From: an uncultured Actinomycetota bacterium
GTDB lineage: Bacteria > Actinomycetota > Actinomycetes > Mycobacteriales > CADCTP01
Direction: 5' to 3'
DNA length: 64,000 nucleotides
Assembly: GCA_963803135.1 (NCBI GenBank)
Contig: CAWDLH010000008.1
Span: 432,281 to 496,280, forward strand
A model generated the notes under the pieces. That model was not told where the DNA came from and did no database searches. It saw only the letters and a program-made list of their open reading frames with translations. This document shows, piece after piece, positions 1 through 64,000 of this stretch (position 1 is the first letter of the stretch; each line of letters opens with the position of its first letter). The position numbers were made by a program, and so were the translations under genes.

Positions 1-1
1 T

Positions 2-301
2 CAGCGGCGGCGGATCCCGCTCCCACCGACCGCCCAGGGCGAGGCGGTCGCGTTCACCCCCGACGGGCGTGCCCTGCTGACGAGCACCGAAGGCGTCCCG
101 GCTCCGGTGCACGAGGTCTCCCTCGGCGCCGCCGCCCCGACCCCGAGCCCGACGCCGTCCCGGTCCGCGTCCGCCGCCGCGGGCCGGTCCGAGCCCGACT
201 CCTCCGGACGCGGCGACCTCGTCCGCACCCTCCTGGCCCCGCTCGTCGCCGTCGTCGCCCTCGGCGCCGTCCTCTCCCTCGCCCTCCGCCGTCGCCGCTG
301 A
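2..301 (+). CDS. 3' end of a CDS that starts upstream of the window; Pro/Ser/Ala-rich linker followed by a C-terminal hydrophobic anchor and RRRR tail
   Basis: The frame is open from the window edge to TGA 299-301, with near-saturated third-position GC. Translation: ...GEAVAFTPDGRALLTSTEG...LLAPLVAVVALGAVLSLALRRRR. Track ORF 107..301 is only its tail. Confidence 0.5.
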   Translation, partial: QRRRIPLPPTAQGEAVAFTPDGRALLTSTEGVPAPVHEVSLGAAAPTPSPTPSRSASAAAGRSEPDSSGRGDLVRTLLAPLVAVVALGAVLSLALRRRR

Positions 302-307
302 CCGCGC

Positions 308-1090
308 TCAGATCTTGCGGAGGACGGTGACGACGCGGCCGAGGACGGTCGCCTCGTCGCCGGGAATCGGCGCGTACGCCGGGTTGTGCGGCAGCAACCA
401 CACATGCCCATCCCGCCGCCGGTAGGTCTTCACCGTCGCCTCGCCGTCGATCATCGCGGCGACGATGTCGCCGTTGTCGGCGACCGGCTGCTGCCGGACC
501 ACGACCCAGTCGCCGTCCGCGATCGCGGCGTCGATCATCGAGTCACCGCTGACCCGCAGGAGGAACAGCGTCCCCTCGCCGACCAGCTCCCGCGGCAGCG
601 GGAAGACGTCCTCCACGTACTGCTCGGCCAGCACCGGGCCGCCGGCCGCGATCCGGCCGACGACCGGCACGTAGGTCGGGGCGGGGTGGGCGAACCGCTC
701 CGTCTCCTCGTCCGGCTCCGGCACCCGGGCCGGCGCGGTGGCCGCGGTCTCCGGTGGGCGCACGTCGACGGCGCGAGGACGGTTGGGGTCGCGCCGGATG
801 TAGCCCTTGCGCTCCAGCGTGCTCAACTGGTGGGCCACGCTCGAGGTCGACGTGAGGCCGACGGCCTGGCCGATCTCCCGGACGCTCGGCGGGTATCCCT
901 GCTTGTCGACGGCCTCCCGGATGACCTCCAGGATCCGGCGCTGCCGCTGGGTCAACCCGGCCGCGTCGACCGCGCTGTCCGGGAAGTCGCGCACCACCGC
1001 GGGCTGCGCCACCCCCGGAGGCGCCTGCCCGCCGGTTGCCGCGCGCGCCGCCTCGCCCGCGCGTCTCCTGCCGCCCGACCCTGCCGCCAT
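308..1090 (-). CDS. lexA: LexA SOS repressor (S24 peptidase family)
   Basis: wHTH region [56 protein letters not shown]. Cleavage region [10 protein letters not shown]. Catalytic Ser in VSGDSM and Lys in ATVKTY. Start placed at ATG 1090 because AAGGAGAG lies just upstream; the track ORF runs on to 1174. Confidence 0.93.
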
Positions 1091-1198
1091 GACCTCTCCT
1101 TGTCGCCGCACCGCGTCCTGCGGATCCGCGCCGGCCCGTCGCTCGCCGCCCCGTGGTCCGTCCGTGATCGACAAGTTAGCGACCGGGACCGACAGTTC

Positions 1199-1214
1199 TC
1201 AAACATCTGTTCGA
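1199..1214. promoter_or_regulatory. SOS (LexA) box, one mismatch: TCAAAC-ATCT-GTTCGA
   Basis: Matches the actinobacterial/mycobacterial LexA operator TCGAAC-N4-GTTCGA at 11 of 12 positions. Lies about 110 bp upstream of lexA in the lexA/LysM divergent region. Confidence 0.7.
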
Positions 1215-1279
1215 ACGACACGCCGGTAACTCGTCGATTCTGTCGGACCCCCGGTGTACAAAGTCGCACAGAGGTTCGA

Positions 1280-1295
1280 TCGAACCTGTGTTCGA
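1280..1295. promoter_or_regulatory. SOS (LexA) box, perfect: TCGAAC-CTGT-GTTCGA
   Basis: Perfect palindromic TCGAAC-N4-GTTCGA, 33 bp upstream of the ATG of the divergent LysM gene. Confidence 0.85.
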
Positions 1296-1327
1296 AGAAT
1301 TGGTCTGGCTGGACAGGAGGGTTCGCG

Positions 1328-2170
1328 ATGACCGTCGCTCCGGAGCTGCCGCCGGTGCCCGTCGCCCGCCGGCGCGGGTCGCACCGCCTGCGGGTAGTGG
1401 TCGACCGCACGCCGGCCGGGGTGGTCGCGCTGGTCGAGCCTCCGCGCCCGCGCGGCCCGCTGGCCCCCGCCCCCGCCTCGGTGGTCGTGCCGGCCGCGCC
1501 GGTGGAGCCGGGGATCGGCCGGGAGCACCGCCCGGCCGATCCCGCCTCACCCCGCTGCTCGGACGGAGACCCGGTTCCCCGGCGGGTCCGGCAGGCCCCG
1601 GCGGCGACGGCTGTCGCCGACCCGTCCCGGACCCGCCCCCTCGGCCTCCGCCCCGCGGTCCACTCGGTGCGGACCCGGCCGGTGCGGACCCGCCCGTCAG
1701 GCTCCCCGTCCGCGGTCGAGCCGGTGCGGGCGGGGCCGGTGCGGACCCGCCCGTCGGGCTCCCCGTCCGCGGTCGAGCCGGTGCGGACGGGGCCGGTGTG
1801 GGCCCAGCCGGGGCGGAGCCGGCCGGTCGGCATCCGGCCGGTGGGCGCGCGGGTGGTGAGGCCGGCGTCCGGGCACCTGCGGCTGACCCGCCGCGGCCGG
1901 CTCGTGACCGCGGCCGCCACGCTGCTCATCGCGGGGCTCGCGCTGGTGGGCGTGGTCTCCCGGGCCGGCGTGCTGCACGAGACCGGGCCGCTGCCGGCCT
2001 CCGCGCCGGCCCAGGTCGTGGTCGCGCCGGGGGAGACGCTGTGGAGCATCGCCCACCGGATCGCCCCCGACCGTGACCCCCGCACGGTCGTCGCCGGCAT
2101 CCAGCATCTCAACGGGCTGCCCACCTCCGACGTCCGCACCGGCCAGACCCTCCTGCTCCGGGCGCCCTGA
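1328..2170 (+). CDS. LysM-domain membrane protein, ChiZ (Rv2719c)-like SOS-induced cell-wall protein
   Basis: C-terminal LysM domain (VVVAPGETLWSIAHRIAPDRDPRTVVAGIQHLNGLPTSDVRTGQTLLLRAP). One TM segment (LVTAAATLLIAGLALVGVV). AGGAGG upstream of ATG 1328. Divergent from lexA with an SOS box in its promoter. Contains a 57-bp (19-aa) in-frame tandem duplication at 1681-1794. Confidence 0.8.
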   Translation: MTVAPELPPVPVARRRGSHRLRVVVDRTPAGVVALVEPPRPRGPLAPAPASVVVPAAPVEPGIGREHRPADPASPRCSDGDPVPRRVRQAPAATAVADPSRTRPLGLRPAVHSVRTRPVRTRPSGSPSAVEPVRAGPVRTRPSGSPSAVEPVRTGPVWAQPGRSRPVGIRPVGARVVRPASGHLRLTRRGRLVTAAATLLIAGLALVGVVSRAGVLHETGPLPASAPAQVVVAPGETLWSIAHRIAPDRDPRTVVAGIQHLNGLPTSDVRTGQTLLLRAP

Positions 2171-2490
2171 CGACCGACCTTCCCCGCGGCCTGCCCGCCG
2201 AGCGCGCGTTCGCCCAGGCCGGTCACCCGTGCCGCGAGCGGTTCGCCGAGGTCACCGAGCGAGACCTGCTCCGCCGGCACGGCGTCGGCCCCGGCGCGAT
2301 CCGCATCCTCCGGGCCGAGCGCGAGACGCACGGCCTCGCCGTCCGCACGCCGTAACCAGCCCCGCCGATCGCGCCCGCCGCCGTGCGGCTCGCGATTCTC
2401 GGCCCGCCCGCGAGCTGGCTCACCTACCCTTCGCCAGCGCCTACCGGGCGGTCACGCGTCGAGGACTTCTGGGCCGAGCTGCCGGCGGGC
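2167..2490 (+). pseudogene. Decayed nrdR-like remnant (ATP-cone 3' part clear, 5' part weak)
   Basis: DNA 2383-2485 aligns by eye with nrdR 3224-3333. It reads VRLAILGPP / ELAHLPFASAYRAVTR / VEDFWAEL against nrd[10 protein letters not shown]...[24 protein letters not shown], but this is spread over three frames. Upstream, CRERFAEVTE resembles nrd[11 protein letters not shown]. There is no canonical start, and an in-frame TAA lies at 2353. Confidence 0.45.
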
Positions 2491-2756
2491 AAGGGCGCCG
2501 GCGGGCGGGCAAGGGCCGCCGTCGTGGTGCTGACCGGGATCGCGGCCGATGCTGTCGTCCGCCGCCCCCACCGGCGCGGCGGCGGGCGCTCCCACGCCAG
2601 CGACGTCTTCGCCCGCTGCCCGGTGGTTCGTGTCGGCGAGCAGCCTCGCCGCAGGGGTGACACCGGGGCACCCGGCCGGGAGGAAACGCCCGGCTCGACC
2701 ACCGCGACACGCCGGTCGATGCTTGCGCCGGACCGGCTGCCTGCCTAGCTTGATAC

Positions 2757-2849
2757 CCCACATCTAGTAGTTACACTGATGTAAGTCGTCCACAGGTTGG
2801 GGTCGCTGGTCCACAAGTCGTCCACAGGGCATCCCCAGGACGGTCCACA
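2757..2849 (+). promoter_or_regulatory. nrdRJ leader: AT-rich island with two adjacent NrdR-box-like 16-mers, then four phased GTCCACA direct repeats
   Basis: CCACATCTAGTAGTTA (2758-2773) and ACACTGATGTAAGTCG (2773-2788) keep the acaC...Gt ends of the NrdR box consensus, but their cores are poor. GTCCACA occurs at 2788, 2809, 2820 and 2843. Confidence 0.3.
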
Positions 2850-2911
2850 GCGCGGCCTCGCCGGAGCGGGGCGGAGGTCCCGCACGGGAGCGGGGGAGGG
2901 AGGTTGTCGCG

Positions 2912-3412
2912 GTGCGTTGCCCTTACTGCCGGCATGCCGACTCGCGGGTCACCGACTCGCGCGAGGTCGACGAGGGCCAGGTCATCCGCCGGCGGCGATC
3001 CTGCCAGGCGTGCGGCCGGCGGTTCACCACGGTCGAGGAAGCCACCCTTGCGGTGATCAAGCGCAGCGGGGTGACCGAGCCGTTCAGCCGGGACAAGGTC
3101 ATCACCGGCGTCCGCCGCGCCTGCCAGGGCCGGCCGGTCGGCGACGACCAGCTCGCGCTGCTGGCCCAGCGGGTGGAGGAGGCGGTGCGCGCCACGGGCT
3201 GCGCCGAGATCCCCAGCAACGACGTCGGGCTGGCCATCCTCGGGCCGCTGCGGGACCTGGACGAGGTGGCCTACCTGCGCTTCGCCAGCGTCTACCGCGC
3301 CTTCACCTCGATCGAGGACTTCGAGGCCGAGATCAGCGCGCTGCGCAGACCCGACGTAGCGGCACCCGCCGCGGGGTCGGAGCCGATCCGCGAGCTGGAG
3401 CCGACGCCGTGA
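2912..3412 (+). CDS. nrdR: NrdR transcriptional repressor (zinc ribbon + ATP-cone)
   Basis: MRCPYC...[12 protein letters not shown] zinc ribbon, then an ATP-cone ([16 protein letters not shown]...[11 protein letters not shown]). GGGAGGGAGG lies upstream of GTG 2912. Immediately precedes nrdJ. Confidence 0.95.
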
Positions 3413-3513
3413 GCCGGCACCGGGACCGGGACCGGCAGGCCCAGCTGACCACCGACACCACGACCGCGGCCACGAGCGCACCGCGGGACCACAGCCACGG
3501 AGGGGACCAGACC

Positions 3514-6294
3514 ATGACGGAGACCGTCGACACCCGGCACCAGGAGCGCCGGGGTGGGCTGCACGTCGAGCGGGTCTACACCACCGACGGCGTGCACCCG
3601 TACGACGAGGTCACCTGGCAGCGCCGCGACGTGGTGATGACCAACTGGCGGGACGGCTCGGTCAACTTCGAGCAGCGTGGCGTCGAGTTCCCCGACTTCT
3701 GGTCGGTGAACGCGACGAACATCGTCACCTCGAAATACTTCCGGGGTGCCGCCGGCAGCCCGACCCGCGAGTCCAGCCTGCGCCAGCTCGTCGACCGGGT
3801 GGTGCGCAGTTACCGGCGGGCCGGCGAGCAGCACGGCTATTTCGCAACCCCCGCCGACGCCGAGGTCTTCGAGCACGAGCTGAGCTGGATGCTGGTCCAC
3901 CAGGTGTTCAGCTTCAACTCGCCGGTCTGGTTCAACGTCGGCACGCCGGCCCCGCAGCAGGTCAGCGCCTGCTTCATCCTCGCCGTCGACGACACGATGG
4001 ACTCGATCCTGAACTGGTACCGGGAGGAGGGGCTGATCTTCAAGGGCGGCTCCGGCGCCGGTCTCAACCTGTCCCGGATCCGCTCGTCGAAGGAGCTGCT
4101 GTCCTCCGGCGGCACCGCGTCCGGTCCGGTCAGCTTCATGCGCGGTGCGGACGCGAGCGCCGGCACGATCAAGTCCGGCGGCGCCACCCGGCGGGCCGCG
4201 AAGATGGTCGTGCTCGACGTCGACCACCCCGACGTCGCCGAGTTCATCGAGACCAAGCGGTCCGAGGAGGAGAAGATCCGGGTCCTCCGGGACGCCGGCT
4301 TCGACATGGACCTCGGTGGCAAGGACATCACCAGCGTCCAGTACCAGAACGCGAACAACTCCGTGCGGGTCACCGACGAGTTCATGCGCGCGGTCGACGA
4401 CGGCCGCGAGTTCGGGCTGCGGGCCCGGCTCACCGGCGAGGTCATCGACACCGTCGACGCGCGGTCGCTGTTCCGCAGCATGGCGCAGGCGGCGTGGGAG
4501 TGCGCCGACCCCGGCATCCAGTACGACGACACGATCAACGACTGGCACACCAACCCGGAGACCGGCCGGATCACGGCCAGCAACCCGTGCTCGGAGTACA
4601 TGTCGCTGGACAACTCGTCCTGCAACCTGGCCTCGCTCAACCTGATGAAGTTCCTGCGCGAGGACGGCACGTTCGACGGGGCGACCTTCGCCAAGGCGGT
4701 CGAGCTGGTCATCACCGCGATGGACATCTCGATCTCGTTCGCGGACTTCCCGACCGAGGCGATCACCGAGACGACCCGGGCGTACCGGCAGCTCGGCATC
4801 GGCTACGCCAACCTGGGTGCGCTGCTCATGGCGACCGGGCACGCGTACGACTCCGACGGCGGCCGGACGCTGGCCGCGGCGATCACCTCGCTGATGACCG
4901 GCACGGCCTACCGTCGCTCGGCCGAGCTGGCCGGCGTCGTCGGCCCGTACGACGGGTACGCCCGCAACGCGCTGGCGCACCAGCGGGTGATGCGCAAGCA
5001 CGCCGCGGCCAACGACGTGGTGCGTCCGGTCGGCGCGGACGACGCCGCGATCCTCGCCCTGGCGGCGGACGAGTGGCAGCGCGGCAACGAGATCGGCGCC
5101 GTCAACGGCTGGCGCAACGCGCAGGCCTCGCTGCTCGCGCCGACCGGCACGATCGGCTTCATGATGGACTGCGACACCACCGGCATCGAGCCCGACTTCT
5201 CGCTGGTGAAGTTCAAGAAGCTGGTCGGTGGCGGGTCCATGCAGATCGTCAACCAGACCGTGCCGCGGGCGCTGCGTTCCCTGGGCTATCAGGAGGAGCA
5301 GGTCGAGGCGATCGTGGAGTACATCGCCGAGCACGGGCACGTCGTCGACGCGCCGGGGCTGCGGGCCGAGCATTACGAGGTCTTCGACTGCGCGATGGGC
5401 ACCCGCTCGATCGCGCCGATGGGGCACGTGCGGATGATGGCCGCGGTGCAGCCGTTCCTGTCCGGCGCGATCTCCAAGACCGTCAACATGCCCGAGTCGG
5501 CGACGGTCGAGGACATCGAGGGGATCTACCGGTCCGGCTGGGAGCTGGGGCTCAAGGCCCTGGCGATCTACCGCGACAACTGCAAGGTCGGCCAGCCGCT
5601 GTCCACTGTGGCCAGCTCGTCGTCCACGTCGGACACTCCGGCGCCGGTGGTCGAATACCGGCCGATCCGCAAGCGGCTGCCGAAGAGGCGCCCGTCCCAG
5701 ACGGTGTCGTTCTCGGTGGCCGGCGCGGAGGGCTACGCAACCTCCTCGTCGTACCCGGACGACGGCATCGGTGAGCTGTTCGTCAAGATGTCGAAGCAGG
5801 GTTCGACGCTGGCCGGCGTGATGGACGCGTTCTCGATCGCGATCTCCATCGCCCTGCAGTACGGGGTGCCGCTGGAGACGTACGTCTCGAAGTTCGTCAA
5901 CATGCGCTTCGAGCCGTCGGGGATGACCGACGACCCCGACATCCGGATCGCGTCGTCGGTGATGGACTACCTGTTCCGCCGGCTGGCACTGGACTACCTG
6001 CCGTACGAGACCCGCGCCGAGCTCGGCATCTTCACCGCCGCCGAGCGCGCTGCCACGGTCAACGAGTCGTACGGGGACGCGACCGAGGTCAGCGTCGAGG
6101 AGCTGCGCTCCTCGGCCCCGGTCGAGCACCCGCCGGCACCGCGCCGGGAGGCCCACTCGTCCACCGAGCTGGTCGAGCTCCAGCAGGGCACCGTCGCCGA
6201 CGCTCCCCTCTGCTTCACCTGCGGCACCAAGATGCGCCCCGCCGGCTCCTGCTACGTCTGCGAAGGCTGCGGCAGCACCTCCGGCTGCAGCTGA
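3514..6294 (+). CDS. nrdJ: Adenosylcobalamin-dependent (class II) ribonucleoside-diphosphate reductase
   Basis: About 926 aa. N-terminus RVYTTDGVHPYDEVTWQRRD, core SACFIL / NPCSEY / APTGTI, and a C-terminal Cys cluster CFTCGTKMRPAGSCYVCEGCG. GGAGGGGA lies before ATG 3514. The track ORF starts earlier at 2797, inside nrdR. Confidence 0.95.
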   Translation: MTETVDTRHQERRGGLHVERVYTTDGVHPYDEVTWQRRDVVMTNWRDGSVNFEQRGVEFPDFWSVNATNIVTSKYFRGAAGSPTRESSLRQLVDRVVRSYRRAGEQHGYFATPADAEVFEHELSWMLVHQVFSFNSPVWFNVGTPAPQQVSACFILAVDDTMDSILNWYREEGLIFKGGSGAGLNLSRIRSSKELLSSGGTASGPVSFMRGADASAGTIKSGGATRRAAKMVVLDVDHPDVAEFIETKRSEEEKIRVLRDAGFDMDLGGKDITSVQYQNANNSVRVTDEFMRAVDDGREFGLRARLTGEVIDTVDARSLFRSMAQAAWECADPGIQYDDTINDWHTNPETGRITASNPCSEYMSLDNSSCNLASLNLMKFLREDGTFDGATFAKAVELVITAMDISISFADFPTEAITETTRAYRQLGIGYANLGALLMATGHAYDSDGGRTLAAAITSLMTGTAYRRSAELAGVVGPYDGYARNALAHQRVMRKHAAANDVVRPVGADDAAILALAADEWQRGNEIGAVNGWRNAQASLLAPTGTIGFMMDCDTTGIEPDFSLVKFKKLVGGGSMQIVNQTVPRALRSLGYQEEQVEAIVEYIAEHGHVVDAPGLRAEHYEVFDCAMGTRSIAPMGHVRMMAAVQPFLSGAISKTVNMPESATVEDIEGIYRSGWELGLKALAIYRDNCKVGQPLSTVASSSSTSDTPAPVVEYRPIRKRLPKRRPSQTVSFSVAGAEGYATSSSYPDDGIGELFVKMSKQGSTLAGVMDAFSIAISIALQYGVPLETYVSKFVNMRFEPSGMTDDPDIRIASSVMDYLFRRLALDYLPYETRAELGIFTAAERAATVNESYGDATEVSVEELRSSAPVEHPPAPRREAHSSTELVELQQGTVADAPLCFTCGTKMRPAGSCYVCEGCGSTSGCS

Positions 6295-6315
6295 CCGCAC
6301 CGGCCCGGGGGTGGG

Positions 6316-7275
6316 GTGACCGCGCGACCGGTCGCCCCACCCCTGCGGCCGCTGTGGTGGACTCTCGGCGTGAGTGTGCGGGAGTTGCGGGTGGTGGTGG
6401 TTGCGGAGGACTACGACGCCACGGTCGGGTTCTACCGGGACGTGCTGGGGATGGGGGAGCGGGCGGCGGTGTCCGGGCCCGGCGGGGCCGAGGTCAGCAT
6501 CCTGGCGGCCGGACGGGCGACGGTGGAGATCGCGAACCCGGCGCAGCGGGACTTCATCGACGAGATCGAGGTGGGGCGGCGGGGCGTGGCGCCGCGGATC
6601 CGCTTCGCCTTCGAGGTCGACGACGTCGCCGGGGTGACCGCCACGCTGGTCGCGGGCGGGGCGACCGAGCTCGCGCCGCCCACGCCGACCCCGTTCCACT
6701 CGGTGAACGCGCGCCTCGACACGCCGGGCGACCTGCAGATCACCCTGTTCGAGCGGGACCGCCCGGCACCGCCGGCGGCGAGCAGCGGGGATCTCGTGAT
6801 CCGCGCCGCGGTTGCGGGCGACTGGGCGGCGATCTGGCCGTTCTTCCGGGAGATCGTGGCGGCGGGGGAGACGTACACCTGGCCGCGGGACATGGGCGAG
6901 GACGCCGCCCGGGCGGCGTGGTTCCCCTCGTCGGCACGGACCGTGGTCGCCCTGCTCGCCGGCACCGTCGTGGGCAGCGCCAAGACCCAGCCCAACTACG
7001 CCGGCCCGGGCGCGCATGTGGCCAACGCCAGCTTCCTGGTGGATCCCGCGTACGGCGGGCGCGGGATCGGCCGGGCCCTGGGCGAGCACGTCCTGGCCCA
7101 GGCCCGGGCCGACGGCTACCGGGCGATGCAGTTCAACGCGGTCGTGGCCAGCAACGCCGGCGCCGTCCGGCTGTGGAGCTCGCTCGGGTTCACGGTCGTC
7201 GGCGCGGTGCCGGCCGCGTTCGACCACCCGCGGCTCGGCCCGGTCCCGCTGCTGATCATGTACCGGTCGCTGTGA
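6316..7275 (+). CDS. Fusion protein: VOC/glyoxalase-like domain + GNAT N-acetyltransferase
   Basis: N-terminal half resembles glyoxalase/bleomycin-resistance proteins (LRVVVVAEDYDATVGFYRDVLGM...FEVDDV). C-terminal half is GNAT (FLVDPAYGGRGIGRALGEHVLAQARADGYRAMQFNAVVASNAGAVRLWSSLGF). Start could instead be GTG 6370 or 6376. Confidence 0.8.
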   Translation: MTARPVAPPLRPLWWTLGVSVRELRVVVVAEDYDATVGFYRDVLGMGERAAVSGPGGAEVSILAAGRATVEIANPAQRDFIDEIEVGRRGVAPRIRFAFEVDDVAGVTATLVAGGATELAPPTPTPFHSVNARLDTPGDLQITLFERDRPAPPAASSGDLVIRAAVAGDWAAIWPFFREIVAAGETYTWPRDMGEDAARAAWFPSSARTVVALLAGTVVGSAKTQPNYAGPGAHVANASFLVDPAYGGRGIGRALGEHVLAQARADGYRAMQFNAVVASNAGAVRLWSSLGFTVVGAVPAAFDHPRLGPVPLLIMYRSL

Positions 7276-7976
7276 GGGTGCAGGACGCGTTCGCGGTCTT
7301 CGACGCGCAGGACTCCGGCTGCCTCTCGTACGGGGTGCAGCGGGCCGGGCGCCGCTGGTTCGTCAAGTCCGCCGGCGGCCGCGGCACCGCCGCCGCGATG
7401 ACCCGGGTGGTCGCGCTGCACCGCGCGGTGCGGCACCAGGCGGTCGTGCGCCCGGTCGCCGTGCTGCCCGGGCCGACGCTGGTCTACCCGTGGTGCCCGG
7501 GCGAGGTGCTCAACGCGGCCACCGTGCACGGCGGCAGCCGCACGGGGCTGGAGGGATTCCGCCGGCTGCCGGTCGGCGAGGTGCACCTCGCGCTGGACGC
7601 CGTCCTCGACGCGCACCTCGCGATCACCGCCGCCGGCTGGATCTCGGTCGAGCTGTACGACGGCTGCTTCCGCTACGACGTCGACGCCGGGCGGATGCAC
7701 CTCATCGACCTCGACGAGTACCGCCCGGGCGGGTTCGTCCTCGACGCCGACCGGCTGCCCGGCTCGAGCCGCTACATGGCGCCGGAGGAGTGGGTACGCG
7801 GCGCCTGGATCGACGAGCGGACGACCGTGCACCAGCTCGGCCGTACACTCCAGCAGCTGCTGACCGACGGCCGCGGCACGCACCGGCAGCGGGCCGTCGC
7901 AGCCCGGGCCACCGACCCGGACCCGGACCGCCGGCACCAGACGGTGGCCGCGCTCGTCGCCGACTGGCGGCCCTGA
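7272..7976 (+). CDS. Small protein-kinase-like fold protein lacking a canonical HRD catalytic loop (possible pseudokinase)
   Basis: GTGA overlap with the preceding stop. WFVKS (beta3 Lys-like), HLIDLDEY (DFG-like position) and SSRYMAPEE (APE motif). ISVELYDGC sits where HRDLKPxN is expected. Confidence 0.6.
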   Translation: MRVQDAFAVFDAQDSGCLSYGVQRAGRRWFVKSAGGRGTAAAMTRVVALHRAVRHQAVVRPVAVLPGPTLVYPWCPGEVLNAATVHGGSRTGLEGFRRLPVGEVHLALDAVLDAHLAITAAGWISVELYDGCFRYDVDAGRMHLIDLDEYRPGGFVLDADRLPGSSRYMAPEEWVRGAWIDERTTVHQLGRTLQQLLTDGRGTHRQRAVAARATDPDPDRRHQTVAALVADWRP

Positions 7977-8026
7977 TCCCGGTTCACCCGCGGCCGGGCG
8001 AACAGATTGAAGAAATTCGCCGGGGC

Positions 8027-8053
8027 TGTCGATCCCGGCACAGGTCGTTCGTC
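8027..8053 (+). promoter_or_regulatory. Candidate ECF42-type promoter TGTCGA-N17-CGTC
   Basis: Lies 51 bp upstream of the DGPF gene ATG. The same architecture (TGTCGG-N17-CGTA, with shared ATC after the -35 element and TT before the -10 element) precedes the second DGPF gene at 31869-31895. Confidence 0.5.
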
Positions 8054-8103
8054 GGGAGGGGCGTCGAGATCCGACCGGCGGATCCGCGAGCAGGAGGACA
8101 CTC

Positions 8104-8451
8104 ATGGGGCAGTACGTGGTTCTCATCTACGAGGACGAGCAGGGCTGGAGCAGCGGTGACCCGGCGGTCATCGAGCAGGGCATGAAGGAGCACAACCAGT
8201 TCGCCCAGGACGCGGGCGAGAAGCTGCGCGGCGGCCAGGCGCTGCAGCCGACCTCGACGGCCACCACGATCCGCAAGGACGGCTCGGGCGGGTTCGCGGT
8301 CACCGACGGGCCGTTCGTGGAGACAAAGGAGGCGCTCGGCGGGTACTACGTCGTCGAGGCCGCCGACCTCGACGAGGCGATCGCGCTGGCCAAGCAGGTG
8401 CCGGCGCCGTTCGGGGGCGTCGAGGTGCGGCCGGTGATGGTCTTCGAGTAA
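8104..8451 (+). CDS. YciI-like / DGPF-domain protein
   Basis: DGPFVETKEALGGYYVVEAADLDEAIALAK signature. AGGAGGA RBS. Directly precedes an ECF sigma gene. Confidence 0.9.
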   Translation: MGQYVVLIYEDEQGWSSGDPAVIEQGMKEHNQFAQDAGEKLRGGQALQPTSTATTIRKDGSGGFAVTDGPFVETKEALGGYYVVEAADLDEAIALAKQVPAPFGGVEVRPVMVFE

Positions 8452-8459
8452 CCCGGCCC

Positions 8460-9689
8460 GTGGACGGTCCCGGCGTGGCCGCGGCGGTGGCCGAGGCGCA
8501 CCGTCGCGAGTGGGCGTTCGTGCTCGCCGCGACGGTGCGCGTCACCCGCGACATCGACCTCGCCGAGGAGTGCGTCCAGGACGCGTACGCCCGGGCGCTG
8601 GCGGCCTGGGCCGAGCGCGGTGTGCCGGCGAAGCCCGGCGCCTGGCTGACCACGGTCGCCCGGCGCCGGGCCGTCGACCTGCTCCGGCGTGAGGTCACGC
8701 TGCGCCGGGCGCTGCCGCTGCTCGTCGACGACGAGCCGGCGGCCGCCGGCGGCCCGTTCCCGGACGACCGGCTGCGGCTGATCTTCACCTGCTGCCACCC
8801 GTCGCTGGCGGCGGAGGCCCAGGTCGCACTGACGCTGCGGCTGCTGTGCGGGCTCAGCACGGCCGAGGTGGCCAGGGCGTTCCTGGTCGCGGAGCCGACG
8901 ATGGCCGCGCGGATCACCCGGGCCAAGAAGAAGATCGCCGCCGCGCGCATCCCGTACCGGATGCCGTCGGTGGCTGACCTGCCCGAACGCACCGAGGCCG
9001 TGCTGGCCGTGGTGCACCTGCTGTTCACGACCGGGCACACCGCGCCGGTCGGCGCCGACCTCATCCGGCGCGACCTGGTCGAGCGGGCGCTCGACCTGGC
9101 CCGGATGCTGCGGGCGCTGCTGCCGGACGACGCCGACGTGGCGGCGCTGCTGGCGCTGATCCTGCTGACCGACGCCCGGCGGGAGACCAGGGTCGGCCCG
9201 GACGGGCGGCTGCTGCTGCTCGCCGAGCAGGACCGCACCCGGTGGGACACGGCCCAGATCGCCGAGGGGATGGAGCTCGTCGAGGAGGCGCTGCGCCGCC
9301 GGCCGCGCAGCCGGCACAGCCTGCAGGCGGCGATCGCGGCCGTGCACGCGCGGGCCGGCAGCTGGCCGGACACGGACTGGGGCCGGGTGGTCGACCTCTA
9401 CGACACGCTCGCCGAGGTGTGGCCGTCACCGGTGGTGGCGCTCAACCGGGCGGCGGCGCTCGGCTTCGCCCGCGGGCCGGCGGCGGGTCTCGCCGCGCTG
9501 GCGCCGCTGTCCGCGGAACCGCAGCTGGCCGGCTACGGCTACCTGCCGGCGGCGCGGGCGGCGTTCCTGGCCGAGCTCGGTCGGGTGGCCGAGGCGCGGG
9601 AGGCGTACCAGGAGGCGATCCTGCTGACCGAGAACGCGGTCGAGCGGGAGTTCCTGGCCGGGCGCCTCGCCGAGCTGGACGAACGGTGA
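8460..9689 (+). CDS. ECF sigma factor with long C-terminal helical (TPR-like) extension, ECF42-type
   Basis: Sigma-2 region (HRREWAFVLAATVRVTRDIDLAEECVQDAYARAL). Sigma-4 region (LTLRLLCGLSTAEVARAFLVAEPTMAARITRAKKKI). About 200-aa extension. Paralog of 30243..31484. Confidence 0.9.
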   Translation: MDGPGVAAAVAEAHRREWAFVLAATVRVTRDIDLAEECVQDAYARALAAWAERGVPAKPGAWLTTVARRRAVDLLRREVTLRRALPLLVDDEPAAAGGPFPDDRLRLIFTCCHPSLAAEAQVALTLRLLCGLSTAEVARAFLVAEPTMAARITRAKKKIAAARIPYRMPSVADLPERTEAVLAVVHLLFTTGHTAPVGADLIRRDLVERALDLARMLRALLPDDADVAALLALILLTDARRETRVGPDGRLLLLAEQDRTRWDTAQIAEGMELVEEALRRRPRSRHSLQAAIAAVHARAGSWPDTDWGRVVDLYDTLAEVWPSPVVALNRAAALGFARGPAAGLAALAPLSAEPQLAGYGYLPAARAAFLAELGRVAEAREAYQEAILLTENAVEREFLAGRLAELDER

Positions 9690-9715
9690 CGGCGTCGGCG
9701 TCGCCGGCGGCCGGC

Positions 9716-9888
9716 GGCCAGGTGGGTGGCCGGGCGGTGAGCGCCGGCTGGCCGGGCGGTGGGCGCCGACGGCGGGGTGGGTGGCCGGGCGGTGAGCGGC
9801 TGGCCGGGCGGTGAGCGCCGGCGGCGGGGTGGGTGGCGGGCCATGAGCGCCGGCGGCCGGGTGGTGGCCGGGTGGGCCGGGTGGGGTC
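9716..9888. repeat. Imperfect tandem array, about 5 copies of a ~27-bp unit (core TGGCCGGGCGGTGAGCGCC)
   Basis: Read directly. Fills the convergent junction between the sigma gene (stop 9689) and hxlR (stop 9887). Confidence 0.8.
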
Positions 9889-10288
9889 AGGCGGACCGCT
9901 GGTCGTACTCGTCGCGGGCGGCCCGGACCTCCGGGTAGTGCGTCTCCGACCACTCCTTGACCGCGCGCAGCACCGGCAGCAGCGTCCGGCCGAGCGGGGT
10001 CAGCTCGTAGTCGACCCGGACCGGGACGCTCGGCGTGACGGTCCGGGTGACCAGGCCGTCGCGCTCGAGCGTGCGCAGGGTCTGGGTGAGCATCTTCTGG
10101 CTCGCGCCGGCGATCCTCGCGGCCAGCTGGCCGTGCCGGCGCGGTCCGTCGGCGAGCGCGTTGACGAGCAGGCCGGCCCACTTGTCACCGATGGTCGCCA
10201 TCACCTGGCGGGTCGGGCAGGTCGCTATGAACGCGTTGAAGGCGAACGCCGACTCCGACCGTCGCTGCTCCGCCGTCCTGGTCGGCAT
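9887..10288 (-). CDS. HxlR-family winged-helix transcriptional regulator
   Basis: CPTRQVMATIGDKWAGLLVNALADGPRRHGQLAARIAGASQKMLTQTLRTLERDGLVTR...YELTPLG. Confidence 0.9.
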   Translation of the reverse strand: MPTRTAEQRRSESAFAFNAFIATCPTRQVMATIGDKWAGLLVNALADGPRRHGQLAARIAGASQKMLTQTLRTLERDGLVTRTVTPSVPVRVDYELTPLGRTLLPVLRAVKEWSETHYPEVRAARDEYDQRSA

Positions 10289-10410
10289 GGGGCACCCCTC
10301 CTCTCCATAGGCACCAATGGGTACCTACTTACCAACAGTACCTCACGGGAGCAGGGTGGTTGCGACGCCGCCCTCGACGGGAGGAGCGGCCCGGTACGAG
10401 GAGTGCGGAG

Positions 10411-11354
10411 ATGCGAGTGGTCGAGATGCGCCGGTACGGCGGCCCGGAGGTGGTCGGGGAGGCCGAGCGGCCGGACCCGCGACCGCAGCCGGGGCGGGTG
10501 CTGGTCCGGGTCGCGGCGGCCGAGATCAACCCGGTCGACCTGTGGGCGCGGGAAGGCCTGCTGAGGGCGGTGACCCCCGGGCTGGAGCCGCCGTTCGTGG
10601 CGGGGTGGAACCTGGCCGGCACGGTGCTGGCGGCGGGCGCGGGATTCGCGGCCGGACAGCCGGTGGTCGGGCTGATCCCGTGGTTCGGGGTGGCGAAGGA
10701 CGGGATCGGCGCGCACGCCGAGATCGTCTCCGCCGAGCCCGGCTGGCTGGCGCCACTGCCGGCCGGCGTGGACCCGGTGCAGGCGGCCACGCTCGGGCTG
10801 AACGCACCGGCGGCGGCGCAGGCGCTCGACCTGCTCGACGTCGGCAAGGGAGGCACCCTGCTCGTCGTCGGCGCGAGCGGGGCGGTCGGCGGGTTCGCCG
10901 TTCAGCTGGCGGCCTCCGCCGGGGTGGACGTGATCGCCGCGGCGGGCGGCCCGGACGACGAGGCGTACCTGGCCGGGCTCGGAGCGGCCCGGGTGCTGCC
11001 GCGGACCGCGCCGGAGGAGCTGGCCGCCGCGGTGCGAGCCCTCGAGCCAGCCGGCGTGGACGCGGTGCTGGACGCCGCGCTGCTCGGTGCGCCGGTGCTC
11101 GGCGCGGTGCGGGACGGCGGTGAGTTCGTCAGCGCCACCCCCCGGCCGCGCCGGACGCGGAGCGCGGGATCCGGGTGCAGGCGGTGAGCGTGCGGCCGAA
11201 CGCGGAGCAGTTGGCGGCGCTCGCGGTGGACCTCGCCGCGGGGCGGCTGCGGACCCGGGTGGCCGGCTCGTACCCGTTCGGCGCCGCGGCCGACGCGCAC
11301 CGGCTCGCCGGGACGCGCGGGCTGCGCGGGCGGGTCGTCCTGACGACAGGGTGA
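10411..11354 (+). pseudogene. MDR-family NADPH:quinone oxidoreductase / zinc-type alcohol dehydrogenase-like, interrupted by a frameshift at a C6 run (11138-11143)
   Basis: The N-terminal 243 codons read in frame 1 (RVLVRVAAAEINPVDL..., LLVVGASGAVGGFAVQLA). The conserved C-terminus (PDAERGIRVQAVSVRPNAEQLAALAVDLAAGRLRTRVAGSYPFGAAADAHRLAGTRGLRGRVVLTTG*) continues in frame 0 to TGA 11352-11354. The frames switch within 11124-11187. Confidence 0.75.
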
Positions 11355-11372
11355 GGGCGCTACGGTCACCGG

Positions 11373-11783
11373 ATGGCGGAGTACGTGGTGCGGCCGGTGG
11401 GCCGGGTCGAATCGTCGCTGCAGAACCGGTCCGACGCGCCCAACCAGGGGGACGAGGGCGCGCCGGACTGCACGATCGCACTCGACCCGGACTACGCGAC
11501 GGCGGTGCGGGACGTCGCGGCCGGCACCGATCTGCTCGTGCTGACCTGGCTGGACCGCGCCAACCGCGACGTGCAGGCGGTGCGCCCGCGCGGCGATCGG
11601 AACCGGCCGGAGACCGGCGTGTTCAGCACCCGCTCCCCGGACCGGCCCAACCCGATCGGCCTGCACCGCGTGACCGTCCTCGCCGTCGACGGCACCCGCC
11701 TTCTCGTCCACGGTCTCGAAGCGCTCGACGGCACCCCCGTCGTCGACCTCAAACCCCCGCTCGGCCCCGTCGCCGAACGCTGA
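11373..11783 (+). CDS. trmO: tRNA (t6A37-N6)-methyltransferase TrmO/TsaA (YaeB family)
   Basis: VRPVGRVES...FSTRSPDRPNPIGLHRVTVLAVDGTRLLVHGLEALDGTPVVDLKP. Confidence 0.9.
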   Translation: MAEYVVRPVGRVESSLQNRSDAPNQGDEGAPDCTIALDPDYATAVRDVAAGTDLLVLTWLDRANRDVQAVRPRGDRNRPETGVFSTRSPDRPNPIGLHRVTVLAVDGTRLLVHGLEALDGTPVVDLKPPLGPVAER

Positions 11784-11786
11784 GGC

Positions 11787-11987
11787 CGCCCGCTCAGGCT
11801 GCGCCCATCGGCGCAGCCGGGCGAGGGCGCGCAGGGCGTCGGCGCTGGAGATCGGCTGGTCGTCCTCCAGCGCGGTCAGCTCCAGCTCGATCCACTCCCG
11901 GACGAGCGTCGAGGTCGGGACGCCTCGGCGCTGCGCCGCGGCCTTGAGTCGCTGGTCGAGCTCGAACGGCACCCGCAGGCGGATCAT
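11787..11987 (-). CDS. Ribbon-helix-helix (CopG/Arc/MetJ-like) protein; 3' end undefined because there is no in-frame stop before 10902
   Basis: MIRLRVPFELDQRLKAAAQRRGVPTSTLVREWIELEL is a textbook strand-helix-helix pattern. Its ATG overlaps the stop of the upstream gene (ATGA at 11984-11987). The frame then reads through, antisense to trmO. Confidence 0.55.
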
Positions 11988-12325
11988 GGACGGGTGTCGG
12001 GGGGTGGGAGGGCAGTGCTGAAGTCGCAGTCGGCGGCGACTCGGAAGCCGGCGGCGTGGAGGCGGTCGATGACGGTGGTGACGAACGCGACGACGGTGTC
12101 GTCGGGGACGTCGCCGGTCGCGTCGATGTCCACTGTGGACGGCCAGTCGAGGTGGTGCTGGCCGCGGGTGCGGTCGGGGTTGCGGCGGACGTCGACGGTG
12201 AAGCCGGGGACCCGGAAGACGTCGAGGTGGTCGGCCGGGCCGAGCAGGTCGGCGACGACCGGGACGAGGGTGGCCGGGTCGGGCGTGTCGACGTAGAGCA
12301 CGCACCACCGGTAGGCGGCGGTCAT
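11984..12325 (-). CDS. 113-aa acidic protein of unknown family; candidate cognate immunity/neutralising partner
   Basis: ATGA overlap with the stop of the upstream toxin-like gene (12322-12325) and with the downstream RHH start. Predicted mixed alpha/beta pattern. I recognise no family. Confidence 0.65.
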   Translation of the reverse strand: MTAAYRWCVLYVDTPDPATLVPVVADLLGPADHLDVFRVPGFTVDVRRNPDRTRGQHHLDWPSTVDIDATGDVPDDTVVAFVTTVIDRLHAAGFRVAADCDFSTALPPPDTRP

Positions 12326-13635
12326 GGGACCCGTAGCCACGGCTCGTTGTCGAACATCCCGCCGCGTTTGATGACGGCGAGGTCGACCTTCCGGTCGAGG
12401 TCGGTCTCCAGCGCGGCGCGCAGCTGCTTCAGGCCGGCGTGGCGGGAGAAGATCCGGCCGCGGGCGACCGCGTTGGTCCGCGCCTCGGTGGTCGCGTTGC
12501 CGAAGAAGTCCTTGATCAGCCGGTCGTACTCGTCGGGCGGGACGCGCAGGCCGAAGTCGATGTCGGACGCGCCCCGGGCGGAGTGGCCGGCGCGGCTGCC
12601 CTGGACGACCACGTCGCCGGTCAGCCCGCGGGCGGTCGACCGGATCCGGGCCGCCGCCGCCGCGAGCTGGTCGGCGCTGATGCCCTCCGGAAGGGTGCCG
12701 ACCGCGCGGAAGACCCGGCCGCGGACGGCCGGCGGGATGGCCCGGTTGACCGCCTTGAGGCCGCGGGCGACGGCGGGCACGGCGCGCACCATCCGGGCGA
12801 CCGGGCCGGTCGGCAGCGCGGTCAGCGCCGCGTCGGCGGCCAGGCCCTTCCAGGAACCGCGGCCGGTCGCCCAGACGACGCCGGCGTCGATCGCGACCGC
12901 CGCCGTGCCGAGGGCGATCGCACCCGGGGCGAGGAACTGGAACCCCGGCACCAGGCTCGCGGTGCCGAGCACCATCGCGGCCAGCCGCAGGCCGCCGGCG
13001 ATCTCGGAGAGCACCTCGGCGTGGGCGGCGATCCAGCCGCGGGCCCGGTCCCGGATCCGCTCCAGCAGGCCGGGCTCCCGGTGCGGCGGGTCGGCGGCGG
13101 CCGCGCGGATCCTGGCCGCGGCGTGGGCGGCGTCGGCGCGGTGGTCGCCCAGCAGGCGGCGGGCTTCGGCGATCACGGCCTCCAGCTCGTCCGCGAGCGC
13201 GCGGGCGGCCGCGGCCGCATCGCCGTCGGACGCGGCACCGATCCGCCCACCCGACCGACCCCCGGCGCCGACAAGGGCGGCGGGGCGGGCGAACTCGAGC
13301 CCGGCGGCGCGGAACCGCAGAGCGGCGGCGCGGTCCTCCAGGTCGGCGGCGTGCAGCTGGCGCGCGACCAGATCGTCTGCGTAGGCGGTCAGCTCGCGGG
13401 CCAGGGTCCCGTGCGCGGCCGCGGCGCGGGTCATGTCGGCGGGCAGCTCGCGGGTGCGGTGCCGGCAGGCGTCGGCGGCCGAGCCCCGCCACCGCGCGTC
13501 GAGCCGGCCGGCCGCGGCCGCCGCTCCGGCCAGCGCCCGGGCCGCCCGGTCGGCCTCCCGGGCCTGCGCCAACAGCGCCGCCGGCGAGCCCGGAGCCGGG
13601 TCGAAGCCGAGCGCCGGGAACGTCCGCATCGCCAT
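12322..13635 (-). CDS. Polymorphic-toxin-like protein: T7SS-signal/WXG-like helical N-terminus, two TM segments, C-terminal Pol-beta-type (MNT-like) nucleotidyltransferase domain
   Basis: N-terminus ALGFDPAPGSPAALLAQAREADRAA...ARWRGSAADA (W-x-G at about residues 49-51). Hydrophobic pair LRLAAMVLGTASLVPGFQFLAPGAIALGTAAVAIDAGVVWA. C-terminus VVVQGSRAGHSARGASDIDFGLRV...KVDLAVI matches hG[GS]-x10-DhDh plus a third acidic residue. Confidence 0.8.
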   Translation of the reverse strand: MAMRTFPALGFDPAPGSPAALLAQAREADRAARALAGAAAAAGRLDARWRGSAADACRHRTRELPADMTRAAAAHGTLARELTAYADDLVARQLHAADLEDRAAALRFRAAGLEFARPAALVGAGGRSGGRIGAASDGDAAAAARALADELEAVIAEARRLLGDHRADAAHAAARIRAAAADPPHREPGLLERIRDRARGWIAAHAEVLSEIAGGLRLAAMVLGTASLVPGFQFLAPGAIALGTAAVAIDAGVVWATGRGSWKGLAADAALTALPTGPVARMVRAVPAVARGLKAVNRAIPPAVRGRVFRAVGTLPEGISADQLAAAAARIRSTARGLTGDVVVQGSRAGHSARGASDIDFGLRVPPDEYDRLIKDFFGNATTEARTNAVARGRIFSRHAGLKQLRAALETDLDRKVDLAVIKRGGMFDNEPWLRVP

Positions 13636-13873
13636 CGCGTCCTCCTCGTCCGGATCAAACCTGTGGCGAGGTTAGGGGCGAGCGGGCCCGATCAGACCGA
13701 CGAGTTGCGAACTGTGGACAACGAGCGGAGTGCGTCGACCGCCACCGCGAGCCCGGCCCGCCGCCGGCACTCCCGCCAGCACCGCCGCCAGGCGGCCGGC
13801 GCGGTCGACGGTCCCCGGCGCATCTAGGTTGATCCGACGAGGCGCAGCGGCTGGCGACAGGAAAGGGGTGGCG

Positions 13874-14221
13874 ATGAGTGAGTTGGGGGAGCTGCGGCGG
13901 GCGATGCGGGAGTTCACCGACGAGCGTGGGTGGGCCCCGTTCCATGATCCCAAGTCGGTACTGCTGGCGCTGGTCGGCGAGGTGGGGGAGCTGGCCGAGC
14001 TGCTGCAGTGGTTGCCGGCCGACCGGGTCGCCGAGCTGGCCCGGGGCGAGACGCTGCGCCGGCGGCTCGGCGAGGAGATGTCCGACGTGCTGCTCTACCT
14101 CGTGCTGCTCGCCGACGTCCTGGAGGTGGATCTGGCGGCGGCGGCGGAGGCGAAGCTCGCCGACGCCCGCGTCCGTTACCCCGTCGGGGCGCCGCCGGAC
14201 AGGGAGAACAGGGCGAGGTAG
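13874..14221 (+). CDS. MazG-like nucleotide pyrophosphohydrolase (small all-alpha NTP-PPase)
   Basis: FHDPKSVLLALVGEVGELAELLQW and LGEEMSDVLLYLVLLADVLEVDL (EExxE metal motifs). GAAAGGGG lies before ATG 13874. Confidence 0.85.
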   Translation: MSELGELRRAMREFTDERGWAPFHDPKSVLLALVGEVGELAELLQWLPADRVAELARGETLRRRLGEEMSDVLLYLVLLADVLEVDLAAAAEAKLADARVRYPVGAPPDRENRAR

Positions 14222-15171
14222 CCGCCCGTGAGGGAGCCGAGGGCCACCGCCCCGGACCGCTCGCGTACGCCGGTGACGAAGCCGAACTTCTCGCCCGGCG
14301 CCTGGAAGTCGTGCACCAGGTGGCCATCCGGGTCGTACGCCTGGACCCAGAGCGTGTGCGCCGGCTGCGGCTGGAACCGGTCCGGCAGCGCCCAGACCGC
14401 CTTGCGCAGCGCCGGCCGGCGTGGCAACAGCCAGTCCAGCGTGCGGTCGCGCGGGCTGCCGATCGCGACCCAGATCAGCCCGTCCGAGCCGGTGGAGACG
14501 TTGTCCGGGAAGCCGGGCAGGTTGTCCACGAACACCGAGTCCGTGCCGTCGGCGACCGACCAGCGCCGCAGCCGATACGCCGCGGTCTCCGCCACCACGA
14601 CGAACGATCCGTCCGGGGCGAGCGCCACCCCGTTCGCGAACTGCAGGCCGTCCAGCAGCGTCGTCGTCTCCGCGCGCAGCCCGCGGCGCAGCAGCCGCCC
14701 GGTCCCGGAATGCTGCAGCAGCTCGCCCTTCCAGTGGTCGATCCCGATCCCGCCGGTCGAGTCGCTGAAGTAGATCGTGCCGTCCGCTGCGACCGCGGCG
14801 TTGTTGCAGAACGAGAGCCCGTCGACCAGGGTCTCCACGGCACCCGACTCGACCGAGACCCGCAGCAGCCCACGGCGGGCGTCGCAGACCAGCAGGCCGC
14901 CGTCGGGCAGCCACTCCAGCCCGAGCGGGCGCCCGCCGGTGTCGGCGAGCACGTCGACCCGCCGCCCGTCCGGGGTCAGCCGCAGCACCCGCCCGTCCGC
15001 AACCCCGCACAGCACCCGGCCGGACTCGTCGAACAGCACGTCCTCGGGTCCGCGCCCGATCACGTCGAGCACGGTCAGCGGCGGCACGTCCCGCTCGCTG
15101 CGCGGCCGGCCGGCCCGGGCCGGCGCGGTCGGGGGCTGCCAGACGGCGGGGTCGATCGCGGGGCGCGCCAT
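14176..15171 (-). CDS. SMP-30/gluconolactonase/LRE / strictosidine-synthase-like beta-propeller protein
   Basis: GRGPEDVLFDESGRV..., LGLEWLPDGGLLVCDA, FCNNAAVAADGTIYFSDS, ANGVALAPDGSFVVVAET, PDNVSTGSDGLIWVA. It is the 3' third of the 1572-aa track ORF. Its end overlaps mazG convergently by 46 bp. Confidence 0.85.
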   Translation of the reverse strand: MARPAIDPAVWQPPTAPARAGRPRSERDVPPLTVLDVIGRGPEDVLFDESGRVLCGVADGRVLRLTPDGRRVDVLADTGGRPLGLEWLPDGGLLVCDARRGLLRVSVESGAVETLVDGLSFCNNAAVAADGTIYFSDSTGGIGIDHWKGELLQHSGTGRLLRRGLRAETTTLLDGLQFANGVALAPDGSFVVVAETAAYRLRRWSVADGTDSVFVDNLPGFPDNVSTGSDGLIWVAIGSPRDRTLDWLLPRRPALRKAVWALPDRFQPQPAHTLWVQAYDPDGHLVHDFQAPGEKFGFVTGVRERSGAVALGSLTGGYLALFSLSGGAPTG

Positions 15172-15297
15172 GGCTGCATCCTGCCCCCTCGCCGGCCGCC
15201 CGACGTGGTGCCGGAGGCAGGAGTTGTGTCCGGTTTGCCGACCCATGCGGTGGGTATCCGGCCCGTTGAGGCGTCCTTGACCGTTCCGGAGGTGCAT

Positions 15298-16731
15298 ATG
15301 ACTACCGAGGACGTCCGATTCGGTGGGATGTTCGCCGTCAAGTCGGCCGACGCGCACCTCGAACACGCCGAGCGGGAGGGCAAGCTGCGCCGGGCGATCG
15401 GCCTCGGCGACCTCACCGCCCTCGGCCTCGGCGCGATCATCGGCACCGGAATCTTCGTCATCCTCGGCGAGGCGATCGGCGACGCCGGCCCGGCGATCGT
15501 GCTCTCGTTCATCCTCGCCGGCGTGACGTGCGCCTTCTCCGCGCTGTCGTACAGCGAGCTGGCCTCCTCGATCCCGATCTCCGGCAGCGCCTACACGTAC
15601 GCGTACGCGACGCTCGGGGAGCTGCTGGCCTGGATCATCGGCTGGGACCTGATCCTCGAGTACGGCGTGTCGGTGGCGGCGGTCGCGGTCGGCTGGGGCG
15701 AGTACCTCAACGAGCTGCTGGACACGCTGTTCGGCTTCACGCTGCCGGACGCGATCTCCCAGCCGCCGGGGGAGGGTGGCGTCGTCAACCTGCCCGCCGC
15801 ATTCCTGGTGCTGGCGGTGACGGGGGTGCTCATCCTCGGCGTGAAGGAGAGCGCCAGGGCCAACACGGTCATGGTGCTGATCAAGATCGGCGTGCTGGTG
15901 CTGTTCCTGGTCCTCGCGTTCACCGCGTTCAAGTCCGACAACATCCGCCCGTTCATGCCGCTGGGCTTCAGCGGGGTGAGCACGGCGGCGGCGGCGATCT
16001 TCTTCGCGTACATCGGGTTCGACGCGGTGTCCACCTCGGGCGAGGAGGTGAAGCGGCCGAGCCGGGACCTGCCGCTGGCCATCATCGGCTCGCTGGCGAT
16101 CGCCACCCTGCTCTACTGCCTCGTCGCCCTGGCCGCCACCGGCGCGCTCCCGTGGCAGCAGCTCAACGGTGCGGGCGCGCCGCTCGCGGTCGTGCTGTCC
16201 GAGGGCGTCGGCACGGCCTGGGGCGCCGGCGTGATCGAGATCGGCGCGCTGGTGGCGATCACCAGCGTCGTGCTCACGATCCTCTACGGCCAGACCCGGA
16301 TCATGTACGCGATGTCCCGCGACGGGCTGGTCCCCCGGGCGTTCTCGCGCACCGGCCGGCGGGCCACCCCGGCCGTGTGCACCGCGATGTTCGGCGTGCT
16401 CATCGCCGTGCTGGCCGCGACCGTGCCGCTCGAGATCATCTTCGAGCTGGTCAACATCGGCACACTGTTCGCGTTCGTGATCGTCAACATCGGCGTGATC
16501 GTGCTGCGGCGGACCCGGCCGGACCTGCCGCGCGGCTTCCGGGTGCCGTGGGTCCCGGTGGTGCCGATCATCGGTGCGCTGCTGTGCTTCTACCTCATGA
16601 AAGAGCTGACCGTGCAGACGTGGCTGCGGTTCGTCGTCTGGCTGGCGGTCGGCCTGGTGCTGTACTTCGCGTACGGGCGGCGGCACTCGCGCCTGCAGCA
16701 CGGCGAGACCGTGATCACGGACGAGACCTGA
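15298..16731 (+). CDS. APC-superfamily amino acid permease
   Basis: LGDLTALGLGAIIGTGIFVILGEA..., about 12 TM, 477 aa. GGAGG lies before ATG 15298. Confidence 0.9.
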   Translation: MTTEDVRFGGMFAVKSADAHLEHAEREGKLRRAIGLGDLTALGLGAIIGTGIFVILGEAIGDAGPAIVLSFILAGVTCAFSALSYSELASSIPISGSAYTYAYATLGELLAWIIGWDLILEYGVSVAAVAVGWGEYLNELLDTLFGFTLPDAISQPPGEGGVVNLPAAFLVLAVTGVLILGVKESARANTVMVLIKIGVLVLFLVLAFTAFKSDNIRPFMPLGFSGVSTAAAAIFFAYIGFDAVSTSGEEVKRPSRDLPLAIIGSLAIATLLYCLVALAATGALPWQQLNGAGAPLAVVLSEGVGTAWGAGVIEIGALVAITSVVLTILYGQTRIMYAMSRDGLVPRAFSRTGRRATPAVCTAMFGVLIAVLAATVPLEIIFELVNIGTLFAFVIVNIGVIVLRRTRPDLPRGFRVPWVPVVPIIGALLCFYLMKELTVQTWLRFVVWLAVGLVLYFAYGRRHSRLQHGETVITDET

Positions 16732-16773
16732 CCCCGCCGCGCCGCCGGGCGCCGGGCGGGGGACGATGGTCCG

Positions 16774-18945
16774 GTGACCCTGGTACGCCCGGTGGGCCTC
16801 GGCCTCGCCTCCCGCGGCACCGTTCGAGACGCCGTCGGCTTCGCCGAGCGCGCTCGGGCCGCCGGCTGCGAGTCGGTGTGGTTCCACGAGAGCTACTTCG
16901 AGCGCGACGCGGTGACCTACGCGACCGCCGTCGCCGCGGCGGTGCCCGACCTCGGCGTCGCGCTCGGCGCCCTGTCGACGTACGCGCGGCCGACCGCGCT
17001 GACCGCGATGACCGTGAGCGCGCTGGACGACCTCGCCCCGGGCCGGATCACGGTCGCGCTCGGCTCGGCGCTGCCGCTGCGGCTGGCCCAGATGCAGATC
17101 CCGTACGACCCGGACGCGGCGATCGAGGCGGTCCGGACCCAGCTGCACGACCTGCGGGCGCTGTGGCGGGGGGAGCGGCTGCCCCGCACCGGGGTGCCGG
17201 ACCTGGAGCCGATGTTCCCGCCGGTGCACCGGGTGCCGCTGTGGGTGGCCGGCTACCGGAAGGCGTTCCACCAGCTGGCCGGCGAGGCCGCGGACGGCTA
17301 CCTGGCCCGGCCGGCCGAGTCGGTCCCGGCGATCCGGATCGCCGGGGAGCGGATCGCGGCCGCGGCCCGGAGCGCGGGGCGCGAGCCGGACGACGTCGCG
17401 ATCGGCGGCTACCTGCTCTCGCTGATCGACTCGTCCCGGCGGGCGGCGCTGGACCGGGCCAAGCGGGAGCCGTTCGTGATCTACATGCTCGCCGTGCAGT
17501 CGGACACCGCGATGCGCCGGGTCGGGCTCGATCCGGAGCTCAAGGCGCGGGTGTTCGCGGCCTGGCGGGCCGGCGACTACCACCGCGCGGCCGGGCTGAT
17601 CCCGGACGAGCTGGTCGACGCGTTCATCCTGTGCGGCACTCCGGAGGAGGTCGCCGCCCGGACCGCGCAGTACGCGGACGCCGGCATGACGCTGCCGGTG
17701 CTGCAGCCGGTGCTGCAGGAGGAGGACCAGGTCGAGGCCGTGCTGCGGGCGGCGGTGGAGTACGGCTCGGGCCGGGCTGTGGCGGTCGAGCCGGTCTTCG
17801 ACGTCACCGGGTCGGGCGCGCCGGCCGACGGGCCCGGTGCGCTGGCCGGCGGGTCGGGTGCGGCCGGGTCGGGGCGCCCGGCGGCCGGGTGGGGTGCGGC
17901 CGGCCCGGGCCGCCTGGCGGCCGGGTCGGGTGCGGCCGGGCCGGGTCGCCTGGCGGCCGGGTCGGGCGCTTCGGGGTCGGGCCGCCTGCCGGCCGGGTCG
18001 GGTGCCGTGGCCGGCGGGCTGGCGGCACGCTCGACCGACCGGGTGCCGCTCGGGCGCCGGGTCCGCAACCTGGTCGAGATCACCCGCCCGTTCGCGCTGA
18101 CCGCGTCGATCGTGCCGATCTGCGCGGCCGGCGCGCTCTCGCTGCTGGACGGGCTGATGCACTGGGGCCTGTTCGGGCTGGCGCTGGTCGCCGGGATCCT
18201 GCTGCAGGTCGGCACCAACGTGATCAACGAGGTGTACGACGTCCGGAAGGGCATCGACTCGATCACCTCGCCGCGGGCGTCGCAGGCGCTGGTGACCGGG
18301 CGGGTGACCGAGAAGGACGCGTTCCGGCTGGCGTACGCGGCCTTCGCCGTCTGCGCGGCCCTGGGGATCGTCATGGTCGCCGTCCGGGGCTGGCCGCTGC
18401 TGCTGATCGGCGCGTTCGGCCTGGTGATGGGCTGGGGCTACACCGCCCCGCCGCTGCAGTACAAGTACCGGGCGCTCGGGCTGCCGCTGGTCTTCCTGCT
18501 CATGGGCCCGCTCATGGTGGTCGGCGCGTACTACGCGGTGACCGGGCAGTGGTCCTGGCAGGCGGCGGTGGCGAGCGTGCCGATCGGGCTGCTGGTGACG
18601 GCGATCCTGCACGGCAACGAATGGCGGGACATCGGCGAGGACGCCCGGGCCGGGATCCGGACGCTCTCGATCAGCGCCGGCCGCTCGGTCGCGCACTGGA
18701 TCTACGTCGTGCTGCTGGTCGGGGCGTACGTGACGCTCGCGCTCGGGGTGGCCTTCGACCTGCTGCCGCGGCTGTCGCTGCTCGCGGTGCTGTCGATGCC
18801 GCTGCTGGTGCAGGCGCTGCGGGCGTCCGAGCTGGGCGCGACCGGGCAGCAGCGGGAGATCGCGATGATCGACCGGAACACCGCCCGGCTGCACGCGGCG
18901 TTCGGGGCCCTGTTCGTACTCGGACTGGCGGTGGCGTCGGCATGA
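16774..18945 (+). CDS. Single ORF fusing an LLM-class (F420-type luciferase-like) oxidoreductase to a UbiA/MenA-family prenyltransferase through a Gly/Ala/Ser repeat linker
   Basis: Residues about 1-335 are LLM-like (ESVWFHESYFERDA..., PLWVAGYRKAF..., FILCGTPEEVAARTAQYADAGM). Residues about 425-723 are a polytopic UbiA domain with NVINEVYDVRKGID and NEWRDIGEDARAGIRTL Asp-rich motifs. No stop separates them. Confidence 0.8.
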   Translation: MTLVRPVGLGLASRGTVRDAVGFAERARAAGCESVWFHESYFERDAVTYATAVAAAVPDLGVALGALSTYARPTALTAMTVSALDDLAPGRITVALGSALPLRLAQMQIPYDPDAAIEAVRTQLHDLRALWRGERLPRTGVPDLEPMFPPVHRVPLWVAGYRKAFHQLAGEAADGYLARPAESVPAIRIAGERIAAAARSAGREPDDVAIGGYLLSLIDSSRRAALDRAKREPFVIYMLAVQSDTAMRRVGLDPELKARVFAAWRAGDYHRAAGLIPDELVDAFILCGTPEEVAARTAQYADAGMTLPVLQPVLQEEDQVEAVLRAAVEYGSGRAVAVEPVFDVTGSGAPADGPGALAGGSGAAGSGRPAAGWGAAGPGRLAAGSGAAGPGRLAAGSGASGSGRLPAGSGAVAGGLAARSTDRVPLGRRVRNLVEITRPFALTASIVPICAAGALSLLDGLMHWGLFGLALVAGILLQVGTNVINEVYDVRKGIDSITSPRASQALVTGRVTEKDAFRLAYAAFAVCAALGIVMVAVRGWPLLLIGAFGLVMGWGYTAPPLQYKYRALGLPLVFLLMGPLMVVGAYYAVTGQWSWQAAVASVPIGLLVTAILHGNEWRDIGEDARAGIRTLSISAGRSVAHWIYVVLLVGAYVTLALGVAFDLLPRLSLLAVLSMPLLVQALRASELGATGQQREIAMIDRNTARLHAAFGALFVLGLAVASA
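17842..18021 (+). repeat. Five in-frame copies of a 36-bp unit (LAAGSGAAGPGR-like) forming the inter-domain linker
   Basis: Units start at 17842, 17878, 17914, 17950 and 17986. Confidence 0.85.
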
Positions 18946-19580
18946 AGCTCCCCGAGCGGCCCCCCGGTGCGGTGACCGCCGCGTCCGTCGCCGCCGCGTA
19001 CGGCGCCTTCGCCGCGGTCTTCCGGGGTCCGCGGCCGAGGTTCTGGCCGCGGATGACCCGCACCGGTCTCGGCCTCGGCGCGCTCGCCCTGGCCACCGAA
19101 GGCGACCTGCGGCGGATGGTCCCGCGTCCCCGCGACGTCGCGCTCGGCCTCGGTATCGCCGCCGGCCTCTACGGGGTGTTCCAGGTCGGTGACCGGGCCG
19201 CCCGGATGGTCATGCCCAAGGGCGGCGAGGACATCGGCGACATCTACCGGCTGCGGTCGCTGCGACCGAAGGGGGAGATCGCCGCCCGGCTGGCGGCGGT
19301 CATCGGCCCGGCCGAGGAGCTGTACTGGCGCGGTCTCGTGCAGGCGGAGCTCACCCGCCGGCTCGGACCGGTGCGCGGCGCTGCCGCGGCGGCCGTCATC
19401 TACGGCGGGGCGCACCTTTCGACCGGGAACCCGACGCTGGTCGGGGCGGCGACCGTGGCCGGTGGGACGTGGTCGGCGCTGGCCGCGCTCGGCGTGCCGA
19501 TGCCGGCGCTGATCGTCAGCCACGTCGTCTGGGACATCTGGATCTTCCTGGTGCAGCCGACCCAGGCGGTCCCGGACTGA
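18942..19580 (+). CDS. CPBP (CAAX/Abi) family intramembrane glutamic protease
   Basis: EELYWRG (EExxxR motif), downstream GGAHL and HVVWD His motifs, polytopic. ATGA overlap with the upstream fusion gene. Confidence 0.8.
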   Translation: MKLPERPPGAVTAASVAAAYGAFAAVFRGPRPRFWPRMTRTGLGLGALALATEGDLRRMVPRPRDVALGLGIAAGLYGVFQVGDRAARMVMPKGGEDIGDIYRLRSLRPKGEIAARLAAVIGPAEELYWRGLVQAELTRRLGPVRGAAAAAVIYGGAHLSTGNPTLVGAATVAGGTWSALAALGVPMPALIVSHVVWDIWIFLVQPTQAVPD

Positions 19581-19759
19581 TCCGGCCGCGGACTGACCCG
19601 GCGGACTGACCCGGCCGCGGACTGACCCGGCCGCGGACTGACCCGGCCGCGGACTGACCCGGCCGCCGACTGACCCGGCCGCGGACTGACCCGGCCGCGG
19701 ACTGACCCGGCCGCGGACTGACCCGGCCGCGGACTGACCCGGCCGCGGCGTGACTCCGG
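19574..19759. repeat. About 11.5 tandem copies of a 16-bp unit GGACTGACCCGGCCGC
   Basis: Read directly. The first unit contains the CPBP stop codon (GGACTGA, 19574-19580). One 13-bp unit and one C-for-G variant are present. Confidence 0.95.
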
Positions 19760-19804
19760 TGGTGGCCGGACCGCGGTCGCGGCCGGGCTTGCCGCGGGCC
19801 GCGA

Positions 19805-20068
19805 TCAGAGCAGCATGACCGCCAGCACGCCGAGCACCATGCCGACCACGGCGACGATCAAGCCGGTCTTCCAGCGCAGCTCCCGCCGGCCCCGGGCGAC
19901 GAGAGCGAGCGCGATGCCGAGCACGCCGAAGATGAGCCAGGAGATGGCGAACGCGAGGATCCCGCAGGCGATCGAGATGTAGGAGAACGTGTTCGGCGGG
20001 GCGACGGCGTCGGGAGCGGAGCCCGGGTCCTGTGCCGTCACCCGGCCAAGGTACCGGACGGCACCCAA
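19805..20068 (-). CDS. Small two-TM membrane protein (DUF4190-like)
   Basis: FSYISIACGILAFAISWLIFGVLGIALALVARGRRE...LIVAVVGMVLGVLAVMLL. Start uncertain: TTG 20068 or GTG 20041. Confidence 0.6.
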   Translation of the reverse strand: MGAVRYLGRVTAQDPGSAPDAVAPPNTFSYISIACGILAFAISWLIFGVLGIALALVARGRRELRWKTGLIVAVVGMVLGVLAVMLL

Positions 20069-20086
20069 GGGATGGTCAACGGCCGG

Positions 20087-20518
20087 TCAACGGACCGCGG
20101 TGAGGACCACCACAGGGATCTCCCGCTCGGTCTTCGCCTGGTAGTCGTCGTAGGCCGGCCACACCGCGGTGACCAGCGGCCACAGCCGCCGGCGCTCTTC
20201 GCCGGCCGCGGTCCGCGCGGTCGCGTCGAACTCCTCCGCGCCGACCTGGACGTGCACGTGCGGGTCGGTGTCGAGGTTGCGATACCAGGCCGGGTGGCCG
20301 GCCGACCCGCCGTTGGAGGCGACGACCAGGTGGGTGTCGCCGTCCCGGGCGTAGATGAGCGCGGTGCGCCGGCGCAGGCCGGTCTTGTTGCCGGTGGTGG
20401 TGAGCAGCAGCGTCGGCACGCCGGGCTTCCACTCGTGCCCGTCCGTGCCGCCGGATGCCACGTACCGCTTGATGTGCTCGTTGACCCAGCCCTTCGGGCT
20501 GTCGGTGATCTCGGTCAT
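20087..20518 (-). CDS. Deazaflavin (F420)-dependent nitroreductase family protein (Ddn-like)
   Basis: GWVNEHIKRY..., LLLTTTGNKTGLRRRTALIYARDGDTHLVVASNGGSAGHPAWYRNL..., EIPVVVL. Confidence 0.9.
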   Translation of the reverse strand: MTEITDSPKGWVNEHIKRYVASGGTDGHEWKPGVPTLLLTTTGNKTGLRRRTALIYARDGDTHLVVASNGGSAGHPAWYRNLDTDPHVHVQVGAEEFDATARTAAGEERRRLWPLVTAVWPAYDDYQAKTEREIPVVVLTAVR

Positions 20519-21234
20519 CCCGCCTCCTCTCGGACTTCGCAGCTGCCGTCGGCGCAGGCGTCCCCGTCCTGGCCGGTCCCCACCATGGCCAGCGGGTGGG
20601 CGGCCGCGTACGCCTGGCGCAGCGCCTCGAGCAGCAACTCGGCCGGCTGCGCGCCGGACACGCCGAACGTGCGGTCCAGCACGAAGAACGGCACCGCGGA
20701 GATGCCCAGGGCCCGCGCGGTGGCCTGGTCCTCGCGGACGTCGGCCAGGTATGTGTCGGACTCCAGCACCGAGCGGGCCTCGCCCTCGTCCAGCCCGGCC
20801 CGGCCGGCCAGCCGCACCAGCGCGTCGACGTCGCCGATCGGCTCGCCCTCGGTGAAGTACGCCAGCAGGAGGCGCTCCTTGAGCTCGGCCTGCCGGCCGC
20901 GGTCGGCGGCGAGGTGCAGCAGCCGGTGCGCGTCCACGGTGCTGCCCGGCCGGGCCCGGTCGAACCGGAAGTCGAGGCCCTCGCCGGCCGCCTGCTCGAT
21001 CACCCGCTGCTGCATGGCCTCGGCCTGGGCCAGCGGAATCCCGTACTTGTCGGCGAGCCGCTGGGTGGCGTTGCCGTCGACGGTGCGGGGCGTGGTCGGA
21101 TCGAGCTCGAAGCTGCGGAAGCGCACCTCGACCTCGTCGCGGTGCTCGAACTGCGCGAGCGCGGTCTCGAACCGCCGCTTGCCGATCGCGCACCACGGGC
21201 ACACCACGTCCGACCAGATCTCGACCTGCACCAT
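20515..21234 (-). CDS. DsbA-family (FrnE-like) thiol oxidoreductase
   Basis: VEIWSDVVCPWCAIGKRRFE (CPWC active site), ...ISAVPFFVLD. ATGA overlap with the Ddn-like gene. Confidence 0.9.
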   Translation of the reverse strand: MVQVEIWSDVVCPWCAIGKRRFETALAQFEHRDEVEVRFRSFELDPTTPRTVDGNATQRLADKYGIPLAQAEAMQQRVIEQAAGEGLDFRFDRARPGSTVDAHRLLHLAADRGRQAELKERLLLAYFTEGEPIGDVDALVRLAGRAGLDEGEARSVLESDTYLADVREDQATARALGISAVPFFVLDRTFGVSGAQPAELLLEALRQAYAAAHPLAMVGTGQDGDACADGSCEVREEAG

Positions 21235-21302
21235 GCGCTCCTGTGGTCCGGAAAGTACTTCTCTGGACAAGAACCGGTCCGGCCGGCCGGGTCTTCCCCG
21301 GG

Positions 21303-24300
21303 TCAGCTGCGCGGCGGCAGCTGTGGGGGGCGGCGGGAGGGACGGGTGGACCGGTCGGGCGGGGTTGCCGCCGGGCGGGTCTCCAGCGCCTCCAGCACCA
21401 TCCGCACCGCGGTCTCCAGCTGCGGATCCCGGTCGGCGGCCCAGTCCTGCGGGGCGATGTCGACCTCGACGTCGGGGTCGACGCCGTGGTTCTCGATGCC
21501 CCAGCCGGAGCCCTCGAACCACAACGCATACCGCGGCTGGGTCACCGTCGTCCCGTCGACCAGCGCGTAGCGCCCGTCGATGCCGATCACACCGCCCCAG
21601 GTGCGGGTGCCGACCACCGGGCCGATCCCGTAGAGCGTGAAGCCGGCGGTGACGATGTCGCCGTCGGAGCCGGCGTGCTGGTTGGTCACCGCGACGATCG
21701 GGCCGTGCGGCGCGTTGGCCGGGTAGGTGACAGCCGGGTTGCCGCGCGGGTTGTCCCAGCCCTTCACCGTGCGGGCGAGCTTCTCCAGCACCAGCTCGGA
21801 GGTGTGCCCGCCGTTGTTGTCCCGGACGTCGACGACCAGGCCTTCCCGGGCGACCTCGAGGATCAGGTCGCGGTGCAGCTGGGCCCAGCCGTTGGCGACC
21901 ATGTCCGGGATGTGCAGGTAGCCCACCCGGCCGCCGGACAGCTCGTGGGTCGCGGCCCGCCGGCCGGTGACCCAGGCCTGGTAGCGCAGCGCCTTCTCGT
22001 CGTCGAGCGGCAGCACCACGACCCGGCGCGGGTCACCCCCGCCGGCGGGCCGCACGGTCAGCTCGACCGGCACGCTGGCGGCGCCGGCCAGCAGCGGCGC
22101 CGGCCCGAGCCGCGGGTCGACCGGCCGGCCGTCGACGGCGAGGATCTCGTCGCCGGCCCGGACCGCCACGCCCGGCGCGGACAGCGGCGCCCTGGCCCCG
22201 CGCACCGACGACTCGCCCGGCAGCACCCGCGTCACCCGCCAGCGGTCGCCGTCCCGCTCCAGGTCGGCGCCCAGGTGGCCGAGCACCCGGCCCGGCTCGA
22301 CCGGCAGCGACGGCGGCATCTCGTACGCGTGCGAGCTGCCGAGCTCGCCGATCACCTCCCAGAACAGCTCGGACAGGTCGTCGCGGGTGGCCACCCGGTC
22401 GAGCAGCGGACGGTATTTGGCCAGCACGGCGGGCCAGTCCACGCCGGCCATGTCCTCGGTCCAGTAGTGGTCGCGCATGAGCCGGCCGGCTTCCTCGTAC
22501 ATCTGCCGCCACATCGCGGCCGGGTCGACCTGGCCGCGCAGCCGGCGCAGGTCGATCTCGACCACCGCGTCCCGGTCGCCGTCGGAGTCGGGCTCGACCC
22601 GGCGGTCGGACGGCACGAGCCGCAGCCCGTCGCCGTCCCGGACCAGCAGCCGGCGGCCGTCGCCGGTCACCTCGTAGCCGTCGAGCTCGCCGACCAGCGT
22701 CGCCGGCCGGCGCTTGGCGAAGTCCCAGCGCTGCAGCTTCGGCCGGCCGCGCTCGCCGTCCGCGGTGGCCCGGTCCTCGCCGAGCAGGCCGGCCTGCGGG
22801 GTCTCCAGCCAGACCAGCCCGCCGCGGACCGCGCGCAGGCCGCTGGCCCGGGCGGTCGCCACCGGCACCGGCACCACCCGCTGGTCGATGGCCTCGGCGT
22901 CCAGGAGCACCGGCTGCGGCGGGGCGGTGCCCTCCCCGCCGCCGTCCCCGCCGCCGTTGCCGCCCTCGCCGCCCTCGTCCGCGGTCGGCCGGCCGGCCGA
23001 CTCGGGGTGGAACGGCGACGGCGTGGTCGCGCCGAGGGGCACCACGTACGGGCGGGTGCCGCCGAGGAAGGACAGGTCGAAGACCCAGTCGTCGTACACC
23101 GGGTCGAGCGTGCGGGTGGACAGGAAGGCGAGATGCAGGCCGTCGAGGGTGAACACCGGGTCGGTGTCGACGAACCGCAGCCGCGTGACCTCGACGGTCG
23201 CGGCCGGGTCGGCAGGGCCGTCGGCGACCCGGCGGGCGAGAATCTGCCGCAGGTTTTCCGCGCCCGGGTGTGACCAGGCCAGCCAGGCCGAGTCGGGCGA
23301 CCAGGCCAGGCCGGTGGCGTCGCCGTGCTCGGCCCGGGCGATCTCGCGGACCTCGCCGGCGGCCACGTCGGCGACCAGCACCCGTCCGTCGTGCGCGGCC
23401 AGGCCGAGCCGGGAGCCGTCCGGGGCGGCGGCCAGCTCCAGCACCCGGCCGAGCTGCCCGCCGCCGAACCGCCTGGCCGGCGCGCTGCCGTCGGCCGGAC
23501 CGACCTCGATCGCGTCGTCGCCGTCGGCGTCGGTGATCCAGGCCACCTGGGGCACCGTGTGCTCCGCGGTGGCCGCCGGGCCGAGCACCTGGGGCAGCCG
23601 GGCCCGTACGCCCGGGGTGTCGGCCAGCGTCGGGGCCGGACCGTCCCGGCTGGTCAGCCAGTGCACGGTGCCGAGCACCTCGACCGCGCTGGCCCGGCCG
23701 GTGCGGTCGACGGAGAAGTCGCCGATCTTGTCGCCCGGGCCGAGCGGGCGGGGCCGGCGGCCGGTGCGCGGGCCGGCCAGCTCCACCTCGAGCATCCGCG
23801 GCGCGCCGTCCAGCGAGTCGAGCAGCCAGAGGTCGCCGTGCACCTGCCAGACCAGCCGGGTGCCGTCGGTGCGCAGGGCTCGCGCGTACGCATCGCCGTG
23901 GTCGCTGTGCCGGCGCAGGTCGGTGCCGTCCGGGCGGACCGAGTAGACGTTGCCCCAGCCCTCGTGGTCGGAGATGAACACGACCCGGTCGCCGACCCAG
24001 TCGGGGTCCTCGAGCTGGGCCGGGTTGTCGCCGAGCAGCCGCTCGAACGCGCCGCCGCCGTCCCGGTCGATCCAGAGCTTGCCGGCCGTGCCGCCGCGGT
24101 AGCGCTGCCAGGTCCCGCCGGCCCGCCGCTGGTCGGTGCCGAGCACGACCGCGCCGCCGGGACCGGGGGAGACCGCGTAACACGGCCCGTACGGCAGGCG
24201 CTCGGGGCCGGCCGAGCCGTCCAGCGGGAGCGCCCAGGACCAGACCCGGCTGCGGAACGGCTCGCCCGCCGAGGTGCTGGCGACCACCCGGCCGTCGGGC

Positions 24301-24590
24301 AGCCAGCCGGCGACCCGGGTGTGCGGGTCGCCCCAGAAGGTCAGGCGGGTGGACGGGCCGCCCGCGACCGGCACCGCGTGCACCTCGGGCGCGCCGTCCC
24401 GGAAACTGGTGAACGCGACCGTCGCACCGTCCGGAGACAGCCGGGTCCCGGCCACCGGCACGCCGTCGGCGGTCAGCCGCCACGCCCGGCCGCCGGCGGC
24501 GTCGGTCAGCCAGACGTCGTTCTCGGCGACGAACGCGATCCGGTCGCCGCGGATGCTCGGGAAGCGCAGGTACGCCCGTTCTGCAGTCAC
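21303..24590 (-). CDS. Tricorn-protease-like S41 peptidase with N-terminal beta-propellers
   Basis: 1095 aa. YLRFPSIRGDRIAFVAENDVWL, repeated SPDG/PDG propeller blades, a PDZ-like middle region, and a C-terminal S41 core (...VAVTNQHAGSDGDIV...). Confidence 0.9.
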   Translation of the reverse strand: MTAERAYLRFPSIRGDRIAFVAENDVWLTDAAGGRAWRLTADGVPVAGTRLSPDGATVAFTSFRDGAPEVHAVPVAGGPSTRLTFWGDPHTRVAGWLPDGRVVASTSAGEPFRSRVWSWALPLDGSAGPERLPYGPCYAVSPGPGGAVVLGTDQRRAGGTWQRYRGGTAGKLWIDRDGGGAFERLLGDNPAQLEDPDWVGDRVVFISDHEGWGNVYSVRPDGTDLRRHSDHGDAYARALRTDGTRLVWQVHGDLWLLDSLDGAPRMLEVELAGPRTGRRPRPLGPGDKIGDFSVDRTGRASAVEVLGTVHWLTSRDGPAPTLADTPGVRARLPQVLGPAATAEHTVPQVAWITDADGDDAIEVGPADGSAPARRFGGGQLGRVLELAAAPDGSRLGLAAHDGRVLVADVAAGEVREIARAEHGDATGLAWSPDSAWLAWSHPGAENLRQILARRVADGPADPAATVEVTRLRFVDTDPVFTLDGLHLAFLSTRTLDPVYDDWVFDLSFLGGTRPYVVPLGATTPSPFHPESAGRPTADEGGEGGNGGGDGGGEGTAPPQPVLLDAEAIDQRVVPVPVATARASGLRAVRGGLVWLETPQAGLLGEDRATADGERGRPKLQRWDFAKRRPATLVGELDGYEVTGDGRRLLVRDGDGLRLVPSDRRVEPDSDGDRDAVVEIDLRRLRGQVDPAAMWRQMYEEAGRLMRDHYWTEDMAGVDWPAVLAKYRPLLDRVATRDDLSELFWEVIGELGSSHAYEMPPSLPVEPGRVLGHLGADLERDGDRWRVTRVLPGESSVRGARAPLSAPGVAVRAGDEILAVDGRPVDPRLGPAPLLAGAASVPVELTVRPAGGGDPRRVVVLPLDDEKALRYQAWVTGRRAATHELSGGRVGYLHIPDMVANGWAQLHRDLILEVAREGLVVDVRDNNGGHTSELVLEKLARTVKGWDNPRGNPAVTYPANAPHGPIVAVTNQHAGSDGDIVTAGFTLYGIGPVVGTRTWGGVIGIDGRYALVDGTTVTQPRYALWFEGSGWGIENHGVDPDVEVDIAPQDWAADRDPQLETAVRMVLEALETRPAATPPDRSTRPSRRPPQLPPRS

Positions 24591-24654
24591 CGGGACAACC
24601 TATCCAGTGACACCGACGCATTTGTCCGCAGGCCGGATTGGGTAGGAAGCCGGC

Positions 24655-24954
24655 GTGAAGACGACCTGGAAGGCGCCGAGCGACGGCCACGGCACGCTCG
24701 ATGCCGACGACCGCAAGAAGCTGCCCGACAGCGCGTACGCGTTCCCGGACAAGCGCAAGGAGCCGCTGACCGACGCACGCCACGTGCAGACCGCGCTGGC
24801 CCGCTTCGACCAGGTGAAGGACGTCAGCGACGCGGAGCGTGACCAGGCGTTCGCCAACATCAAGGCGGCGGCCAAGCACTTCGGCGTCGACGTCGCCGAG
24901 GACTCCTGGAAGCAGCTCGGCAAGAAGCCCCACACGACGAACACGGCCCACTGA
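24655..24954 (+). CDS. Small conserved hypothetical protein (DUF6582-like)
   Basis: LPDSAYAFPDKRKEPLTDARHVQTALARFDQV motif. GTG start. High GC3. Confidence 0.7.
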   Translation: MKTTWKAPSDGHGTLDADDRKKLPDSAYAFPDKRKEPLTDARHVQTALARFDQVKDVSDAERDQAFANIKAAAKHFGVDVAEDSWKQLGKKPHTTNTAH

Positions 24955-24990
24955 CCACCCCGGCGCGAGGCAGGATCGGCGGGCCCGGGG

Positions 24991-26469
24991 CTAGGGGGTC
25001 GGGTCGACCGGGTGCGGGCCGGGGTCGTGACCCGGGCCCGGCCGGCGGCGTGGCGGCAGCTCGACGTGCGGCTCGGCGCGCGGGGCCGACCGGGCCGCCG
25101 GCCCCGGACCGGCGTCGTCGACCGAGATGACGCTGCGGGTCGACAGCCCGGCCAGGTAGTACGCCTCCGGGGCCAGCGCGGGCCCGGCCAGCACGACCAC
25201 GTCGACGTCCGCCCGCGGCAGTCCGCGCAGGTACGCCCCGCGCGTGGTCGCGGCGGCCAGCCGCAGCCGGGTACGCAGCGCCGGCTCGACGTCCTCGCGG
25301 GCGGCGATCAGCTCCCGCCGGGCCGCGGCCAGCCGACGGCGCCGGTCGCCACCGGGACCGACCACGTCCTCGACGCTCGGCACCGGCCGGTCGTCGGCGG
25401 CCAGCTCGGACGCGATCCGGTCGGCGTCGCGCCGGGCCGAGCGGCTCTGGTTGCGCAGCTCGTGCCGGCGGACGACCAGCGTGTCCGGGTCGATGCCGCG
25501 GTCCCGCCGACCGCGCCGGGCGCCGACCGTACGCCCGAGCTCGCTGTCCAGCTCGGCCGCGTCCCGCTCGGCCGACCCGGCGATCCGGTCCAGCTCGTCG
25601 TAGCGCATCCGGCCCTCGGCCCGGTCCAGGTCGGACAGCCGTGCGTCCACGCCGGCGCGCAGGTCGGCGGCGATCGTCGCCGGCTCCACGAACGGCCCCC
25701 ACCGGTCCCGGACCGCGCCTGGCGTCAGCGGCCCGATCCGCTGCACCTGCCCCGAGCGCAGCCGGCCGGAGCGGGCCAGCCGCTCGCACACCGCGCCGAC
25801 CGTGCGATCCACCGCGACGGCGGTCGGCGCGACGAACAGCACCAGCGCATCCACCGCGAGCAGCCGGTCCAGCAGCCGCGCGACCAGCCCGCCCGGGTCG
25901 CCGCCGGGCGGCGTGCGGACCTGGGCCCAGCGCTGCCGCAGGGCGCTGCGCAGCACGTCGCCGGCCCGGTCGTCGTACCGCCACTCCTCGGCCGCGTCGG
26001 CGGCCGCGGCGATCCCGTCGTTCAGCCGGCCGCCGGGCGTGCCGAGCACCAGCTCGGCCTGGTCGAACCGGAAGGTCGGCGGGACCGGCGACTCACCCTT
26101 CAGCGCGCCCAGCCGCTGCCGGAGCCCGCGCAGCGGGCCCAGGTTGTCGACCACCAGCCGCCCGTCGAGCACCCGGGGACCCAGGTCCTCGGCCACCTCG
26201 ACCAGGCAGCTCTCGTCCGCGACCGAGCCGAGCCGGCCGTCGACCGCCCGCTCGCCGAGCGTGAGCCAGGCCGGCGCGTCCTCGACCAGCGTCGCCTCCG
26301 GCGGCGGGTCGACCCGGTAGAGGTAGCCGCCCGGGCCACGGGCCACCCGGGTCGCGTCCACGGCGAACGCGGCCCGCTCACCGCCGGTCCGCGCCGCGGC
26401 CAGCTCTCGGTCCACGACGTCCTGCATCGCCCGCAGGGCCCGCTCGTGATCCGGCGCGCGCAGCCTCAC
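24991..26469 (-). CDS. Hypothetical protein resembling the N-terminal barrel and 1A domain of Upf1/DNA2-type SF1 helicases, with degenerate Walker A/B motifs and a coiled-coil insert
   Basis: TPPGGDPGGLV sits where GxxGxGK[TS] is expected, VLFVAPTAVAVDRTV (compare APSNAAVD), and DVDVVVLAGPALAPE where DEAxQ is expected. There is no 2A domain. GGGAGGG lies 6 nt before GTG 26469. Confidence 0.6.
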   Translation of the reverse strand: MRLRAPDHERALRAMQDVVDRELAAARTGGERAAFAVDATRVARGPGGYLYRVDPPPEATLVEDAPAWLTLGERAVDGRLGSVADESCLVEVAEDLGPRVLDGRLVVDNLGPLRGLRQRLGALKGESPVPPTFRFDQAELVLGTPGGRLNDGIAAAADAAEEWRYDDRAGDVLRSALRQRWAQVRTPPGGDPGGLVARLLDRLLAVDALVLFVAPTAVAVDRTVGAVCERLARSGRLRSGQVQRIGPLTPGAVRDRWGPFVEPATIAADLRAGVDARLSDLDRAEGRMRYDELDRIAGSAERDAAELDSELGRTVGARRGRRDRGIDPDTLVVRRHELRNQSRSARRDADRIASELAADDRPVPSVEDVVGPGGDRRRRLAAARRELIAAREDVEPALRTRLRLAAATTRGAYLRGLPRADVDVVVLAGPALAPEAYYLAGLSTRSVISVDDAGPGPAARSAPRAEPHVELPPRRRPGPGHDPGPHPVDPTP

Positions 26470-26533
26470 CTTCGGCCCTCCCTGTTGCGACACAACGTAG
26501 TCGATGGGGCACCCAACGCGACAGACTCGGCGT

Positions 26534-27487
26534 TCATCCGCCGTCCACCAGCCGCAGCAGCCAGGACGGCCCGACCCAGCGCGCGCCGACCGCGTCCAGT
26601 CGGGCCCGTAGGCCGCGGTCGGCCGTGACGACGACGACCTGGTCGCCGCCGCCGTCCGCGGCCACCTCGACCAGGGTGTCGTCGCCGGAGCCGGGTGCGG
26701 CCACCAGCTCGACCGGCCACTGGCCACCGCCCTCCAGCACCGTGCGGGCGGCGCCCTCGACCACGACGACGAGCCGGGGCAGCAGCAGGTCGAGCCCGCC
26801 CGCGTCGGCCGCGTCCGGCAGGTCGGCCGCGGTCAGGCCCGCCTCCAGCGGGGCGAGCGCGTCGAGCAGGCGCGCGGCCGCGCCGGCCCGGTCCCGCCAC
26901 CAGCCGTCACCGCGGCCGCGGGCGCCGATGACGTTCGCCGCGTCGACGACCAGCCGCAGCGGCGGCGGGGCGTCGCGCAGCCGCGGCCAGGCGGCGGCGA
27001 AGCCAGGGTGCAGCGGCAGCGCCTCGACCTCGGCGACGTCGACCCAGCGGACGTCCTCGCTCTCCCCGCCGATCGGCTCCGGGTCCACCGGGCCGACGGG
27101 CCGGCCGAGCACCGTCGTGTACGACCAACCGCCGTGGTCGTCGACCAGCTCCCCGTACGGGCGGACCGCGGCCGGCGGGAGGTTCGCCTCCTCGGCGCTC
27201 TCCCGGAGGGCGGCCGCGACCGCGGTCTCGTCGCTGTCCCGGGCGCCGCCGGGGATGCCCCAGGTGCCGCCCTGGTGGCTCCACCAGGCGCGGTGCTGCA
27301 GCACCACGCGATCCAGGCCGTCAGCGTGCTCGCGGAGGAGGAGGCCGGCGGCGCCATGCCGGCCCCAGTGCCGGTCGCCGGCCGCGCACCGCGTCCAGCC
27401 GTCGCCGTCCCCTCGCACCCTGCCAGCTTTCCACGCCCGGACGGGCCGGGACTCAGCTGACCGGTCGGCGGGACAGCCGGTCGACAC
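26534..27487 (-). CDS. NUDIX hydrolase fused to a YacP/NYN-like (PIN-fold) domain
   Basis: Nudix box GGARDSDETAVAAALRESAEEANL. The C-terminal half has LVVDAANVIG..., VVVVEG..., GSGDDTLVE..., VVVVTADRGL, which parallels the YacP pattern LLVDGYN / VVFD / ADERIE / ATSD. Start may lie downstream of 27487. Confidence 0.8.
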   Translation of the reverse strand: MSTGCPADRSAESRPVRAWKAGRVRGDGDGWTRCAAGDRHWGRHGAAGLLLREHADGLDRVVLQHRAWWSHQGGTWGIPGGARDSDETAVAAALRESAEEANLPPAAVRPYGELVDDHGGWSYTTVLGRPVGPVDPEPIGGESEDVRWVDVAEVEALPLHPGFAAAWPRLRDAPPPLRLVVDAANVIGARGRGDGWWRDRAGAAARLLDALAPLEAGLTAADLPDAADAGGLDLLLPRLVVVVEGAARTVLEGGGQWPVELVAAPGSGDDTLVEVAADGGGDQVVVVTADRGLRARLDAVGARWVGPSWLLRLVDGG

Positions 27488-28502
27488 CCTTCAGCGCCAG
27501 CGCGACGAGCACGCCGGTCACCAGGCCGCCGAGGTGCGCCTGCCAGCTGATGTTCGGCACCGCGAACGAGATCACCAGGTTGAGCCCGATGAGCACGACC
27601 AGCCCGCCGGCCTCGGCGCCGACCTGCCGGCGCAGCACGACCAGCGCCCCGAACAGGCCGAAGATCGCCCCGGACGCGCCGACGCCGACCGAGAACTCCG
27701 GGCTCAACCAGACCGAGAGCAGCGAGCCGCCGAGCGCGGACAGCACGTACACGGCCAGGTAGCGGGCCGGCCGCAGGACCCGCTCCAGCGGGACGCCGAC
27801 GATGTAGAGCGTGATCATGTTCGTGGCCAGGTGGAGCAGGCCGGCGTGCAGGAACGCGCTGGTGATCAGCCGGGCGTACTGGCCCTGCTCCACCGCGTAC
27901 GGGATCAGGGCGTAGCGGGCGGTGAAGGACGGGTTGGCCTGCTGCAGGAGGTAGACGACGACACAGATCCCGATCAGCGTGTACGTGACGACGGGGGTGG
28001 CGCCGGCCGGGCGCCGCACCGGCGCCGGCGCCGGCCGGCCGTCCCAGGGCCGGCGTGGGCGCTGCCGCTGCTGCGGGGTGCCCGGCTCGAGCCGCCCGTA
28101 CGCCGGGTCTCCCGGCGCCCAGGGGGACGGCGACGGTCCTGCGCCACCCGGCCCGGCCTGCGTCCGCTGGTTCGCGGGACCGGGCTCGGCGGGGGTGGCG
28201 GGGTTGGCGGGGTTGGCGGGTTGGCCCCACGAGGTCCACCGGCCGGCGTCGGTCGGCTGGCCCAGGGGTTCCGGCTGGCCGATGGCTTGGTGACCGGCGC
28301 CGGCGGGGTCGGCGGGGTCGGCGGCGGCGGGGACGGCCGCAGCGGGGTGAGCAGCAGCGGGGTCGGCGGCGGCGGGTGGTGGGGTGGCGGGCAGCGAGGT
28401 GGCGCCGGGATCGTAGCGGCGCTGATCCGCTGCGGGCGGCGGCCAGCCGCCGGTCTCCGCATACTGCTCGGACCAGCCCGAGTCCCGCTCGGTCTCGCTC
28501 AC
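27453..28502 (-). CDS. Rhomboid-family intramembrane serine protease with a long Pro/Ala-rich N-terminal tail
   Basis: Catalytic GASGAIFG and downstream AHLGGL, LITSAFLHAGLLHLATNM, six TM. GGAGGAG lies before GTG 28502. Confidence 0.85.
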   Translation of the reverse strand: MSETERDSGWSEQYAETGGWPPPAADQRRYDPGATSLPATPPPAAADPAAAHPAAAVPAAADPADPAGAGHQAIGQPEPLGQPTDAGRWTSWGQPANPANPATPAEPGPANQRTQAGPGGAGPSPSPWAPGDPAYGRLEPGTPQQRQRPRRPWDGRPAPAPVRRPAGATPVVTYTLIGICVVVYLLQQANPSFTARYALIPYAVEQGQYARLITSAFLHAGLLHLATNMITLYIVGVPLERVLRPARYLAVYVLSALGGSLLSVWLSPEFSVGVGASGAIFGLFGALVVLRRQVGAEAGGLVVLIGLNLVISFAVPNISWQAHLGGLVTGVLVALALKGVDRLSRRPVS

Positions 28503-28671
28503 GTGCTCTCCTCCGCCGCGCCGGACCGTACGCCCGGCGTTCCCCGGTACCAACGTGTCAACCGGCCCGGGGACTCCCGCGAGCGGGCGTTCTGTCGGAG
28601 TTTCGAACTACCATGGACCAACCGCGGCCCGGGGAGACCGCGGTTTGCTGTTTCCCGACGGGAGGAGACCC

Positions 28672-29274
28672 GTGCCCGAGCCGGAGCGCCGCCGCGAGCG
28701 CCCCCTGCTCTCCGCCCACGTCGAGTCGCTCGCCGACGCGGCGATCGACACCGACCCGCTGGCCCGGCTGGAGCTCGCGCACGCCACCGCCGCCGCGCTG
28801 GTCGACGCCGGCCGCGGCGACGCCGGCCCGGAGACGTCCCGGCTGGTCCAGCTGGCCGAGACCGTCGGCCTGGACACGCTGTCCGAGCTGTGGCGGGACT
28901 CGCCGCCCGACTCCCTTCCCGGTGCGCTGTGGGCGCTCTACCTGCTGCGGACCTGGACCGAGCGGCAGGGCGAGGCGGTCGCCCGGATGTACCGGGCCGG
29001 CCGGGCGTACGCGCCGGTCGACGAGGTGGTGGCCGGCGTTGCCGACGACGCCGACCCCGAGGCCGTGCAGGCGCTGGCCGATGCAGTGCTGACCGGGGCG
29101 TATCGCGGGGACTTCGACGTGGCGCTCGAGCGGGCGGCGTCGTTCTTCCGGGTCGTCGCCTCTGGTCGGCGGGAGATCTCGGCCGCCGAGGCCCGGCTCG
29201 CCGACCGCAACGAGCGCTGCGCCGACGCGCTGGCGCGGGCCGCGGCCGCCTGGCGGGACGGCACGCTCCATTAA
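28672..29274 (+). CDS. Conserved hypothetical protein
   Basis: GGAGGAG RBS before GTG 28672. High GC3. All-helical pattern (LPGALWALYLLRTW...). Confidence 0.65.
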   Translation: MPEPERRRERPLLSAHVESLADAAIDTDPLARLELAHATAAALVDAGRGDAGPETSRLVQLAETVGLDTLSELWRDSPPDSLPGALWALYLLRTWTERQGEAVARMYRAGRAYAPVDEVVAGVADDADPEAVQALADAVLTGAYRGDFDVALERAASFFRVVASGRREISAAEARLADRNERCADALARAAAAWRDGTLH

Positions 29275-29303
29275 CTGTCCGACCCGTCGGGTAGGACTGG
29301 TCC

Positions 29304-30203
29304 GTGGGACACATCCGGATCGGCACGGCCTCGTGGACGGACAAGACCCTGCTCGCCAGCGGGTGGTATCCGGACGACGTGAAGTCGGCCGAGGAGCGGC
29401 TGGGCTACTACGCGTCCAAGTTCCCGATCGTCGAGGTCGACTCGACGTACTACACGCCGCCCAACGAGCGGAACAGCGAGCTGTGGGCGCAGCGGACGCC
29501 ACCGGGCTTCACGTTCAACATCAAGGCCTACTCGCTGCTCACCCAGCACCCGACCCGCACGGCCTCGCTGTACAAGGATCTGCGGCCGGAGGACGCCAAG
29601 GCCAACGTGTACGCGAAGGATCTCGACCAGAAGGTCGTCGACCAGGTCTGGGAGCGGTTCCTGGCCGCGCTCGACCCGCTCCACCAGGCCGGGAAGCTCG
29701 GCGCGCTGCTGTTCCAGTTCCCGCAGTGGTTCCCGATCGGGCGGCGCAACAAGGAGTACGTGCTGGAGTGCAAGCGGCGGGCCGACCCCGTGCCGATCTG
29801 TGTCGAGTTCCGCAACAAGACCTGGATGTCTGAGGACAACGTCAAGGAGACGCTCGACTTCCTCACGTCGTACGCGGTGCCGTACGTCTGCGTGGACATG
29901 CCGCAGGGACACACGTCGTCGATCCCGCCGGTGGTCGCGGCGACCGCGGACCTCGCGGTGGTCCGCTTCCACGGGCACAGCGACAAGTGGACGAGCAAGG
30001 ACATCTACGAGCGCTTCGGCTACCACTACTCGGCCGCCGAGCTGAAGGACTGGGCCCCCAAGGTCGCGAAGCTCGCCGAGCAGGCCCGCGAGACCCACGT
30101 CTTCATGAACAACTGCTACTCCGACTACGCCCAGACCAACGCCGCCGACCTCATGAGCCTTCTGACCAGCATCGATGCTGATGTGGACCAACCCGAAGGC
30201 TGA
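29304..30203 (+). CDS. DUF72 (UPF0759) family protein
   Basis: IRIGTASWTDKTL...YYASKFPIVEVDSTYYTPP...GFTFNIKAY...LLFQFPQWF. Confidence 0.9.
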   Translation: MGHIRIGTASWTDKTLLASGWYPDDVKSAEERLGYYASKFPIVEVDSTYYTPPNERNSELWAQRTPPGFTFNIKAYSLLTQHPTRTASLYKDLRPEDAKANVYAKDLDQKVVDQVWERFLAALDPLHQAGKLGALLFQFPQWFPIGRRNKEYVLECKRRADPVPICVEFRNKTWMSEDNVKETLDFLTSYAVPYVCVDMPQGHTSSIPPVVAATADLAVVRFHGHSDKWTSKDIYERFGYHYSAAELKDWAPKVAKLAEQARETHVFMNNCYSDYAQTNAADLMSLLTSIDADVDQPEG

Positions 30204-30242
30204 TGTACTGCGCGGACGGGCCGCAGCCGGTCGGCGGCGGTA

Positions 30243-31484
30243 CTACCCCAGTTGGTCGCGGCGGCGGGTCAGGTAGGCGGTCTCGGCGGTGTTGCCCGCT
30301 AGCTCGATGGCCCTGTCGTACGCCGCGCGCGACTGCTGACTGCAGCCCAGCCGGCGCAGCAGGTCGGCGCGGGTCACGTGGTAGGCGTGATAGCCGGCCA
30401 ACGTGTCCCCGAGCCGGTCGACGGCTGCCAGTGCCACCTCCGGGCCGTCGAGCTCGGCGACGGCGATGGCCCGGTTGAGGGCGACGATCGGCGAGGGGTC
30501 GAGGCGGACGAGCTGGTCGTAGAGGGCAACGACCTGCGACCAGTCGGTGTCGCGTATGTCGTGGGCGGAGGTGTGCACGGCGTTGATCGCGGCGAGGATC
30601 TGGTAGCGACCCGGAGCCACCCCGGCGGCGGCAGCGGCCAGGCGCTCGCGCACCAGCCGATGGCCCTCGGCGACCAGCGCCGCGTCCCAGGCCCCACGGT
30701 CCTGCTCGTCGAGGGCGACCAGTTCGCCGCTCGCCGAAACCCGGGCGGTGCGGCGGGCCTCGGTGAGCAGCATCAGCGCCAGCAGCCCGGCCGCCTCACC
30801 GTCTTCCGGCATCAGGGCCCGGATCAGGCGAGTGAGCCGGATCGCCTCGGCGGTCAGGTCGTGACGTACCGGATCGGTGTCGGGGCCGGTCGCCAGGTAG
30901 CCCTCGTTGAATACGAGGAAGAGAACGGCGAGTACGCCGGAGACGCGGCCCGGGAGATCCGCCGCCGAGGGCACCCGGTAAGGGATGCGAGCCGCCTTGA
31001 TCTTGGCCTTCGCCCGGGTGATCCGCCGCCCCATGGTGGTCTCCTGCACCAGGAAGGCACGGGCGATCTCGGGCACGGTCAGACCGCCGACCATGCGCAG
31101 CGTCAGCGCGATGCGGCTCTCCATCGCGAGCGCCGGGTGACAACAGGTGAAGATCAGCCGGAGCCGCTCGTCGTCGATGGCGCCGAGCGGCTCGGGCGGG
31201 TCGTCGTCGTACACAATCTGAGCCTCCCTCTGCCTGTCGTCGCGCTTGTTCTCACGCCGGATCCGGTCGATGGCCTTGTGGTTGGCGGTGGTGGTCAGCC
31301 AGGCGCCGGGGTTGGGGGGTACGCCGTCGGCCGGCCACCGCTCGACGGCGGTCGCGAACGCCTCGGCTGCCGCCTCCTCGGCGATGTCGAGGTCACCGAA
31401 GCGCCTGGTCAGGGCGGCGACCACCCGGGCCCACTCGTCGTGGTGGGCCCGGGTGACCGCCTCCCCGACGTCGACGTCGCTCAC
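30243..31484 (-). CDS. ECF sigma factor with C-terminal TPR-like extension, ECF42-type (second copy)
   Basis: Collinear with 8460..9689 (HHDEWARVVAALTRRFGDLDIAEEAAAEAFATAVERW, LRLIFTCCHPAL, LTLRMVGGLTVPEIARAFLVQETTMGRRITRAKAKI). GTGA overlap with the DGPF gene. Confidence 0.9.
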   Translation of the reverse strand: MSDVDVGEAVTRAHHDEWARVVAALTRRFGDLDIAEEAAAEAFATAVERWPADGVPPNPGAWLTTTANHKAIDRIRRENKRDDRQREAQIVYDDDPPEPLGAIDDERLRLIFTCCHPALAMESRIALTLRMVGGLTVPEIARAFLVQETTMGRRITRAKAKIKAARIPYRVPSAADLPGRVSGVLAVLFLVFNEGYLATGPDTDPVRHDLTAEAIRLTRLIRALMPEDGEAAGLLALMLLTEARRTARVSASGELVALDEQDRGAWDAALVAEGHRLVRERLAAAAAGVAPGRYQILAAINAVHTSAHDIRDTDWSQVVALYDQLVRLDPSPIVALNRAIAVAELDGPEVALAAVDRLGDTLAGYHAYHVTRADLLRRLGCSQQSRAAYDRAIELAGNTAETAYLTRRRDQLG

Positions 31485-31804
31485 AGGAACGGCCGCACCT
31501 CGATCTTCCGATCGCAGACCTTCGACGCCTCGGCGGCGAGCTTGAGCGCCACATCCAGATCGGGGGCCTCCCACACCCAGACGCCGGCGAGGTACTCCTT
31601 CGACTCCACGAAAGGCCCGTCGCTGACCACCTCCTCATCGCCCCGGTTGTCGATGACCGTGGCCGCGCCGGTGTCCGCGAGTCCGCCCGCGAAGACCCAG
31701 TAGCCCTCGGCGATCAGTCGCTCGTTGAACGCGCTGATGGCAGGCTGCCGGTCCGTGCTACCGGGATTGCTCTTGTCATCGATCACGGAAACCAGGTACT
31801 GCAT
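31481..31804 (-). CDS. YciI-like / DGPF-domain protein (second copy)
   Basis: DGPFVESKEYLAGVWVWEAPDLDVALKLA. GGAGGA RBS. Confidence 0.9.
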   Translation of the reverse strand: MQYLVSVIDDKSNPGSTDRQPAISAFNERLIAEGYWVFAGGLADTGAATVIDNRGDEEVVSDGPFVESKEYLAGVWVWEAPDLDVALKLAAEASKVCDRKIEVRPFL

Positions 31805-31868
31805 CTCGGATCCTCCTGTGGTCTCGGCTGTGGTCTCGGCGCCCTCGTGGGCGGCCGCTCACCCCTGC

Positions 31869-31895
31869 TACGAACACCCTTGCGCCGATCCGACA
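31869..31895 (-). promoter_or_regulatory. Candidate ECF42-type promoter TGTCGG-N17-CGTA
   Basis: Minus-strand motif about 65 bp upstream of the second DGPF gene. Mirrors the motif at 8027-8053. Confidence 0.45.
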
Positions 31896-31990
31896 CCGCC
31901 CCCCGGATTTTCTTTCAAGCGTTCGCCGACGGTGGGTCGGAGGGCCCGGCGGGCGCGCCGCGGCTGGCCCGGCCGGCGGTAGGGCGCTGG

Positions 31991-32251
31991 TCAGCCGGCG
32001 CCGAGGAGGCGGGCGACGAGTGCGGGATCCGCGTCGGGTACGTCGAGGACCTTGGTACGGGTGGTCGCGCCGGCGACCAGGGTGACGGTGCGGCGCCGTA
32101 CCGCGAGGGCGTCGGCGACCGCGGCGAGGGCGGCCTCGGTGGCGCGGCCGTCGACGGCGCGTTCGCGGACCCGGACGACGAGCGCGTCGTCGTGACGGCC
32201 GCCGACGCCCGGGTGCCGCGAGCCGGGGTGGACGTGGATGGTCAGCCGCAT
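31991..32251 (-). CDS. DUF167 (YggU) family protein
   Basis: LTIHVHPGSR...LVVRVRERAVDGRATEAALAAVADALAV...VTLVAGATTRTKVLDV. Confidence 0.85.
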   Translation of the reverse strand: MRLTIHVHPGSRHPGVGGRHDDALVVRVRERAVDGRATEAALAAVADALAVRRRTVTLVAGATTRTKVLDVPDADPALVARLLGAG

Positions 32252-33369
32252 CAGGTCCGCTCGTCGCCCGGCGGGTCCTCGATCGGGGCCACCGGTGGGC
32301 GCTCGGGCGGGCCGGAGGTGTCCGACCAGCGCGGGTTGCGCATGCGGGTGCGCAGTCCGGTCGCGAAGTCCTCGACGGTGGTGACGATCGCGTCGCCGAG
32401 TGAGCGGGCGGCACGCTGCGCGGAGTCGCGGATGTGTGGGTCGCGGGCGGCGTCACCGGCCTGCGTGGCGAGCCGCCGGGCCGAGCTGCCGAGCTCGCGC
32501 ACCGACTCCCGGGCCGAGTCCCAGTCGGCCTGACCGCCGAACCGGCCGCCGGCACCTCCACCCCGCTCCCGCCACCCTCGCTCCGGTCCTCCGGTCCCGC
32601 TGGTTCCGGTCCCGCTGGTTCCGGTCCCGCTGGTTCCGGTCCCGCTGGTTCTGGTCCCGCTGGTGCCGGTCCCGCTGGTGCCAGTCCCGCTGGTGCCAGT
32701 CCCGCTGGTTCCGGTCCCGCTGGTTCCGGTCCCGCTGGTTCCGGTCCCGCTGGTTCCGGTCCCGCTGGTCCCGGTCCCGGCGCTGCTGGTCCCGGTCCCG
32801 CTGGTGTCGGCGCTGCTGGTGCTGGTCCCGCCGGCGCTGCTGGCGGCGGCGCCACCGGTGCCCGGGCTGGTGTCGGCGGGTCCCGCGCCCCCGGCGGGGC
32901 CGGCCGTGCCGGTGCCGGGCGCTTGCGCGCCGGTGTCGCCGGTGCCGGCGTCGGCGGGGCCGGCGGTGGGACGGGGTGGAGTGTCCGCGGCGGTGGCGGC
33001 GGCCCAGGGGTCCTCGAACCCGCGGCCGGCGGGATGGGAGGGGGCCGCCGGGGGCGGTGAGCCCGCGTCGTCGGCGGGGGTCGGCGCGATCCGGTCGGAG
33101 TCCGCGGCACCGGCTCCCTCGCCGGGGCGGCCGGGTGGGCCCGCGGCCGGGTCCGCCCACCGGGCCGGCCCCTGCCGGGGCGAGCCCGACGCCGGATCCC
33201 ACGAGGCCGGATCGGGGTCGGACGCGGTGGTCGGGTCGGGGGTGGTGGGGTCGGAAGGGGTACGGGCCGCGTCGGGGGAGAGGTGCACGCGCAGCGCCTC
33301 GCCGAACTCCTCGAAGGTGCGGCCGACCTCCTGCCACAGGGCACGCTGGTCCCGGGGCGTCTCGCTCAT
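32251..33369 (-). CDS. Low-complexity protein with a (GTGTS)n core between conserved helical N- and C-termini
   Basis: GAGGAGGAAC lies before ATG 33369. The middle is ...SGTGTSGTGTSGTGTS... The C-terminus is RELGSSARRLATQAGDAARDPHIRDSAQRAARSLGDAIVTTVEDFATGL. Its stop overlaps the DUF167 start by 1 nt. Confidence 0.7.
   Translation of the reverse strand: MSETPRDQRALWQEVGRTFEEFGEALRVHLSPDAARTPSDPTTPDPTTASDPDPASWDPASGSPRQGPARWADPAAGPPGRPGEGAGAADSDRIAPTPADDAGSPPPAAPSHPAGRGFEDPWAAATAADTPPRPTAGPADAGTGDTGAQAPGTGTAGPAGGAGPADTSPGTGGAAASSAGGTSTSSADTSGTGTSSAGTGTSGTGTSGTGTSGTGTSGTGTSGTGTSGTGTSGTGTSGTRTSGTGTSGTGTSGTGTSGTGGPERGWRERGGGAGGRFGGQADWDSARESVRELGSSARRLATQAGDAARDPHIRDSAQRAARSLGDAIVTTVEDFATGLRTRMRNPRWSDTSGPPERPPVAPIEDPPGDERT
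32588..32800. repeat. 15-bp tandem repeat (plus strand GGTCCCGCTGGTTCC and variants), about 13 copies, inside the CDS
   Basis: Read directly. Encodes GTGTS units on the minus strand. Confidence 0.9.
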
Positions 33370-33448
33370 CGTTCCTCCTCGACCGGCGCGCGCCCGGCGG
33401 CGCGGCCTCCGGCTCGACATACCCAACGACCGGCACCCCACCGTCCGT

Positions 33449-36064
33449 TCACGCGGCGCCGAACGCGTTGAAGGCGCAGCAGGTCACGAACGCGCGCGGC
33501 TCCTCCGGGTCCAGCGCGGAGCGCGCGGCGAACAGCGCCTCCGCCAGAGTCGCTCCGCGCCGTATCGACTTGTGCAGCGCGCACATCAGCGGCACCACGT
33601 CCCAGTCCGGTACGACGATGGCGCTCGCCACGAGGCCGGCCGTACCCCGCGCCAGCAGGGCGGAGACGAAGCCGAGCGTCTCGTTCCCCTCGTACCCCAC
33701 CTCGGAGCCGGACTCGCACGCCGCCAGCACGACCCGGTGCGGGGCCGGTCCGCGCAGTTCCAGTTCGTGCAGTGTCAGCGGTCCGTCGGCGAGCAGCAGC
33801 GAGGAGAAGATCGGGTTGTCCGGCCGCACCCGGCCGTGACAGGCCAGGTGCGCCAGCGACGCGCGGGACAGCGCGGACACCACCGCGGCCGCGACCGACG
33901 TGGGCGGCCGCAGCACGATCGCCTCCGGATGGATGCCGGCCAGCGCGGTCACCTCCGCCGACCCGCCGGGCACGTCCGGGCCGGCCGCCAGCACGACGTC
34001 ATCGCCGACCGGCCGGGCCAGCGCGCTGCGTTGCCACCATGCGGCGGACGGGGCCACCGAGACCGGCGCGGTGTGCAGCGCCGCCCACGGCACCCGCTGC
34101 AGCTCGCCGACCGGCACCACGACGAGGCCGGGATGCTCCGCGAGCCCCAGCGGGTCGAGCAGGAGCGCGGTGAGCTTCCGCAGCCCGGTCCGGGCCGAGG
34201 CCAGCGCCGCCGGCTGCGGGCGCCCTCGGGCCAGCCGCCGCAGCGCGAACAGCAGCGACCGGATCTCGAACAGCACCGCAGCGACCGGACCGAGGTGGAC
34301 CAGCCGGGTCCGGCCCGGCTCGAGCACCGCCGCGATCACCTCTGCGTCGAGCACGTCGTACTCGACCAACACCCGGCCGGCGAGCGTGGTCCGAAGCGCC
34401 GCCGTCGACAGCCGGGCCGGCCTGGCCGTCGGGCCGGACGCCCGCAGCCACGAGCTGCGCCGGATGCGGGCCTCCAGCTCGGCCTGGCGCGTCGCCAGCT
34501 CGGCCTGCCGGTCCCGGGCCGGCCCCGCTCGCAGCTCGGCGGCCGCCGCCCGCATGGCGGCGAGCTCCCCGTCGAGGTCCGCGTCCACCGCACCGGCCGG
34601 ACCCACCGGGTGCAGCTCGACCGCCGATCCCGCCGCGGCCCGGGTGCGCTCCATCCACTCCAGCGCGCGCGCCGGTGAACCGTCTCGGACCACCGCCGCC
34701 AGCCCCAGCCGGCCCAGCTCGGCGCCCTGCCCGGACGCCAGCACCCGCAGCTCGTACGAGGCCAGCGAGGACCTGTGCCGGGCGAGGTCGGCGAGACCGG
34801 CCCGGCAGTGCCGCAGCACGGTCGCGTCGTCCCGGGCCGCCCGTCCGGCCAGGGCACCGGCCACCCGCCCGCGCAGGCGCACCAGCACGGGCGCGCCCCT
34901 CGACAGCTCCAGAGCCGTCGTCCAGGCCGACCTCGCCGGGCCGCTCCGACCGGCGGCCGCCGCGACCCGGCCGGCCAGGAGGTAGGCGTGCACCGCGGCC
35001 GGCATCCGGGCCCGTCGCAGGACAGCCGCGGCCCGGCGCGCCGCCGTCACGTCGGACGGCAGCCCATGCCCGGTCCGCAGCCGAGCCTCCAGCGCGACCA
35101 GGTCGGCCCGGGCCGCCCAGCTCGCCCGGCGTTGCCGCCGGAACTGGGCCGCCACCTCGGCCGCGGCGGCGGCGGCCGCCGTCGGGTTGCCGTCCAGCAG
35201 TAGCAACTGCGCCGCCCGCAGCTGCGCCTCGGCGGCCATCAGCGGCATCCCGGACAGGTCGAGCAGGCGGACGGCGGTCCGGCTCTGCTGCTGCGCCTCC
35301 GGCAGCAGCCGCAGCGCGACCAGCGCATCGGTGAGCTCGACGTACAGCTCGCCGAGCGGCAGCCCGGCGACCTCCCACAGCCTGGCCGCCTCGTCGAACA
35401 TCGCCAGGCCGTCGGTCAGCCGCCCGGCCTGCACCGTCGCCGCCGCGCGGGACTCCGCGATCGCCGCGGCGTAGGTGGGCACGACGCCGGCGGCCGCCTC
35501 GGCAGCCTGGTCGAGCCACCCGAGTGCGATCTGTGGCCGGCCGCGCTCGCTCTCGATGACGCCGAGGTTGTTGGCCGCCTTGGCCCGCACGTCCCGCGGT
35601 ACGCCTGGGCTGGCGAGCACCCGTCGGTACAGCCGCGCCGCGTCCTCCAGCCGGCCCTGGTTCAGGTGCAGCGCGCCCTGCTGGGCGGCCAGCTCGGCGG
35701 CCATCCCCGGCGGGACGAACGCGGCCGCGGCGGTGAAGTCGTGCTGTGCCGCCGACGGGCGACCCAGCTCGTGGTTGACCGCGCCCCGGGTGACCAGGAC
35801 CTCGCCGAGCCGCTCGGCCAGCCCCTCCCGGCGGGCGATCCGCGCGGCCTCGTCGAGCAGCCGCTTGGCCCGCTTCCCGTCGAGCCGCGTGCGGTGATAC
35901 CAGGCCTCCGCCCGCAGCGCAGCGACCAGCGCTTCGGGTGGCCCGGACCGGCGGGCCACACCGACGAGGGCGACCGCGGCGGGACCGGCTCCCTCCGGGT
36001 CGGCAACGACCTTGGCATATGCCGCCGAGGCGAGTATCAGGATCTCAGAGTCGTGCTCGTTCAT
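33449..36064 (-). CDS. TPR-repeat / CHAT-domain (caspase-like) protease, cytoplasmic
   Basis: 871 aa. The N-terminal ~560 aa are helical TPR-like repeats. The C-terminal CHAT domain has the His-Cys dyad in SLAHLACHG and VVLAACESG. No signal peptide. Confidence 0.9.
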   Translation of the reverse strand: MNEHDSEILILASAAYAKVVADPEGAGPAAVALVGVARRSGPPEALVAALRAEAWYHRTRLDGKRAKRLLDEAARIARREGLAERLGEVLVTRGAVNHELGRPSAAQHDFTAAAAFVPPGMAAELAAQQGALHLNQGRLEDAARLYRRVLASPGVPRDVRAKAANNLGVIESERGRPQIALGWLDQAAEAAAGVVPTYAAAIAESRAAATVQAGRLTDGLAMFDEAARLWEVAGLPLGELYVELTDALVALRLLPEAQQQSRTAVRLLDLSGMPLMAAEAQLRAAQLLLLDGNPTAAAAAAAEVAAQFRRQRRASWAARADLVALEARLRTGHGLPSDVTAARRAAAVLRRARMPAAVHAYLLAGRVAAAAGRSGPARSAWTTALELSRGAPVLVRLRGRVAGALAGRAARDDATVLRHCRAGLADLARHRSSLASYELRVLASGQGAELGRLGLAAVVRDGSPARALEWMERTRAAAGSAVELHPVGPAGAVDADLDGELAAMRAAAAELRAGPARDRQAELATRQAELEARIRRSSWLRASGPTARPARLSTAALRTTLAGRVLVEYDVLDAEVIAAVLEPGRTRLVHLGPVAAVLFEIRSLLFALRRLARGRPQPAALASARTGLRKLTALLLDPLGLAEHPGLVVVPVGELQRVPWAALHTAPVSVAPSAAWWQRSALARPVGDDVVLAAGPDVPGGSAEVTALAGIHPEAIVLRPPTSVAAAVVSALSRASLAHLACHGRVRPDNPIFSSLLLADGPLTLHELELRGPAPHRVVLAACESGSEVGYEGNETLGFVSALLARGTAGLVASAIVVPDWDVVPLMCALHKSIRRGATLAEALFAARSALDPEEPRAFVTCCAFNAFGAA

Positions 36065-36130
36065 CTGGGCCCGCCATCACCATCGGATCCGAAGCCTACG
36101 GGCGACCGCCAACACAGGGTAGGGAGTCAC

Positions 36131-37477
36131 ATGACAGACGAGCCGGACGGCACCCCGGTCGAGCGGCGCCTCCAGGACCTGCTGCGGGACGTGCTGACCG
36201 TGCGCCGGCACACCACCGACTTCGGCCGGACCTGGGAGGACCGGGCCTGGCGGCGCGAGGTGCTCGAGCGGTCCCGCTCGAGCCGGACGCTGCTTCCCGA
36301 GCTGCCGCAGGTCGACATCCTCGAGCGGCCCGAGGAGGACTATCTCGTCGGCGTGGGGGAGCTGCTCATCCGCGCCGACGCGTACGACGGGCTGGCCCAG
36401 CGGCTGGCCGAGGCCGCGGGCTTCACGGCGGAGCCGATGGAATGCCTCCGCGGTCGGGTCATCCGCCTGCTCCGGCCCGGTGCCGGCGCCGGCGAGCTCG
36501 CCGACGCGGCCGACCGGATGCGCGAGCGCGGCGTGCGGGTCACGTTCAACTTCGTGCCGCCGATGGCCGTGGTGATCAAGTCCCGGGGCGGTCCTGAGCC
36601 GGCCGCCCGCAGCTGGCCGCCGCATCCCCCGGCCATCTCGGCAGGTCGGGTCCGGGTCGCGATCGTCGACACCGGGGTGGCCGAACAGAAGCGCGGCGAC
36701 GGCTGGCTCGACGGTCTGGCCGACGCCGGCAACATCGACCTGCTCTACTCCAATCCGGATGCGGCTCCCGCCGACCGACGGCTCGACGCGGCGGGCGGGC
36801 ACGGTACCTCGGTGGCGGGGATCATCCAGCACGAGGCCCCGTCGGCCACCCTGGCCATGCACGCGGCGGTGCCGCCGGACGGCTCGGCGCTGGAGTCGGC
36901 GATCGCCTGCGCGATGGTCGGCGCGGTCCAGGAAGGCTTCGACGCCGATCAGGACGTCGTGCTCAACCTCTCCCTCGGCACGACGACCACGGACGACGAG
37001 CCGCCGGTGGCGCTGCAGGCCGCGCTCGACGTGATCGAGGAGATGGCGGCCGAGCAGCGCCGGGACGTGCTGGTCGTGGCCGCGGCCGGCAACTACGGCG
37101 ACACCCGGCCGGTGTGGCCGGCGGCGCTGCGCGGAGTGGTCGCGGTCGGCGCGCTGACCCAGCAGATGACCCCGGCGCCGTGGTCCAGTCACGGTGCGTG
37201 GGTGGACTGCGCAGTGCTCGGCGACGGCGTCCTGACGATCTACGTGGAGGGCACCGAGGACCCGTTCTTCGACACCGATCCGGACACGTTCGGGCCGGAC
37301 TCGTTCGCGCTGCAGTTCGGGACGTCGTTCGCGGCTCCGCAGGTGGCGGGCCGGGTGGCGTACGTGGCGGAGGAGGAGAACGTGAGCCTGCGGCAGGCGC
37401 TCGCCCTGGTGCTCGCCGGCGCCAGCCGGATCCCGGACTTCGGTCGGGTCGTGGCGATCCAGTCGCCGGTCGGCTGA
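36131..37477 (+). CDS. S8 (subtilisin-like) serine peptidase without a signal peptide, with a ~185-aa unknown N-terminal domain
   Basis: Catalytic D in VAIVDTGV, H in GGHGTSVAGI, oxyanion N in VLNLSLG, S in GTSFAAPQVAG. The N-terminus MTDEPDGTPVERRLQD is hydrophilic. AGGGAG RBS. Confidence 0.9.
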   Translation: MTDEPDGTPVERRLQDLLRDVLTVRRHTTDFGRTWEDRAWRREVLERSRSSRTLLPELPQVDILERPEEDYLVGVGELLIRADAYDGLAQRLAEAAGFTAEPMECLRGRVIRLLRPGAGAGELADAADRMRERGVRVTFNFVPPMAVVIKSRGGPEPAARSWPPHPPAISAGRVRVAIVDTGVAEQKRGDGWLDGLADAGNIDLLYSNPDAAPADRRLDAAGGHGTSVAGIIQHEAPSATLAMHAAVPPDGSALESAIACAMVGAVQEGFDADQDVVLNLSLGTTTTDDEPPVALQAALDVIEEMAAEQRRDVLVVAAAGNYGDTRPVWPAALRGVVAVGALTQQMTPAPWSSHGAWVDCAVLGDGVLTIYVEGTEDPFFDTDPDTFGPDSFALQFGTSFAAPQVAGRVAYVAEEENVSLRQALALVLAGASRIPDFGRVVAIQSPVG

Positions 37478-37520
37478 CCGTGGCCGTGCCAGGTGGCGGT
37501 TCGGCGCGCACCATGGAGAG

Positions 37521-37937
37521 GTGATCCCCCTCTCGCTGGCCCGCCGGCTGGGCGCGGCCGGGCTGGTCTGGGAGCCGGCGCCCGGCGACCGGTTCTGCAT
37601 CCCGGACAAGGACATGGACGAGGACGTGTTCGTGCTGTCCACGATGACCATCGAGGTGCACGACCTGCCCGGCCGCACGGTGATCGGCTTCAACGGGACC
37701 ACCGAGTGGGCGCTCGACGACGTGGACAAGGACGCCGCGCTCTGGCTGCCCCGGGAGGACCAGCTGCGCGCCGCGCTCGGCGACGCGTTCCGCCGGCTGG
37801 AGCGGGCGGGCGACCGCTGGCGGGTGGTGGCGACGATCTGGGGCGAGACGGTCGAGTTCACCGGCGCCGATCCCGAGGCCGCGTACGGAGACGCCCTGCT
37901 GCACCTGCTCTCCGCCGGCCCGGACATCCCCGGGTAG
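37521..37937 (+). CDS. 138-aa hypothetical protein downstream of the S8 peptidase
   Basis: GTG start 43 bp after the S8 stop, same strand, high GC3. No family recognised. Confidence 0.55.
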   Translation: MIPLSLARRLGAAGLVWEPAPGDRFCIPDKDMDEDVFVLSTMTIEVHDLPGRTVIGFNGTTEWALDDVDKDAALWLPREDQLRAALGDAFRRLERAGDRWRVVATIWGETVEFTGADPEAAYGDALLHLLSAGPDIPG

Positions 37938-37977
37938 GTCCTGGCCGAAATGAGGCGTACGCGGTTGGCTGTTCGGC

Positions 37978-39450
37978 GTGGACGTGGAGCAGGGCAACGG
38001 CGAGCGCAACGCGCCGCCCTCGGTGCTGGTGATCTTCGGTGCCTCCGGTGACCTGACCCGGCGCAAGCTCGTGCCGGCGCTGGAGAGCCTGGCCCGGGAC
38101 GCGCGGCTGCCGGCGCAGTTCGCGGTGGTCGGCGTGGGCCGGACGCCGATGAGCGACCTCGAGTTCCGGACCAAGGTGCTCGACGGCAGCGTCTCGGTGC
38201 GGTCGGAGCTCACCGACGGCTACCGCTACCTGTCCGGCGCGTACGACGACCCGGACACCTACCGGCGGCTGTCCACCCTGCTCGACCAGCTGGACGCCGA
38301 CCGTGGCACCGACGGCAACCGGGTCTTCTACCTGTCCACCCCGCCGGAGGCGTTCGAGCCGATCGTGACCGGCCTCGGCGCGGTCGGCCTGTCCTGCGGC
38401 CGGTGCCGGGTGGTGATCGAGAAGCCGTACGGGACCGACGAGCGGACCGCGGAGCAGCTCGACGCGACCGTGCATGCGCACTTCGCCGAGGACCAGGTGT
38501 TCCGGATCGACCACTACCTCGGCAAGGACACCGTGCAGAACGTGCTGGCACTGCGGTTCGCCAACGCGGTCTTCGAGCCGATCTGGAACCGCACCTGGGT
38601 CGATCACGTGCAGATCACCGTGGCCGAGACGCTCGGCGTCGGGACCCGCGGCAGCTTCTACGAGAGCGCCGGCGCGACCCGGGACATCCTGCAGAACCAC
38701 GTGCTGCAGGTGCTGGCGCTGGCGCTGATGGAGCCGCCGACCTCGTTCGCGGCCGAGGCGGTGCGCAACGAGAAGGTCAAGCTGCTGCAGGCGATCCGGC
38801 TGCCGACCTGGACCGAGATCGACCGGATCGCGGTGCGCGGGCAGTACACCCGCGGCGGCACCAGGCGGGAGCTGATGGCCGGCTACCGGGAGGAGCCCGG
38901 CGTCGACCCGCTGTCCCAGACCGAGACGTACGCGGCGCTGCGCCTGGAGGTGGACAACTGGCGCTGGGCCGGGGTGCCGTTCTACCTACGCACCGGCAAG
39001 CGGCTGCCGCGCCGGGTGACCGAGGTGGCGCTGCAGTTCCAGCGCCCGCCGCACCTGCCGATCGCCGCCGGCGATGCCTCCGAGCTGGACGCGGACGCAC
39101 TGGTGCTGCGGATCCAGCCGGACGAGGGGATCGAGCTGCGGTTCGGGGCCAAGGTGCCCGGGCACAGCTTCCGGGTCCGCACGGCCTCGATGCAGTTCTC
39201 GTACGGGGAGTCGTTCCCGGAGGAGTCGCCGGAGGCGTACGAGCGGCTGCTGCTGGACGCGCTGGTCGGTGACGCGACCCTGTTCATCCGCTCGGACGAG
39301 GTGCGCCAGTGCTGGCGCATCATCGACCCGGTGATCGAGCGGTGGTCCACCGACCCCAAGCGGATCCCGACGTACGAGGCCGGGTCGTGGGGTCCGGACG
39401 AGGCCGACCGGCTGCTGGAGCGCGACGGCAGGGCCTGGCGGAACACCTAG
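37978..39450 (+). CDS. zwf: Glucose-6-phosphate 1-dehydrogenase
   Basis: FGASGDLTRRKLVPAL (NADP site), RIDHYLGKDTVQN (active site), 490 aa. No opcA/tal/tkt neighbours. Confidence 0.95.
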   Translation: MDVEQGNGERNAPPSVLVIFGASGDLTRRKLVPALESLARDARLPAQFAVVGVGRTPMSDLEFRTKVLDGSVSVRSELTDGYRYLSGAYDDPDTYRRLSTLLDQLDADRGTDGNRVFYLSTPPEAFEPIVTGLGAVGLSCGRCRVVIEKPYGTDERTAEQLDATVHAHFAEDQVFRIDHYLGKDTVQNVLALRFANAVFEPIWNRTWVDHVQITVAETLGVGTRGSFYESAGATRDILQNHVLQVLALALMEPPTSFAAEAVRNEKVKLLQAIRLPTWTEIDRIAVRGQYTRGGTRRELMAGYREEPGVDPLSQTETYAALRLEVDNWRWAGVPFYLRTGKRLPRRVTEVALQFQRPPHLPIAAGDASELDADALVLRIQPDEGIELRFGAKVPGHSFRVRTASMQFSYGESFPEESPEAYERLLLDALVGDATLFIRSDEVRQCWRIIDPVIERWSTDPKRIPTYEAGSWGPDEADRLLERDGRAWRNT

Positions 39451-39998
39451 CCGGCGGCGCCGGCGCGGTCGCCGGACCGCATCGCCGTCACGAAGAACAG
39501 CACCACACCGGCGGCGAGCAGGAGATCGCCGATGCTCAGCGAGACGAGGTAGGCGGGTGGCCGGACGACGATCGCGTCGGCGAGCCAGGGGAGTCTCGTG
39601 CTCGAGTCGAGCACGGTGTGCGCGGCGGCGTGCGGGCCGATGAACGTGTTCACCGCCGAAGTCGGGCCGGCAAGCACCTCGGGCGGGGACGGCATGCCGC
39701 CGTTGGCGAGCACGGCGACGGTGTTGAGCATCCATCCGACGGTCATCAGGACCAGCGCGGCACGCAGGCCGCCGTGCCGTTCCCGTACGTTGACCGCGAG
39801 GAAGCCGGCCACGAGCAGCAGGCCGAGAGCGCTCCCGGCGGACGCCGCCGCGCGGCCGCCGAGCCAACCGCCGAGCAGCGGTGCGAAGAGGGCGGCCAAG
39901 AGCAGCGGAAGCGAACGCAGTCGCAATGCGGCCAGGTTTCCGAGCCGGCCGCCGGCCAGATAGCCGACGGCCACGGAAACGACGAGGACGACGAACAC
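39447..39998 (-). CDS. Polytopic membrane protein (DUF5317-like)
   Basis: About five hydrophobic segments. 4-nt convergent overlap with the zwf stop. Confidence 0.7.
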   Translation of the reverse strand: MFVVLVVSVAVGYLAGGRLGNLAALRLRSLPLLLAALFAPLLGGWLGGRAAASAGSALGLLLVAGFLAVNVRERHGGLRAALVLMTVGWMLNTVAVLANGGMPSPPEVLAGPTSAVNTFIGPHAAAHTVLDSSTRLPWLADAIVVRPPAYLVSLSIGDLLLAAGVVLFFVTAMRSGDRAGAAG

Positions 39999-40007
39999 CG
40001 GCGGCGA

Positions 40008-40121
40008 TCAGGTGCCGATCGACAACCCCTGCACGTGGTTGCCCAGGCTGAGGTAAAGGATCGCGGCCGGAACAGCGAAGGTCGCTGCAATCCGTATGCC
40101 TCGCTTGATGCGCTTCGTCAT
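40008..40121 (-). CDS. Candidate 37-aa micro-ORF (MTKRIKRGIRIAATFAVPAAILYLSLGNHVQGLSIGT), one TM
   Basis: AAGGGGTG lies 6 nt before ATG 40121. The stop lies 9 nt before the DUF5317-like start. Uses locally atypical A/T-ending codons (ATA, ATT, CTT, TTG). Too short for the track. Confidence 0.35.
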   Translation of the reverse strand: MTKRIKRGIRIAATFAVPAAILYLSLGNHVQGLSIGT

Positions 40122-40469
40122 CGTCCACCCCTTACTCGTCCGGCAAGGCCTCAGTAGACGGGATCGAGGGCTCGTCGGTCAACGCTGCCTACTCCTCGGC
40201 ACGGCCGACCGGCTCCCGTTGGTGGCGGCCGTCGATCGACCGCCGGCCGAACCGGTTCGAGGCCGAGGCCGACCGGCCGCTGGAACGGGACGGCCGGGTC
40301 GGGCGGAACCCGCAGCGTCCCGGTCGCCACCCGAACGCAGGTGGTCACGGTTCCGGCGACCGACTGTCCGTCCGCGACCGGCTCGGCCCGTCCGTGACCA
40401 GCCCCGGTCCGGTCCGACCTGGTCCGGTATCCGCGAGGAATTGTCGGTACGGGATGGTTCCCTGCTGGC

Positions 40470-41240
40470 ATGACTCTCGCCGACGACTTCCGCCGCCTGC
40501 AGGCCGAGGGCGTGCTCGTCCTGCCCAACGCCTGGGACGCTGCGTCCGCCCGCCTGGTCGAGCGGGCCGGCGCCGCCGCGGTCGCCACCACCAGCGGCGC
40601 GGTGGCCTGGAGCCTCGGGGTGCCCGACGGCGACCGGCTGCCGCTGGAGCTGCTGGCCGGAGCGGTCGAGCGGATCGCCGCGGCCGTCGCCGTGCCGGTG
40701 ACCGCCGACGTCGAGTCGGGTGGTCCGGACGTGGCCGCGACCGTGCGGGCGGTGCTGGCCGCGGGCGCGGTCGGGATCAACCTCGAGGACGGCGGCGGTC
40801 CGGTCGAGCCGCACCGGGACCGGGTCGCCGCCGCCCGCGACGCCGGCGGGCGGGAGCTGTTCGTCAACGCGCGCACCGACCTCTACCTGTTCGGCATCGG
40901 CGAGCCGGACGACCGGCTGGCCGAGACCATCGCCCGCGCGGGGGTCTACGCGGAGGCCGGCGCGGACGGGATCTTCGTCCCGGGAGTGACCGACCCGGAG
41001 GTGCTGCGGACGCTGGTCGCGGAGATCCCGCTGCCGGTCAACGTGCTGGCCGGGCCGGGCGCGCCGGCGGTGGACGAGCTGGCCGCGGTCGGGGTGCGCC
41101 GGGTCAGCGTCGGCACCGGGCTGGCCGAGGTGGCCTATGCGGCGGCCGACCGGGCCGCGCGCGAGCTGCTGGCCACGGGGACCTACCGGGCGCTCGAGGG
41201 CGGCCTGGACTACGGCGACCTGCAGAAGCTGCTCGGCTAG
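40470..41240 (+). CDS. Isocitrate lyase / PEP mutase superfamily protein (methylisocitrate-lyase / carboxyPEP-mutase-like)
   Basis: VLPNAWDAASARLVE..., PVTADVESG..., GINLEDG..., ADGIFVPG. Confidence 0.9.
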   Translation: MTLADDFRRLQAEGVLVLPNAWDAASARLVERAGAAAVATTSGAVAWSLGVPDGDRLPLELLAGAVERIAAAVAVPVTADVESGGPDVAATVRAVLAAGAVGINLEDGGGPVEPHRDRVAAARDAGGRELFVNARTDLYLFGIGEPDDRLAETIARAGVYAEAGADGIFVPGVTDPEVLRTLVAEIPLPVNVLAGPGAPAVDELAAVGVRRVSVGTGLAEVAYAAADRAARELLATGTYRALEGGLDYGDLQKLLG

Positions 41241-41911
41241 CTGGTGCAGGAGGTCACGCCGCCGCGGGCACCCTGGTTGAAGGCGTCGATCCGCTGGCGC
41301 GCGTCGCCGTGGTCGCTCTCCTTGGTCCAGGGGAAGTCGTCGGCGACCGCGACCAGCGTCTGCTGCAGCTCCTGGATGTCGCCCCGCTCGAACTGCAGCA
41401 GCCCGCGGTCGGCGGCGCCGAAGAGGATGGCGCCGGCGAAGCAGTCGGCCTGCAGCTCGGCTGCCACCGAGACCTGGTCGGCCCGCAGCCGGGCCTGGAT
41501 CGCGTGGCCCCACTCGTGCGCGATGATCAGGTAGACCCACGCGTCGCCGATCTTCCGGTAGCCGGCGGCCATGAGGTTCTCGTCCCAGGCGAGGAAGTCC
41601 TGCGACGGGCAGTAGAACGCGTTGAACGGCACCGACGGCTGGCCGCCGCAGCTGGGGCCGTCCTCGCCGACGTAGCCGCCCCTGACCTGGGGCGGAATGT
41701 AGGACTGGCGGAAGTCCTCCGGGAAGACCTGCCGCCAGAACGCGTCGGTCGCGCCGACCGCGCCCCGCTCGTCCGCGTCGAGGTCGTCCCGGTTCACCGA
41801 GTCGAGCGGGTTGTCGCTGGTCGAGCCGCCGCCAGAGCTCCCGCTGTCGACCGAGACCGCGCACCCCGCGAGCAGCAACACTGCGGCCACCGCGGCCAGC
41901 AGCGCGCGCAC
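41237..41911 (-). CDS. Lipoprotein, YpfJ-type neutral zinc metallopeptidase
   Basis: Lipobox signal (V)RALLAAVAAVLLLAGC if the start is GTG 41911. IIAHEWGHAIQ (HExxH) and ELQADCFAG. The frame stays open upstream through a (PAT)n array to an ATG near 42289, so a longer form cannot be excluded. Confidence 0.75.
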   Translation of the reverse strand: MRALLAAVAAVLLLAGCAVSVDSGSSGGGSTSDNPLDSVNRDDLDADERGAVGATDAFWRQVFPEDFRQSYIPPQVRGGYVGEDGPSCGGQPSVPFNAFYCPSQDFLAWDENLMAAGYRKIGDAWVYLIIAHEWGHAIQARLRADQVSVAAELQADCFAGAILFGAADRGLLQFERGDIQELQQTLVAVADDFPWTKESDHGDARQRIDAFNQGARGGVTSCTS

Positions 41912-41936
41912 CGGTGCGGCCCGGCCCGGCGCGGCC

Positions 41937-42180
41937 GGGGTGGCCGGGAAGGCTGGGGTGGCCGACGCGGCGGAGGTGGCCGGGGTGGCCGGGGTGGCTG
42001 GGGTGGCCGGGGTGGCCGGGGTGGCCGGGGTGGCCGGGGTGGCCGGCGCGGCGGGGGTGGCCGGGGTGGCCGGGGTGGTTGGGGTGGCCGGGGTGGCCGG
42101 CGCGGCGGGGGTGGCCGAGCTGGCCTGGGTGGCCGGGGTGGCTGGGGTGGCCGGGGTGGCTGGGGTGGCCGGGGTGGTTG
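41937..42180. repeat. 9-bp tandem array GGGGTGGCC (about 25 units, with interruptions)
   Basis: Read directly. Lies between the metallopeptidase start and the divergent DMT gene. Encodes (PAT)n in the metallopeptidase frame. Confidence 0.9.
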
Positions 42181-42430
42181 CACCGGCGTCCGCGTGGTCG
42201 GCGGGGCGGGTCACGGTCCGGCCGTCCGGCCGGGCGGCCGCGCGGGCGCCGGCGAGGGAGGCGTGGCGGGCGGCGGGGCGGACGCGCATGCGCCCGGCGT
42301 ACCCCGGAACGGGCCGGTGCGACACGCGCAACCGGTTCCCGCCGGAAACCGGGGGACACCGGGCGGAACAAACCGGCAGAGGTCGGGGTCGAGGATCTAG
42401 GCAGAGCGTTCCCGGACGGAGAGGACACCG

Positions 42431-43336
42431 ATGAGCCGGCGCGGCTGGATCCTGTTCGCGGCGATGTCGGTGATCTGGGGCGTGCCGTACCTGATGATCA
42501 AGGTGGCGGTCGAGGAGCTGACACCGGCGACGCTGGTGCTGTTCCGGTGCGGGATCGCGACCGTGCTGCTGCTGCCGATCGCGCTGGTCCGGGGCCAGAT
42601 CCGCCCGCTGCTGCCGCGCTGGAAGCCGCTGCTGGCGTACACGGCGGTGGAGATCTGCGGGCCCTGGCTGCTGCTCGGGTTCGCCGAGCAGCGCCTTTCT
42701 AGCTCCCTGACCGGGCTGCTCATCGCCGGGGTGCCGCTGGTCGGCGCGCTGCTGGCCCGCGTCGGCCCGCACGGGGAGCGGCTCGGCGGCCGCCGGCTGG
42801 CCGGGCTGCTGGTCGGGCTGGCCGGGGTAGGCGCGCTGGTCGGCTTCGAGTCCGGCGCCGGCGACGGCCGGGCGATCGTGGCGGTCGCCCTCGCCGTGAT
42901 CGGGTACGCGCTGGGCCCGGCGATCCTCAGCCGCACCCTGTCCGACCTGCCCTCGCTCGGGGTGGTCGCGGCGTCGCTGGCCATCTCGACCGTGGCGTAC
43001 CTGCCGGCCGGGATCGTCCAGGCGCCCGGTGCCTGGCCGTCGGCGCGGGTCACGCTGGCCGTGCTCGGCCTGGCGGTGATCTGCACGGCGGTCGCGTTCC
43101 TGGTGTTCTTCGAGCTCATCGCCGAGGTCGGCCCGGCCCGGTCGACGGTGATCACATACGTGAACCCGGCGGTGGCGGTCCTGCTCGGCGTGCTGATCCT
43201 GGACGAGGTGTTCACCGCGACGACCGCGGTCGGGTTCGTGCTGATCCTGCTCGGCTCGGTGCTCGCGACCTCCCGCAGGGCGCCGGCCGGGCCGGTGGGC
43301 GCGCTGGAGCCGGAGGCCGCGCGGTCCGCCGGTTGA
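42431..43336 (+). CDS. DMT-superfamily (EamA) transporter
   Basis: Ten TM, two EamA halves (WGVPYLMIKVAVEEL...). Confidence 0.9.
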   Translation: MSRRGWILFAAMSVIWGVPYLMIKVAVEELTPATLVLFRCGIATVLLLPIALVRGQIRPLLPRWKPLLAYTAVEICGPWLLLGFAEQRLSSSLTGLLIAGVPLVGALLARVGPHGERLGGRRLAGLLVGLAGVGALVGFESGAGDGRAIVAVALAVIGYALGPAILSRTLSDLPSLGVVAASLAISTVAYLPAGIVQAPGAWPSARVTLAVLGLAVICTAVAFLVFFELIAEVGPARSTVITYVNPAVAVLLGVLILDEVFTATTAVGFVLILLGSVLATSRRAPAGPVGALEPEAARSAG

Positions 43337-43392
43337 CCGCCCGCCGTCCCGCGGTCCGCCGGTTGACCGCCCGCCGTCCCGCGGTCCGCCGG
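43321..43392. repeat. 30-bp tandem repeat GCGGTCCGCCGGTTGACCGCCCGCCGTCCC, 2.4 copies
   Basis: Read directly. The DMT stop (TGA 43334-43336) lies inside the first unit. Confidence 0.9.
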
Positions 43393-43414
43393 CCGACTCC
43401 CGGCTCGCCGCCGG

Positions 43415-44866
43415 TCAGGTCGGCGACGGCGTCGCGCTGGACGGGGAGACGCTGGGCCGGGGGGCCGAGCTGGTGGCGCTCGACGCGGCGGCCGGCGACG
43501 GGGCCGGCTGGGTGGTGCTGGGCGGCGCCGTGCTGCTGGCCGCGCTGCTCGTCGGCGCCGACGAGGTGCCCGGGGCGGCCGAGGAGGTAGCCGGCGCGCC
43601 GGTGCCGGACGCCGAGCCGCTGGGCTCCTGGCTGCCGGCCGGGCTGCTGCCGGCACCGGGCGAGCTGGTCCCCGGCGATGTGGTTCCCGGCGAGCTGGCC
43701 CCGCCCGAGCTGGTGTCCGGCGACGTCGCCCCGGAGGACGCGCCGCCCGGCGAGGTCGTGCCCGAGGACGCGCCGCCCGGCGAGGTCGTGCCGGAGGAGG
43801 CACTACCTGGCGACGTGGTGCCCGGCGAGCTGGCACCCGGCGAGCTGGCACCCGGCGAGGAGGTCCCGGGCGTGCTGGTCCCGGGCGTGCTGGTCCCGGC
43901 CGTGCTGGTCCCGGGCGTGCTGGTCCCGGGCGTGCTGGTCCCCGGCGTCGCCTCGCCCGGCGTGCCGCCGTTCTGCGTCGACCCCGGCCGGGCGTGGCTG
44001 CGTGGCGGGGTGTCCGCCGTCGGCGCCACCGGCGGCGGCGGCGACCCGTCCGGCATCGCGTCTCCGACCGGAGTGACGCCGGTGCCGGGCACCCCGACGG
44101 GCACCGGCGGCAGCGCGGCGGTCGCCGGCCCGGTCGCCACCCGGACCGCCCCGGCGTACCCGCTCAGCCACATCGTGGTGACCTCGACGAACTCGCCCGG
44201 CTGCGGTGCCTGCACGATCTTGCCGTCGCCCAGGTACATCGCGACGTGGTGCACGGTCGACAGGTCGCTCGGGTCGTACGCCCAGAACAGCAGGTCGCCG
44301 GGCAGCAGGTCGGGCAGGTCGACCGCGGTGCCGACCCGCGCCTGCTCCCGGGACGTGCGCGGCAGCGCGACCCCGGCCGTCGCGTACGAGCGCTGCACCA
44401 GCCCCGAGCAGTCGTACGCGTCGGGCCCGGTCGCGCCCCACATGTACGGCTTGCCGACCTGGGCCAGCGCGTACCTGATCGCGACCGACACGGCCTGCGG
44501 AGCGGCCAGCGTGGTGCTGCTGCCGAGCGCGGACGGCGGGACGGCGACCGCGGACGGCGAGCCGGCGGCGGTGGTCCGGGTGACGGCCGAGCTGGCCCGG
44601 GGCCGGGCGGCTGTGGTCCTGCGGTCCTTCTCCCTGCTCAGCAGCAGGTCGAGGGAGCGGCGCTGCTCGGCGGGGTCGCGCACGGTCCAGCCGGGCCAGT
44701 CGAGCCCCGAGCCTTCGGGTTGGGCGGCCAACCGCATGACGGTCGGCGCCGGTCGGTGGTCGGAGGTGGCGGCACCGAGGACCGCCATCGTGCCGACCGA
44801 GATGGCGCCCACCGCGGTCCAGCGGCAGAGCGCGCACCAGCCGGGGAACCCGATGCTGCGCTGCAA
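43415..44866 (-). CDS. Secreted NlpC/P60 cell-wall hydrolase with a long Ser/Thr/Pro/Gly-rich C-terminal tail
   Basis: GKPYMWGATGPDAYDCSGLVQRSY (catalytic Cys), HHVAMYLGDG (His). The tail has (TSTPG)n-type 15-bp repeats at about 43620-43960. TTG start per the track. Confidence 0.85.
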   Translation of the reverse strand: MQRSIGFPGWCALCRWTAVGAISVGTMAVLGAATSDHRPAPTVMRLAAQPEGSGLDWPGWTVRDPAEQRRSLDLLLSREKDRRTTAARPRASSAVTRTTAAGSPSAVAVPPSALGSSTTLAAPQAVSVAIRYALAQVGKPYMWGATGPDAYDCSGLVQRSYATAGVALPRTSREQARVGTAVDLPDLLPGDLLFWAYDPSDLSTVHHVAMYLGDGKIVQAPQPGEFVEVTTMWLSGYAGAVRVATGPATAALPPVPVGVPGTGVTPVGDAMPDGSPPPPVAPTADTPPRSHARPGSTQNGGTPGEATPGTSTPGTSTPGTSTAGTSTPGTSTPGTSSPGASSPGASSPGTTSPGSASSGTTSPGGASSGTTSPGGASSGATSPDTSSGGASSPGTTSPGTSSPGAGSSPAGSQEPSGSASGTGAPATSSAAPGTSSAPTSSAASSTAPPSTTQPAPSPAAASSATSSAPRPSVSPSSATPSPT

Positions 44867-45132
44867 GGGCCTTCCCTCCGTCCGGTCGTCCCCATGATCC
44901 TGCCTGACATTCCCAGGGATGGCACGGGTGCCGTCAACGCATGGTTCGAAAGGACTACGTTCGCATGACCATTGCCGCCGGGGGGTGAAATCCCCGTCAG
45001 GCTCGCACCGCGGCCGCCAGCTCCCGGTGCCGGGCCAGCCGGTGGTCGAGGTGCCAGCGTTGCTTGACAGACCACGAGGAGCGGCTGCTGCGATAGTGCG
45101 CCTACCCCACCTATCGAGGGAGCCGACCGCAC

Positions 45133-45977
45133 ATGGGAGCCGTGTCCGTCATCGCCCGACCCTCAAGTCTCCAGGACGCGTTCGACGCGCTGGACGCCCT
45201 CCCGAACGCGCACCTGCTCGCCGGTGGCACCGACTTCATGGTGGAGGTCAACTTCGGACACCGCCGGCCGCCGGCGGTCGTCGCCATCCGCCGGGTGCCG
45301 CAGCTGCACGGCTACGAGATCCGGGCCGACGAGGTCGACATCGGTGCCGCGGTCACCTGGACGACCATCGAGCGCGAGCTCGCGGACGAGCTGCCGGCGC
45401 TGGCGGCGGCGGCCCGTACCGTCGGATCGCCGCAGATGCGCAACGCCGCCACGATCGGCGGCAACATCGCCACCGCGAGCCCCGCCGGCGACGGACTGCC
45501 GGTGCTGCTGGCCGCCGACGCCTCGCTGGTGCTGGCCAGCCGGCACGGGGAGCGCACGGTGCCGGTCGCCGACTTCGTCACGGGCGTCAAGCGCACGATC
45601 CTGCAGCCTGGCGAGATCATCACCAGGGTGCGGGTGCCGCGGCTGACCGGACCGCAGGAGTTCCTCAAGGTCGGCACCCGCAACGCGATGGTGATCTCGA
45701 TCTGCTGCGCGGCACTGCTGGTCGACCGGCTCGGTCGCACCGTACGGATCGGGCTCGGCTCGGTCGCGCCGACGCCGGTCCGAGCCCCGGACGCGGAGTC
45801 CTACATCGCCGCGCAGATCGACTGGGACGCGCTCTCGGCGCCGGCGGAGTCGGTGGCCCGCTTCGGCGAGCTCGTGCGGGACGCGGTGCGGCCGATCACC
45901 GACCACCGCGGCACCGCGGCCTACCGTTCTCGTGCGGTGCAGGTCATCGCCGCCCGCGCGCTGGAGAGGAGCCTGGC

Positions 45978-45981
<4 letters not shown>
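45133..45981 (+). CDS. Xanthine dehydrogenase family, FAD-binding subunit
   Basis: LLAGGTDFMVEVN..., RNAATIGGNIATASPAGD..., CO-dehydrogenase flavoprotein C-terminal region. Confidence 0.9.
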
Positions 45982-46563
<582 letters not shown>

Positions 46564-46577
<14 letters not shown>

Positions 46578-48882
46578 CATGCCGGCCACCTTCACCCGCC
46601 GGCGCCGGACGCCGGGCCTCGGCGAGAGCGTGCTGCGGCCCGACGCGCCGCCCAAGGTCAGGGGCGAGTTCGCGTTCTCCTCCGACCTCTACGTCGACGG
46701 CATGGTCTGGGGCAAGACGGTCCGCAGCCCGTACCCGTACGCGCGCATCGTCAGGATCGACATCACCGGTGCGCTGGCCATGCCCGGGGTGCACGCCGTC
46801 GTGACCCAGGACGACCTGTGGGGCTCCCGCACCTACGGCCTGGAGCACCACGACCAGCCCGTGTTCGCCGACGGCATGGTGCGCTTCCACGGCGAGCCGA
46901 TCGCCGCGGTGGCCGCCGACCACCCCGAGCTCGCCGCCCGCGCCTGCGCGGCCGTCAAGGTCGAGTACGAGGTGCTCGAGCCGCTGGTGGACGCCGAGGC
47001 GGCGATCACGGCGCCGCCGATCCATCCCGACGGCAACGTGTTCCGGCACATCCGGCTACGGCACGGCGATCCGGAGGCGACCGGCGACGTGGTCGTCGAG
47101 GGCACGTACGAGGTGGGCATGCAGGACCAGGCCTTCCTCGGCCCGGAGTCGGGGCTGGCCGTGCCGAGCGAGGACGGCGGGGTCGAGCTGTTCGTGGCGA
47201 CCCAGTGGCTGCACGTCGACCGCGACCAGATCGCCGCCTGTCTCAACCTGCCCCGGGAGAAGGTCCGGCTCTCCCTCGCCGGCACCGGCGGCGCCTTCGG
47301 CGGGCGCGAGGACCTGTCCATGCAGATCCACGCCTGCCTGCTCGCCCTCGTCACCCGGCGGCCGGTGAAGATGGTCTACTCCCGCGAGGAGTCCTTCTTC
47401 GGCCACGTCCACCGGCACCCGGCGACGCTCTGGTACCGACACCACGCCCGGCGCGACGGCACGCTGGTCAACGTCGAGTCCCGGATGGTCTTCGACGGCG
47501 GCGCCTACACGTCGTCGAGCACCGCGGTCATCGCCAACGCGACCTGCTTCGCCGCCGGGCCGTACACCGTCCCGAACGCGAAGGTGGACGGCTATGCGGT
47601 ACGGACGAACAACCCGCCCTGCGGCGCGATGCGCGGCTTCGGTGCGGTGCAGACCTCGTTCGCCGCCGAGGCGCAGATGGACAAGCTCGCCGCCGCCCTC
47701 GGGATGGACCCGGTCGAGCTGCGTCTGCGCAACGCGCTGAAGACCCACGACCAGCTGCTCACCGGGCAGGTCATCACCGGCGTCGCGCCGGTCGAGGAAT
47801 GCATCCGGGCCTGCCAGGAGCTGCCGCTGCCGCCCGCCGCGGACCCGGGCGCCGACCTGATGACGCTGCCGGGCGGGGCCGGCCGGACCGCGCTGTCGCA
47901 CAACGTCCGGCGCGGCACCGGCTTCGCGGTCGGGTTCAAGAACCTCGCCTTCTCCGAAGGGTTCGACGACTACTCCACCGCCCGGGTCCGGCTCGAGCTC
48001 GGCGCCGACGGCGAGCCGGTGGCCATCGTCCACGTCGCCACCGCCGAGGTCGGCCAGGGCTTCGTGACGCTCGCCCAGCAGATAGCCAGGGCCGAGCTCG
48101 GGGTCAGCTCGATCGTGCTGCACCCGGCCGACACCCAGGTCGGCTCGGCCGGCTCCACCAGCGCGTCGCGCCAGACGATGGTCAGCGGCGGCGCGGTGCA
48201 GATGGCCTGCGCCGGGGTCCGCGAGGTCGTCCTCGAGCGGGCCGCCCTCGACCTGCACCTGGCCCCGGCCGACATGCTGCTCGGCGACGGCGAGGTGACC
48301 ACCAAGGACGGCGCGCGCAGCGTGTCGCTGGCCGATGCCCTGCGGGCCGGCCCGGTCGAGGCGTACCGGGAGTTCCACCACGCGCCGACCGATCCGCTCG
48401 ACGAGGACGGGCAGGGCAACGCGCACTGGTCGTTCGCCTTCGCCGCGCACCGGGCCGTCGTCGACGTGGACGAGGAGCTCGGGCTGGTCCGGGTGGTGCA
48501 GATCGCCACCGCCCAGGACATCGGAAAGGCGCTGAACCCGCTCGCCGTCACCGGCCAGATCGAGGGTGGCATCGCGCAGGGTCTCGGGCTGGCGGTGATG
48601 GAGGAGATCGTCGTCGCGGACGGCCGGATCCGGAATCCCTCGTTCACCGACTACCTGATTCCGACTCCGCTGGACATGCCGCCGGTGGTCCAGACGTGGA
48701 TCGAGCAGCCCGAGCGCGGTGCCCCCTACGGCGCCAAGGGCGTGGGTGAGCCGCCGACGATCTCCTCCACCGGCGCGATCGTGGCGGCGATCCGAGCGGC
48801 GACCGGCCGCCCGCTCGACCGCATCCCCGTCCGGCCGGACGACATCGCACTGCCCGATCCGGCCGGGGCCGGATCGGCATGA
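46564..48882 (+). CDS. Xanthine dehydrogenase family, molybdopterin-binding large subunit
   Basis: 772 aa. KVRGEFAFSSDL..., GGAFGGRED, CGAMRGFG, GVGEPP. Confidence 0.9.
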
Positions 48883-48916
48883 GCGGGGGACATCGAGCCG
48901 AGCGCGGGGGCCGGGC

Positions 48917-50224
48917 ATGAGCCGCACCGTCCTGCGCGGCGCCCGCTGGCCGGGTGACGTCGCCTTCTCCGGCGGTCGGATCACCGCCGTCGGCCGCGTT
49001 CCGCCGCAGGACGGCGACACGGTGGTGGACTGCGACGGCGACATCCTCACCGCGGGCCTGGTCAACACCCACCACCACTTCTACCAGTGGATGACCCGCG
49101 GCTGGGCGTACGACAGCGACCTGTTCGGCTGGCTGACCACGCTGTACCCGGTGTGGGCCCGGCTGACGCCGGAGGACGTGGAGGCCGCCGCCGCCGTGGC
49201 GCTGGGTGAGCTCGCCCTGACCGGCTGCACCACCGCGGCGGACCACCACTACCTGGTGCCCGGCGGCGACGACTCGGTCTTCGACGCCATCGCCAGGGCT
49301 GCGCGAAGCATCGGCGTCCGGACGCACATCGCCCGCGGCTCGATGGACCTCGGCGAGAGCGCCGGCGGCCTGCCGCCGGACTCGGTGGTCGAGGACCGGG
49401 ACGCGATCCTGGCCTCCACGCAGGCGGTCTACGACCGGCTGCACGACGGCGACCGCATCGTGGTCACGGTGGCGCCGTGCAGTCCGTTCAGCGTGACCAG
49501 CGGTCTGATGACCGAGTCCGCCGAACTGGCCAGGCGACTGGGCGTACGGCTGCACACGCACCTGGCGGAGACCCTCGACGAGGAACGGTCCTGCCTGCGG
49601 CGATTCGGCAAGCGACCAGTGGCCGTGCTCGACGACCTTGGCTGGATCGCACCGGACGTCTGGGTGGCCCACGGCATCCACTTCGACGACGCCGAGGTGG
49701 CCAGGCTGGGGGCGGCCCGTACCGGCGTCGCGCACTGCCCATCGAGCAACTGCCGACTGGGCGCGGGCATCTGCCGGACCACCGACCTGGTCGCCGCCGG
49801 CGCACCGGTCGGCCTCGGAGTGGACGGGGCCGCGTCCAACGAGACCGGCGGGCTGCTTCCGGAACTGCGGATGGCGCTGTTCCTCGCCCGTCAACGCAGC
49901 CTGGACCCGACCGCGTTCGGGCCGGCGGACGCGCTGCGGCTCGCGACCGAGGGCGGCGCCCGCTGCCTCGGCCGGGACGACGTGGGGCGGCTGGAGCCCG
50001 GGCTGCGGGCCGACGTCGTCGTGTGGCCCGGCGAGGACCTCGCCGACGTGCTGGATCCGCTCGCCGGCCTCGTGCTCGGTCCGGGGCGCACCGCGCGGCA
50101 CGTCTTCGTCGAGGGTGACTACGTCGTGCGCGACGGTGTGCTCGTCGGCGCCGACATCGTGACACTGCGCGCCGAGCTCGCCCGGCGGGTCCGGCGACTG
50201 TGGCCTGAGCGGGCGCCGGCGTGA
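48917..50224 (+). CDS. Amidohydrolase of the 8-oxoguanine / guanine deaminase type
   Basis: GLVNTHHHFYQ, HTHLAET, VAHGIH, GLGVDGAASN metal and active-site motifs. Purine-cluster context. Confidence 0.8.
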   Translation: MSRTVLRGARWPGDVAFSGGRITAVGRVPPQDGDTVVDCDGDILTAGLVNTHHHFYQWMTRGWAYDSDLFGWLTTLYPVWARLTPEDVEAAAAVALGELALTGCTTAADHHYLVPGGDDSVFDAIARAARSIGVRTHIARGSMDLGESAGGLPPDSVVEDRDAILASTQAVYDRLHDGDRIVVTVAPCSPFSVTSGLMTESAELARRLGVRLHTHLAETLDEERSCLRRFGKRPVAVLDDLGWIAPDVWVAHGIHFDDAEVARLGAARTGVAHCPSSNCRLGAGICRTTDLVAAGAPVGLGVDGAASNETGGLLPELRMALFLARQRSLDPTAFGPADALRLATEGGARCLGRDDVGRLEPGLRADVVVWPGEDLADVLDPLAGLVLGPGRTARHVFVEGDYVVRDGVLVGADIVTLRAELARRVRRLWPERAPA

Positions 50225-50278
50225 GCGCATCAGCGCCTCGTGACCTCCTCGGGGCTCGTCCTGGCTCAGCCCAGGCCG

Positions 50279-51436
50279 TCACACCGCCGGCGGGCCGTCG
50301 AGGAGCCGGGCGGCGGCCGCCGGCAGCGGGCCGGCGCCGAGCGTGGGCCGGGCGGCGAGGACGCCCGTCGCGTCGACGGGCTCCATCCCGGCCGCGGTCA
50401 GCACGGCGGCGGCCTGGGCCTCGGGCAGCGCGTCGAACCAGGTGCGGCCGAGCCGGGAGCGCCCGGCCGGGGACAGCCGCCCCCAGAGCCGCAGCCGGGC
50501 CAGCCCGCCGTCCGGGTACGCGTCCAGCCGCACGTCGGTGACCTCGGGTCCACCCGGCAGCACGACGCGGTGCCGGGTGTCCGGCAGCAGCCGGCCGCGT
50601 GGCAGCAGCTCGACCCAGGCGGCCGGGTCGGCCGGGTCGGCCCCGGCCGGCAGCCCGGCCAGCCGGGCCGAGTCGGGTGCGTTGCCGAGGAACCAGCTGG
50701 TGTCCAGCTCGGCCAGCGTGACCACGCCGGCCCCGGCCAGCCGCACGACCACCCATTCGTTGCCCGGCTGCCGCCGCCGCGCGGTCTCCCAGCCCTCGCC
50801 CATCGACCGGGCCAGCCCGGGGGAGATCAGCTGCGCCGGCTTCGAGTAGAACGCGTTGCTGCAGCCGGTCACCAGCGCCCCGTTCTCCAGCGCGGCCAGG
50901 TCGACCGGCCCGGCGTCCAGCGGCCGCGGGTCCGCGACCGGGGTCCCGTGCACCCGCAGCCGGGCCACCCCGCCGTCCGGGTGGATCGTGAGCCGCACAT
51001 GGGTGACCCGCCGGGCCGAGTCGACCGGGAACGCGTTGCGGGCGTCACCGTCCAGTCCGGACACCGGCAGCAGTGGCTCCCAGTCCATCGTGGACAGCTC
51101 GGCGGCGGTGGGATATCCCTCGACGCCGATGCCGTCCAGCGAGGCCGCGGTCGGGTAGTTGCCGGTGAAGAAGCTGGTGTCGACGACGACGCCGCGGACG
51201 ATGCCGGGCACGCCGAGGCGGACGACCACCCAGTCCTCACCCGGCGCCCGGCGGCGCCGGGTCTCCCAACCGTCGTACACCTTGCCCTTGTGGCCGAACT
51301 CGTCGTGCCGCATCGGCTCGCGCGGCAGCAGCAGGTTCTCCGCCTCGGCGAAGAACGCGTCGTTGCAGGCCAGCACCGCACCGCCGAGCGCCCGCGACGC
51401 CAGGTCGGGCAGCGCGCCGAAGTCGGGCCCCGTCAC
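50279..51436 (-). CDS. alc: Allantoicase with a ~65-aa C-terminal extension
   Basis: Two allantoicase repeats (DGWETRRRR..., EGWETARRR..., ending ARLRLWG). GTGA overlap with allantoinase. Confidence 0.9.
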   Translation of the reverse strand: MTGPDFGALPDLASRALGGAVLACNDAFFAEAENLLLPREPMRHDEFGHKGKVYDGWETRRRRAPGEDWVVVRLGVPGIVRGVVVDTSFFTGNYPTAASLDGIGVEGYPTAAELSTMDWEPLLPVSGLDGDARNAFPVDSARRVTHVRLTIHPDGGVARLRVHGTPVADPRPLDAGPVDLAALENGALVTGCSNAFYSKPAQLISPGLARSMGEGWETARRRQPGNEWVVVRLAGAGVVTLAELDTSWFLGNAPDSARLAGLPAGADPADPAAWVELLPRGRLLPDTRHRVVLPGGPEVTDVRLDAYPDGGLARLRLWGRLSPAGRSRLGRTWFDALPEAQAAAVLTAAGMEPVDATGVLAARPTLGAGPLPAAAARLLDGPPAV

Positions 51437-52890
51437 TGCGTCCACTCCCCGGACAGATCGGCGGGCGCGGGCGCCGACCGGTCGACCCTCGACGCTTCCC
51501 GGGCGCCCGGCGGGCTCCCGGGCTCGCCGCCGCTGGGCAGCAGCCGCCCGCGGGGCGGGCCGGCGGCGACCGGCCGGCCCCGCAGCCAGGTGGTGCGGAC
51601 GGTGCCGCGCAGCGTGCGCCCGGCGTACGGGCCGACCGGGTTGCGATGCTGCAGGCGGTGCAGGTCCACGCGAAACTCCTCGTCCGGGGCGAACGCGACC
51701 AGGTCCGCGTCGTACCCGGGCGCGATCGAGCCCTTCGACCGCAGCCCGGCCAGCGCGGCCGGCCGCTCCGCCATCCACAGTGCGACGTCCACCAGCGACA
51801 GTCCACGCGCGACGGCCGCCGTCCACACCACCGGCAAGGACAGCTGGAGCGAGGAGATCCCGCCCCAGGCGGCCGCGAAATCGCCGGTGTCGAGCCGCTT
51901 GAGCTCGGCCGGGCAGGGCGAGTGGTCGGACACCACGCAGGACAGGATGCCGTCGACCAGCCCGGCCCAGAGCGCGTCCCGGTTGGCCGCGCCCCTGATC
52001 GGCGGGCAGCACTTGAACTGGGTCGCCCCGGCCGGCACCTCCTCGGCGGCCAGTGCCAGGTAGTGCGGACAGGTCTCGGCGGTGATCCGCACCCCGCCGG
52101 CGGCCGCGTCCCGCAGCAGCGGCAGCACCTCGGCGGCGGAGACGTGCACCACGTGCACCCGGGCGCCGGTCTCCCGGGCCGCCTCGATCAGCCCGGCGAC
52201 CGCCCGGATCTCCGCCTCCGGCGGCCGGGAGGCGAGGAACCCGGCGTAGTCCCGGCCGGGCGGGCTCGGCCGCACCGTCGCCGGGTCCTCGCAGTGCGCG
52301 ATCAGCAGTCCGTCCACAGTGGACAGCTCGGCCAGCGCCGCGCGCAGCCGGGCCGGGTCCAGTGGCGGGAACTCGGGCACGCCCGAGTCGAGCAGGAAGC
52401 ACTTCACGCCGTACGCGCCGGCGTCGAGCAGCGCGGCCAGCCGGCCGAGGTTGCCGGGCACGGCGCCGCCCCAGAAGCCGACGTCGACGTGCACCCGGCC
52501 GGCCGCGGCGGCCCGCTTCACCGCGAGCGCGTCGGGGCCGACGGTCGGCGGCAGGCTGTTCAGCGGCATGTCCAGGATCGTGGTGATCCCGCCGGCGGCG
52601 GCCGCCGCGGTCGCGGTGGCGAAGCCCTCCCACTCGGTCCGGCCCGGCTCGTTCACGTGCACGTGCGTGTCGACCAGCCCGGGCAGCAGCACGGCGTCGT
52701 CCGGCAGCGTCACCGTCTCGGCCGCGGTCGCCGGCTCGGCCCAGGGCAGCACGGCCGCGATCCGTCCGGCGCGGATCCCCACCCGCGCAGGTCGGACGTC
52801 CCCGCCGGTCACCACCCGCCGCGCCGCGACCACGAGGTCGAGCCCGTCGTCGGGCGGCCCGGGCCGCTGGGGCGGGGTGGGCTGCGTCAC
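51433..52890 (-). CDS. allB: Allantoinase
   Basis: GLVDTHVHVNEPGRTEWEG, GVKCFL (carboxylated Lys), VHVVHVS, VVSDHSP. GTGA overlap with the upstream gene. Confidence 0.92.
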   Translation of the reverse strand: MTQPTPPQRPGPPDDGLDLVVAARRVVTGGDVRPARVGIRAGRIAAVLPWAEPATAAETVTLPDDAVLLPGLVDTHVHVNEPGRTEWEGFATATAAAAAGGITTILDMPLNSLPPTVGPDALAVKRAAAAGRVHVDVGFWGGAVPGNLGRLAALLDAGAYGVKCFLLDSGVPEFPPLDPARLRAALAELSTVDGLLIAHCEDPATVRPSPPGRDYAGFLASRPPEAEIRAVAGLIEAARETGARVHVVHVSAAEVLPLLRDAAAGGVRITAETCPHYLALAAEEVPAGATQFKCCPPIRGAANRDALWAGLVDGILSCVVSDHSPCPAELKRLDTGDFAAAWGGISSLQLSLPVVWTAAVARGLSLVDVALWMAERPAALAGLRSKGSIAPGYDADLVAFAPDEEFRVDLHRLQHRNPVGPYAGRTLRGTVRTTWLRGRPVAAGPPRGRLLPSGGEPGSPPGAREASRVDRSAPAPADLSGEWTQ

Positions 52891-54059
52891 CTGAGCCGGT
52901 CCAGCGCGGCGCGGTCGAGCCCGACCTCGGCGGCGTCGGCGGCGCCGCAGTCGAGCGCCCGGACGACCACCGCGGCCAGCGCCCGGGCCGTGGCCGGCTC
53001 GTCGAGCACACCCTCGGTCCGCCGGTCCCGGTACGACCGGAGCCGGTCGAGGGCGGCCGGCAGCGCGTCCCGGAAGAAGCAGTAGGTGGCCAGGTAGCGA
53101 GTCGGCAGCTGGGCCGGGTGCAGGTCCCAGCCCTGGTAGAAGCCGGTACGCAGGGCCCGGGTGACCAGGCCCGCGTGCCGCCGCCAGGCCTCGTCCCGGC
53201 GCGGGCCGACCGGCAGCAGGTTGGACGAGCCGTCGACCGCGCGCACGCCGGTGCCCGCCGCCGCGACCTGCATCACCGCCTTGGCGTGGTCGGCGACCGG
53301 ATGGTCCGAGGCCTGGTACGCCGCCGCGACACCGAGCGCGGCGCTGTAGTCGTACGTGCCGTAGTGCAGGCCGCGGCAGCGCCCGGCGGCCGCATGCACC
53401 ATCGCGGCGACGGTCGCCGCGCCGTCCGGGCCGAGCACCGCCTGTGGCGTCTCGACCTGCAGCTCCAGCGCGAGCGGGAGGTCGTGGGCGTCCTCCAGCG
53501 CGGACAGCAGCCCGACCATCGCGCGCACCTGGTCGACGTCGGTGACCTTGGGCAGCGTGACCAGGATCTCGCGGTCGGTCCCGGCCAGCGGGCCGAGGAA
53601 CAGGTCGAGCGTCCGCACGCCGCGCCGCCGCGTCGCCGGCTCCAGCGACTTGGCCCGGATGCCGGCGAACGGTGGCGCGGTGCCCGCGTCGAGGTCGGTC
53701 CGCAGCGCCGCGGCCGCGGCGCGGACGTCGGCGTCCTCGTTGGCGCCGCGGTAGCCGTCCTCGGCGTCGACCCTGAGGTCCTCGACCGGCTCCCGCTCGA
53801 GCTTGGCCAGCACCCGCGGCAGGACCGCCGGGTCGAGACCGCAGATCGCGGCCAGGTCGACGCCGTCCACCGCGGCCAGCGCGGCGGCCCCCCACTCGGC
53901 GGCCAGCCCGGGACGGACCCGGTCGGCGGGCACGTAGACGGTGTGCACCGGCTGCCGCCCGGACGGCTCGCCCGGATACCGCGCCGCGCGGGCCGCGTCG
54001 GACGCGGCCAGCCGCCGGTCGAGGTCGGCGAGCACGGACTCGGGCAGCACGGCCGCCAT
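52887..54059 (-). CDS. CitE / HpcH-HpaI / malate-synthase-like TIM-barrel protein of unknown specificity (first gene of the allantoin operon)
   Basis: LRVDAEDGYR..., GIRAKS..., VTLPKV..., LELQVETPQAV parallel the DxED / LPKV / IET motifs of the citrate-lyase-beta fold. GGTGGAAG lies before ATG 54059. Confidence 0.75.
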   Translation of the reverse strand: MAAVLPESVLADLDRRLAASDAARAARYPGEPSGRQPVHTVYVPADRVRPGLAAEWGAAALAAVDGVDLAAICGLDPAVLPRVLAKLEREPVEDLRVDAEDGYRGANEDADVRAAAAALRTDLDAGTAPPFAGIRAKSLEPATRRRGVRTLDLFLGPLAGTDREILVTLPKVTDVDQVRAMVGLLSALEDAHDLPLALELQVETPQAVLGPDGAATVAAMVHAAAGRCRGLHYGTYDYSAALGVAAAYQASDHPVADHAKAVMQVAAAGTGVRAVDGSSNLLPVGPRRDEAWRRHAGLVTRALRTGFYQGWDLHPAQLPTRYLATYCFFRDALPAALDRLRSYRDRRTEGVLDEPATARALAAVVVRALDCGAADAAEVGLDRAALDRLR

Positions 54060-54074
54060 CCTTCCACCGCCCGC

Positions 54075-54367
54075 CGGCCACGCCGGCCACGCGGGCCAGG
54101 TCGGCCACGCGGGCCAGGTCGGCCACGCGGGCCAGGTCGGCCACGCGGGCCAGGTCGGCCACGCGGGCCAGGTCGGCCGCGCGGGCCAGGTCGGCCGCGC
54201 GGGCCAGGTCGGCCGCGCGGGCCAGGTCGGCCGCGCGGGCCAGGTCGGCCGCGCGGGCCAGGTCGGCCCGCGGGCCAGGTCGGCCGCGCGGGCCAGGTCG
54301 GCCGCGCGGGCCAGGTCGGCCACGGCGGGCCAGGTCGGCCGCGCGGGCCAGGTCGGCCGCGTCGGCC
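54075..54367. repeat. 18-bp tandem array GGGCCAGGTCGGCC[A/G]CGC, about 15 copies (one 17-bp and one 19-bp unit)
   Basis: Read directly. Occupies most of the 415-bp divergent region between the allantoin operon and the uraD-uraH-uricase operon. A-type units cluster on the left and G-type units on the right. Confidence 0.95.
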
Positions 54368-54474
54368 CCGGTCTGTCCTTCTGGCTGGTGGGGCGGTCCG
54401 GTCGGCGCGGGTGCGTGATCCGCCGGCCGTGGCGGCGCGGCACGGGTCCGGCGGGACCGGTAGCGTGCCGGGGC

Positions 54475-54978
54475 GTGGGGTTGACCCTGGCGGAGTTCAA
54501 CGGGCTGGCCGCCCAGGCGGCCGAGCGGGAGCTGGCCGCCTGCAACGCGGCGCCGCGGTTCGCCCGGGACGTCGTCGCCGGGCGGCCGTACCCGACCGCG
54601 GCCGCGCTGACCGGCACCGCCGCGACGGTGGCGGCCGGGCTGGGCTGGGACGAGGTCACGGTGGCGCTGGCCGCCCACCCGCGCATCGGGGAGCGGTCCG
54701 CGGGCGGCTCCGCGGAGGCGGCGTCCTCCCGGCGCGAGCAGTCCGCGGTCGCCGGGGCCGGCGACGAGCTGAAACGGGCGCTGGCCGACGGCAACCGCGC
54801 GTACGAGCGGAGGTTCGGGCACGTGTTTCTGATCCGGGCGGCCGGCCGCGGGCCGGACGAGATCCTGGCCGAGCTGACCCGCCGGCTCGGCAACGACCCG
54901 GTGGGCGAGCGGGCCGAGACGACCGCGCAGCTGGCCGAGATCACCCGGCTGCGGGTGGAGCGGCTGGTGGCCGGATGA
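54475..54978 (+). CDS. uraD: OHCU decarboxylase
   Basis: LAAHPRIGE, FGHVFLIRAAGR. GTG 54475. Confidence 0.88.
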   Translation: MGLTLAEFNGLAAQAAERELAACNAAPRFARDVVAGRPYPTAAALTGTAATVAAGLGWDEVTVALAAHPRIGERSAGGSAEAASSRREQSAVAGAGDELKRALADGNRAYERRFGHVFLIRAAGRGPDEILAELTRRLGNDPVGERAETTAQLAEITRLRVERLVAG

Positions 54979-55286
54979 GCGTCTCCACCCACGTGCTCGA
55001 CGCGACCACCGGCCGGCCGGCGGTCGGCGTCGCGGTGCGACTGTCCGATCTGCAGGGTGACCCGCTCGACGAGGGGCACACCGACTCCGACGGCCGCTGC
55101 GCGATCGCCCCGTACGACCTGGAGCCGGGCACATACGAGCTGACGTTCGACTCGGGCGGCTACTTCGCGGAGGTCACGTACTACCCGTCGGTCACGGTGA
55201 CGTTCTCCATCCGCGACGGCGCCGCCCACCACCACGTGCCGCTGCTGCTCTCGCCCTACTCCTACACGACATACCGGGGGTCCTAG
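54975..55286 (+). CDS. uraH: 5-hydroxyisourate hydrolase (transthyretin-like)
   Basis: STHVLDATTGRPA..., C-terminal YRGS signature. ATGA overlap with uraD. Confidence 0.92.
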   Translation: MSVSTHVLDATTGRPAVGVAVRLSDLQGDPLDEGHTDSDGRCAIAPYDLEPGTYELTFDSGGYFAEVTYYPSVTVTFSIRDGAAHHHVPLLLSPYSYTTYRGS

Positions 55287-55288
55287 GC

Positions 55289-56176
55289 ATGGGGATCGTG
55301 CTCGGGCCCAACCAGTACGGCAAGGCGGAGGTGCGGGTCGTCGCGGTCGACCGGTCCACGCCGCGGCACGCGCTCAAGGACCTCACCGTCTCCACCGCGC
55401 TGCGCGGCGACTTCGCGGCCGCGCACCTGGACGGCGACAACGCGCACGTGCTCGCCACCGACACGCAGAAGAACACCGTCTTCGCCTTCGCCCGGGACGG
55501 GATCGGCGAGATCGAGGACTTCGGCCTCCGGCTGGCGCGCCACTTCGCCGGCGCGTACCCGTGGATCGACGGGGCCAGGGTCGAGATCGCCGAGCACGGC
55601 TGGGACCGGATCCCGGTCGGCGGCCGGCCGCACGACCATGCCTTCACCCGGGCCGGGGACGAGGCGCGCACCGCGATCGTCACCGTCCACAAGGGACGGG
55701 AATGGATCCTCAGTGGACTGTCCGGTCTGGTCGTGCTGAAGACGACCGGGTCGGCGTTCGCGGGGTTCCCGCGGGACCGCTACACGACGCTGGCCGAGAC
55801 CGACGACCGGATCCTCGCCACCGCGGTGACGGCCCGCTGGCGGCACACCGAGCCGGTCGACTGGGCCGACAGCTTCGCCGGGATCAGGGCGGACCTGCTG
55901 GAGACGTTCGCGACGCTGCCGAGCGAGGCGCTGCAGCAGACGCTCTACCGCATGGGCGAGGCTGTCCTCAGTGGACGGCCGGAGCTGGCCGAGATCCGGC
56001 TGTCGATGCCCAACAAGCACCACTTCCGGCAAGACCTGAGCCCGTTCGGGCTGGACAACCCGAAGATCGTCTACCACGCCGACGACCGTCCGTACGGGCT
56101 GATCCAGGGCACCGTGCAGCGCGACGACGCCCCGCCCGCCGGCCCGGCCTGGGACGGGACGCCGCCGTACGGCTAG
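55289..56176 (+). CDS. uox: Urate oxidase (uricase)
   Basis: YGKAEVRVV..., ATDTQKNTVFAFARDG, VLKTTGSAFAGF. Two T-fold halves, 295 aa. Confidence 0.92.
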   Translation: MGIVLGPNQYGKAEVRVVAVDRSTPRHALKDLTVSTALRGDFAAAHLDGDNAHVLATDTQKNTVFAFARDGIGEIEDFGLRLARHFAGAYPWIDGARVEIAEHGWDRIPVGGRPHDHAFTRAGDEARTAIVTVHKGREWILSGLSGLVVLKTTGSAFAGFPRDRYTTLAETDDRILATAVTARWRHTEPVDWADSFAGIRADLLETFATLPSEALQQTLYRMGEAVLSGRPELAEIRLSMPNKHHFRQDLSPFGLDNPKIVYHADDRPYGLIQGTVQRDDAPPAGPAWDGTPPYG

Positions 56177-56891
56177 TTGTGGTCACGCCGGCGCACCAGT
56201 TCCCCACTGGCGTGGTGCTCGCGCCCGAGCGCCGCCGCGCGCTGCTCGACTGGGGCGTCCCGGTGGTCGAGGACGACTACGACGCCGAGCACCGCTACGA
56301 CCGGGCGCCGGTGCCGGCGCTGCACGCCGCCGCGCCGGACCGGGTCGCGCACGCCGGCCGGTGCCGGCGCTGCACGCCGCCGCGCCGGACCGGGTCGCGC
56401 ACGCCGGCAGCACCTCCAAGTCGCTCGCGCCGGGGCTGCGGCTGGGCTGGATGGTGCCGCCGCCGCGGCTGGGCGCCGCCGTGGTCGAGGCCAAGCACGC
56501 CAGCGACCTGGGCAGCCCCGCGGTGCCGCAGCTCGTGCTGGCCCACCTGCTGGCCACCGGCGAGTACGACCGGCACCTGCGGCTGGTCCGCACCCGGCAG
56601 CGCCGCCGCCGGGACGCGGTGCTGGCCGCGCTGCGGAAGCACCTGCCGCCCGCGCGGGTGACCGGGGTCGCGGCTGGGCTGCACCTGGTGGTGCTGCTGC
56701 CGGGCGGCACCGACGACGCGGGCGCGGCGGCGCGGATCCGGGCCGCCGGGCTCGGCGTCCAGCCGCTGTCGTACCACCGGATCGCGCCCGGGCCGCCGGG
56801 ACTCGTGCTGGGCCACGCGGCGCACCCGCCCGACCGGCTGCGGGAAGCCGTCCGCCGCATCGCCACCGCCGTCGATCCGGTGCTGCGGTAG
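56177..56891 (+). pseudogene. 5'-truncated, frameshifted remnant of a MocR/GntR-type (class I/II) PLP aminotransferase domain
   Basis: Begins mid-domain right after the uricase stop (VVVTPAHQFPTGVVL...VVEDDYDAEHRYD...). The PLP-Lys motif STSKSLAPGLRLGWMV follows only after a 50-bp tandem duplication that shifts the frame. There is no wHTH and no N-terminal half. Confidence 0.75.
56308..56407. repeat. Perfect 50-bp tandem duplication (2 copies)
   Basis: 56308-56357 equals 56358-56407 (CCGGTGCCGGCGCTGCACGCCGCCGCGCCGGACCGGGTCGCGCACGCCGG). Confidence 0.9.
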
Positions 56892-57019
56892 CCGTGGGAC
56901 GCGTCCACCATCGCCGCGTCGAACCACCGGCCGGCGGCGTGGGTGGTGTCCGGCAGTCCGGGGAGGGCCGGAGCCCGCGTCCGGGTCCCCGCCGGTGCCC
57001 TGAGGCGGGTCGCCCGCGG

Positions 57020-58123
57020 TCAGAGCCAGTCGTTGCGGCGGAACTGGACGTAGAGGCCGACGCAGGCCAGCGCGATGACGGCGAGGACGACGAAGTATCC
57101 GTACCGGGTGTGCAGCTCCGGCATGTTGTCGAAGTTCATCCCGTAGACGCCGGCGATCGCGGTCGGCACGAGCGCGATCGCGGCCCAGGCGCTGATCTTG
57201 CGGACGTCCTCGTTCTGCCGGGCGGCGGCCCGGTTCTGCCGGACCGCGACCCGGGCCAGGTCGGCCTGGAGCACGCCGGTGAGCAGGTTGTCGTAGCCCT
57301 CGATGCGGTCGCCGATCCGCAGCAGGTGGTCGTGCACGTCCCGGAAGTAGTCGGCGGTCTCCTGGTCGACGCCGGCGACCGCGCCGGCGGCCAGGTCCTC
57401 CACCGGCGGCGCCAGCGGCAGCACCGCGCTGCGGAACTGCAGCACCTCCCGCTTGAGCTTGTAGACCCGCTCGCTGTGGTCGCTGGGGTCGCCGCCGAAC
57501 ACCTGCACCTCGATGTCGCTGACGTCGACGTCGATCTCCCCGGCCACCTCGCCGTACCCGTCGACGACGATGTCGAGCAGCCGGTAGAGCACCGCCGACG
57601 GGCCGAGCCGGACCAGCGACGAGTCGCCGTCCAGCTCGGTGCGCACCCGGCTGACCACGTCGTTGTCCCCGTGCCGGACGGTGACGACGAACGTCGGGCC
57701 GAGGAACACCGCGACCTCGTCCACGTCGACGATCTCGTCGTGGTCGATGTAGCGGACCGGCTTGACCACGACGAACAGCACGTCGCCGTACCGCTCGAGC
57801 TTGGGTCGCTGGTGTGCCTTGACCGCGTCCTCGACGGCCAGCGGCGGCAGCTCGAACTCGCCCGCCACGGCGGCGATCTGCTCGCTGGTCGGCTCGACCA
57901 GGCCGAGCCAGACGAACCCGTCCCGGACCGTGCGGGCAGCCTGCCGCGCCTGCGACACCGTGAGCCGGCCGCCGCGCCGCTTCCCGCCGTCGTACGCGGC
58001 GCAGTCGGCGACGCTGTCGTCCACCTCGACCGGTGTGGGCGGGGCCGGCTCAGCCGGGCCTTCGGGTGCACGCGACAGCGCGCGCTCCAGCCGGCGGGCG
58101 GCGATCTTGCGTCCAGGCGGCAC
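57020..58123 (-). CDS. corA: CorA magnesium/cobalt transporter
   Basis: YGMNF (GMN motif), two C-terminal TM, cytoplasmic funnel domain. Confidence 0.92.
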   Translation of the reverse strand: MPPGRKIAARRLERALSRAPEGPAEPAPPTPVEVDDSVADCAAYDGGKRRGGRLTVSQARQAARTVRDGFVWLGLVEPTSEQIAAVAGEFELPPLAVEDAVKAHQRPKLERYGDVLFVVVKPVRYIDHDEIVDVDEVAVFLGPTFVVTVRHGDNDVVSRVRTELDGDSSLVRLGPSAVLYRLLDIVVDGYGEVAGEIDVDVSDIEVQVFGGDPSDHSERVYKLKREVLQFRSAVLPLAPPVEDLAAGAVAGVDQETADYFRDVHDHLLRIGDRIEGYDNLLTGVLQADLARVAVRQNRAAARQNEDVRKISAWAAIALVPTAIAGVYGMNFDNMPELHTRYGYFVVLAVIALACVGLYVQFRRNDWL

Positions 58124-58171
58124 GGCACCCTCCTCGGGTCAGCATGGCATGCGGACAGTAGGTTTCCCGCC

Positions 58172-58600
58172 GTGGACGGCAGCACCCCGCAGGGTCGGCA
58201 GCCGGGCCCCCGGCGCACGTCGTCCGGGCCCGGCCGGCTGCTCGTCCTCGTGTACGGGATCTTCGCGCTGTCCGCGACCGCGCGGGCGGCGGTTCAGATC
58301 GCCACGAAGTTCTCCGAGGCGCCGGTGGCGTACCTGCTCTCGGCGTTGGCCGCGGTCGTCTACCTCTGCGCGACCGTCGGGCTGGCCCGGTCCGGGCCGG
58401 CTGCGCGGCGGCTGGCGACGGTCGCCGTCACCGTGGAGCTGATCGGCGTGCTGGTGGTCGGCACGATCAGCCTGGTGCGGCCGGACGACTTCCCGGACGC
58501 CACGGTCTGGTCCGGGTACGGCGAGGGCTACGGGTTCGTGCCGCTCGTCCTACCCGTGCTGGGCCTGCTCTGGCTGCGGCACACACGGGAGCGGCCGTGA
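58172..58600 (+). CDS. Integral membrane protein (4 TM), hypothetical
   Basis: GTG 58172 in the frame of track ORF 56177..58600. Hydrophobic segments LLVLVYGIFAL, YLLSALAAVVYLCATV, VAVTVELIGVLVVGTI, FVPLVLPVLGLLWL. Confidence 0.6.
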   Translation: MDGSTPQGRQPGPRRTSSGPGRLLVLVYGIFALSATARAAVQIATKFSEAPVAYLLSALAAVVYLCATVGLARSGPAARRLATVAVTVELIGVLVVGTISLVRPDDFPDATVWSGYGEGYGFVPLVLPVLGLLWLRHTRERP

Positions 58601-58950
58601 TCGACGCAGTCGCGTACGTGGTGATCGGGATATCGCTCTGCGTGGGCCTCGCCATCATCGGGCTCGCGGTCGCCGATCGGCGCCCACTGACGCTGCTGGC
58701 GTACGGGCTGGTCGTGGCCGAGGTCGCCGCGCTCGTCCAGGTGATGGTCGCGGTCGTGCAGGCGGTCCGGGGCGAGCGGCCGCAGGAAGTGGCGACGTTC
58801 GTGGGGTACGCGCTGACGTCGGTCCTGGCGCCTCCGATCGGTGCAGTCTGGGCATTGTCGGACAAGTCGAGGTGGGGGACCGGGGCGGCCGGCGTCGCGG
58901 TGCTGGTGCTCGCGGTGCTGACGCTGCGGATGCAGCAGGTCTGGGGATAG
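58597..58950 (+). CDS. Integral membrane protein (4 TM), hypothetical
   Basis: GTGA overlap with the preceding gene. Four hydrophobic segments. Confidence 0.6.
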   Translation: MIDAVAYVVIGISLCVGLAIIGLAVADRRPLTLLAYGLVVAEVAALVQVMVAVVQAVRGERPQEVATFVGYALTSVLAPPIGAVWALSDKSRWGTGAAGVAVLVLAVLTLRMQQVWG

Positions 58951-59169
58951 CCGGGCCGGTTTCGGCATCTACGCAGCGGTACGACACGACTGCGCAACGT
59001 CGGATTGGGTACGGGTTACCCGTGATTCATCACAGAGCGTATCCGACCTGTGGGAAAGATGGGCGGGCGCGGGGACGGCTTGACCCCTATGGTGGACCCC
59101 GCCGGGAAGCCGGGCGGTCGACGAAGGGGGCCGGAGCGCCCCGACCGAGACCTTTTTCACGGGGGTGAC

Positions 59170-60648
59170 ATGACAGCCGACGCGCGGTCCGCGGTGTCCG
59201 CCGACGAGTCGCAGCAGTCCGTCGAGGACGCCGCGGAGCGCACTGCGGGTCCGCGGCCGTCCGGTGACGGGGACGCGGGCCGGTCCTTCTCGCACCTGCC
59301 GACCGGCAACGGCGCCACCCCCGGTCCGCCCATCGCGGACGGCGCCACCGACGCCGCCTCCGACGCGGCCGCCCAGCGCGACCAGGCTCCCGCCGACGAG
59401 CCCGACAGAGCCGCCGCCGACAGAGCCGCCGCCGACAGCGCCGACGCGGACGGCCGGGTCGGCGACGGGGACGGTGCGGTCGTGGAGGATCGTGCGGCCG
59501 CTGACGGCCGGGTCGAGTCCGGCGACGGCGGGGTCGTGGAGGATCGTGCGGCCGCTGACGGCCGGATCGGGTCCGGCGAGGGTGTGGTCGTGGACGAGCG
59601 CGCCGACGACGGGGACGGAATGGCCGTGGAGGATCGTGCGGCCGCTGACGGCCGGGCCGAGGCCGGAGACGCGACCGTGGACGACCGGCCCTCCGATCCG
59701 GACGGTCGCGCCGTCGACGGTGTGGCGCTGGAGGACCGGGCCGCCGCGGATGTCCGCGACCGGGCCGACCCGGACGGTCGCGCCGATGACGGTGTGGCGC
59801 TGGAGGACCCGGCCGCCGGGGATGCGCTCGACCGGGCCGACCCGGCCGGTCGCGCCGTCGACGGTGTGGCGCTGGAGGACCGGACCGACGGGGATGCGCT
59901 CGACCAGGCCGACCCGGCCGGTCGCGCCCTCGACGGTGTGGCCCTGGCGGACCCGACTGCCGCGGATGCGCTCGACCAGGCCGCCGCGGAAGCCGTCGAC
60001 CGGGCCGTCGTGGACGGCCGCGCCGATGACGAGGTCGACCGGGCCGCCGCGGACGGCCGGGTCGAGGCCGCGGACTCGACCGAGGTCGAGCCGGCCCTTG
60101 CCGGGGGCGTCGACCGGGACGACCCGGAGGGCCGTGTGGACGGTCCGGACGGCGCGGTCGAGCAGGCGCCGGCGGGAGCGGACGATCCGTGGATCCGCAG
60201 CGCCGGCGCGGACCGCGCCGAGGTCGTCGAGGACGAGGTCGTCGCGGCCGAGGTGGCCGAGCAGCTGGGGGCCGTGGTCGGCGAGGACTCCGACGCCGAC
60301 CCGGCCGAGTTCGCCGCCGCCGCCGTGCTCGACGTCCTGCGCGCGTCCGGCTGGGCCGATGCCGCGGAGGCCACCGAGCTGCGGGCCGAGGCGGCCCGGC
60401 TCCGCGAGCTGCTCGCCGAGGTGATCCGCGACCACCGCGCTCGCGAGGCCTCGATGGCCGGCTTCGAGCACCAGCAGCTGCACTGGCTGGTGCCGCTGCT
60501 GCGGGCCGCGCACGGGGTCGCCTTCGGCAGCCTCGGCGCCAAGGTCGCCCTCCGCACCGCGGTCCAGGACGTGCCACCGGAGGTCCTCGCCTCCGCCGGG
60601 CTCCGCATCGACTACGGCGTCCCCGCCGACCACGAGGACGACCGCTAG
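59170..60648 (+). CDS. Acidic Asp/Ala/Arg/Gly-rich repeat protein with a conserved helical C-terminal domain
   Basis: ATG 59170. Degenerate repeats of the type VEDRAAADGRV / DRADPAGRAVDGVALED across about 59400-60110. C-terminus ...FEHQQLHWLVPLLRAAHGVAFGSLGAKVALRTAV. Confidence 0.65.
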   Translation: MTADARSAVSADESQQSVEDAAERTAGPRPSGDGDAGRSFSHLPTGNGATPGPPIADGATDAASDAAAQRDQAPADEPDRAAADRAAADSADADGRVGDGDGAVVEDRAAADGRVESGDGGVVEDRAAADGRIGSGEGVVVDERADDGDGMAVEDRAAADGRAEAGDATVDDRPSDPDGRAVDGVALEDRAAADVRDRADPDGRADDGVALEDPAAGDALDRADPAGRAVDGVALEDRTDGDALDQADPAGRALDGVALADPTAADALDQAAAEAVDRAVVDGRADDEVDRAAADGRVEAADSTEVEPALAGGVDRDDPEGRVDGPDGAVEQAPAGADDPWIRSAGADRAEVVEDEVVAAEVAEQLGAVVGEDSDADPAEFAAAAVLDVLRASGWADAAEATELRAEAARLRELLAEVIRDHRAREASMAGFEHQQLHWLVPLLRAAHGVAFGSLGAKVALRTAVQDVPPEVLASAGLRIDYGVPADHEDDR

Positions 60649-60652
60649 CGAC

Positions 60653-61048
60653 TCAGATCCGGTTGGCGGGGAGGTTCTGCAAGCGGACCTGGCCGCGGGC
60701 CAGCGTCCGGCCCGACTCGTCGGTGATCTCGACCACCCACAGCTGCTGCAGCCGCCCGCGGTGGATCGGCGTGCCGGTCGCGGTGAGCCGGCCGTCCCGC
60801 GCCGGCCGCAGGAAGTCGGTCTGGTTGGCCACGCCGACCACCTGTCCCTCGCGGAACCACAGCGCCGCCGCGTAGCTCGCCACCGTCTCGATCACCGAGC
60901 AGTGCACCCCGCCGTGCACGATCCCGTACGGCTGGAGCATGTCCGGCCGGACGTCCCAGGCCGCGATGACCTTGTCGCCGCTGGCCTCCAGCATCTCCAG
61001 GCCCAACCACTGGACGAACGCGCCGGGGTCCGGCTGAGGGTCGCTCAC
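60653..61048 (-). CDS. PaaI/hotdog-fold thioesterase
   Basis: YGIVHGGVHCSVIETVASYAA..., GVANQTDFLRPA..., LWVVEITDESGRTLARGQVRL. Confidence 0.88.
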   Translation of the reverse strand: MSDPQPDPGAFVQWLGLEMLEASGDKVIAAWDVRPDMLQPYGIVHGGVHCSVIETVASYAAALWFREGQVVGVANQTDFLRPARDGRLTATGTPIHRGRLQQLWVVEITDESGRTLARGQVRLQNLPANRI

Positions 61049-61078
61049 CCGCCCGAGCCTAGGTCAACGGGTCCCGCC

Positions 61079-61960
61079 TCAGCGCGGCACCCGCACCGTG
61101 ATCGCCGCCGGCACCACCCGCACCGTGAACTTCCTCGCCTCATCCCGGGCGCCGCCGTCGAGCTCCACCGGCAGCGGCGCGTCGAGCTTCACCGAGATCT
61201 TCCGTCCGTGGGTCATCCGCACGTACGGCGACTTGTCCGACCGTCCGAACGTGAGCCGGCCGAGCGTGCGCGCCCACTGGAGCGCACCGGAGGCGGTCGT
61301 CACGCCCACCTCGAGCTCGCCGTCGGCCGGGTCGGCGTCGTCGAACGCCGGCACGCCGCCGACGATCCGCCCGACGTTGCCGAACAGCACGCAGCTCGCC
61401 GGGCCCGTATACCAGACCCGGCCGTCGACGGTGACCTCCGCGCCGACCCGGTGCCCGCGCAGCCCGCCCAGCCCGGACCGGACGTACGCGAGCCGGCCGA
61501 ACCGGTCCTTGGCCGTCCGATTCGCGCCGCCGACCAGCCTGGCGTCGAAGCCGGCGCCGGCCATCACCGCGAAGTGCTCCCCGTCGAGCGTGCCGAGGTC
61601 GAGCGCGTGGTTCTTGCCGTGCAGCGCGACCTGGACGGACTCCGCGAGCTTGCTCGGGATGCCCAGGTTGGAGGCGAGCAGGTTGGCCGTGCCGGCCGGC
61701 AGCAGGCCGATCGTGACGCCGGAGCCGGCCAGCGCGTCGACCGTGCGCTGCACCATCCCGTCGCCACCCCAGACGAGCACCAGCTCGGCCCCGGCCTCGA
61801 TCGCCTTGCGAGCCTGCTTCGGCGCCTTCTTGGACTTCTTCACCTCGTACCAGAGTGGGTCCGGAACGCCGGCCGCGTCGAGCGTCTCGCGCAGCGCGTC
61901 CAGTCCGGCGCCGTGCATCATCTTCTTGCGGTGAGCCAGCACCGCCACCTGGTCAGACAC
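61079..61960 (-). CDS. Diacylglycerol-kinase-family lipid kinase
   Basis: LVLVWGGDGMV (GGDG), LLPAGTANLLA, C-terminal beta-sandwich. Start placed at GTG 61960; the track ORF extends to 61993. Confidence 0.85.
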   Translation of the reverse strand: MSDQVAVLAHRKKMMHGAGLDALRETLDAAGVPDPLWYEVKKSKKAPKQARKAIEAGAELVLVWGGDGMVQRTVDALAGSGVTIGLLPAGTANLLASNLGIPSKLAESVQVALHGKNHALDLGTLDGEHFAVMAGAGFDARLVGGANRTAKDRFGRLAYVRSGLGGLRGHRVGAEVTVDGRVWYTGPASCVLFGNVGRIVGGVPAFDDADPADGELEVGVTTASGALQWARTLGRLTFGRSDKSPYVRMTHGRKISVKLDAPLPVELDGGARDEARKFTVRVVPAAITVRVPR

Positions 61961-62015
61961 ATCTGTCCGATACCCACACCGGTTCCCGATCACGCCCTCC
62001 GGCTACGGTGAGAGC

Positions 62016-62264
62016 GTGACCGAGGCGGAGTGGCCGCTGTTCGAGGTGTTCGTCCGGGGGCGGCAGGCCCTCGCGCACGTGCACGTGGGTTCGCTGCACG
62101 CGGCCGACGAACAGATGGCGCTGCGCAACGCCCGCGACGTCTACACCCGGCGCAACGAGGGCGTGAGCATCTGGGTCATCCGTTCGGAGCTCATCACCGC
62201 CGCCGGCGCGGACGGCGAGCAGCCCGGGCCGGTGCACCCGCACCCGACGTTCCCGGCGAGCTAG
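62016..62264 (+). CDS. PaaB-like protein (phenylacetyl-CoA epoxidase subunit B homolog), orphan
   Basis: WPLFEVFVRGRQALAHVHVGSLHAADEQMALRNARDVYTRRNEGVSIWVI parallels E. coli PaaB WPLYEVFVRGKQGLSHRHVGSLHAADERMALENARDAYTRRSEGCSIWVV. The C-terminus is shortened but keeps HPTF. No paaA/C/D/E nearby. Confidence 0.75.
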   Translation: MTEAEWPLFEVFVRGRQALAHVHVGSLHAADEQMALRNARDVYTRRNEGVSIWVIRSELITAAGADGEQPGPVHPHPTFPAS

Positions 62265-62292
62265 GCCGCGCCCGCGTGGCACCCTGATCGGC

Positions 62293-64000
62293 GTGGGGGA
62301 ACGCGGCTCGCTGCGGGTCTACCTGGGCGCGGCGCCTGGGGTCGGTAAGACCTACGCGATGCTCAACGAGGCGCGCCGTCGGATCGAGCGGGGCACCGAC
62401 GTGGTCGTCGGGCTGGTCGAGACGCACGGGCGGGCCAGGACCGCGGCGTTGTTGGAGGATCTGGAGGTGTTGCCCCGCATGCCGGTGGCCTACCGGGGGG
62501 CGGTCTTCGGTGAGCTCGACGTGGCCGCGGTGATCGCCCGCCGGCCGCAGGTGGTGGTGGTCGACGAGCTGGCCCACACCAACACACCGGGCTCCGGCAA
62601 CGGCAAACGCTGGCAAGACGTAGAGGAACTACTCGCGGCCGGGATCGAGGTGCTGACCACCGTCAACGTCCAGCACCTGGAATCCCTCAACGACGTGGTG
62701 GCGACCATCACCGGCGTCCCGCAACGCGAGACCGTCCCGGACGCGGTCGTCCGCGCCGCCGACCAGGTCGAACTGGTCGACATCGCCCCCGAAGCGCTAC
62801 GCCGGCGAATGGCCCACGGCAACATCTACCCGGCCGACCGCGTCGACGCCGCCCTCGGCAACTACTTCCGCCTCGGCAACCTCACCGCCCTGCGTGAACT
62901 CGCCCTGCTCTGGCTGGCCGGCACCGTCGAGGAACAACTCGACCAATACCGCACCGACCACCACATCGCCGCCACCTGGGAAACCCGCGAACGCGTCGTC
63001 GTCGCGCTGACCGGCGGCGGCGAAGGCGACACCCTCATCCGCCGCGCCGCCCGCATCGCCGCCCGCAACACCGGCGCCGACCTACTCGCCGTCCACGTCA
63101 CCCGCTCCGACGGCCTCACCGACACCAACCCCGCCACCCTGACCCGACAACGAACCCTCACCGAGAGCCTCGGCGGCACCTACCACCACGTCGTCGGCGA
63201 CGACATCCCCACCGCCCTACTCGCCTTCGCCCGAGCCGAGAACGCCACCCAACTCGTCCTCGGCGCCTCCCGCCGCGGCCGCCTCGCCCAACTGCTCTCC
63301 CCGGGTGTCGGGGTGACCGTCACCGCCCGCTCGGGGTCCATCGACCTGCACATGGTCACCCACGACCGGGCGGGGCAGGGCCGCCGCCGGCTGCCCCGGC
63401 TCGCGGCCGGCGTCACCCTGCGCCGCCGGCTGTACGGGGTGGCCACCGCGGTCGTCCTGCTGCCTGGGCTGACCGCCGTGCTGTCGCTGTTGCGCGGCTC
63501 GCTCAACCTGACCAGCGACGTGCTGCTGTTCCTGCTCTCCGTCGTCGCCGTCGCGCTCGTCGGCGGCCTGTGGCCGGCGCTGGGCGCGGCGGTCGCCGCC
63601 TCCCTGCTGCTCAACTGGTTCTTCACCGAGCCGACCGGCCGGTTCACGATCGCCGAGCGGAACAACGCGCTCGCGCTGGCGGTGTTCGCCGCCGTGGCGG
63701 CGATGGTGAGCTGGGTGGTGGACCTGGCCGCGCGGCGCACCAGCCAGGCCGCCCGGGCCACCGCCGAGGCCGAGACGCTGTCCACGCTGGCCGGCGACGT
63801 GCTGCGGGGCGAGACCGCGCTGAGGGCGCTGCTCGACCGGGTCCGGGAGAGCTTCGGCATGGCCTCGGCCGCCCTGCTCGAGCGCGACCAGGACGGCCCG
63901 GGCTGGCACGTGGTGGCCGGCTCCGGCGGCGCACCCCGGCCGCGTCCCGAGGACGCCGACGTGGACGTCCCGGTCGCCGACGGCCTCGCGCTGGTGCTGC
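62293..64000 (+). CDS. kdpD: KdpD sensor histidine kinase (N-terminal KdpD/Usp/TM/GAF part; 3' end beyond the window)
   Basis: Not in the ORF track because it has no stop in the window. Hand translation: VGERGSLRVYLGAAPGVGKTYAMLNEARRR...VNVQHLESLNDVV...NIYPADRVDAALGNYFRLGNLTALRELALLW, then a Usp domain and four TM segments. Confidence 0.88.
   Translation, partial: MGERGSLRVYLGAAPGVGKTYAMLNEARRRIERGTDVVVGLVETHGRARTAALLEDLEVLPRMPVAYRGAVFGELDVAAVIARRPQVVVVDELAHTNTPGSGNGKRWQDVEELLAAGIEVLTTVNVQHLESLNDVVATITGVPQRETVPDAVVRAADQVELVDIAPEALRRRMAHGNIYPADRVDAALGNYFRLGNLTALRELALLWLAGTVEEQLDQYRTDHHIAATWETRERVVVALTGGGEGDTLIRRAARIAARNTGADLLAVHVTRSDGLTDTNPATLTRQRTLTESLGGTYHHVVGDDIPTALLAFARAENATQLVLGASRRGRLAQLLSPGVGVTVTARSGSIDLHMVTHDRAGQGRRRLPRLAAGVTLRRRLYGVATAVVLLPGLTAVLSLLRGSLNLTSDVLLFLLSVVAVALVGGLWPALGAAVAASLLLNWFFTEPTGRFTIAERNNALALAVFAAVAAMVSWVVDLAARRTSQAARATAEAETLSTLAGDVLRGETALRALLDRVRESFGMASAALLERDQDGPGWHVVAGSGGAPRPRPEDADVDVPVADGLALVL

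Follow-up and report, generated by a model that had tools for sequence, protein, structure and literature searches.

The question raised by this locus is whether a 437-aa protein of an uncultured Actinomycetota bacterium, with a WxG-containing beginning and a nucleotidyltransferase-like (NTase) end, is the toxin of a polymorphic toxin system, and whether the small genes that follow it belong to the same cassette. The window, i.e. the whole stretch of 64,000 nucleotides that was analysed (GCA_963803135.1 CAWDLH010000008.1:432281-496280), carries the ORF on the minus strand (12322..13635, 437 aa plus stop), with a codon-position GC of 0.81/0.61/0.96 and a Shine-Dalgarno-like GAGGAGG (13641..13647, minus strand) 5 nt upstream of the ATG. 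Its stop overlaps, in an ATGA (12322-12325, minus strand), the start of a gene for a 113-aa protein (11984..12325, minus strand), which is defined by its ORF and by its conserved downstream position. The stop of the latter overlaps in turn, in a second ATGA (11984-11987, minus strand), the start of an RHH-like sequence. The ORF and both overlaps had been described in an earlier sequence-only reading and are present as it gave them. From them it proposed a three-gene cassette, made up of a secreted NTase effector, a new immunity family and an RHH regulator; the evidence set out below makes it probable that the locus is instead a polymorphic toxin-immunity module of two genes only, belonging to the WXG/T7SS_signal class of Actinobacteria. 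An exact-sequence lookup of the 437-aa protein returned no identical entry, and the locus of a 99%-identical protein (P0001; locus L006) was used as a stand-in for the window locus. Consensus scans for promoters and terminators between 11600 and 14000 returned nothing, in a region whose 75% GC makes such scans uninformative.

The 437-aa protein is modular: a helical region with a WxG motif and a conserved hydrophobic hairpin precede a C-terminal domain that is exchanged between relatives. The N-terminal trafficking region (residues 1-205; 13021..13635, minus strand) is delimited by the Pfam matches of the relatives and by the invariant WxG, after which comes a variable Ala/Gly-rich stretch. 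It holds an FPALGFDPAPG motif (residues 6-16; 13588-13620, minus strand), read from the sequence, and the W-x-G expected in the turn of the predicted helical hairpin is present as W49-R50-G51 (13483-13491, minus strand), with W49 and G51 unchanged across 35 relatives. In particular, the Pfam family T7SS_signal (PF21725) is matched by 29 of the 35 family members (best E 5.4e-11), with scores of 38.2 bits for P0091 and 30.6 bits for P0061 against a cutoff of 27, and WXG100 by 18 of the 35. The window protein alone gave no PF21725 match in Pfam and scored 12.6 bits (E 0.17) against WXG100 (PF06013; cutoff 27.3); indeed, it lies below every Pfam and NCBIfam threshold for T7SS_signal, WXG100 and NTP_transf_2, so that its assignment to these three families rests on its relatives. 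PF21725 is in its own right only a 'putative' secretion signal. A YxxxD/E export motif is absent after the WxG hairpin, where the sole Tyr of the region is Y85 in Y-A-D-D-L (by eye, the relatives read Y-G-S-G-L at this site). Such a motif is not universal among T7SS substrates.

The trafficking region is followed by the hydrophobic helical hairpin (residues 206-262; 12850..13020, minus strand), which is recognized from Kyte-Doolittle peaks and conservation and includes an LVPGFQFLAPG turn and a closing GRGSW. The hairpin, with its LVPGxQFLAP turn, is kept in all relatives whatever their C-terminus, and may insert into a membrane. The sequence-only reading had spoken of two TM segments; what remains of this is a conserved hydrophobic hairpin, but one that is Ala/Gly-rich and only moderately hydrophobic (19-residue Kyte-Doolittle maximum of 1.67, around residues 221-249). 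A linker or pre-toxin region (residues 263-314; 12694..12849, minus strand) leads from the hairpin to the C-terminal domain and contains the domain-swap breakpoint at about residue 300, as located by segment BLAST; the linker side of the C-terminal AF2 model begins with pLDDT below 50.

The polymorphism itself emerges from the comparison of 109 homologues. The first 89 (P0001-P0089) have the NTase end in common, whereas the remaining ones (P0090-P0109) align over residues 1-300 only, sharing residues 206-300 in segment BLAST and nothing from residue 301 onward. The C-termini of the latter are Gln_amidase (Gln-deamidase), Tox-REase-3, Endonuclea_NS_2, DUF6531 with RHS, or unknown domains, and with other C-termini come other downstream genes, such as the Imm35 gene that follows the Gln_amidase relative. 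The polymorphic-toxin architecture that had been proposed is hence borne out, as is the expectation that homologues would carry different C-termini on a shared N-terminus, which here comprises about 300 residues.

The C-terminal domain (residues 315-437; 12325..12693, minus strand), delimited by residue invariance, Pfam matches and an AF2 model, is predicted to be a minimal Pol-beta NTase with an intact GS...DxD...D catalytic set, in agreement with the Pol-beta/MNT-type assignment made earlier. The catalytic-type motif QGSRAGHSARGASDIDFG spans residues 345-362 and KVDLAV residues 416-421; the pattern hG[GS]-x9-13-Dh[DE]h is read as VVVQGS-RAGHSARGAS-DIDFG, with the third acidic residue in KVD418LAV, all of these being invariant. 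The predicted catalytic residues G346-S347, D358, D360 and D418 do not vary in 19 relatives, and D418 is followed by a conserved GGxFDxEPW tail. NTP_transf_2 (PF01909) is matched by 19/19 close relatives (best E 4.6e-5) and Polbeta by 18/19; the window domain scores 12-15 bits against an NTP_transf_2 cutoff of 21, and 27-37 bits, above that cutoff, are reached by the homologous domains of RHS, VENN, eCIS and WXG100 proteins. The AF2 model has a pLDDT of 82.5 and a helix-strand-strand-helix...strand order, and its top Foldseek matches are an MNT antitoxin, CD-NTases and ANT enzymes, all weak (E 0.04-1, TM about 0.35). Among PDB sequences, nothing but MNT-type minimal NTases rises above noise. 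Indeed, the domain resembles the MntA/MNT proteins of HEPN-MNT (type VII TA) systems (PDB 7ae9, 8xeo, 5yep, 1no5) in its size of about 110-125 aa and in the combination of hG[GS]-x10-DxD with a third Asp; this similarity, with E between 1e-3 and 0.1, is marginal and does not reach beyond GS...DxD, and the NCBIfam MntA model gives 16.7 bits against a cutoff of 60.

The same domain is found on many other proteins. It comprises 450 representative clusters at 50% identity, and in 138 of the 140 top representatives it ends no more than 12 residues from the C-terminus. Its fusion partners include RHS, PT-VENN, eCIS_core, Phage_GPD (VgrG-like), LysM, Tox-HNH-HHH, WXG100 and T7SS_signal; for example, a Streptomyces protein (L022) joins T7SS_signal (166 bits), RHS and the NTase, and a Brevibacillus protein (L023) joins WXG100 (45 bits) and the NTase. 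Judged from these sequences, the NTase is a widespread C-terminal toxin module present in several phyla, and not a one-off fusion. Viral contigs scanned with the NTase profile yielded no relatives, so that a prophage or PEST-type origin is unsupported.

The 113-aa protein was expected to be acidic, which it is (pI 4.55), and to be an orphan, which it is not, its family counting at least 143 clusters. In 24 of 25 loci, the NTase domain is immediately followed by a homologous gene of about 110-125 aa, which starts 0-30 nt past the toxin ORF; these loci span Actinomycetota, Bacillota, Pseudomonadota and Acidobacteriota. The exception (L021), one of 20 new loci, gave no clear immunity match and has a downstream ORF that resembles a degenerate copy. 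An hhalign comparison with the proteins that accompany the NTase toxins of RHS, PT-VENN and helical (LXG-like by eye) type gives a probability of 96.8% and an E of 2.1e-10. Owing to this alignment and to the near-constant downstream position, the 113-aa protein is predicted to be the cognate immunity protein of the NTase toxin. The divergence of the two partners is correlated (r = 0.84, a value reached by 0 of 2000 permutations), with the immunity protein diverging the faster of the two. The AF2 model of the 113-aa protein is an alpha/beta sandwich (pLDDT 92.4), for which Foldseek against the PDB found no significant match and only generic ferredoxin-like or PII-like folds (E at or above 0.01). 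The immunity proteins fell into no family when scanned against Pfam and NCBIfam, and none of the Pfam Imm families was matched, in line with the earlier suggestion that the immunity protein would be of a new family. The conserved motifs of the partner are YCK-x-Y/F-V, D-V-x-R-N and S/A-C-D-F-E-E-L-P. Since these are unusually well conserved, the partner could be more than a passive plug, for instance by mimicking the substrate or by enzymatically undoing the modification.

The fold of the partner also bears on a reading in which the roles are exchanged, i.e. the NTase would be a regulator or antitoxin that nucleotidylates its partner, as in HEPN-MNT systems, and toxicity would in truth reside in the 113-aa protein. 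What favours such an exchange is that MntA-type antitoxins are the nearest matches of the NTase, in sequence as in structure. In those systems, however, the NTase antitoxin is paired with a HEPN toxin, whereas here it forms the tip of export scaffolds, in the position of a toxin, and its partner is a non-HEPN protein, predicted as an alpha/beta sandwich rather than an all-helical fold and lacking a Pfam HEPN match. Moreover, the R-x4-H string of the 113-aa protein (R52...H57) falls in a variable loop and is unconserved, and the partner is acidic and encoded downstream, as immunity proteins are. With a HEPN nature of the 113-aa protein rejected on the predicted fold and the lack of a conserved Rx4-6H, we regard the exchange of roles as scarcely credible.

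A further reading would do without any weapon and would see in the 437-aa protein a membrane-anchored housekeeping NTase, acting on an envelope component or a small molecule, with the 113-aa protein as its chaperone or substrate carrier. Indeed, the surroundings of the cassette are of the housekeeping kind and syntenic between relatives, with genes for MazG, a TrmO-like protein, an amino-acid permease and ribonucleotide reductase as neighbours and no obvious mobile element, and the aminoglycoside NTases have the fold that is predicted here. This is hard to reconcile with different C-termini on one N-terminal module or with the presence of the domain on RHS, VENN and eCIS scaffolds. It is also at odds with the loss of the toxin gene where the partner gene is kept, as in L004, which has a clean 896-bp internal deletion in the toxin gene and an intact immunity gene, and with the several paralogous pairs of some MAGs (L013 and L016; L014 and L015). 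A housekeeping function is therefore very unlikely.

As the sequence-only reading had stated, no ESX/T7SS machinery gene lies in the window: neither EccC/EssC-type machinery nor a WXG100 partner gene was present among about 35 annotated ORFs, in what was a partial scan. A related locus (L003) has an adjoining DUF6507/EspC/WXG100-like gene. The lack of T7SS genes within the scanned part of the window, together with the tight coupling of the two genes, their chromosomal and syntenic location and the existence of NTase toxins in TA systems (MenT, AbiEii), can be put forward for an intracellular, TA-like module, in which the NTase would be tethered by the hairpin and act on the producer itself, for example in phage defence or stress arrest, with the 113-aa protein as its antitoxin and no export. 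Against this, the N-terminal 300 residues are common to classical secreted polymorphic-toxin proteins, one of them paired with Imm35, and the same NTase-immunity pair occurs on the export scaffolds RHS, PT-VENN, eCIS_core and WXG100. All in all, an intracellular module appears unlikely.

The third ORF has a different history. It had been taken for an RHH protein ending at 11787 and for the cassette's own regulator, and neither holds. Indeed, there is no in-frame stop at 11787, as the frame is open to 10902 and runs antisense through a convergent TrmO_N gene. Comparison with relatives identifies instead a 5'-truncated and frameshifted remnant of an RHH (CopG/RelB/BrnA-like) gene (11794..11987, minus strand), joined in frame to the ATG of the CCATGA of the immunity gene. 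The remnant is without the 5' ~40 codons of full-length homologues, the ancestral neighbour gene having encoded about 102 aa, and a 1-nt deletion near 11811 with respect to the relatives has put the ancestral TGA (11794-11796) out of frame. Pfam matches of this sequence to CopG_antitoxin, RHH_1 and RHH_3 (E 1.5e-4 to 1.7e-3) are all below the gathering cutoffs, and the NCBIfam RelB-like match (E 2.4e-6) is below its cutoff as well. Among the other loci, L010 and L011, which are close relatives, have an intact RHH gene that is unlinked to the cassette; in L012 and L013 the decay has gone further, and the more distant toxin loci L001, L003 and L018 have no such gene. The alternative that the ORF is a working third gene, coding for a minimal RHH repressor that is coupled by the ATGA and autoregulates a toxin operon, may draw on the in-frame ATG at the overlap, on an intact RHH core (strand, helix, helix) with gene-like codon-position GC (0.78/0.49/0.95), and on the same arrangement in the near-identical contig L006. 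Yet such a repressor would miss about 40 N-terminal residues and, having lost its stop, would extend over about 300 more codons, which run antisense to two genes and have the codon statistics of non-coding sequence; the ORF is not called as a gene in L006, and its separation, decay or absence elsewhere speaks against a function that belongs to the cassette. A working repressor is thus rather improbable, and from the comparison the ORF is best described as the pseudogenised leftover of an adjacent gene, with no conserved role in the cassette. In L010, an additional ORF of 93 aa separates the immunity gene from the RHH gene; it was considered as a BrnT-type toxin, but has no Pfam match and is not called a TA toxin here.

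For the two-gene module, we infer the export, toxicity and target of the 437-aa protein along the following lines. Toxin and immunity protein would be made together by means of the ATGA coupling, and in the cytoplasm of the producer the acidic immunity protein would bind and block the basic NTase domain. By its N-terminal module, the protein would be targeted to a type VII (ESX-like) secretion system whose genes would lie in another part of the genome, with the hairpin serving as a membrane anchor or helping the C-terminal domain across a membrane. In a neighbour cell devoid of the immunity protein, the NTase would use NTP and Mg2+ to place a nucleotide on an essential macromolecule, and growth would stop. 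The leading guess for the target is an RNA 3' end, such as that of tRNA, by analogy with MenT, while a protein side chain, by analogy with MntA, would be the alternative.

Several known systems share part of this organization. MenT and AbiEii are Pol-beta-fold toxins that arrest growth by nucleotide transfer, MenT acting on tRNA acceptor ends; they belong to intracellular TA systems, are larger (DUF1814) and carry no fused secretion module. The Pol-beta fold, as it is predicted for the toxin described here, is the point of resemblance, and the 437-aa protein has no Pfam match to DUF1814. Tas1 is a T6SS (p)ppApp synthetase effector of the RSH clade, neutralised by a downstream immunity protein. 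Together with the RelA/SpoT-like toxins, it would fall with the present NTase in the broad class of nucleotidyltransferase-type secreted toxins with downstream immunity, but Tas1 belongs to a different clade (RSH), has no sequence relationship to the NTase and uses a different delivery system. CpnT of Mycobacterium tuberculosis is ESX-dependent and consists of an N-terminal, membrane-associated WXG-like module and a C-terminal toxin, with a downstream immunity factor; it has two WXG-like motifs and its toxin is an NAD-glycohydrolase. The layout is similar to that of the 437-aa protein, with no homology in the C-terminus or in the immunity protein. WXG-type (T7SS) polymorphic toxin systems of Actinobacteria were catalogued by Zhang et al. 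2012 (PMC3482391), and in the part of that catalogue considered here the NTase-type toxins are RelA/SpoT-like only; the toxin domain of the present locus is instead an MNT-like NTase, and its immunity family lies outside the Pfam Imm families. Domain swapping is evident here as it is in those systems and in the PEST cassettes of Mycobacterium prophages (PMC3482391, PMC10654092). In contrast to the PEST cassettes, the present one is chromosomal, outside a prophage and, within the window, without an adjacent WXG100 partner gene, and it differs from both kinds of system in the conserved hydrophobic hairpin after the WXG region.

The pairing of this NTase with its immunity protein, recurring on many bacterial weapon scaffolds, does not seem to have been described so far. 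No dedicated Pfam or NCBIfam model exists for either family, and a literature search for the NTase toxin or the immunity family found no description, which is absence of evidence only, as subscription journals were thinly covered. The search also agrees with the statement of the sequence-only reading that MNT-type domains are not known as secreted warheads, the domain being nonetheless widespread. On these grounds, it is conceivable, although we would hold it only tentatively and as somewhat less than probable, that the NTase and its ~115-aa partner form an undescribed multi-phylum family that is delivered by T7SS, T6SS/VgrG, RHS, CDI-like and eCIS systems and kills by nucleotidylating a universally conserved target.

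Polymorphic toxins are a main source of new antibacterial enzyme activities, and a minimal MNT-like NTase acting as a delivered toxin would be a new biochemical class among them. One tiny fold would then be an antitoxin in HEPN-MNT systems and a toxin in the present one, and the target of the NTase, once identified, could point to a novel mode of bacterial growth arrest. The module would also provide a handle on the little-studied T7SS-dependent antagonism in environmental Mycobacteriales. The dedicated immunity family extends over at least four phyla and includes Listeria, Enterococcus, Streptomyces and Mycobacteriales. Its definition would correct the present annotations of its members, which carry the label 'hypothetical protein' or, erroneously, '1,4-dihydroxy-6-naphthoate synthase'.

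The predicted toxin of the cassette is a 437-codon reading frame on the minus strand (12322-13635) with a GAGGAGG ribosome-binding site 5 nt upstream of its ATG, and its stop overlaps, via ATGA, the start of a 113-codon frame on the same strand (11984-12325). The stop of the latter is in turn overlapped by an ATG that opens a ribbon-helix-helix (RHH)-like frame, also on the minus strand. All three stretches have gene-typical codon-position G+C, and the G+C of the window, around 75%, shows no anomaly. The motifs quoted in the sequence-only reading are all found in place in the 437-aa protein, namely FPALGFDPAPG (residues 6-16), W49-R-G51 in the N-terminal part, QGSRA...SDIDFG (residues 345-362) and KVDLAV (residues 416-421). 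The two transmembrane segments that it described do form a hairpin, but one that is Ala/Gly-rich and only moderately hydrophobic (Kyte-Doolittle maximum over 19 residues, 1.67).

Taken alone, the toxin protein gives only sub-threshold Pfam/NCBIfam matches, at the positions predicted beforehand: WXG100 (residues 28-88), NTP_transf_2 (residues 339-419) and MntA (residues 343-372). Among 5.8 billion proteins searched, 109 are homologues, mainly from Mycobacteriales or Actinomycetota metagenome bins, and segment-wise BLAST splits them in two. P0001-P0089 have the whole toxin length in common, while in P0090-P0109 the similarity is confined to residues 1-300, covering the N-terminal region, a variable middle and the hairpin. 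The latter end in Gln_amidase (PF15644), Tox-REase-3 (PF15647), Endonuclea_NS_2, DUF6531 with RHS repeats, or unrecognised domains, and an Imm35 gene comes next after the gene of a Gln_amidase relative. The toxin protein is modular, and the polymorphism test that the sequence-only reading had proposed gives a positive result: its N-terminal 300 residues also occur in proteins with unrelated C-termini, and the swap breakpoint lies directly past the hairpin. Among 35 family members, 29 match T7SS_signal (PF21725; best E 5.4e-11) and 18 match WXG100 in Pfam, with the Trp and Gly of the WxG motif invariant. In a syntenic pair of relatives' contigs (L003, L004), one PfkB/CTP_transf_like protein (sugar kinase plus cytidylyltransferase; L003:2943-4427) carries a precomputed T7SS_signal match, an odd combination probably explained as an artefact of low complexity.

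The motifs of the C-terminal domain are those of a minimal Pol-beta nucleotidyltransferase (NTase), and the domain is widespread as a putative toxin tip. Across 19 relatives there is no variation in G-S, D-x-D, the third Asp or the GGxFDxEPW tail; NTP_transf_2 is matched by all 19 and Polbeta by 18, and the predicted catalytic residues are intact. An AlphaFold model computed from the same alignment has good confidence (pLDDT 82.5), and its best PDB neighbours, albeit weak (E ~0.04, TM ~0.35), are MNT antitoxins, CD-NTases and aminoglycoside NTases. Against the PDB, a broader NTase profile finds MNT-type minimal NTases alone, and marginally (9xbd, E 1e-3; 7ae2, E 2.7e-3; also 1no5, 8xeo, 4ebj and 5yep). 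Scanned in full with HMMER, 1.84 billion representative proteins give 450 clusters with the domain, 109 of them at E <= 1e-30. The domain is reused as a C-terminal tip: it ends 12 residues or fewer from the C-terminus in 138 of the top 140 matches, behind N-terminal extensions of 0 to 1333 residues. Its carriers among these matches are RHS repeats, eCIS_core (DUF4157), PT-VENN, LysM, a VgrG-like Phage_GPD fragment, a tandem Tox-HNH-HHH, and helical N-termini that resemble LXG by eye and gave no LXG family match. The genome collection places it in Streptomyces, Brevibacillus, Thermoanaerobaculia, Orbaceae, Sphingomonas, Listeria, Enterococcus and Bacillus. Streptomyces joins T7SS_signal (166 bits), DUF6531 and RHS to the NTase, Brevibacillus joins WXG100 (45.5 bits) to the NTase (35.5 bits), and NTP_transf_2 exceeds Pfam's own cutoff in both. 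Two Mycobacteriales/Corynebacteriales MAGs each hold two diverged NTase toxin-immunity pairs (L013 and L016 in SMAG_U368; L014 and L015 in AVDCRST_MAG41), with toxin domains 73-76% and 58-59% identical to that of the window; thus, paralogous arsenals exist. The window itself contains no second toxin of the NTase type.

Comparative sequence evidence marks the 113-aa protein as the predicted cognate immunity protein of the NTase domain. Its close homologues, of about 112-117 aa, share contigs with toxin homologues. It is also colinear with the products of small genes that follow three NTase toxins, one with RHS (L007), one with a helical N-terminus (L008) and one with PT-VENN (L009). Profile-profile comparison links its family to these three partners (probability 96.8%, E 2.1e-10), which have the motifs YC-x-I/L-Y/F-V, D-V/L-x-R-N and S-C-D-F-E-E in common with it. 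The NTase domain is strictly linked to this conserved small partner: a local HMM search across the retrieved loci finds a partner homologue starting 0-30 nt past the toxin frame in 24 of the 25 NTase loci that could be evaluated, and none next to the relatives that carry other C-termini. The identities of toxin and partner are correlated (r = 0.84, a value reached in 0 of 2000 permutations), with faster divergence in the partner. In L004, a clean 896-bp internal deletion (L004:5601-6498 versus L003:5901-7698) takes the hairpin and catalytic motifs out of the toxin gene and leaves the partner gene intact (99% nucleotide identity) as an orphan immunity gene, the pattern expected of an antidote. 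About 2 kb away there is a paralogous Gln-deamidase toxin, itself intact and accompanied by Imm35.

The partner is acidic (pI 4.55, versus 9.8 for the NTase domain), and its predicted structure is a small alpha/beta sandwich (pLDDT 92.4) without significant PDB neighbours; the sequence matches no Pfam or NCBIfam family. Profile search expands the immunity family to 143 clusters of 108-175 aa. Several members of about 115-125 aa from Listeria monocytogenes, Enterococcus, Brevibacillus and Lachnospiraceae (P0301, P0309, P0331, P0332, P0353, P0356 and P0357) carry the NCBI or UniRef name '1,4-dihydroxy-6-naphthoate synthase'. Given their size and the absence of any Pfam match, the name is almost certainly an annotation error that has been propagated. 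The PT-VENN locus (L009:2727-9816) also contains a run of small genes (Barstar and Imm8, with several of unknown kind) as well as another PT-VENN protein, and looks like a poly-immunity or orphan-module array.

Mechanistically, the toxin would be exported by a T7SS encoded elsewhere, with the hairpin playing a membrane role, and nucleotidyl transfer to an essential macromolecule would arrest growth unless the immunity protein neutralised the NTase by direct binding. MenT acts on tRNA 3' ends and MntA AMPylates protein; by analogy, we lean slightly towards RNA rather than protein as the target. The overall kind is already known, WXG-type T7SS polymorphic toxins having been catalogued in 2012 (PMC3482391), and Mycobacterium PEST cassettes have been shown to be toxic without their immunity gene (PMC10654092). 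A literature search that covered few subscription journals found no description of an MNT-like NTase as a toxin domain or of the 113-aa immunity family.

The third frame had been read as an RHH regulator ending at 11787, and proves to be a leftover. With no stop at 11787, the frame continues as far as 10902, running antisense to the convergent TrmO_N gene and past it; the read-through part has non-coding codon statistics. L010 and L011, which are close relatives, have a separate gene after the immunity gene, just ahead of convergent trmO, for a full-length RHH protein of some 102 aa (RHH at residues 41-75, end ...LRPMGAA*). Homology of the window to that gene starts only at the RHH strand, near 11977; upstream, the RHH 5' part is replaced by the end of the immunity gene, and the conserved CCA-TGA of the immunity gene provides the ATG. 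A 1-nt deletion near 11811 puts the ancestral TGA (11794-11796) out of frame. The near-identical contig L006 shows the same state with no gene called, decay is further advanced in L012 and L013, and RHH is missing altogether from L001, L003 and L018. Truncated, frameshifted and absent from these three relatives, the RHH frame is rejected as a cassette regulator. In L010, a 93-aa frame without Pfam match comes between the immunity gene and the RHH gene; the two, which lie ahead of trmO at L010:4816-5398, may form a small toxin-antitoxin pair, the RHH fragment alone surviving in the window.

The cassette sits among housekeeping genes, flanked by MazG-like and TrmO_N genes. Other neighbours are an amino-acid permease, an SGL-type protein, ADH, HxlR, a sigma factor, Tricorn protease, ribonucleotide reductase, G6PD, xanthine dehydrogenase, KdpD, CorA and purine-catabolism genes. 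A relative whose toxin is just 61% identical holds the same position beside MazG, SGL and permease. The 35 or so annotated window frames include neither an Ecc/Ess component nor a WXG100 gene. Two frames of about 500-530 aa with good coding statistics, 24994-26493 (minus) and 59050-60645 (plus), have no Pfam match at E <= 0.001. The permease is one long frame in the window (about 14311-16731) versus two called genes (307 and 173 aa) in L006:6906-8338, which may reflect a frameshift or an assembly difference. At 33449-37477, a CHAT-domain/TPR protein (minus, about 871 aa) is convergent with a subtilase (Peptidase_S8, plus), their frames overlapping as drawn; the two could be a conflict-system pair.

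Follow-up and report, generated by a model that had tools for sequence, protein, structure and literature searches.

The divergent gene pair for a TPR-CHAT protease and an S8 peptidase in the 64-kb window (the whole stretch of DNA that was analysed) is, on balance, likely to be the protease part of a cassette of four genes that is conserved in actinobacteria. Besides the CHAT protein and the pro-subtilisin, this cassette encodes an ECF sigma factor and a small protein designated C3, and it corresponds to the published ECF54 context. The two proteases would become active sequentially and remove C3, thereby releasing the sigma factor. The pair is probably a gene-regulation switch, not a new defence system, because it adjoins a small sigma factor in most relatives, which is the known context of ECF54.

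The TPR-CHAT protease gene (33449..36064, minus strand) encodes a predicted cytoplasmic protein of 871 aa, and the gene for the signal-less, pro-subtilisin-like S8 peptidase (36131..37477, plus strand) encodes 448 aa. The divergent intergenic spacer between them (36065..36130) is exactly 66 bp long, and an ORF for 138 aa (37521..37937, plus strand) starts 43 bp past the S8 stop. The coordinates of the three ORFs, the opposite strands of the proteases and both distances are as given in the original prediction. The neighbours of the pair in the window are DUF167, a (GTGTS)n protein, the 138-aa ORF and zwf. By rough start-codon estimates, the CHAT/S8 spacers of relatives are mostly 42–125 bp and are short in the majority. 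A search of 31 divergent spacers for a conserved promoter or operator yielded only a Shine-Dalgarno-like GGAGG preceding the S8 gene, and a scan of the 66-bp spacer for a sigma-70-like promoter and a terminator gave zero matches.

The CHAT protein consists of an N-terminal helical array and a C-terminal protease domain. Pfam CHAT spans residues 628–851 (E=1.9e-24), and weak Pfam TPR_16/TPR_12 matches lie at residues 124–193. The LACHG motif at residues 740–744 and the AACESG motif at residues 781–786 identify the catalytic dyad as His743/Cys783, neither of which varies among 35 CHAT homologs, in agreement with the TPR and CHAT assignment and the intact dyad first proposed. In an AF2 model (pLDDT 86.4), about 27 helices assigned by DSSP between residues 2 and 538 form an all-helical TPR-like superhelix (about residues 1–545; 34430..36064, minus strand), which presumably serves as the sensor or scaffold of the protein. 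The caspase-like protease domain (about residues 555–871; 33452..34402, minus strand) is alpha/beta from residue 564 on in the model. Separase, DdvA and Csx29 are matched when this model is used as a Foldseek query, with E about 1e-13 for the Csx29 structures 8eey_B and 7y9x_B. Consistently, the family profile matches DdvA (8rot_B, E=3.5e-6) and Csx29 (E=2e-3). No transmembrane segment was found in the CHAT protein; its sole Kyte-Doolittle peak (1.79) is a strand of the CHAT core at residue 800. CHAT lengths are uniform (~871 aa), and identity between families is 50–60%.

The S8 protein looks like a cytoplasmic zymogen, because a helical hairpin and a classical subtilisin prodomain precede its catalytic domain in the predicted structure. 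Pfam Peptidase_S8 spans residues 174–417 (E=1.3e-22). The complete catalytic set that had been predicted, D180/H224/N321/S399, is conserved in 67 homologs: H224, N321 and S399 show no variation, and conservation of D180 reaches at least 90%. The N-terminal region, thought at first to be a domain of unknown family, is resolved by the AF2 model (pLDDT 93.5) and Foldseek into two parts. The hairpin (residues 10–54; 36158..36292, plus strand), with helices at 10–35 and 38–54, is a family-specific addition that is present family-wide and weakly conserved. The subtilisin prodomain-like (I9-type) beta-alpha-beta-beta-alpha-beta domain (residues 60–141; 36308..36553, plus strand) contains strands at 61–64, 71–81, 99–102, 110–114 and 138–141 and helices at 87–95 and 120–132. 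The best Foldseek match of the model is unautoprocessed pro-subtilisin E (3whi), to which the full length of S8 aligns over about 430 columns, and the alignments to the pro-subtilases 3whi, 9ekq and 3afg extend over 414–430 columns, exceeding the catalytic domain. A prodomain fold thus lies N-terminal to an intact Asp/His/Ser set with the oxyanion-hole Asn, as in subtilisin-type zymogens. A linker (residues 142–172; 36554..36646, plus strand) with the motif vIKsxGGPEPa connects the prodomain to the catalytic domain (residues 173–448; 36647..37474, plus strand). Lys150 of this linker is invariant in 67 sequences, Gly153 is conserved and Gly154 is at least 90% conserved, and the pLDDT of the model falls to 66 at residues 141–150. 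Judging from this conservation, the Lys150/Gly153/Gly154 linker is a candidate processing site. The maximum 19-residue Kyte-Doolittle mean of the first 60 residues of S8 is only -0.35, so the protein carries no Sec or Tat signal. This agrees with the predicted lack of a signal peptide.

CHAT and S8 together form a genuine functional unit. A CHAT ortholog directly adjoins S8 in 39 of the 40 loci of the S8 subfamily, 36 times in divergent orientation, and this adjacency spans differing genomic contexts in many actinobacteria. In the reverse look-up, every CHAT homolog checked has S8. Pairwise identities of CHAT and S8 co-vary (Mantel r=0.72, with 0 of 2000 permutations as high), and the protease pair is the tightest-linked portion of the cassette. 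Because the pair is linked and co-varying and both active sites are invariant, the reading of the two proteases as a cascade or as a sensor plus a zymogen is reasonable; of the original proposal of a cascade or sensor-effector module in cell death or defence, this part is supported and the part on defence and cell death is not.

In most relatives, an ECF sigma factor with Sigma70_r2/r4 domains and the ~150-aa protein C3 accompany the pair. The two genes lie within 10 kb of it in 28 of 40 loci, adjoin seven more distant CHAT-S8 pairs and occur in each of the seven further locus groups reached via CHAT or C3 homologs. The original argument, that the effector would be new because the pair has no known partner, is therefore not supported. 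The CHAT genes next to these sigma factors (loci L004–L040, L084–86, L090 and L092–98) are orthologs of the window CHAT, which has 35–54% identity to cassette CHAT orthologs, and the window S8 is 42–72% identical to cassette S8 proteins. The sigma and C3 genes are translationally coupled, overlapping by 4–56 nt; overlapping genes are typical of sigma/anti-sigma operons. C3 consists of an N-terminal helical region, a linker with an invariant Arg and a CarboxypepD_reg-like C-terminal beta domain, and 5 of 15 C3 members match CarboxypepD_reg. PDB and Pfam profile searches for an anti-sigma domain in C3 revealed none and returned only beta-sandwich similarity.

This arrangement corresponds to that of ECF54, for which section 3.3 of a review (PMC8999054, citing Huang 2015 and Casas-Pastor 2021) describes conserved carboxypeptidase, subtilase and CHAT domain proteins and proposes proteolysis as the regulator. 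Published reviews favour breakdown of the sigma factor itself over that of an anti-sigma factor, so control may run in either direction. In both arrangements, which are restricted to Actinobacteria, an ECF sigma factor without a canonical anti-sigma factor is accompanied by CHAT, subtilase and carboxypeptidase(-regulatory)-like proteins. The cassettes of relatives thus appear to be the ECF54 genomic context, the group assignment of their sigma factors being by matching context. The window locus differs: CHAT and S8 are present, whereas the CarboxypepD_reg-like protein and an ECF54 sigma factor are absent. The present analysis adds three points to the published context: the subtilase is built like a pro-subtilisin zymogen, the CHAT fold resembles separase, and C3 is a candidate anti-sigma factor.

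HMM searches of the 64-kb window for orthologs of the cassette sigma factor and C3 returned nothing better than E=0.057, which is an unrelated ECF42-type sigma factor, and the best match to C3 has E=2.6. The sigma factor and C3 are likewise missing within 10 kb in 12 of 40 loci, so that in the window genome the pair is connected to a sigma factor indirectly. The pair stands without them within 10 kb in the window, in its closest relatives (L001 and L002) and in Vallicoccus soli (L003). Absence over 10–64 kb does not amount to genome-wide absence, because the sigma-C3 pair can sit apart from the proteases, as at L087/L088. At least one further lineage carries such an unlinked pair, and the window genome probably encodes its sigma factor and C3 elsewhere, or has lost them. 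Three local genes were considered as partners and rejected. The ECF42-type sigma factor (30243–31574), which carries DUF6596 plus TPR and is the only ECF sigma factor nearby, lies 2 kb off, has its own YCII partner, is missing at the syntenic L001 locus and is dissimilar to the cassette sigma factor. The 138-aa protein, which has zero Pfam, NCBIfam and PADLOC matches, accompanies the pair in no relatives other than the closest two, and homologs of it turn up in unrelated contexts; in L002 its gene remains with zwf despite an intervening gene. The (GTGTS)n protein is confined to the same clade. The latter two, once suggested as substrates or effectors, are thus clade-specific neighbours. Clustering of ORFs in the sigma-less loci revealed no third conserved gene; the clusters found (ribosomal, RNA polymerase, Opp transporter, dapE, arcA and htrA) reflect synteny among related genomes.

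In the proposed mechanism, the TPR superhelix of the CHAT protein would sense a cytoplasmic signal and turn on the His/Cys site, as in separase and Craspase, and the CHAT protease and the subtilase zymogen would work one after the other. Most likely, CHAT would cut the Lys150 linker, freeing the S8 domain from its inhibitory prodomain. Both proteases may then remove C3, a probable anti-sigma factor or sigma-bound substrate, and the ECF sigma factor would be released. The architecture, the intact active sites, the prodomain fold, the strict CHAT-S8 linkage and the frequent linkage to the sigma factor and C3 are shown, while the nature of the signal, the order and sites of cleavage and the role of C3 as an anti-sigma factor are inferred. 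A more specific version is tentative: CHAT would cut the Lys150 linker, the subtilase (or both proteases) would cut C3, as a soluble anti-sigma factor, at the invariant linker Arg, and the ECF sigma factor would be activated independently of the membrane, by a route not known before and parallel in mechanism to Craspase-Csx30-RpoE; in the window lineage the cascade would have been uncoupled from the sigma locus, perhaps with a different target.

Related systems are known. TPR-CHAT proteases act on anti-sigma factors in Craspase-Csx30-RpoE and DdvA-DdvS (PMC11506125). Craspase (type III-E: Cas7-11 + Csx29 + Csx30/Csx31 + RpoE) contains a TPR-CHAT protease of the same fold, and the cassettes of relatives share with it the genetic link of this protease to an ECF sigma factor, along with a small protein that could be the cleaved, sigma-binding substrate. 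However, no Cas7-11/gRAMP gene and no CRISPR array were found next to the pair, the only tandem repeat nearby being a 15-bp coding repeat, and the activator here cannot be target RNA. In addition, S8 is an obligate second protease here, whereas Craspase has none. DdvA also combines TPR-CHAT with ECF sigma control; it is the closest solved CHAT protein by sequence and a top fold match at 19% identity. In DdvA, a single periplasm-facing protein unites a zinc-binding anti-sigma domain, a TM helix and TPR-CHAT. The protein described here is instead soluble, lacks an anti-sigma domain and has a gene of its own, which is paired with that of a subtilase. Secreted pro-subtilisins (subtilisin E/BPN', Tk-SP and lanthipeptide proteases) share the prodomain, the S8 fold and the full catalytic set, but here there is no signal peptide and there are an extra helical hairpin, a conserved basic Lys150 in the linker and obligate CHAT pairing. 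In the SAVED-CHAT/PCaspase/PC-sigma cascade of type III-B CRISPR, reportedly described by Steens et al. in 2024, CHAT is said to activate a second protease that acts on a sigma/anti-sigma pair. The system described here differs in having a subtilase instead of a caspase and in lacking a SAVED domain or cyclic-oligoadenylate sensor and a CRISPR context.

Release of a sigma factor is not the only possible output of the pair. In the window lineage, the two proteases may be independent of a sigma factor and form a self-contained zymogen-activation pair that carries out limited proteolysis of another target in development, stress proteolysis or protein turnover, like the intracellular subtilisins of Bacillus. 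This is unlikely, even though the four loci named above lack sigma factor and C3, in the window over the full 64 kb, and purifying selection persists there with intact active sites and CHAT identity of 72–90%. Against it, the sigma-C3 pair can lie remote from the proteases, so that absence need not extend to the whole genome, and the sigma-less loci show no alternative conserved third gene.

Still less probable is an anti-phage or regulated cell-death module, in which CHAT would sense infection and activate the subtilase, so that essential proteins are destroyed or a new effector is activated. TPR-CHAT relatives do work in Craspase, and DdvA controls a defence island (PMC11506125). L084 carries an extra Peptidase_C14+HEAT gene and a Trypsin_2 gene, which separate the CHAT gene from the sigma gene. 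In three loci the sigma factor has cell-wall hydrolases or an alpha-lytic protease as neighbours, and an unlinked sigma-C3 pair is 3.5 kb from GAP1/DO-GTPase2 conflict-system genes. S8 itself gives weak IetS-like matches. However, PADLOC found no system in the four local proteins, and PADLOC and NCBIfam returned generic S8 matches only: the IetS match reaches 25 bits, NF042956 gives 15.9 (cut-off 900), and no IetA ATPase partner is adjacent to the pair. The Csx29 model NF041237 scores 14.9 bits against the CHAT protein, with a cut-off of 300. The genes beside the pair include no recognised gasdermin, STAND NTPase or CRISPR gene, and the flanking ORFs gave no Pfam or PADLOC match to gasdermin. 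Relatives gave no matches on viral contigs or plasmids, and wherever the flanks were inspected in other genomes, they have housekeeping functions (gltX/leuCD, zwf and rpoBC/rplKA/nusG). The uniform length and the 50–60% identity of CHAT favour a conserved regulator over an arms-race gene. The small inserted island that had been envisaged is equally unsupported, the locus showing no tRNA, flanking repeat or GC anomaly. Finally, it is extremely improbable that the two genes are chance neighbours and that S8 is just an ordinary subtilase, secreted by means of a cryptic signal. The best NCBIfam match of S8, to the secreted or membrane T7SS mycosin, reaches 79.5 bits where the cut-off is 278.75, but the co-occurrence survey effectively refutes this reading, since adjacency recurs in 39 of 40 loci across differing contexts, and the N-terminus is strongly hydrophilic with a conserved start.

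The reading as half of an ECF54-like cassette bears on a group of ECF sigma factors without a known regulator, for which control by neighbouring proteases is the sole published idea. The present analysis sharpens this idea by pointing to a cytoplasmic zymogen subtilase, a separase/Craspase-like sensor CHAT protein and a C3 protein coupled to the sigma factor like an anti-sigma factor. If this is confirmed, Craspase and DdvA would be joined by a third independent case of TPR-CHAT control of ECF sigma factors, and S8 would count as a rare regulatory intracellular subtilase.

The genes for the TPR-CHAT protease and the S8 subtilase are a real, co-inherited unit, and the survey of co-occurrence bears out the original prediction that they form a functional unit. 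A scan with the S8 alignment against one genome per GTDB species, followed by tblastn on the fetched loci, gave 37 loci with this S8 subfamily, and three more came from protein look-ups (n = 40). A full-length CHAT ortholog (42–90% identity) directly adjoins the S8 gene in 39 of the 40 loci and is missing only at locus L030; the two genes are divergent in 36 of the 39 and co-directional in three. Consistently, the CHAT-side look-up found a divergent S8 gene at all three CHAT homologs chosen from long contigs. The pairwise identities of CHAT and S8 proteins co-vary (Mantel r = 0.72), to an extent reached in 0 of 2000 permutations. The spacer between the two genes is 66 bp in the window and is short in most loci (mostly 42–125 bp, by rough start-codon estimates); no conserved motif except the ribosome-binding site was found in these spacers. 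Carriers of the pair include Cellulomonas, Pseudonocardia, Micromonosporaceae, Jiangellaceae, Nocardioidaceae, Geodermatophilaceae, Streptosporangiaceae, Kineosporiaceae and Vallicoccus. Because the adjacency holds across widely differing genomic contexts, the idea that the two proteases are coincidental neighbours is scarcely credible.

The CHAT protein (871 aa, 33449–36064, minus strand) matches Pfam CHAT at residues 628–851 (E = 1.9e-24) and, weakly, TPR at residues 124–193. The positions of the motifs LACHG (740–744) and AACESG (781–786) place the catalytic dyad at His743 and Cys783, and both residues are invariant in an alignment of 35 homologs, so that the reading frame and the intact dyad proposed from the sequence are confirmed. 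In this alignment and in the structure model, residue numbers are one lower because the query lacks Met1. The model (pLDDT 86.4) has an all-helical repeat superhelix at residues 2–538, and the CHAT alpha/beta domain comes after it. Foldseek matched it to human separase, to the TPR-CHAT anti-sigma factor DdvA (19% identity) and to Csx29, the TPR-CHAT protein of the type III-E CRISPR system Craspase. By sequence profile, DdvA is the closest solved CHAT protein (E = 3.5e-6) and Csx29 is next.

The S8 protein (448 aa, 36131–37477, plus strand) carries Pfam Peptidase_S8 at residues 174–417 (E = 1.3e-22). Across 67 homologs, H224, N321 and S399 never vary, and conservation of D180 is at least 90%. 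The first 60 residues are strongly hydrophilic, the 19-residue Kyte-Doolittle mean peaking at −0.35, and no Sec or Tat signal was found there by this measure. These results agree with the predicted frame, complete catalytic set and lack of a signal peptide. An AlphaFold2 model built from the 67 homologs (pLDDT 93.5) contains a helical hairpin (residues 10–54), a beta-alpha-beta-beta-alpha-beta domain (residues 61–141), a linker of lower confidence (residues 142–172) and then the catalytic domain. The top Foldseek match is unautoprocessed pro-subtilisin E (3whi; 427–430 aligned columns), and other top matches are a lanthipeptide protease precursor (9ekq) and ProN-Tk-SP (3afg). The N-terminal domain, first thought to belong to no recognised family, is therefore a classical subtilisin prodomain. 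Subtilisin prodomains act as intramolecular chaperones and inhibitors. The hairpin ahead of the prodomain is family-specific, and the S8 protein looks like a cytoplasmic zymogen. Its linker carries the motif vIKsxGGPEPa, in which Lys150 is invariant and Gly153 and Gly154 are conserved.

ORF clustering across the loci linked two more families to the pair, and HMMs were built from both. The first is a sigma factor of ECF type with Sigma70_r2 and r4 domains; among solved structures, SigE, SigH and RpoE are nearest to it. The second, C3, is a protein of about 150 aa; in the called gene models, its gene and the end of the sigma gene share 4–56 nt. C3 opens with a helical segment at its N-terminus and ends in a beta domain, the two being joined by a variable linker in which one Arg is invariant. 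The beta domain of five out of 15 members matches CarboxypepD_reg. With more than 900 members, C3 still lacks a Pfam entry of its own. By HMM search, the sigma factor and C3 lie within 10 kb of the pair in 28 of the 40 loci. They also adjoin seven more distant CHAT-S8 pairs, from Saccharopolyspora, Actinokineospora, Solirubrobacterales and MAGs, and are present in every group of protease-pair-bearing loci reached through CHAT or C3 homologs.

Several loci hold further enzymes. In L084 (10628–14192), genes for a Peptidase_C14 (caspase)+HEAT protein and for a Trypsin_2 protein lie between the CHAT and sigma factor genes, so that four different proteases surround one ECF sigma factor. Secreted lytic enzymes often adjoin the cassette (L084 15432–16130, L085 12017–13066, L096 2130–4988 and the locus of homolog P0194); they comprise PG_binding+lysozyme and CHAP+PG_binding proteins, an alpha-lytic protease and a fungalysin M36+CarboxypepD_reg+F5/8-C protein, and may be the regulon of the sigma factor.

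A literature search combining CHAT with subtilase or S8 returned nothing relevant, and the match came from a review of non-canonical ECF sigma factors. A passage of this 2022 review, citing Huang et al. 2015 and Casas-Pastor et al. 2021 (PMC8999054), describes an ECF54 context with exactly the same domain set as the cassette found here (carboxypeptidase, subtilase and CHAT), for which regulation by proteolysis has been proposed, and the association is therefore known at the bioinformatic level. According to Casas-Pastor et al., ECF54 is actinobacterial and has neither an anti-sigma factor nor a clear regulator (PMC7826278). From gene context, we infer that the neighbouring sigma factors are ECF54. 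Control of ECF sigma factors by TPR-CHAT proteases has precedents in Craspase-Csx30-RpoE and DdvA-DdvS (PMC11506125).

The window carries only the protease pair of this cassette: when its full 64 kb was searched with the HMMs in all six frames, no C3 and no sigma factor of the cassette family was found. The ECF sigma factor encoded 2 kb away from CHAT was rejected as a cassette member; it is of a different, ECF42-like type, a known module type (Sigma70_r2/r4_2, DUF6596 and TPR; 30243–31574, minus strand) paired with a YCII/DGPF protein (31481–31804, minus strand), and is absent from the syntenic locus L001. The closest relatives, L001 and L002 (S8 identity 88% and 54%), are sigma-less within 10 kb, as are nine other loci. 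This lineage may encode its sigma factor and C3 at another site, or else it uses the proteases differently. A sigma-independent function would fit these sigma-less loci, and we consider it rather unlikely; at L087 and L088 a sigma-C3 pair stands alone, protease genes being absent for 8 kb around it, which makes separate encoding possible. GAP1 and DO-GTPase2 genes lie 3.5 kb from this stand-alone pair (L087/L088, 7403–8477 and 12021–16477); both are parts of described NTP-dependent conflict systems.

A role in defence or cell death, as originally proposed, would suit the structural likeness to Csx29 but is improbable. PADLOC returned only generic S8 similarity for the locus proteins, and the Csx29 model scored 14.9 on the CHAT protein against a cut-off of 300. 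CHAT relatives were not found in viral contigs, nor the S8 protein on plasmids. The cassette's neighbours in other genomes are core genes: in Cellulomonas (L013, L014, L019, L020 and L026, about 7000–12500), the whole cassette lies inside the highly conserved ribosomal/RNA polymerase cluster, flanked by rpoB/rpoC-rplL-rplJ and by rplA-rplK-nusG-secE. The suggestion of an inserted island likewise finds no support. Composition (about 72–79% GC across the window) is unbroken around the locus, which shows no tRNA, flanking repeat, integrase or GC anomaly, and the position beside zwf is common to the window, L001 and L002.

The flanking genes put forward as effectors or substrates do not follow the pair. 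The 138-aa ORF (37521–37937, plus strand) does start 43 bp past the S8 stop codon, and Pfam, NCBIfam and PADLOC gave no match for it. Of the surveyed loci, L001 and L002 alone share it; the L002 copy is parted from S8 by a glyoxalase gene and still stands directly upstream of zwf. Its family, which has no name, comprises 386 representative clusters at 50% identity; a homolog with 45% identity was found in unrelated surroundings, beside DUF6308 and SNase-like genes (L091). The (GTGTS)n low-complexity protein (32251–33441, minus strand; about 16 tandem 15-bp units at 32530–32895), which adjoins DUF167, is limited to the close clade, its C-terminal ~100 aa being conserved with 78% identity in L001 and 59% in L002. 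Repeat-rich proteins look common in this genome. An ORF at 41237–42772 (minus strand) has a long (PATPAT)n low-complexity tract and, from the ORF list, appears to be the counterpart of the L001 gene called as Zn_peptidase; a second ORF, at 43415–44866 (minus strand), has an S/T/P/G-rich stretch, and its product carries an NlpC/P60-like motif. Of the first interpretation, the co-inherited protease pair stands, the unknown N-domain and both proposed partners fall away, and the island and defence are not supported.

In the best-supported reading, the two proteases make up a cytoplasmic signalling module. The TPR-CHAT protein would sense a signal, the pro-subtilisin would be the second, latent protease in the order of cleavage, and both would jointly control the ECF sigma factor, most plausibly through removal of C3. 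Separase and metacaspases cleave at basic residues. By analogy, Lys150 of S8 and the linker Arg of C3, both invariant basic residues in flexible linkers, are candidate sites for a basic-residue-specific protease. The locus adds a new member, lacking the sigma factor, to a bioinformatically noted kind of cassette, and its value lies in a testable mechanism, not in a new kind of system.
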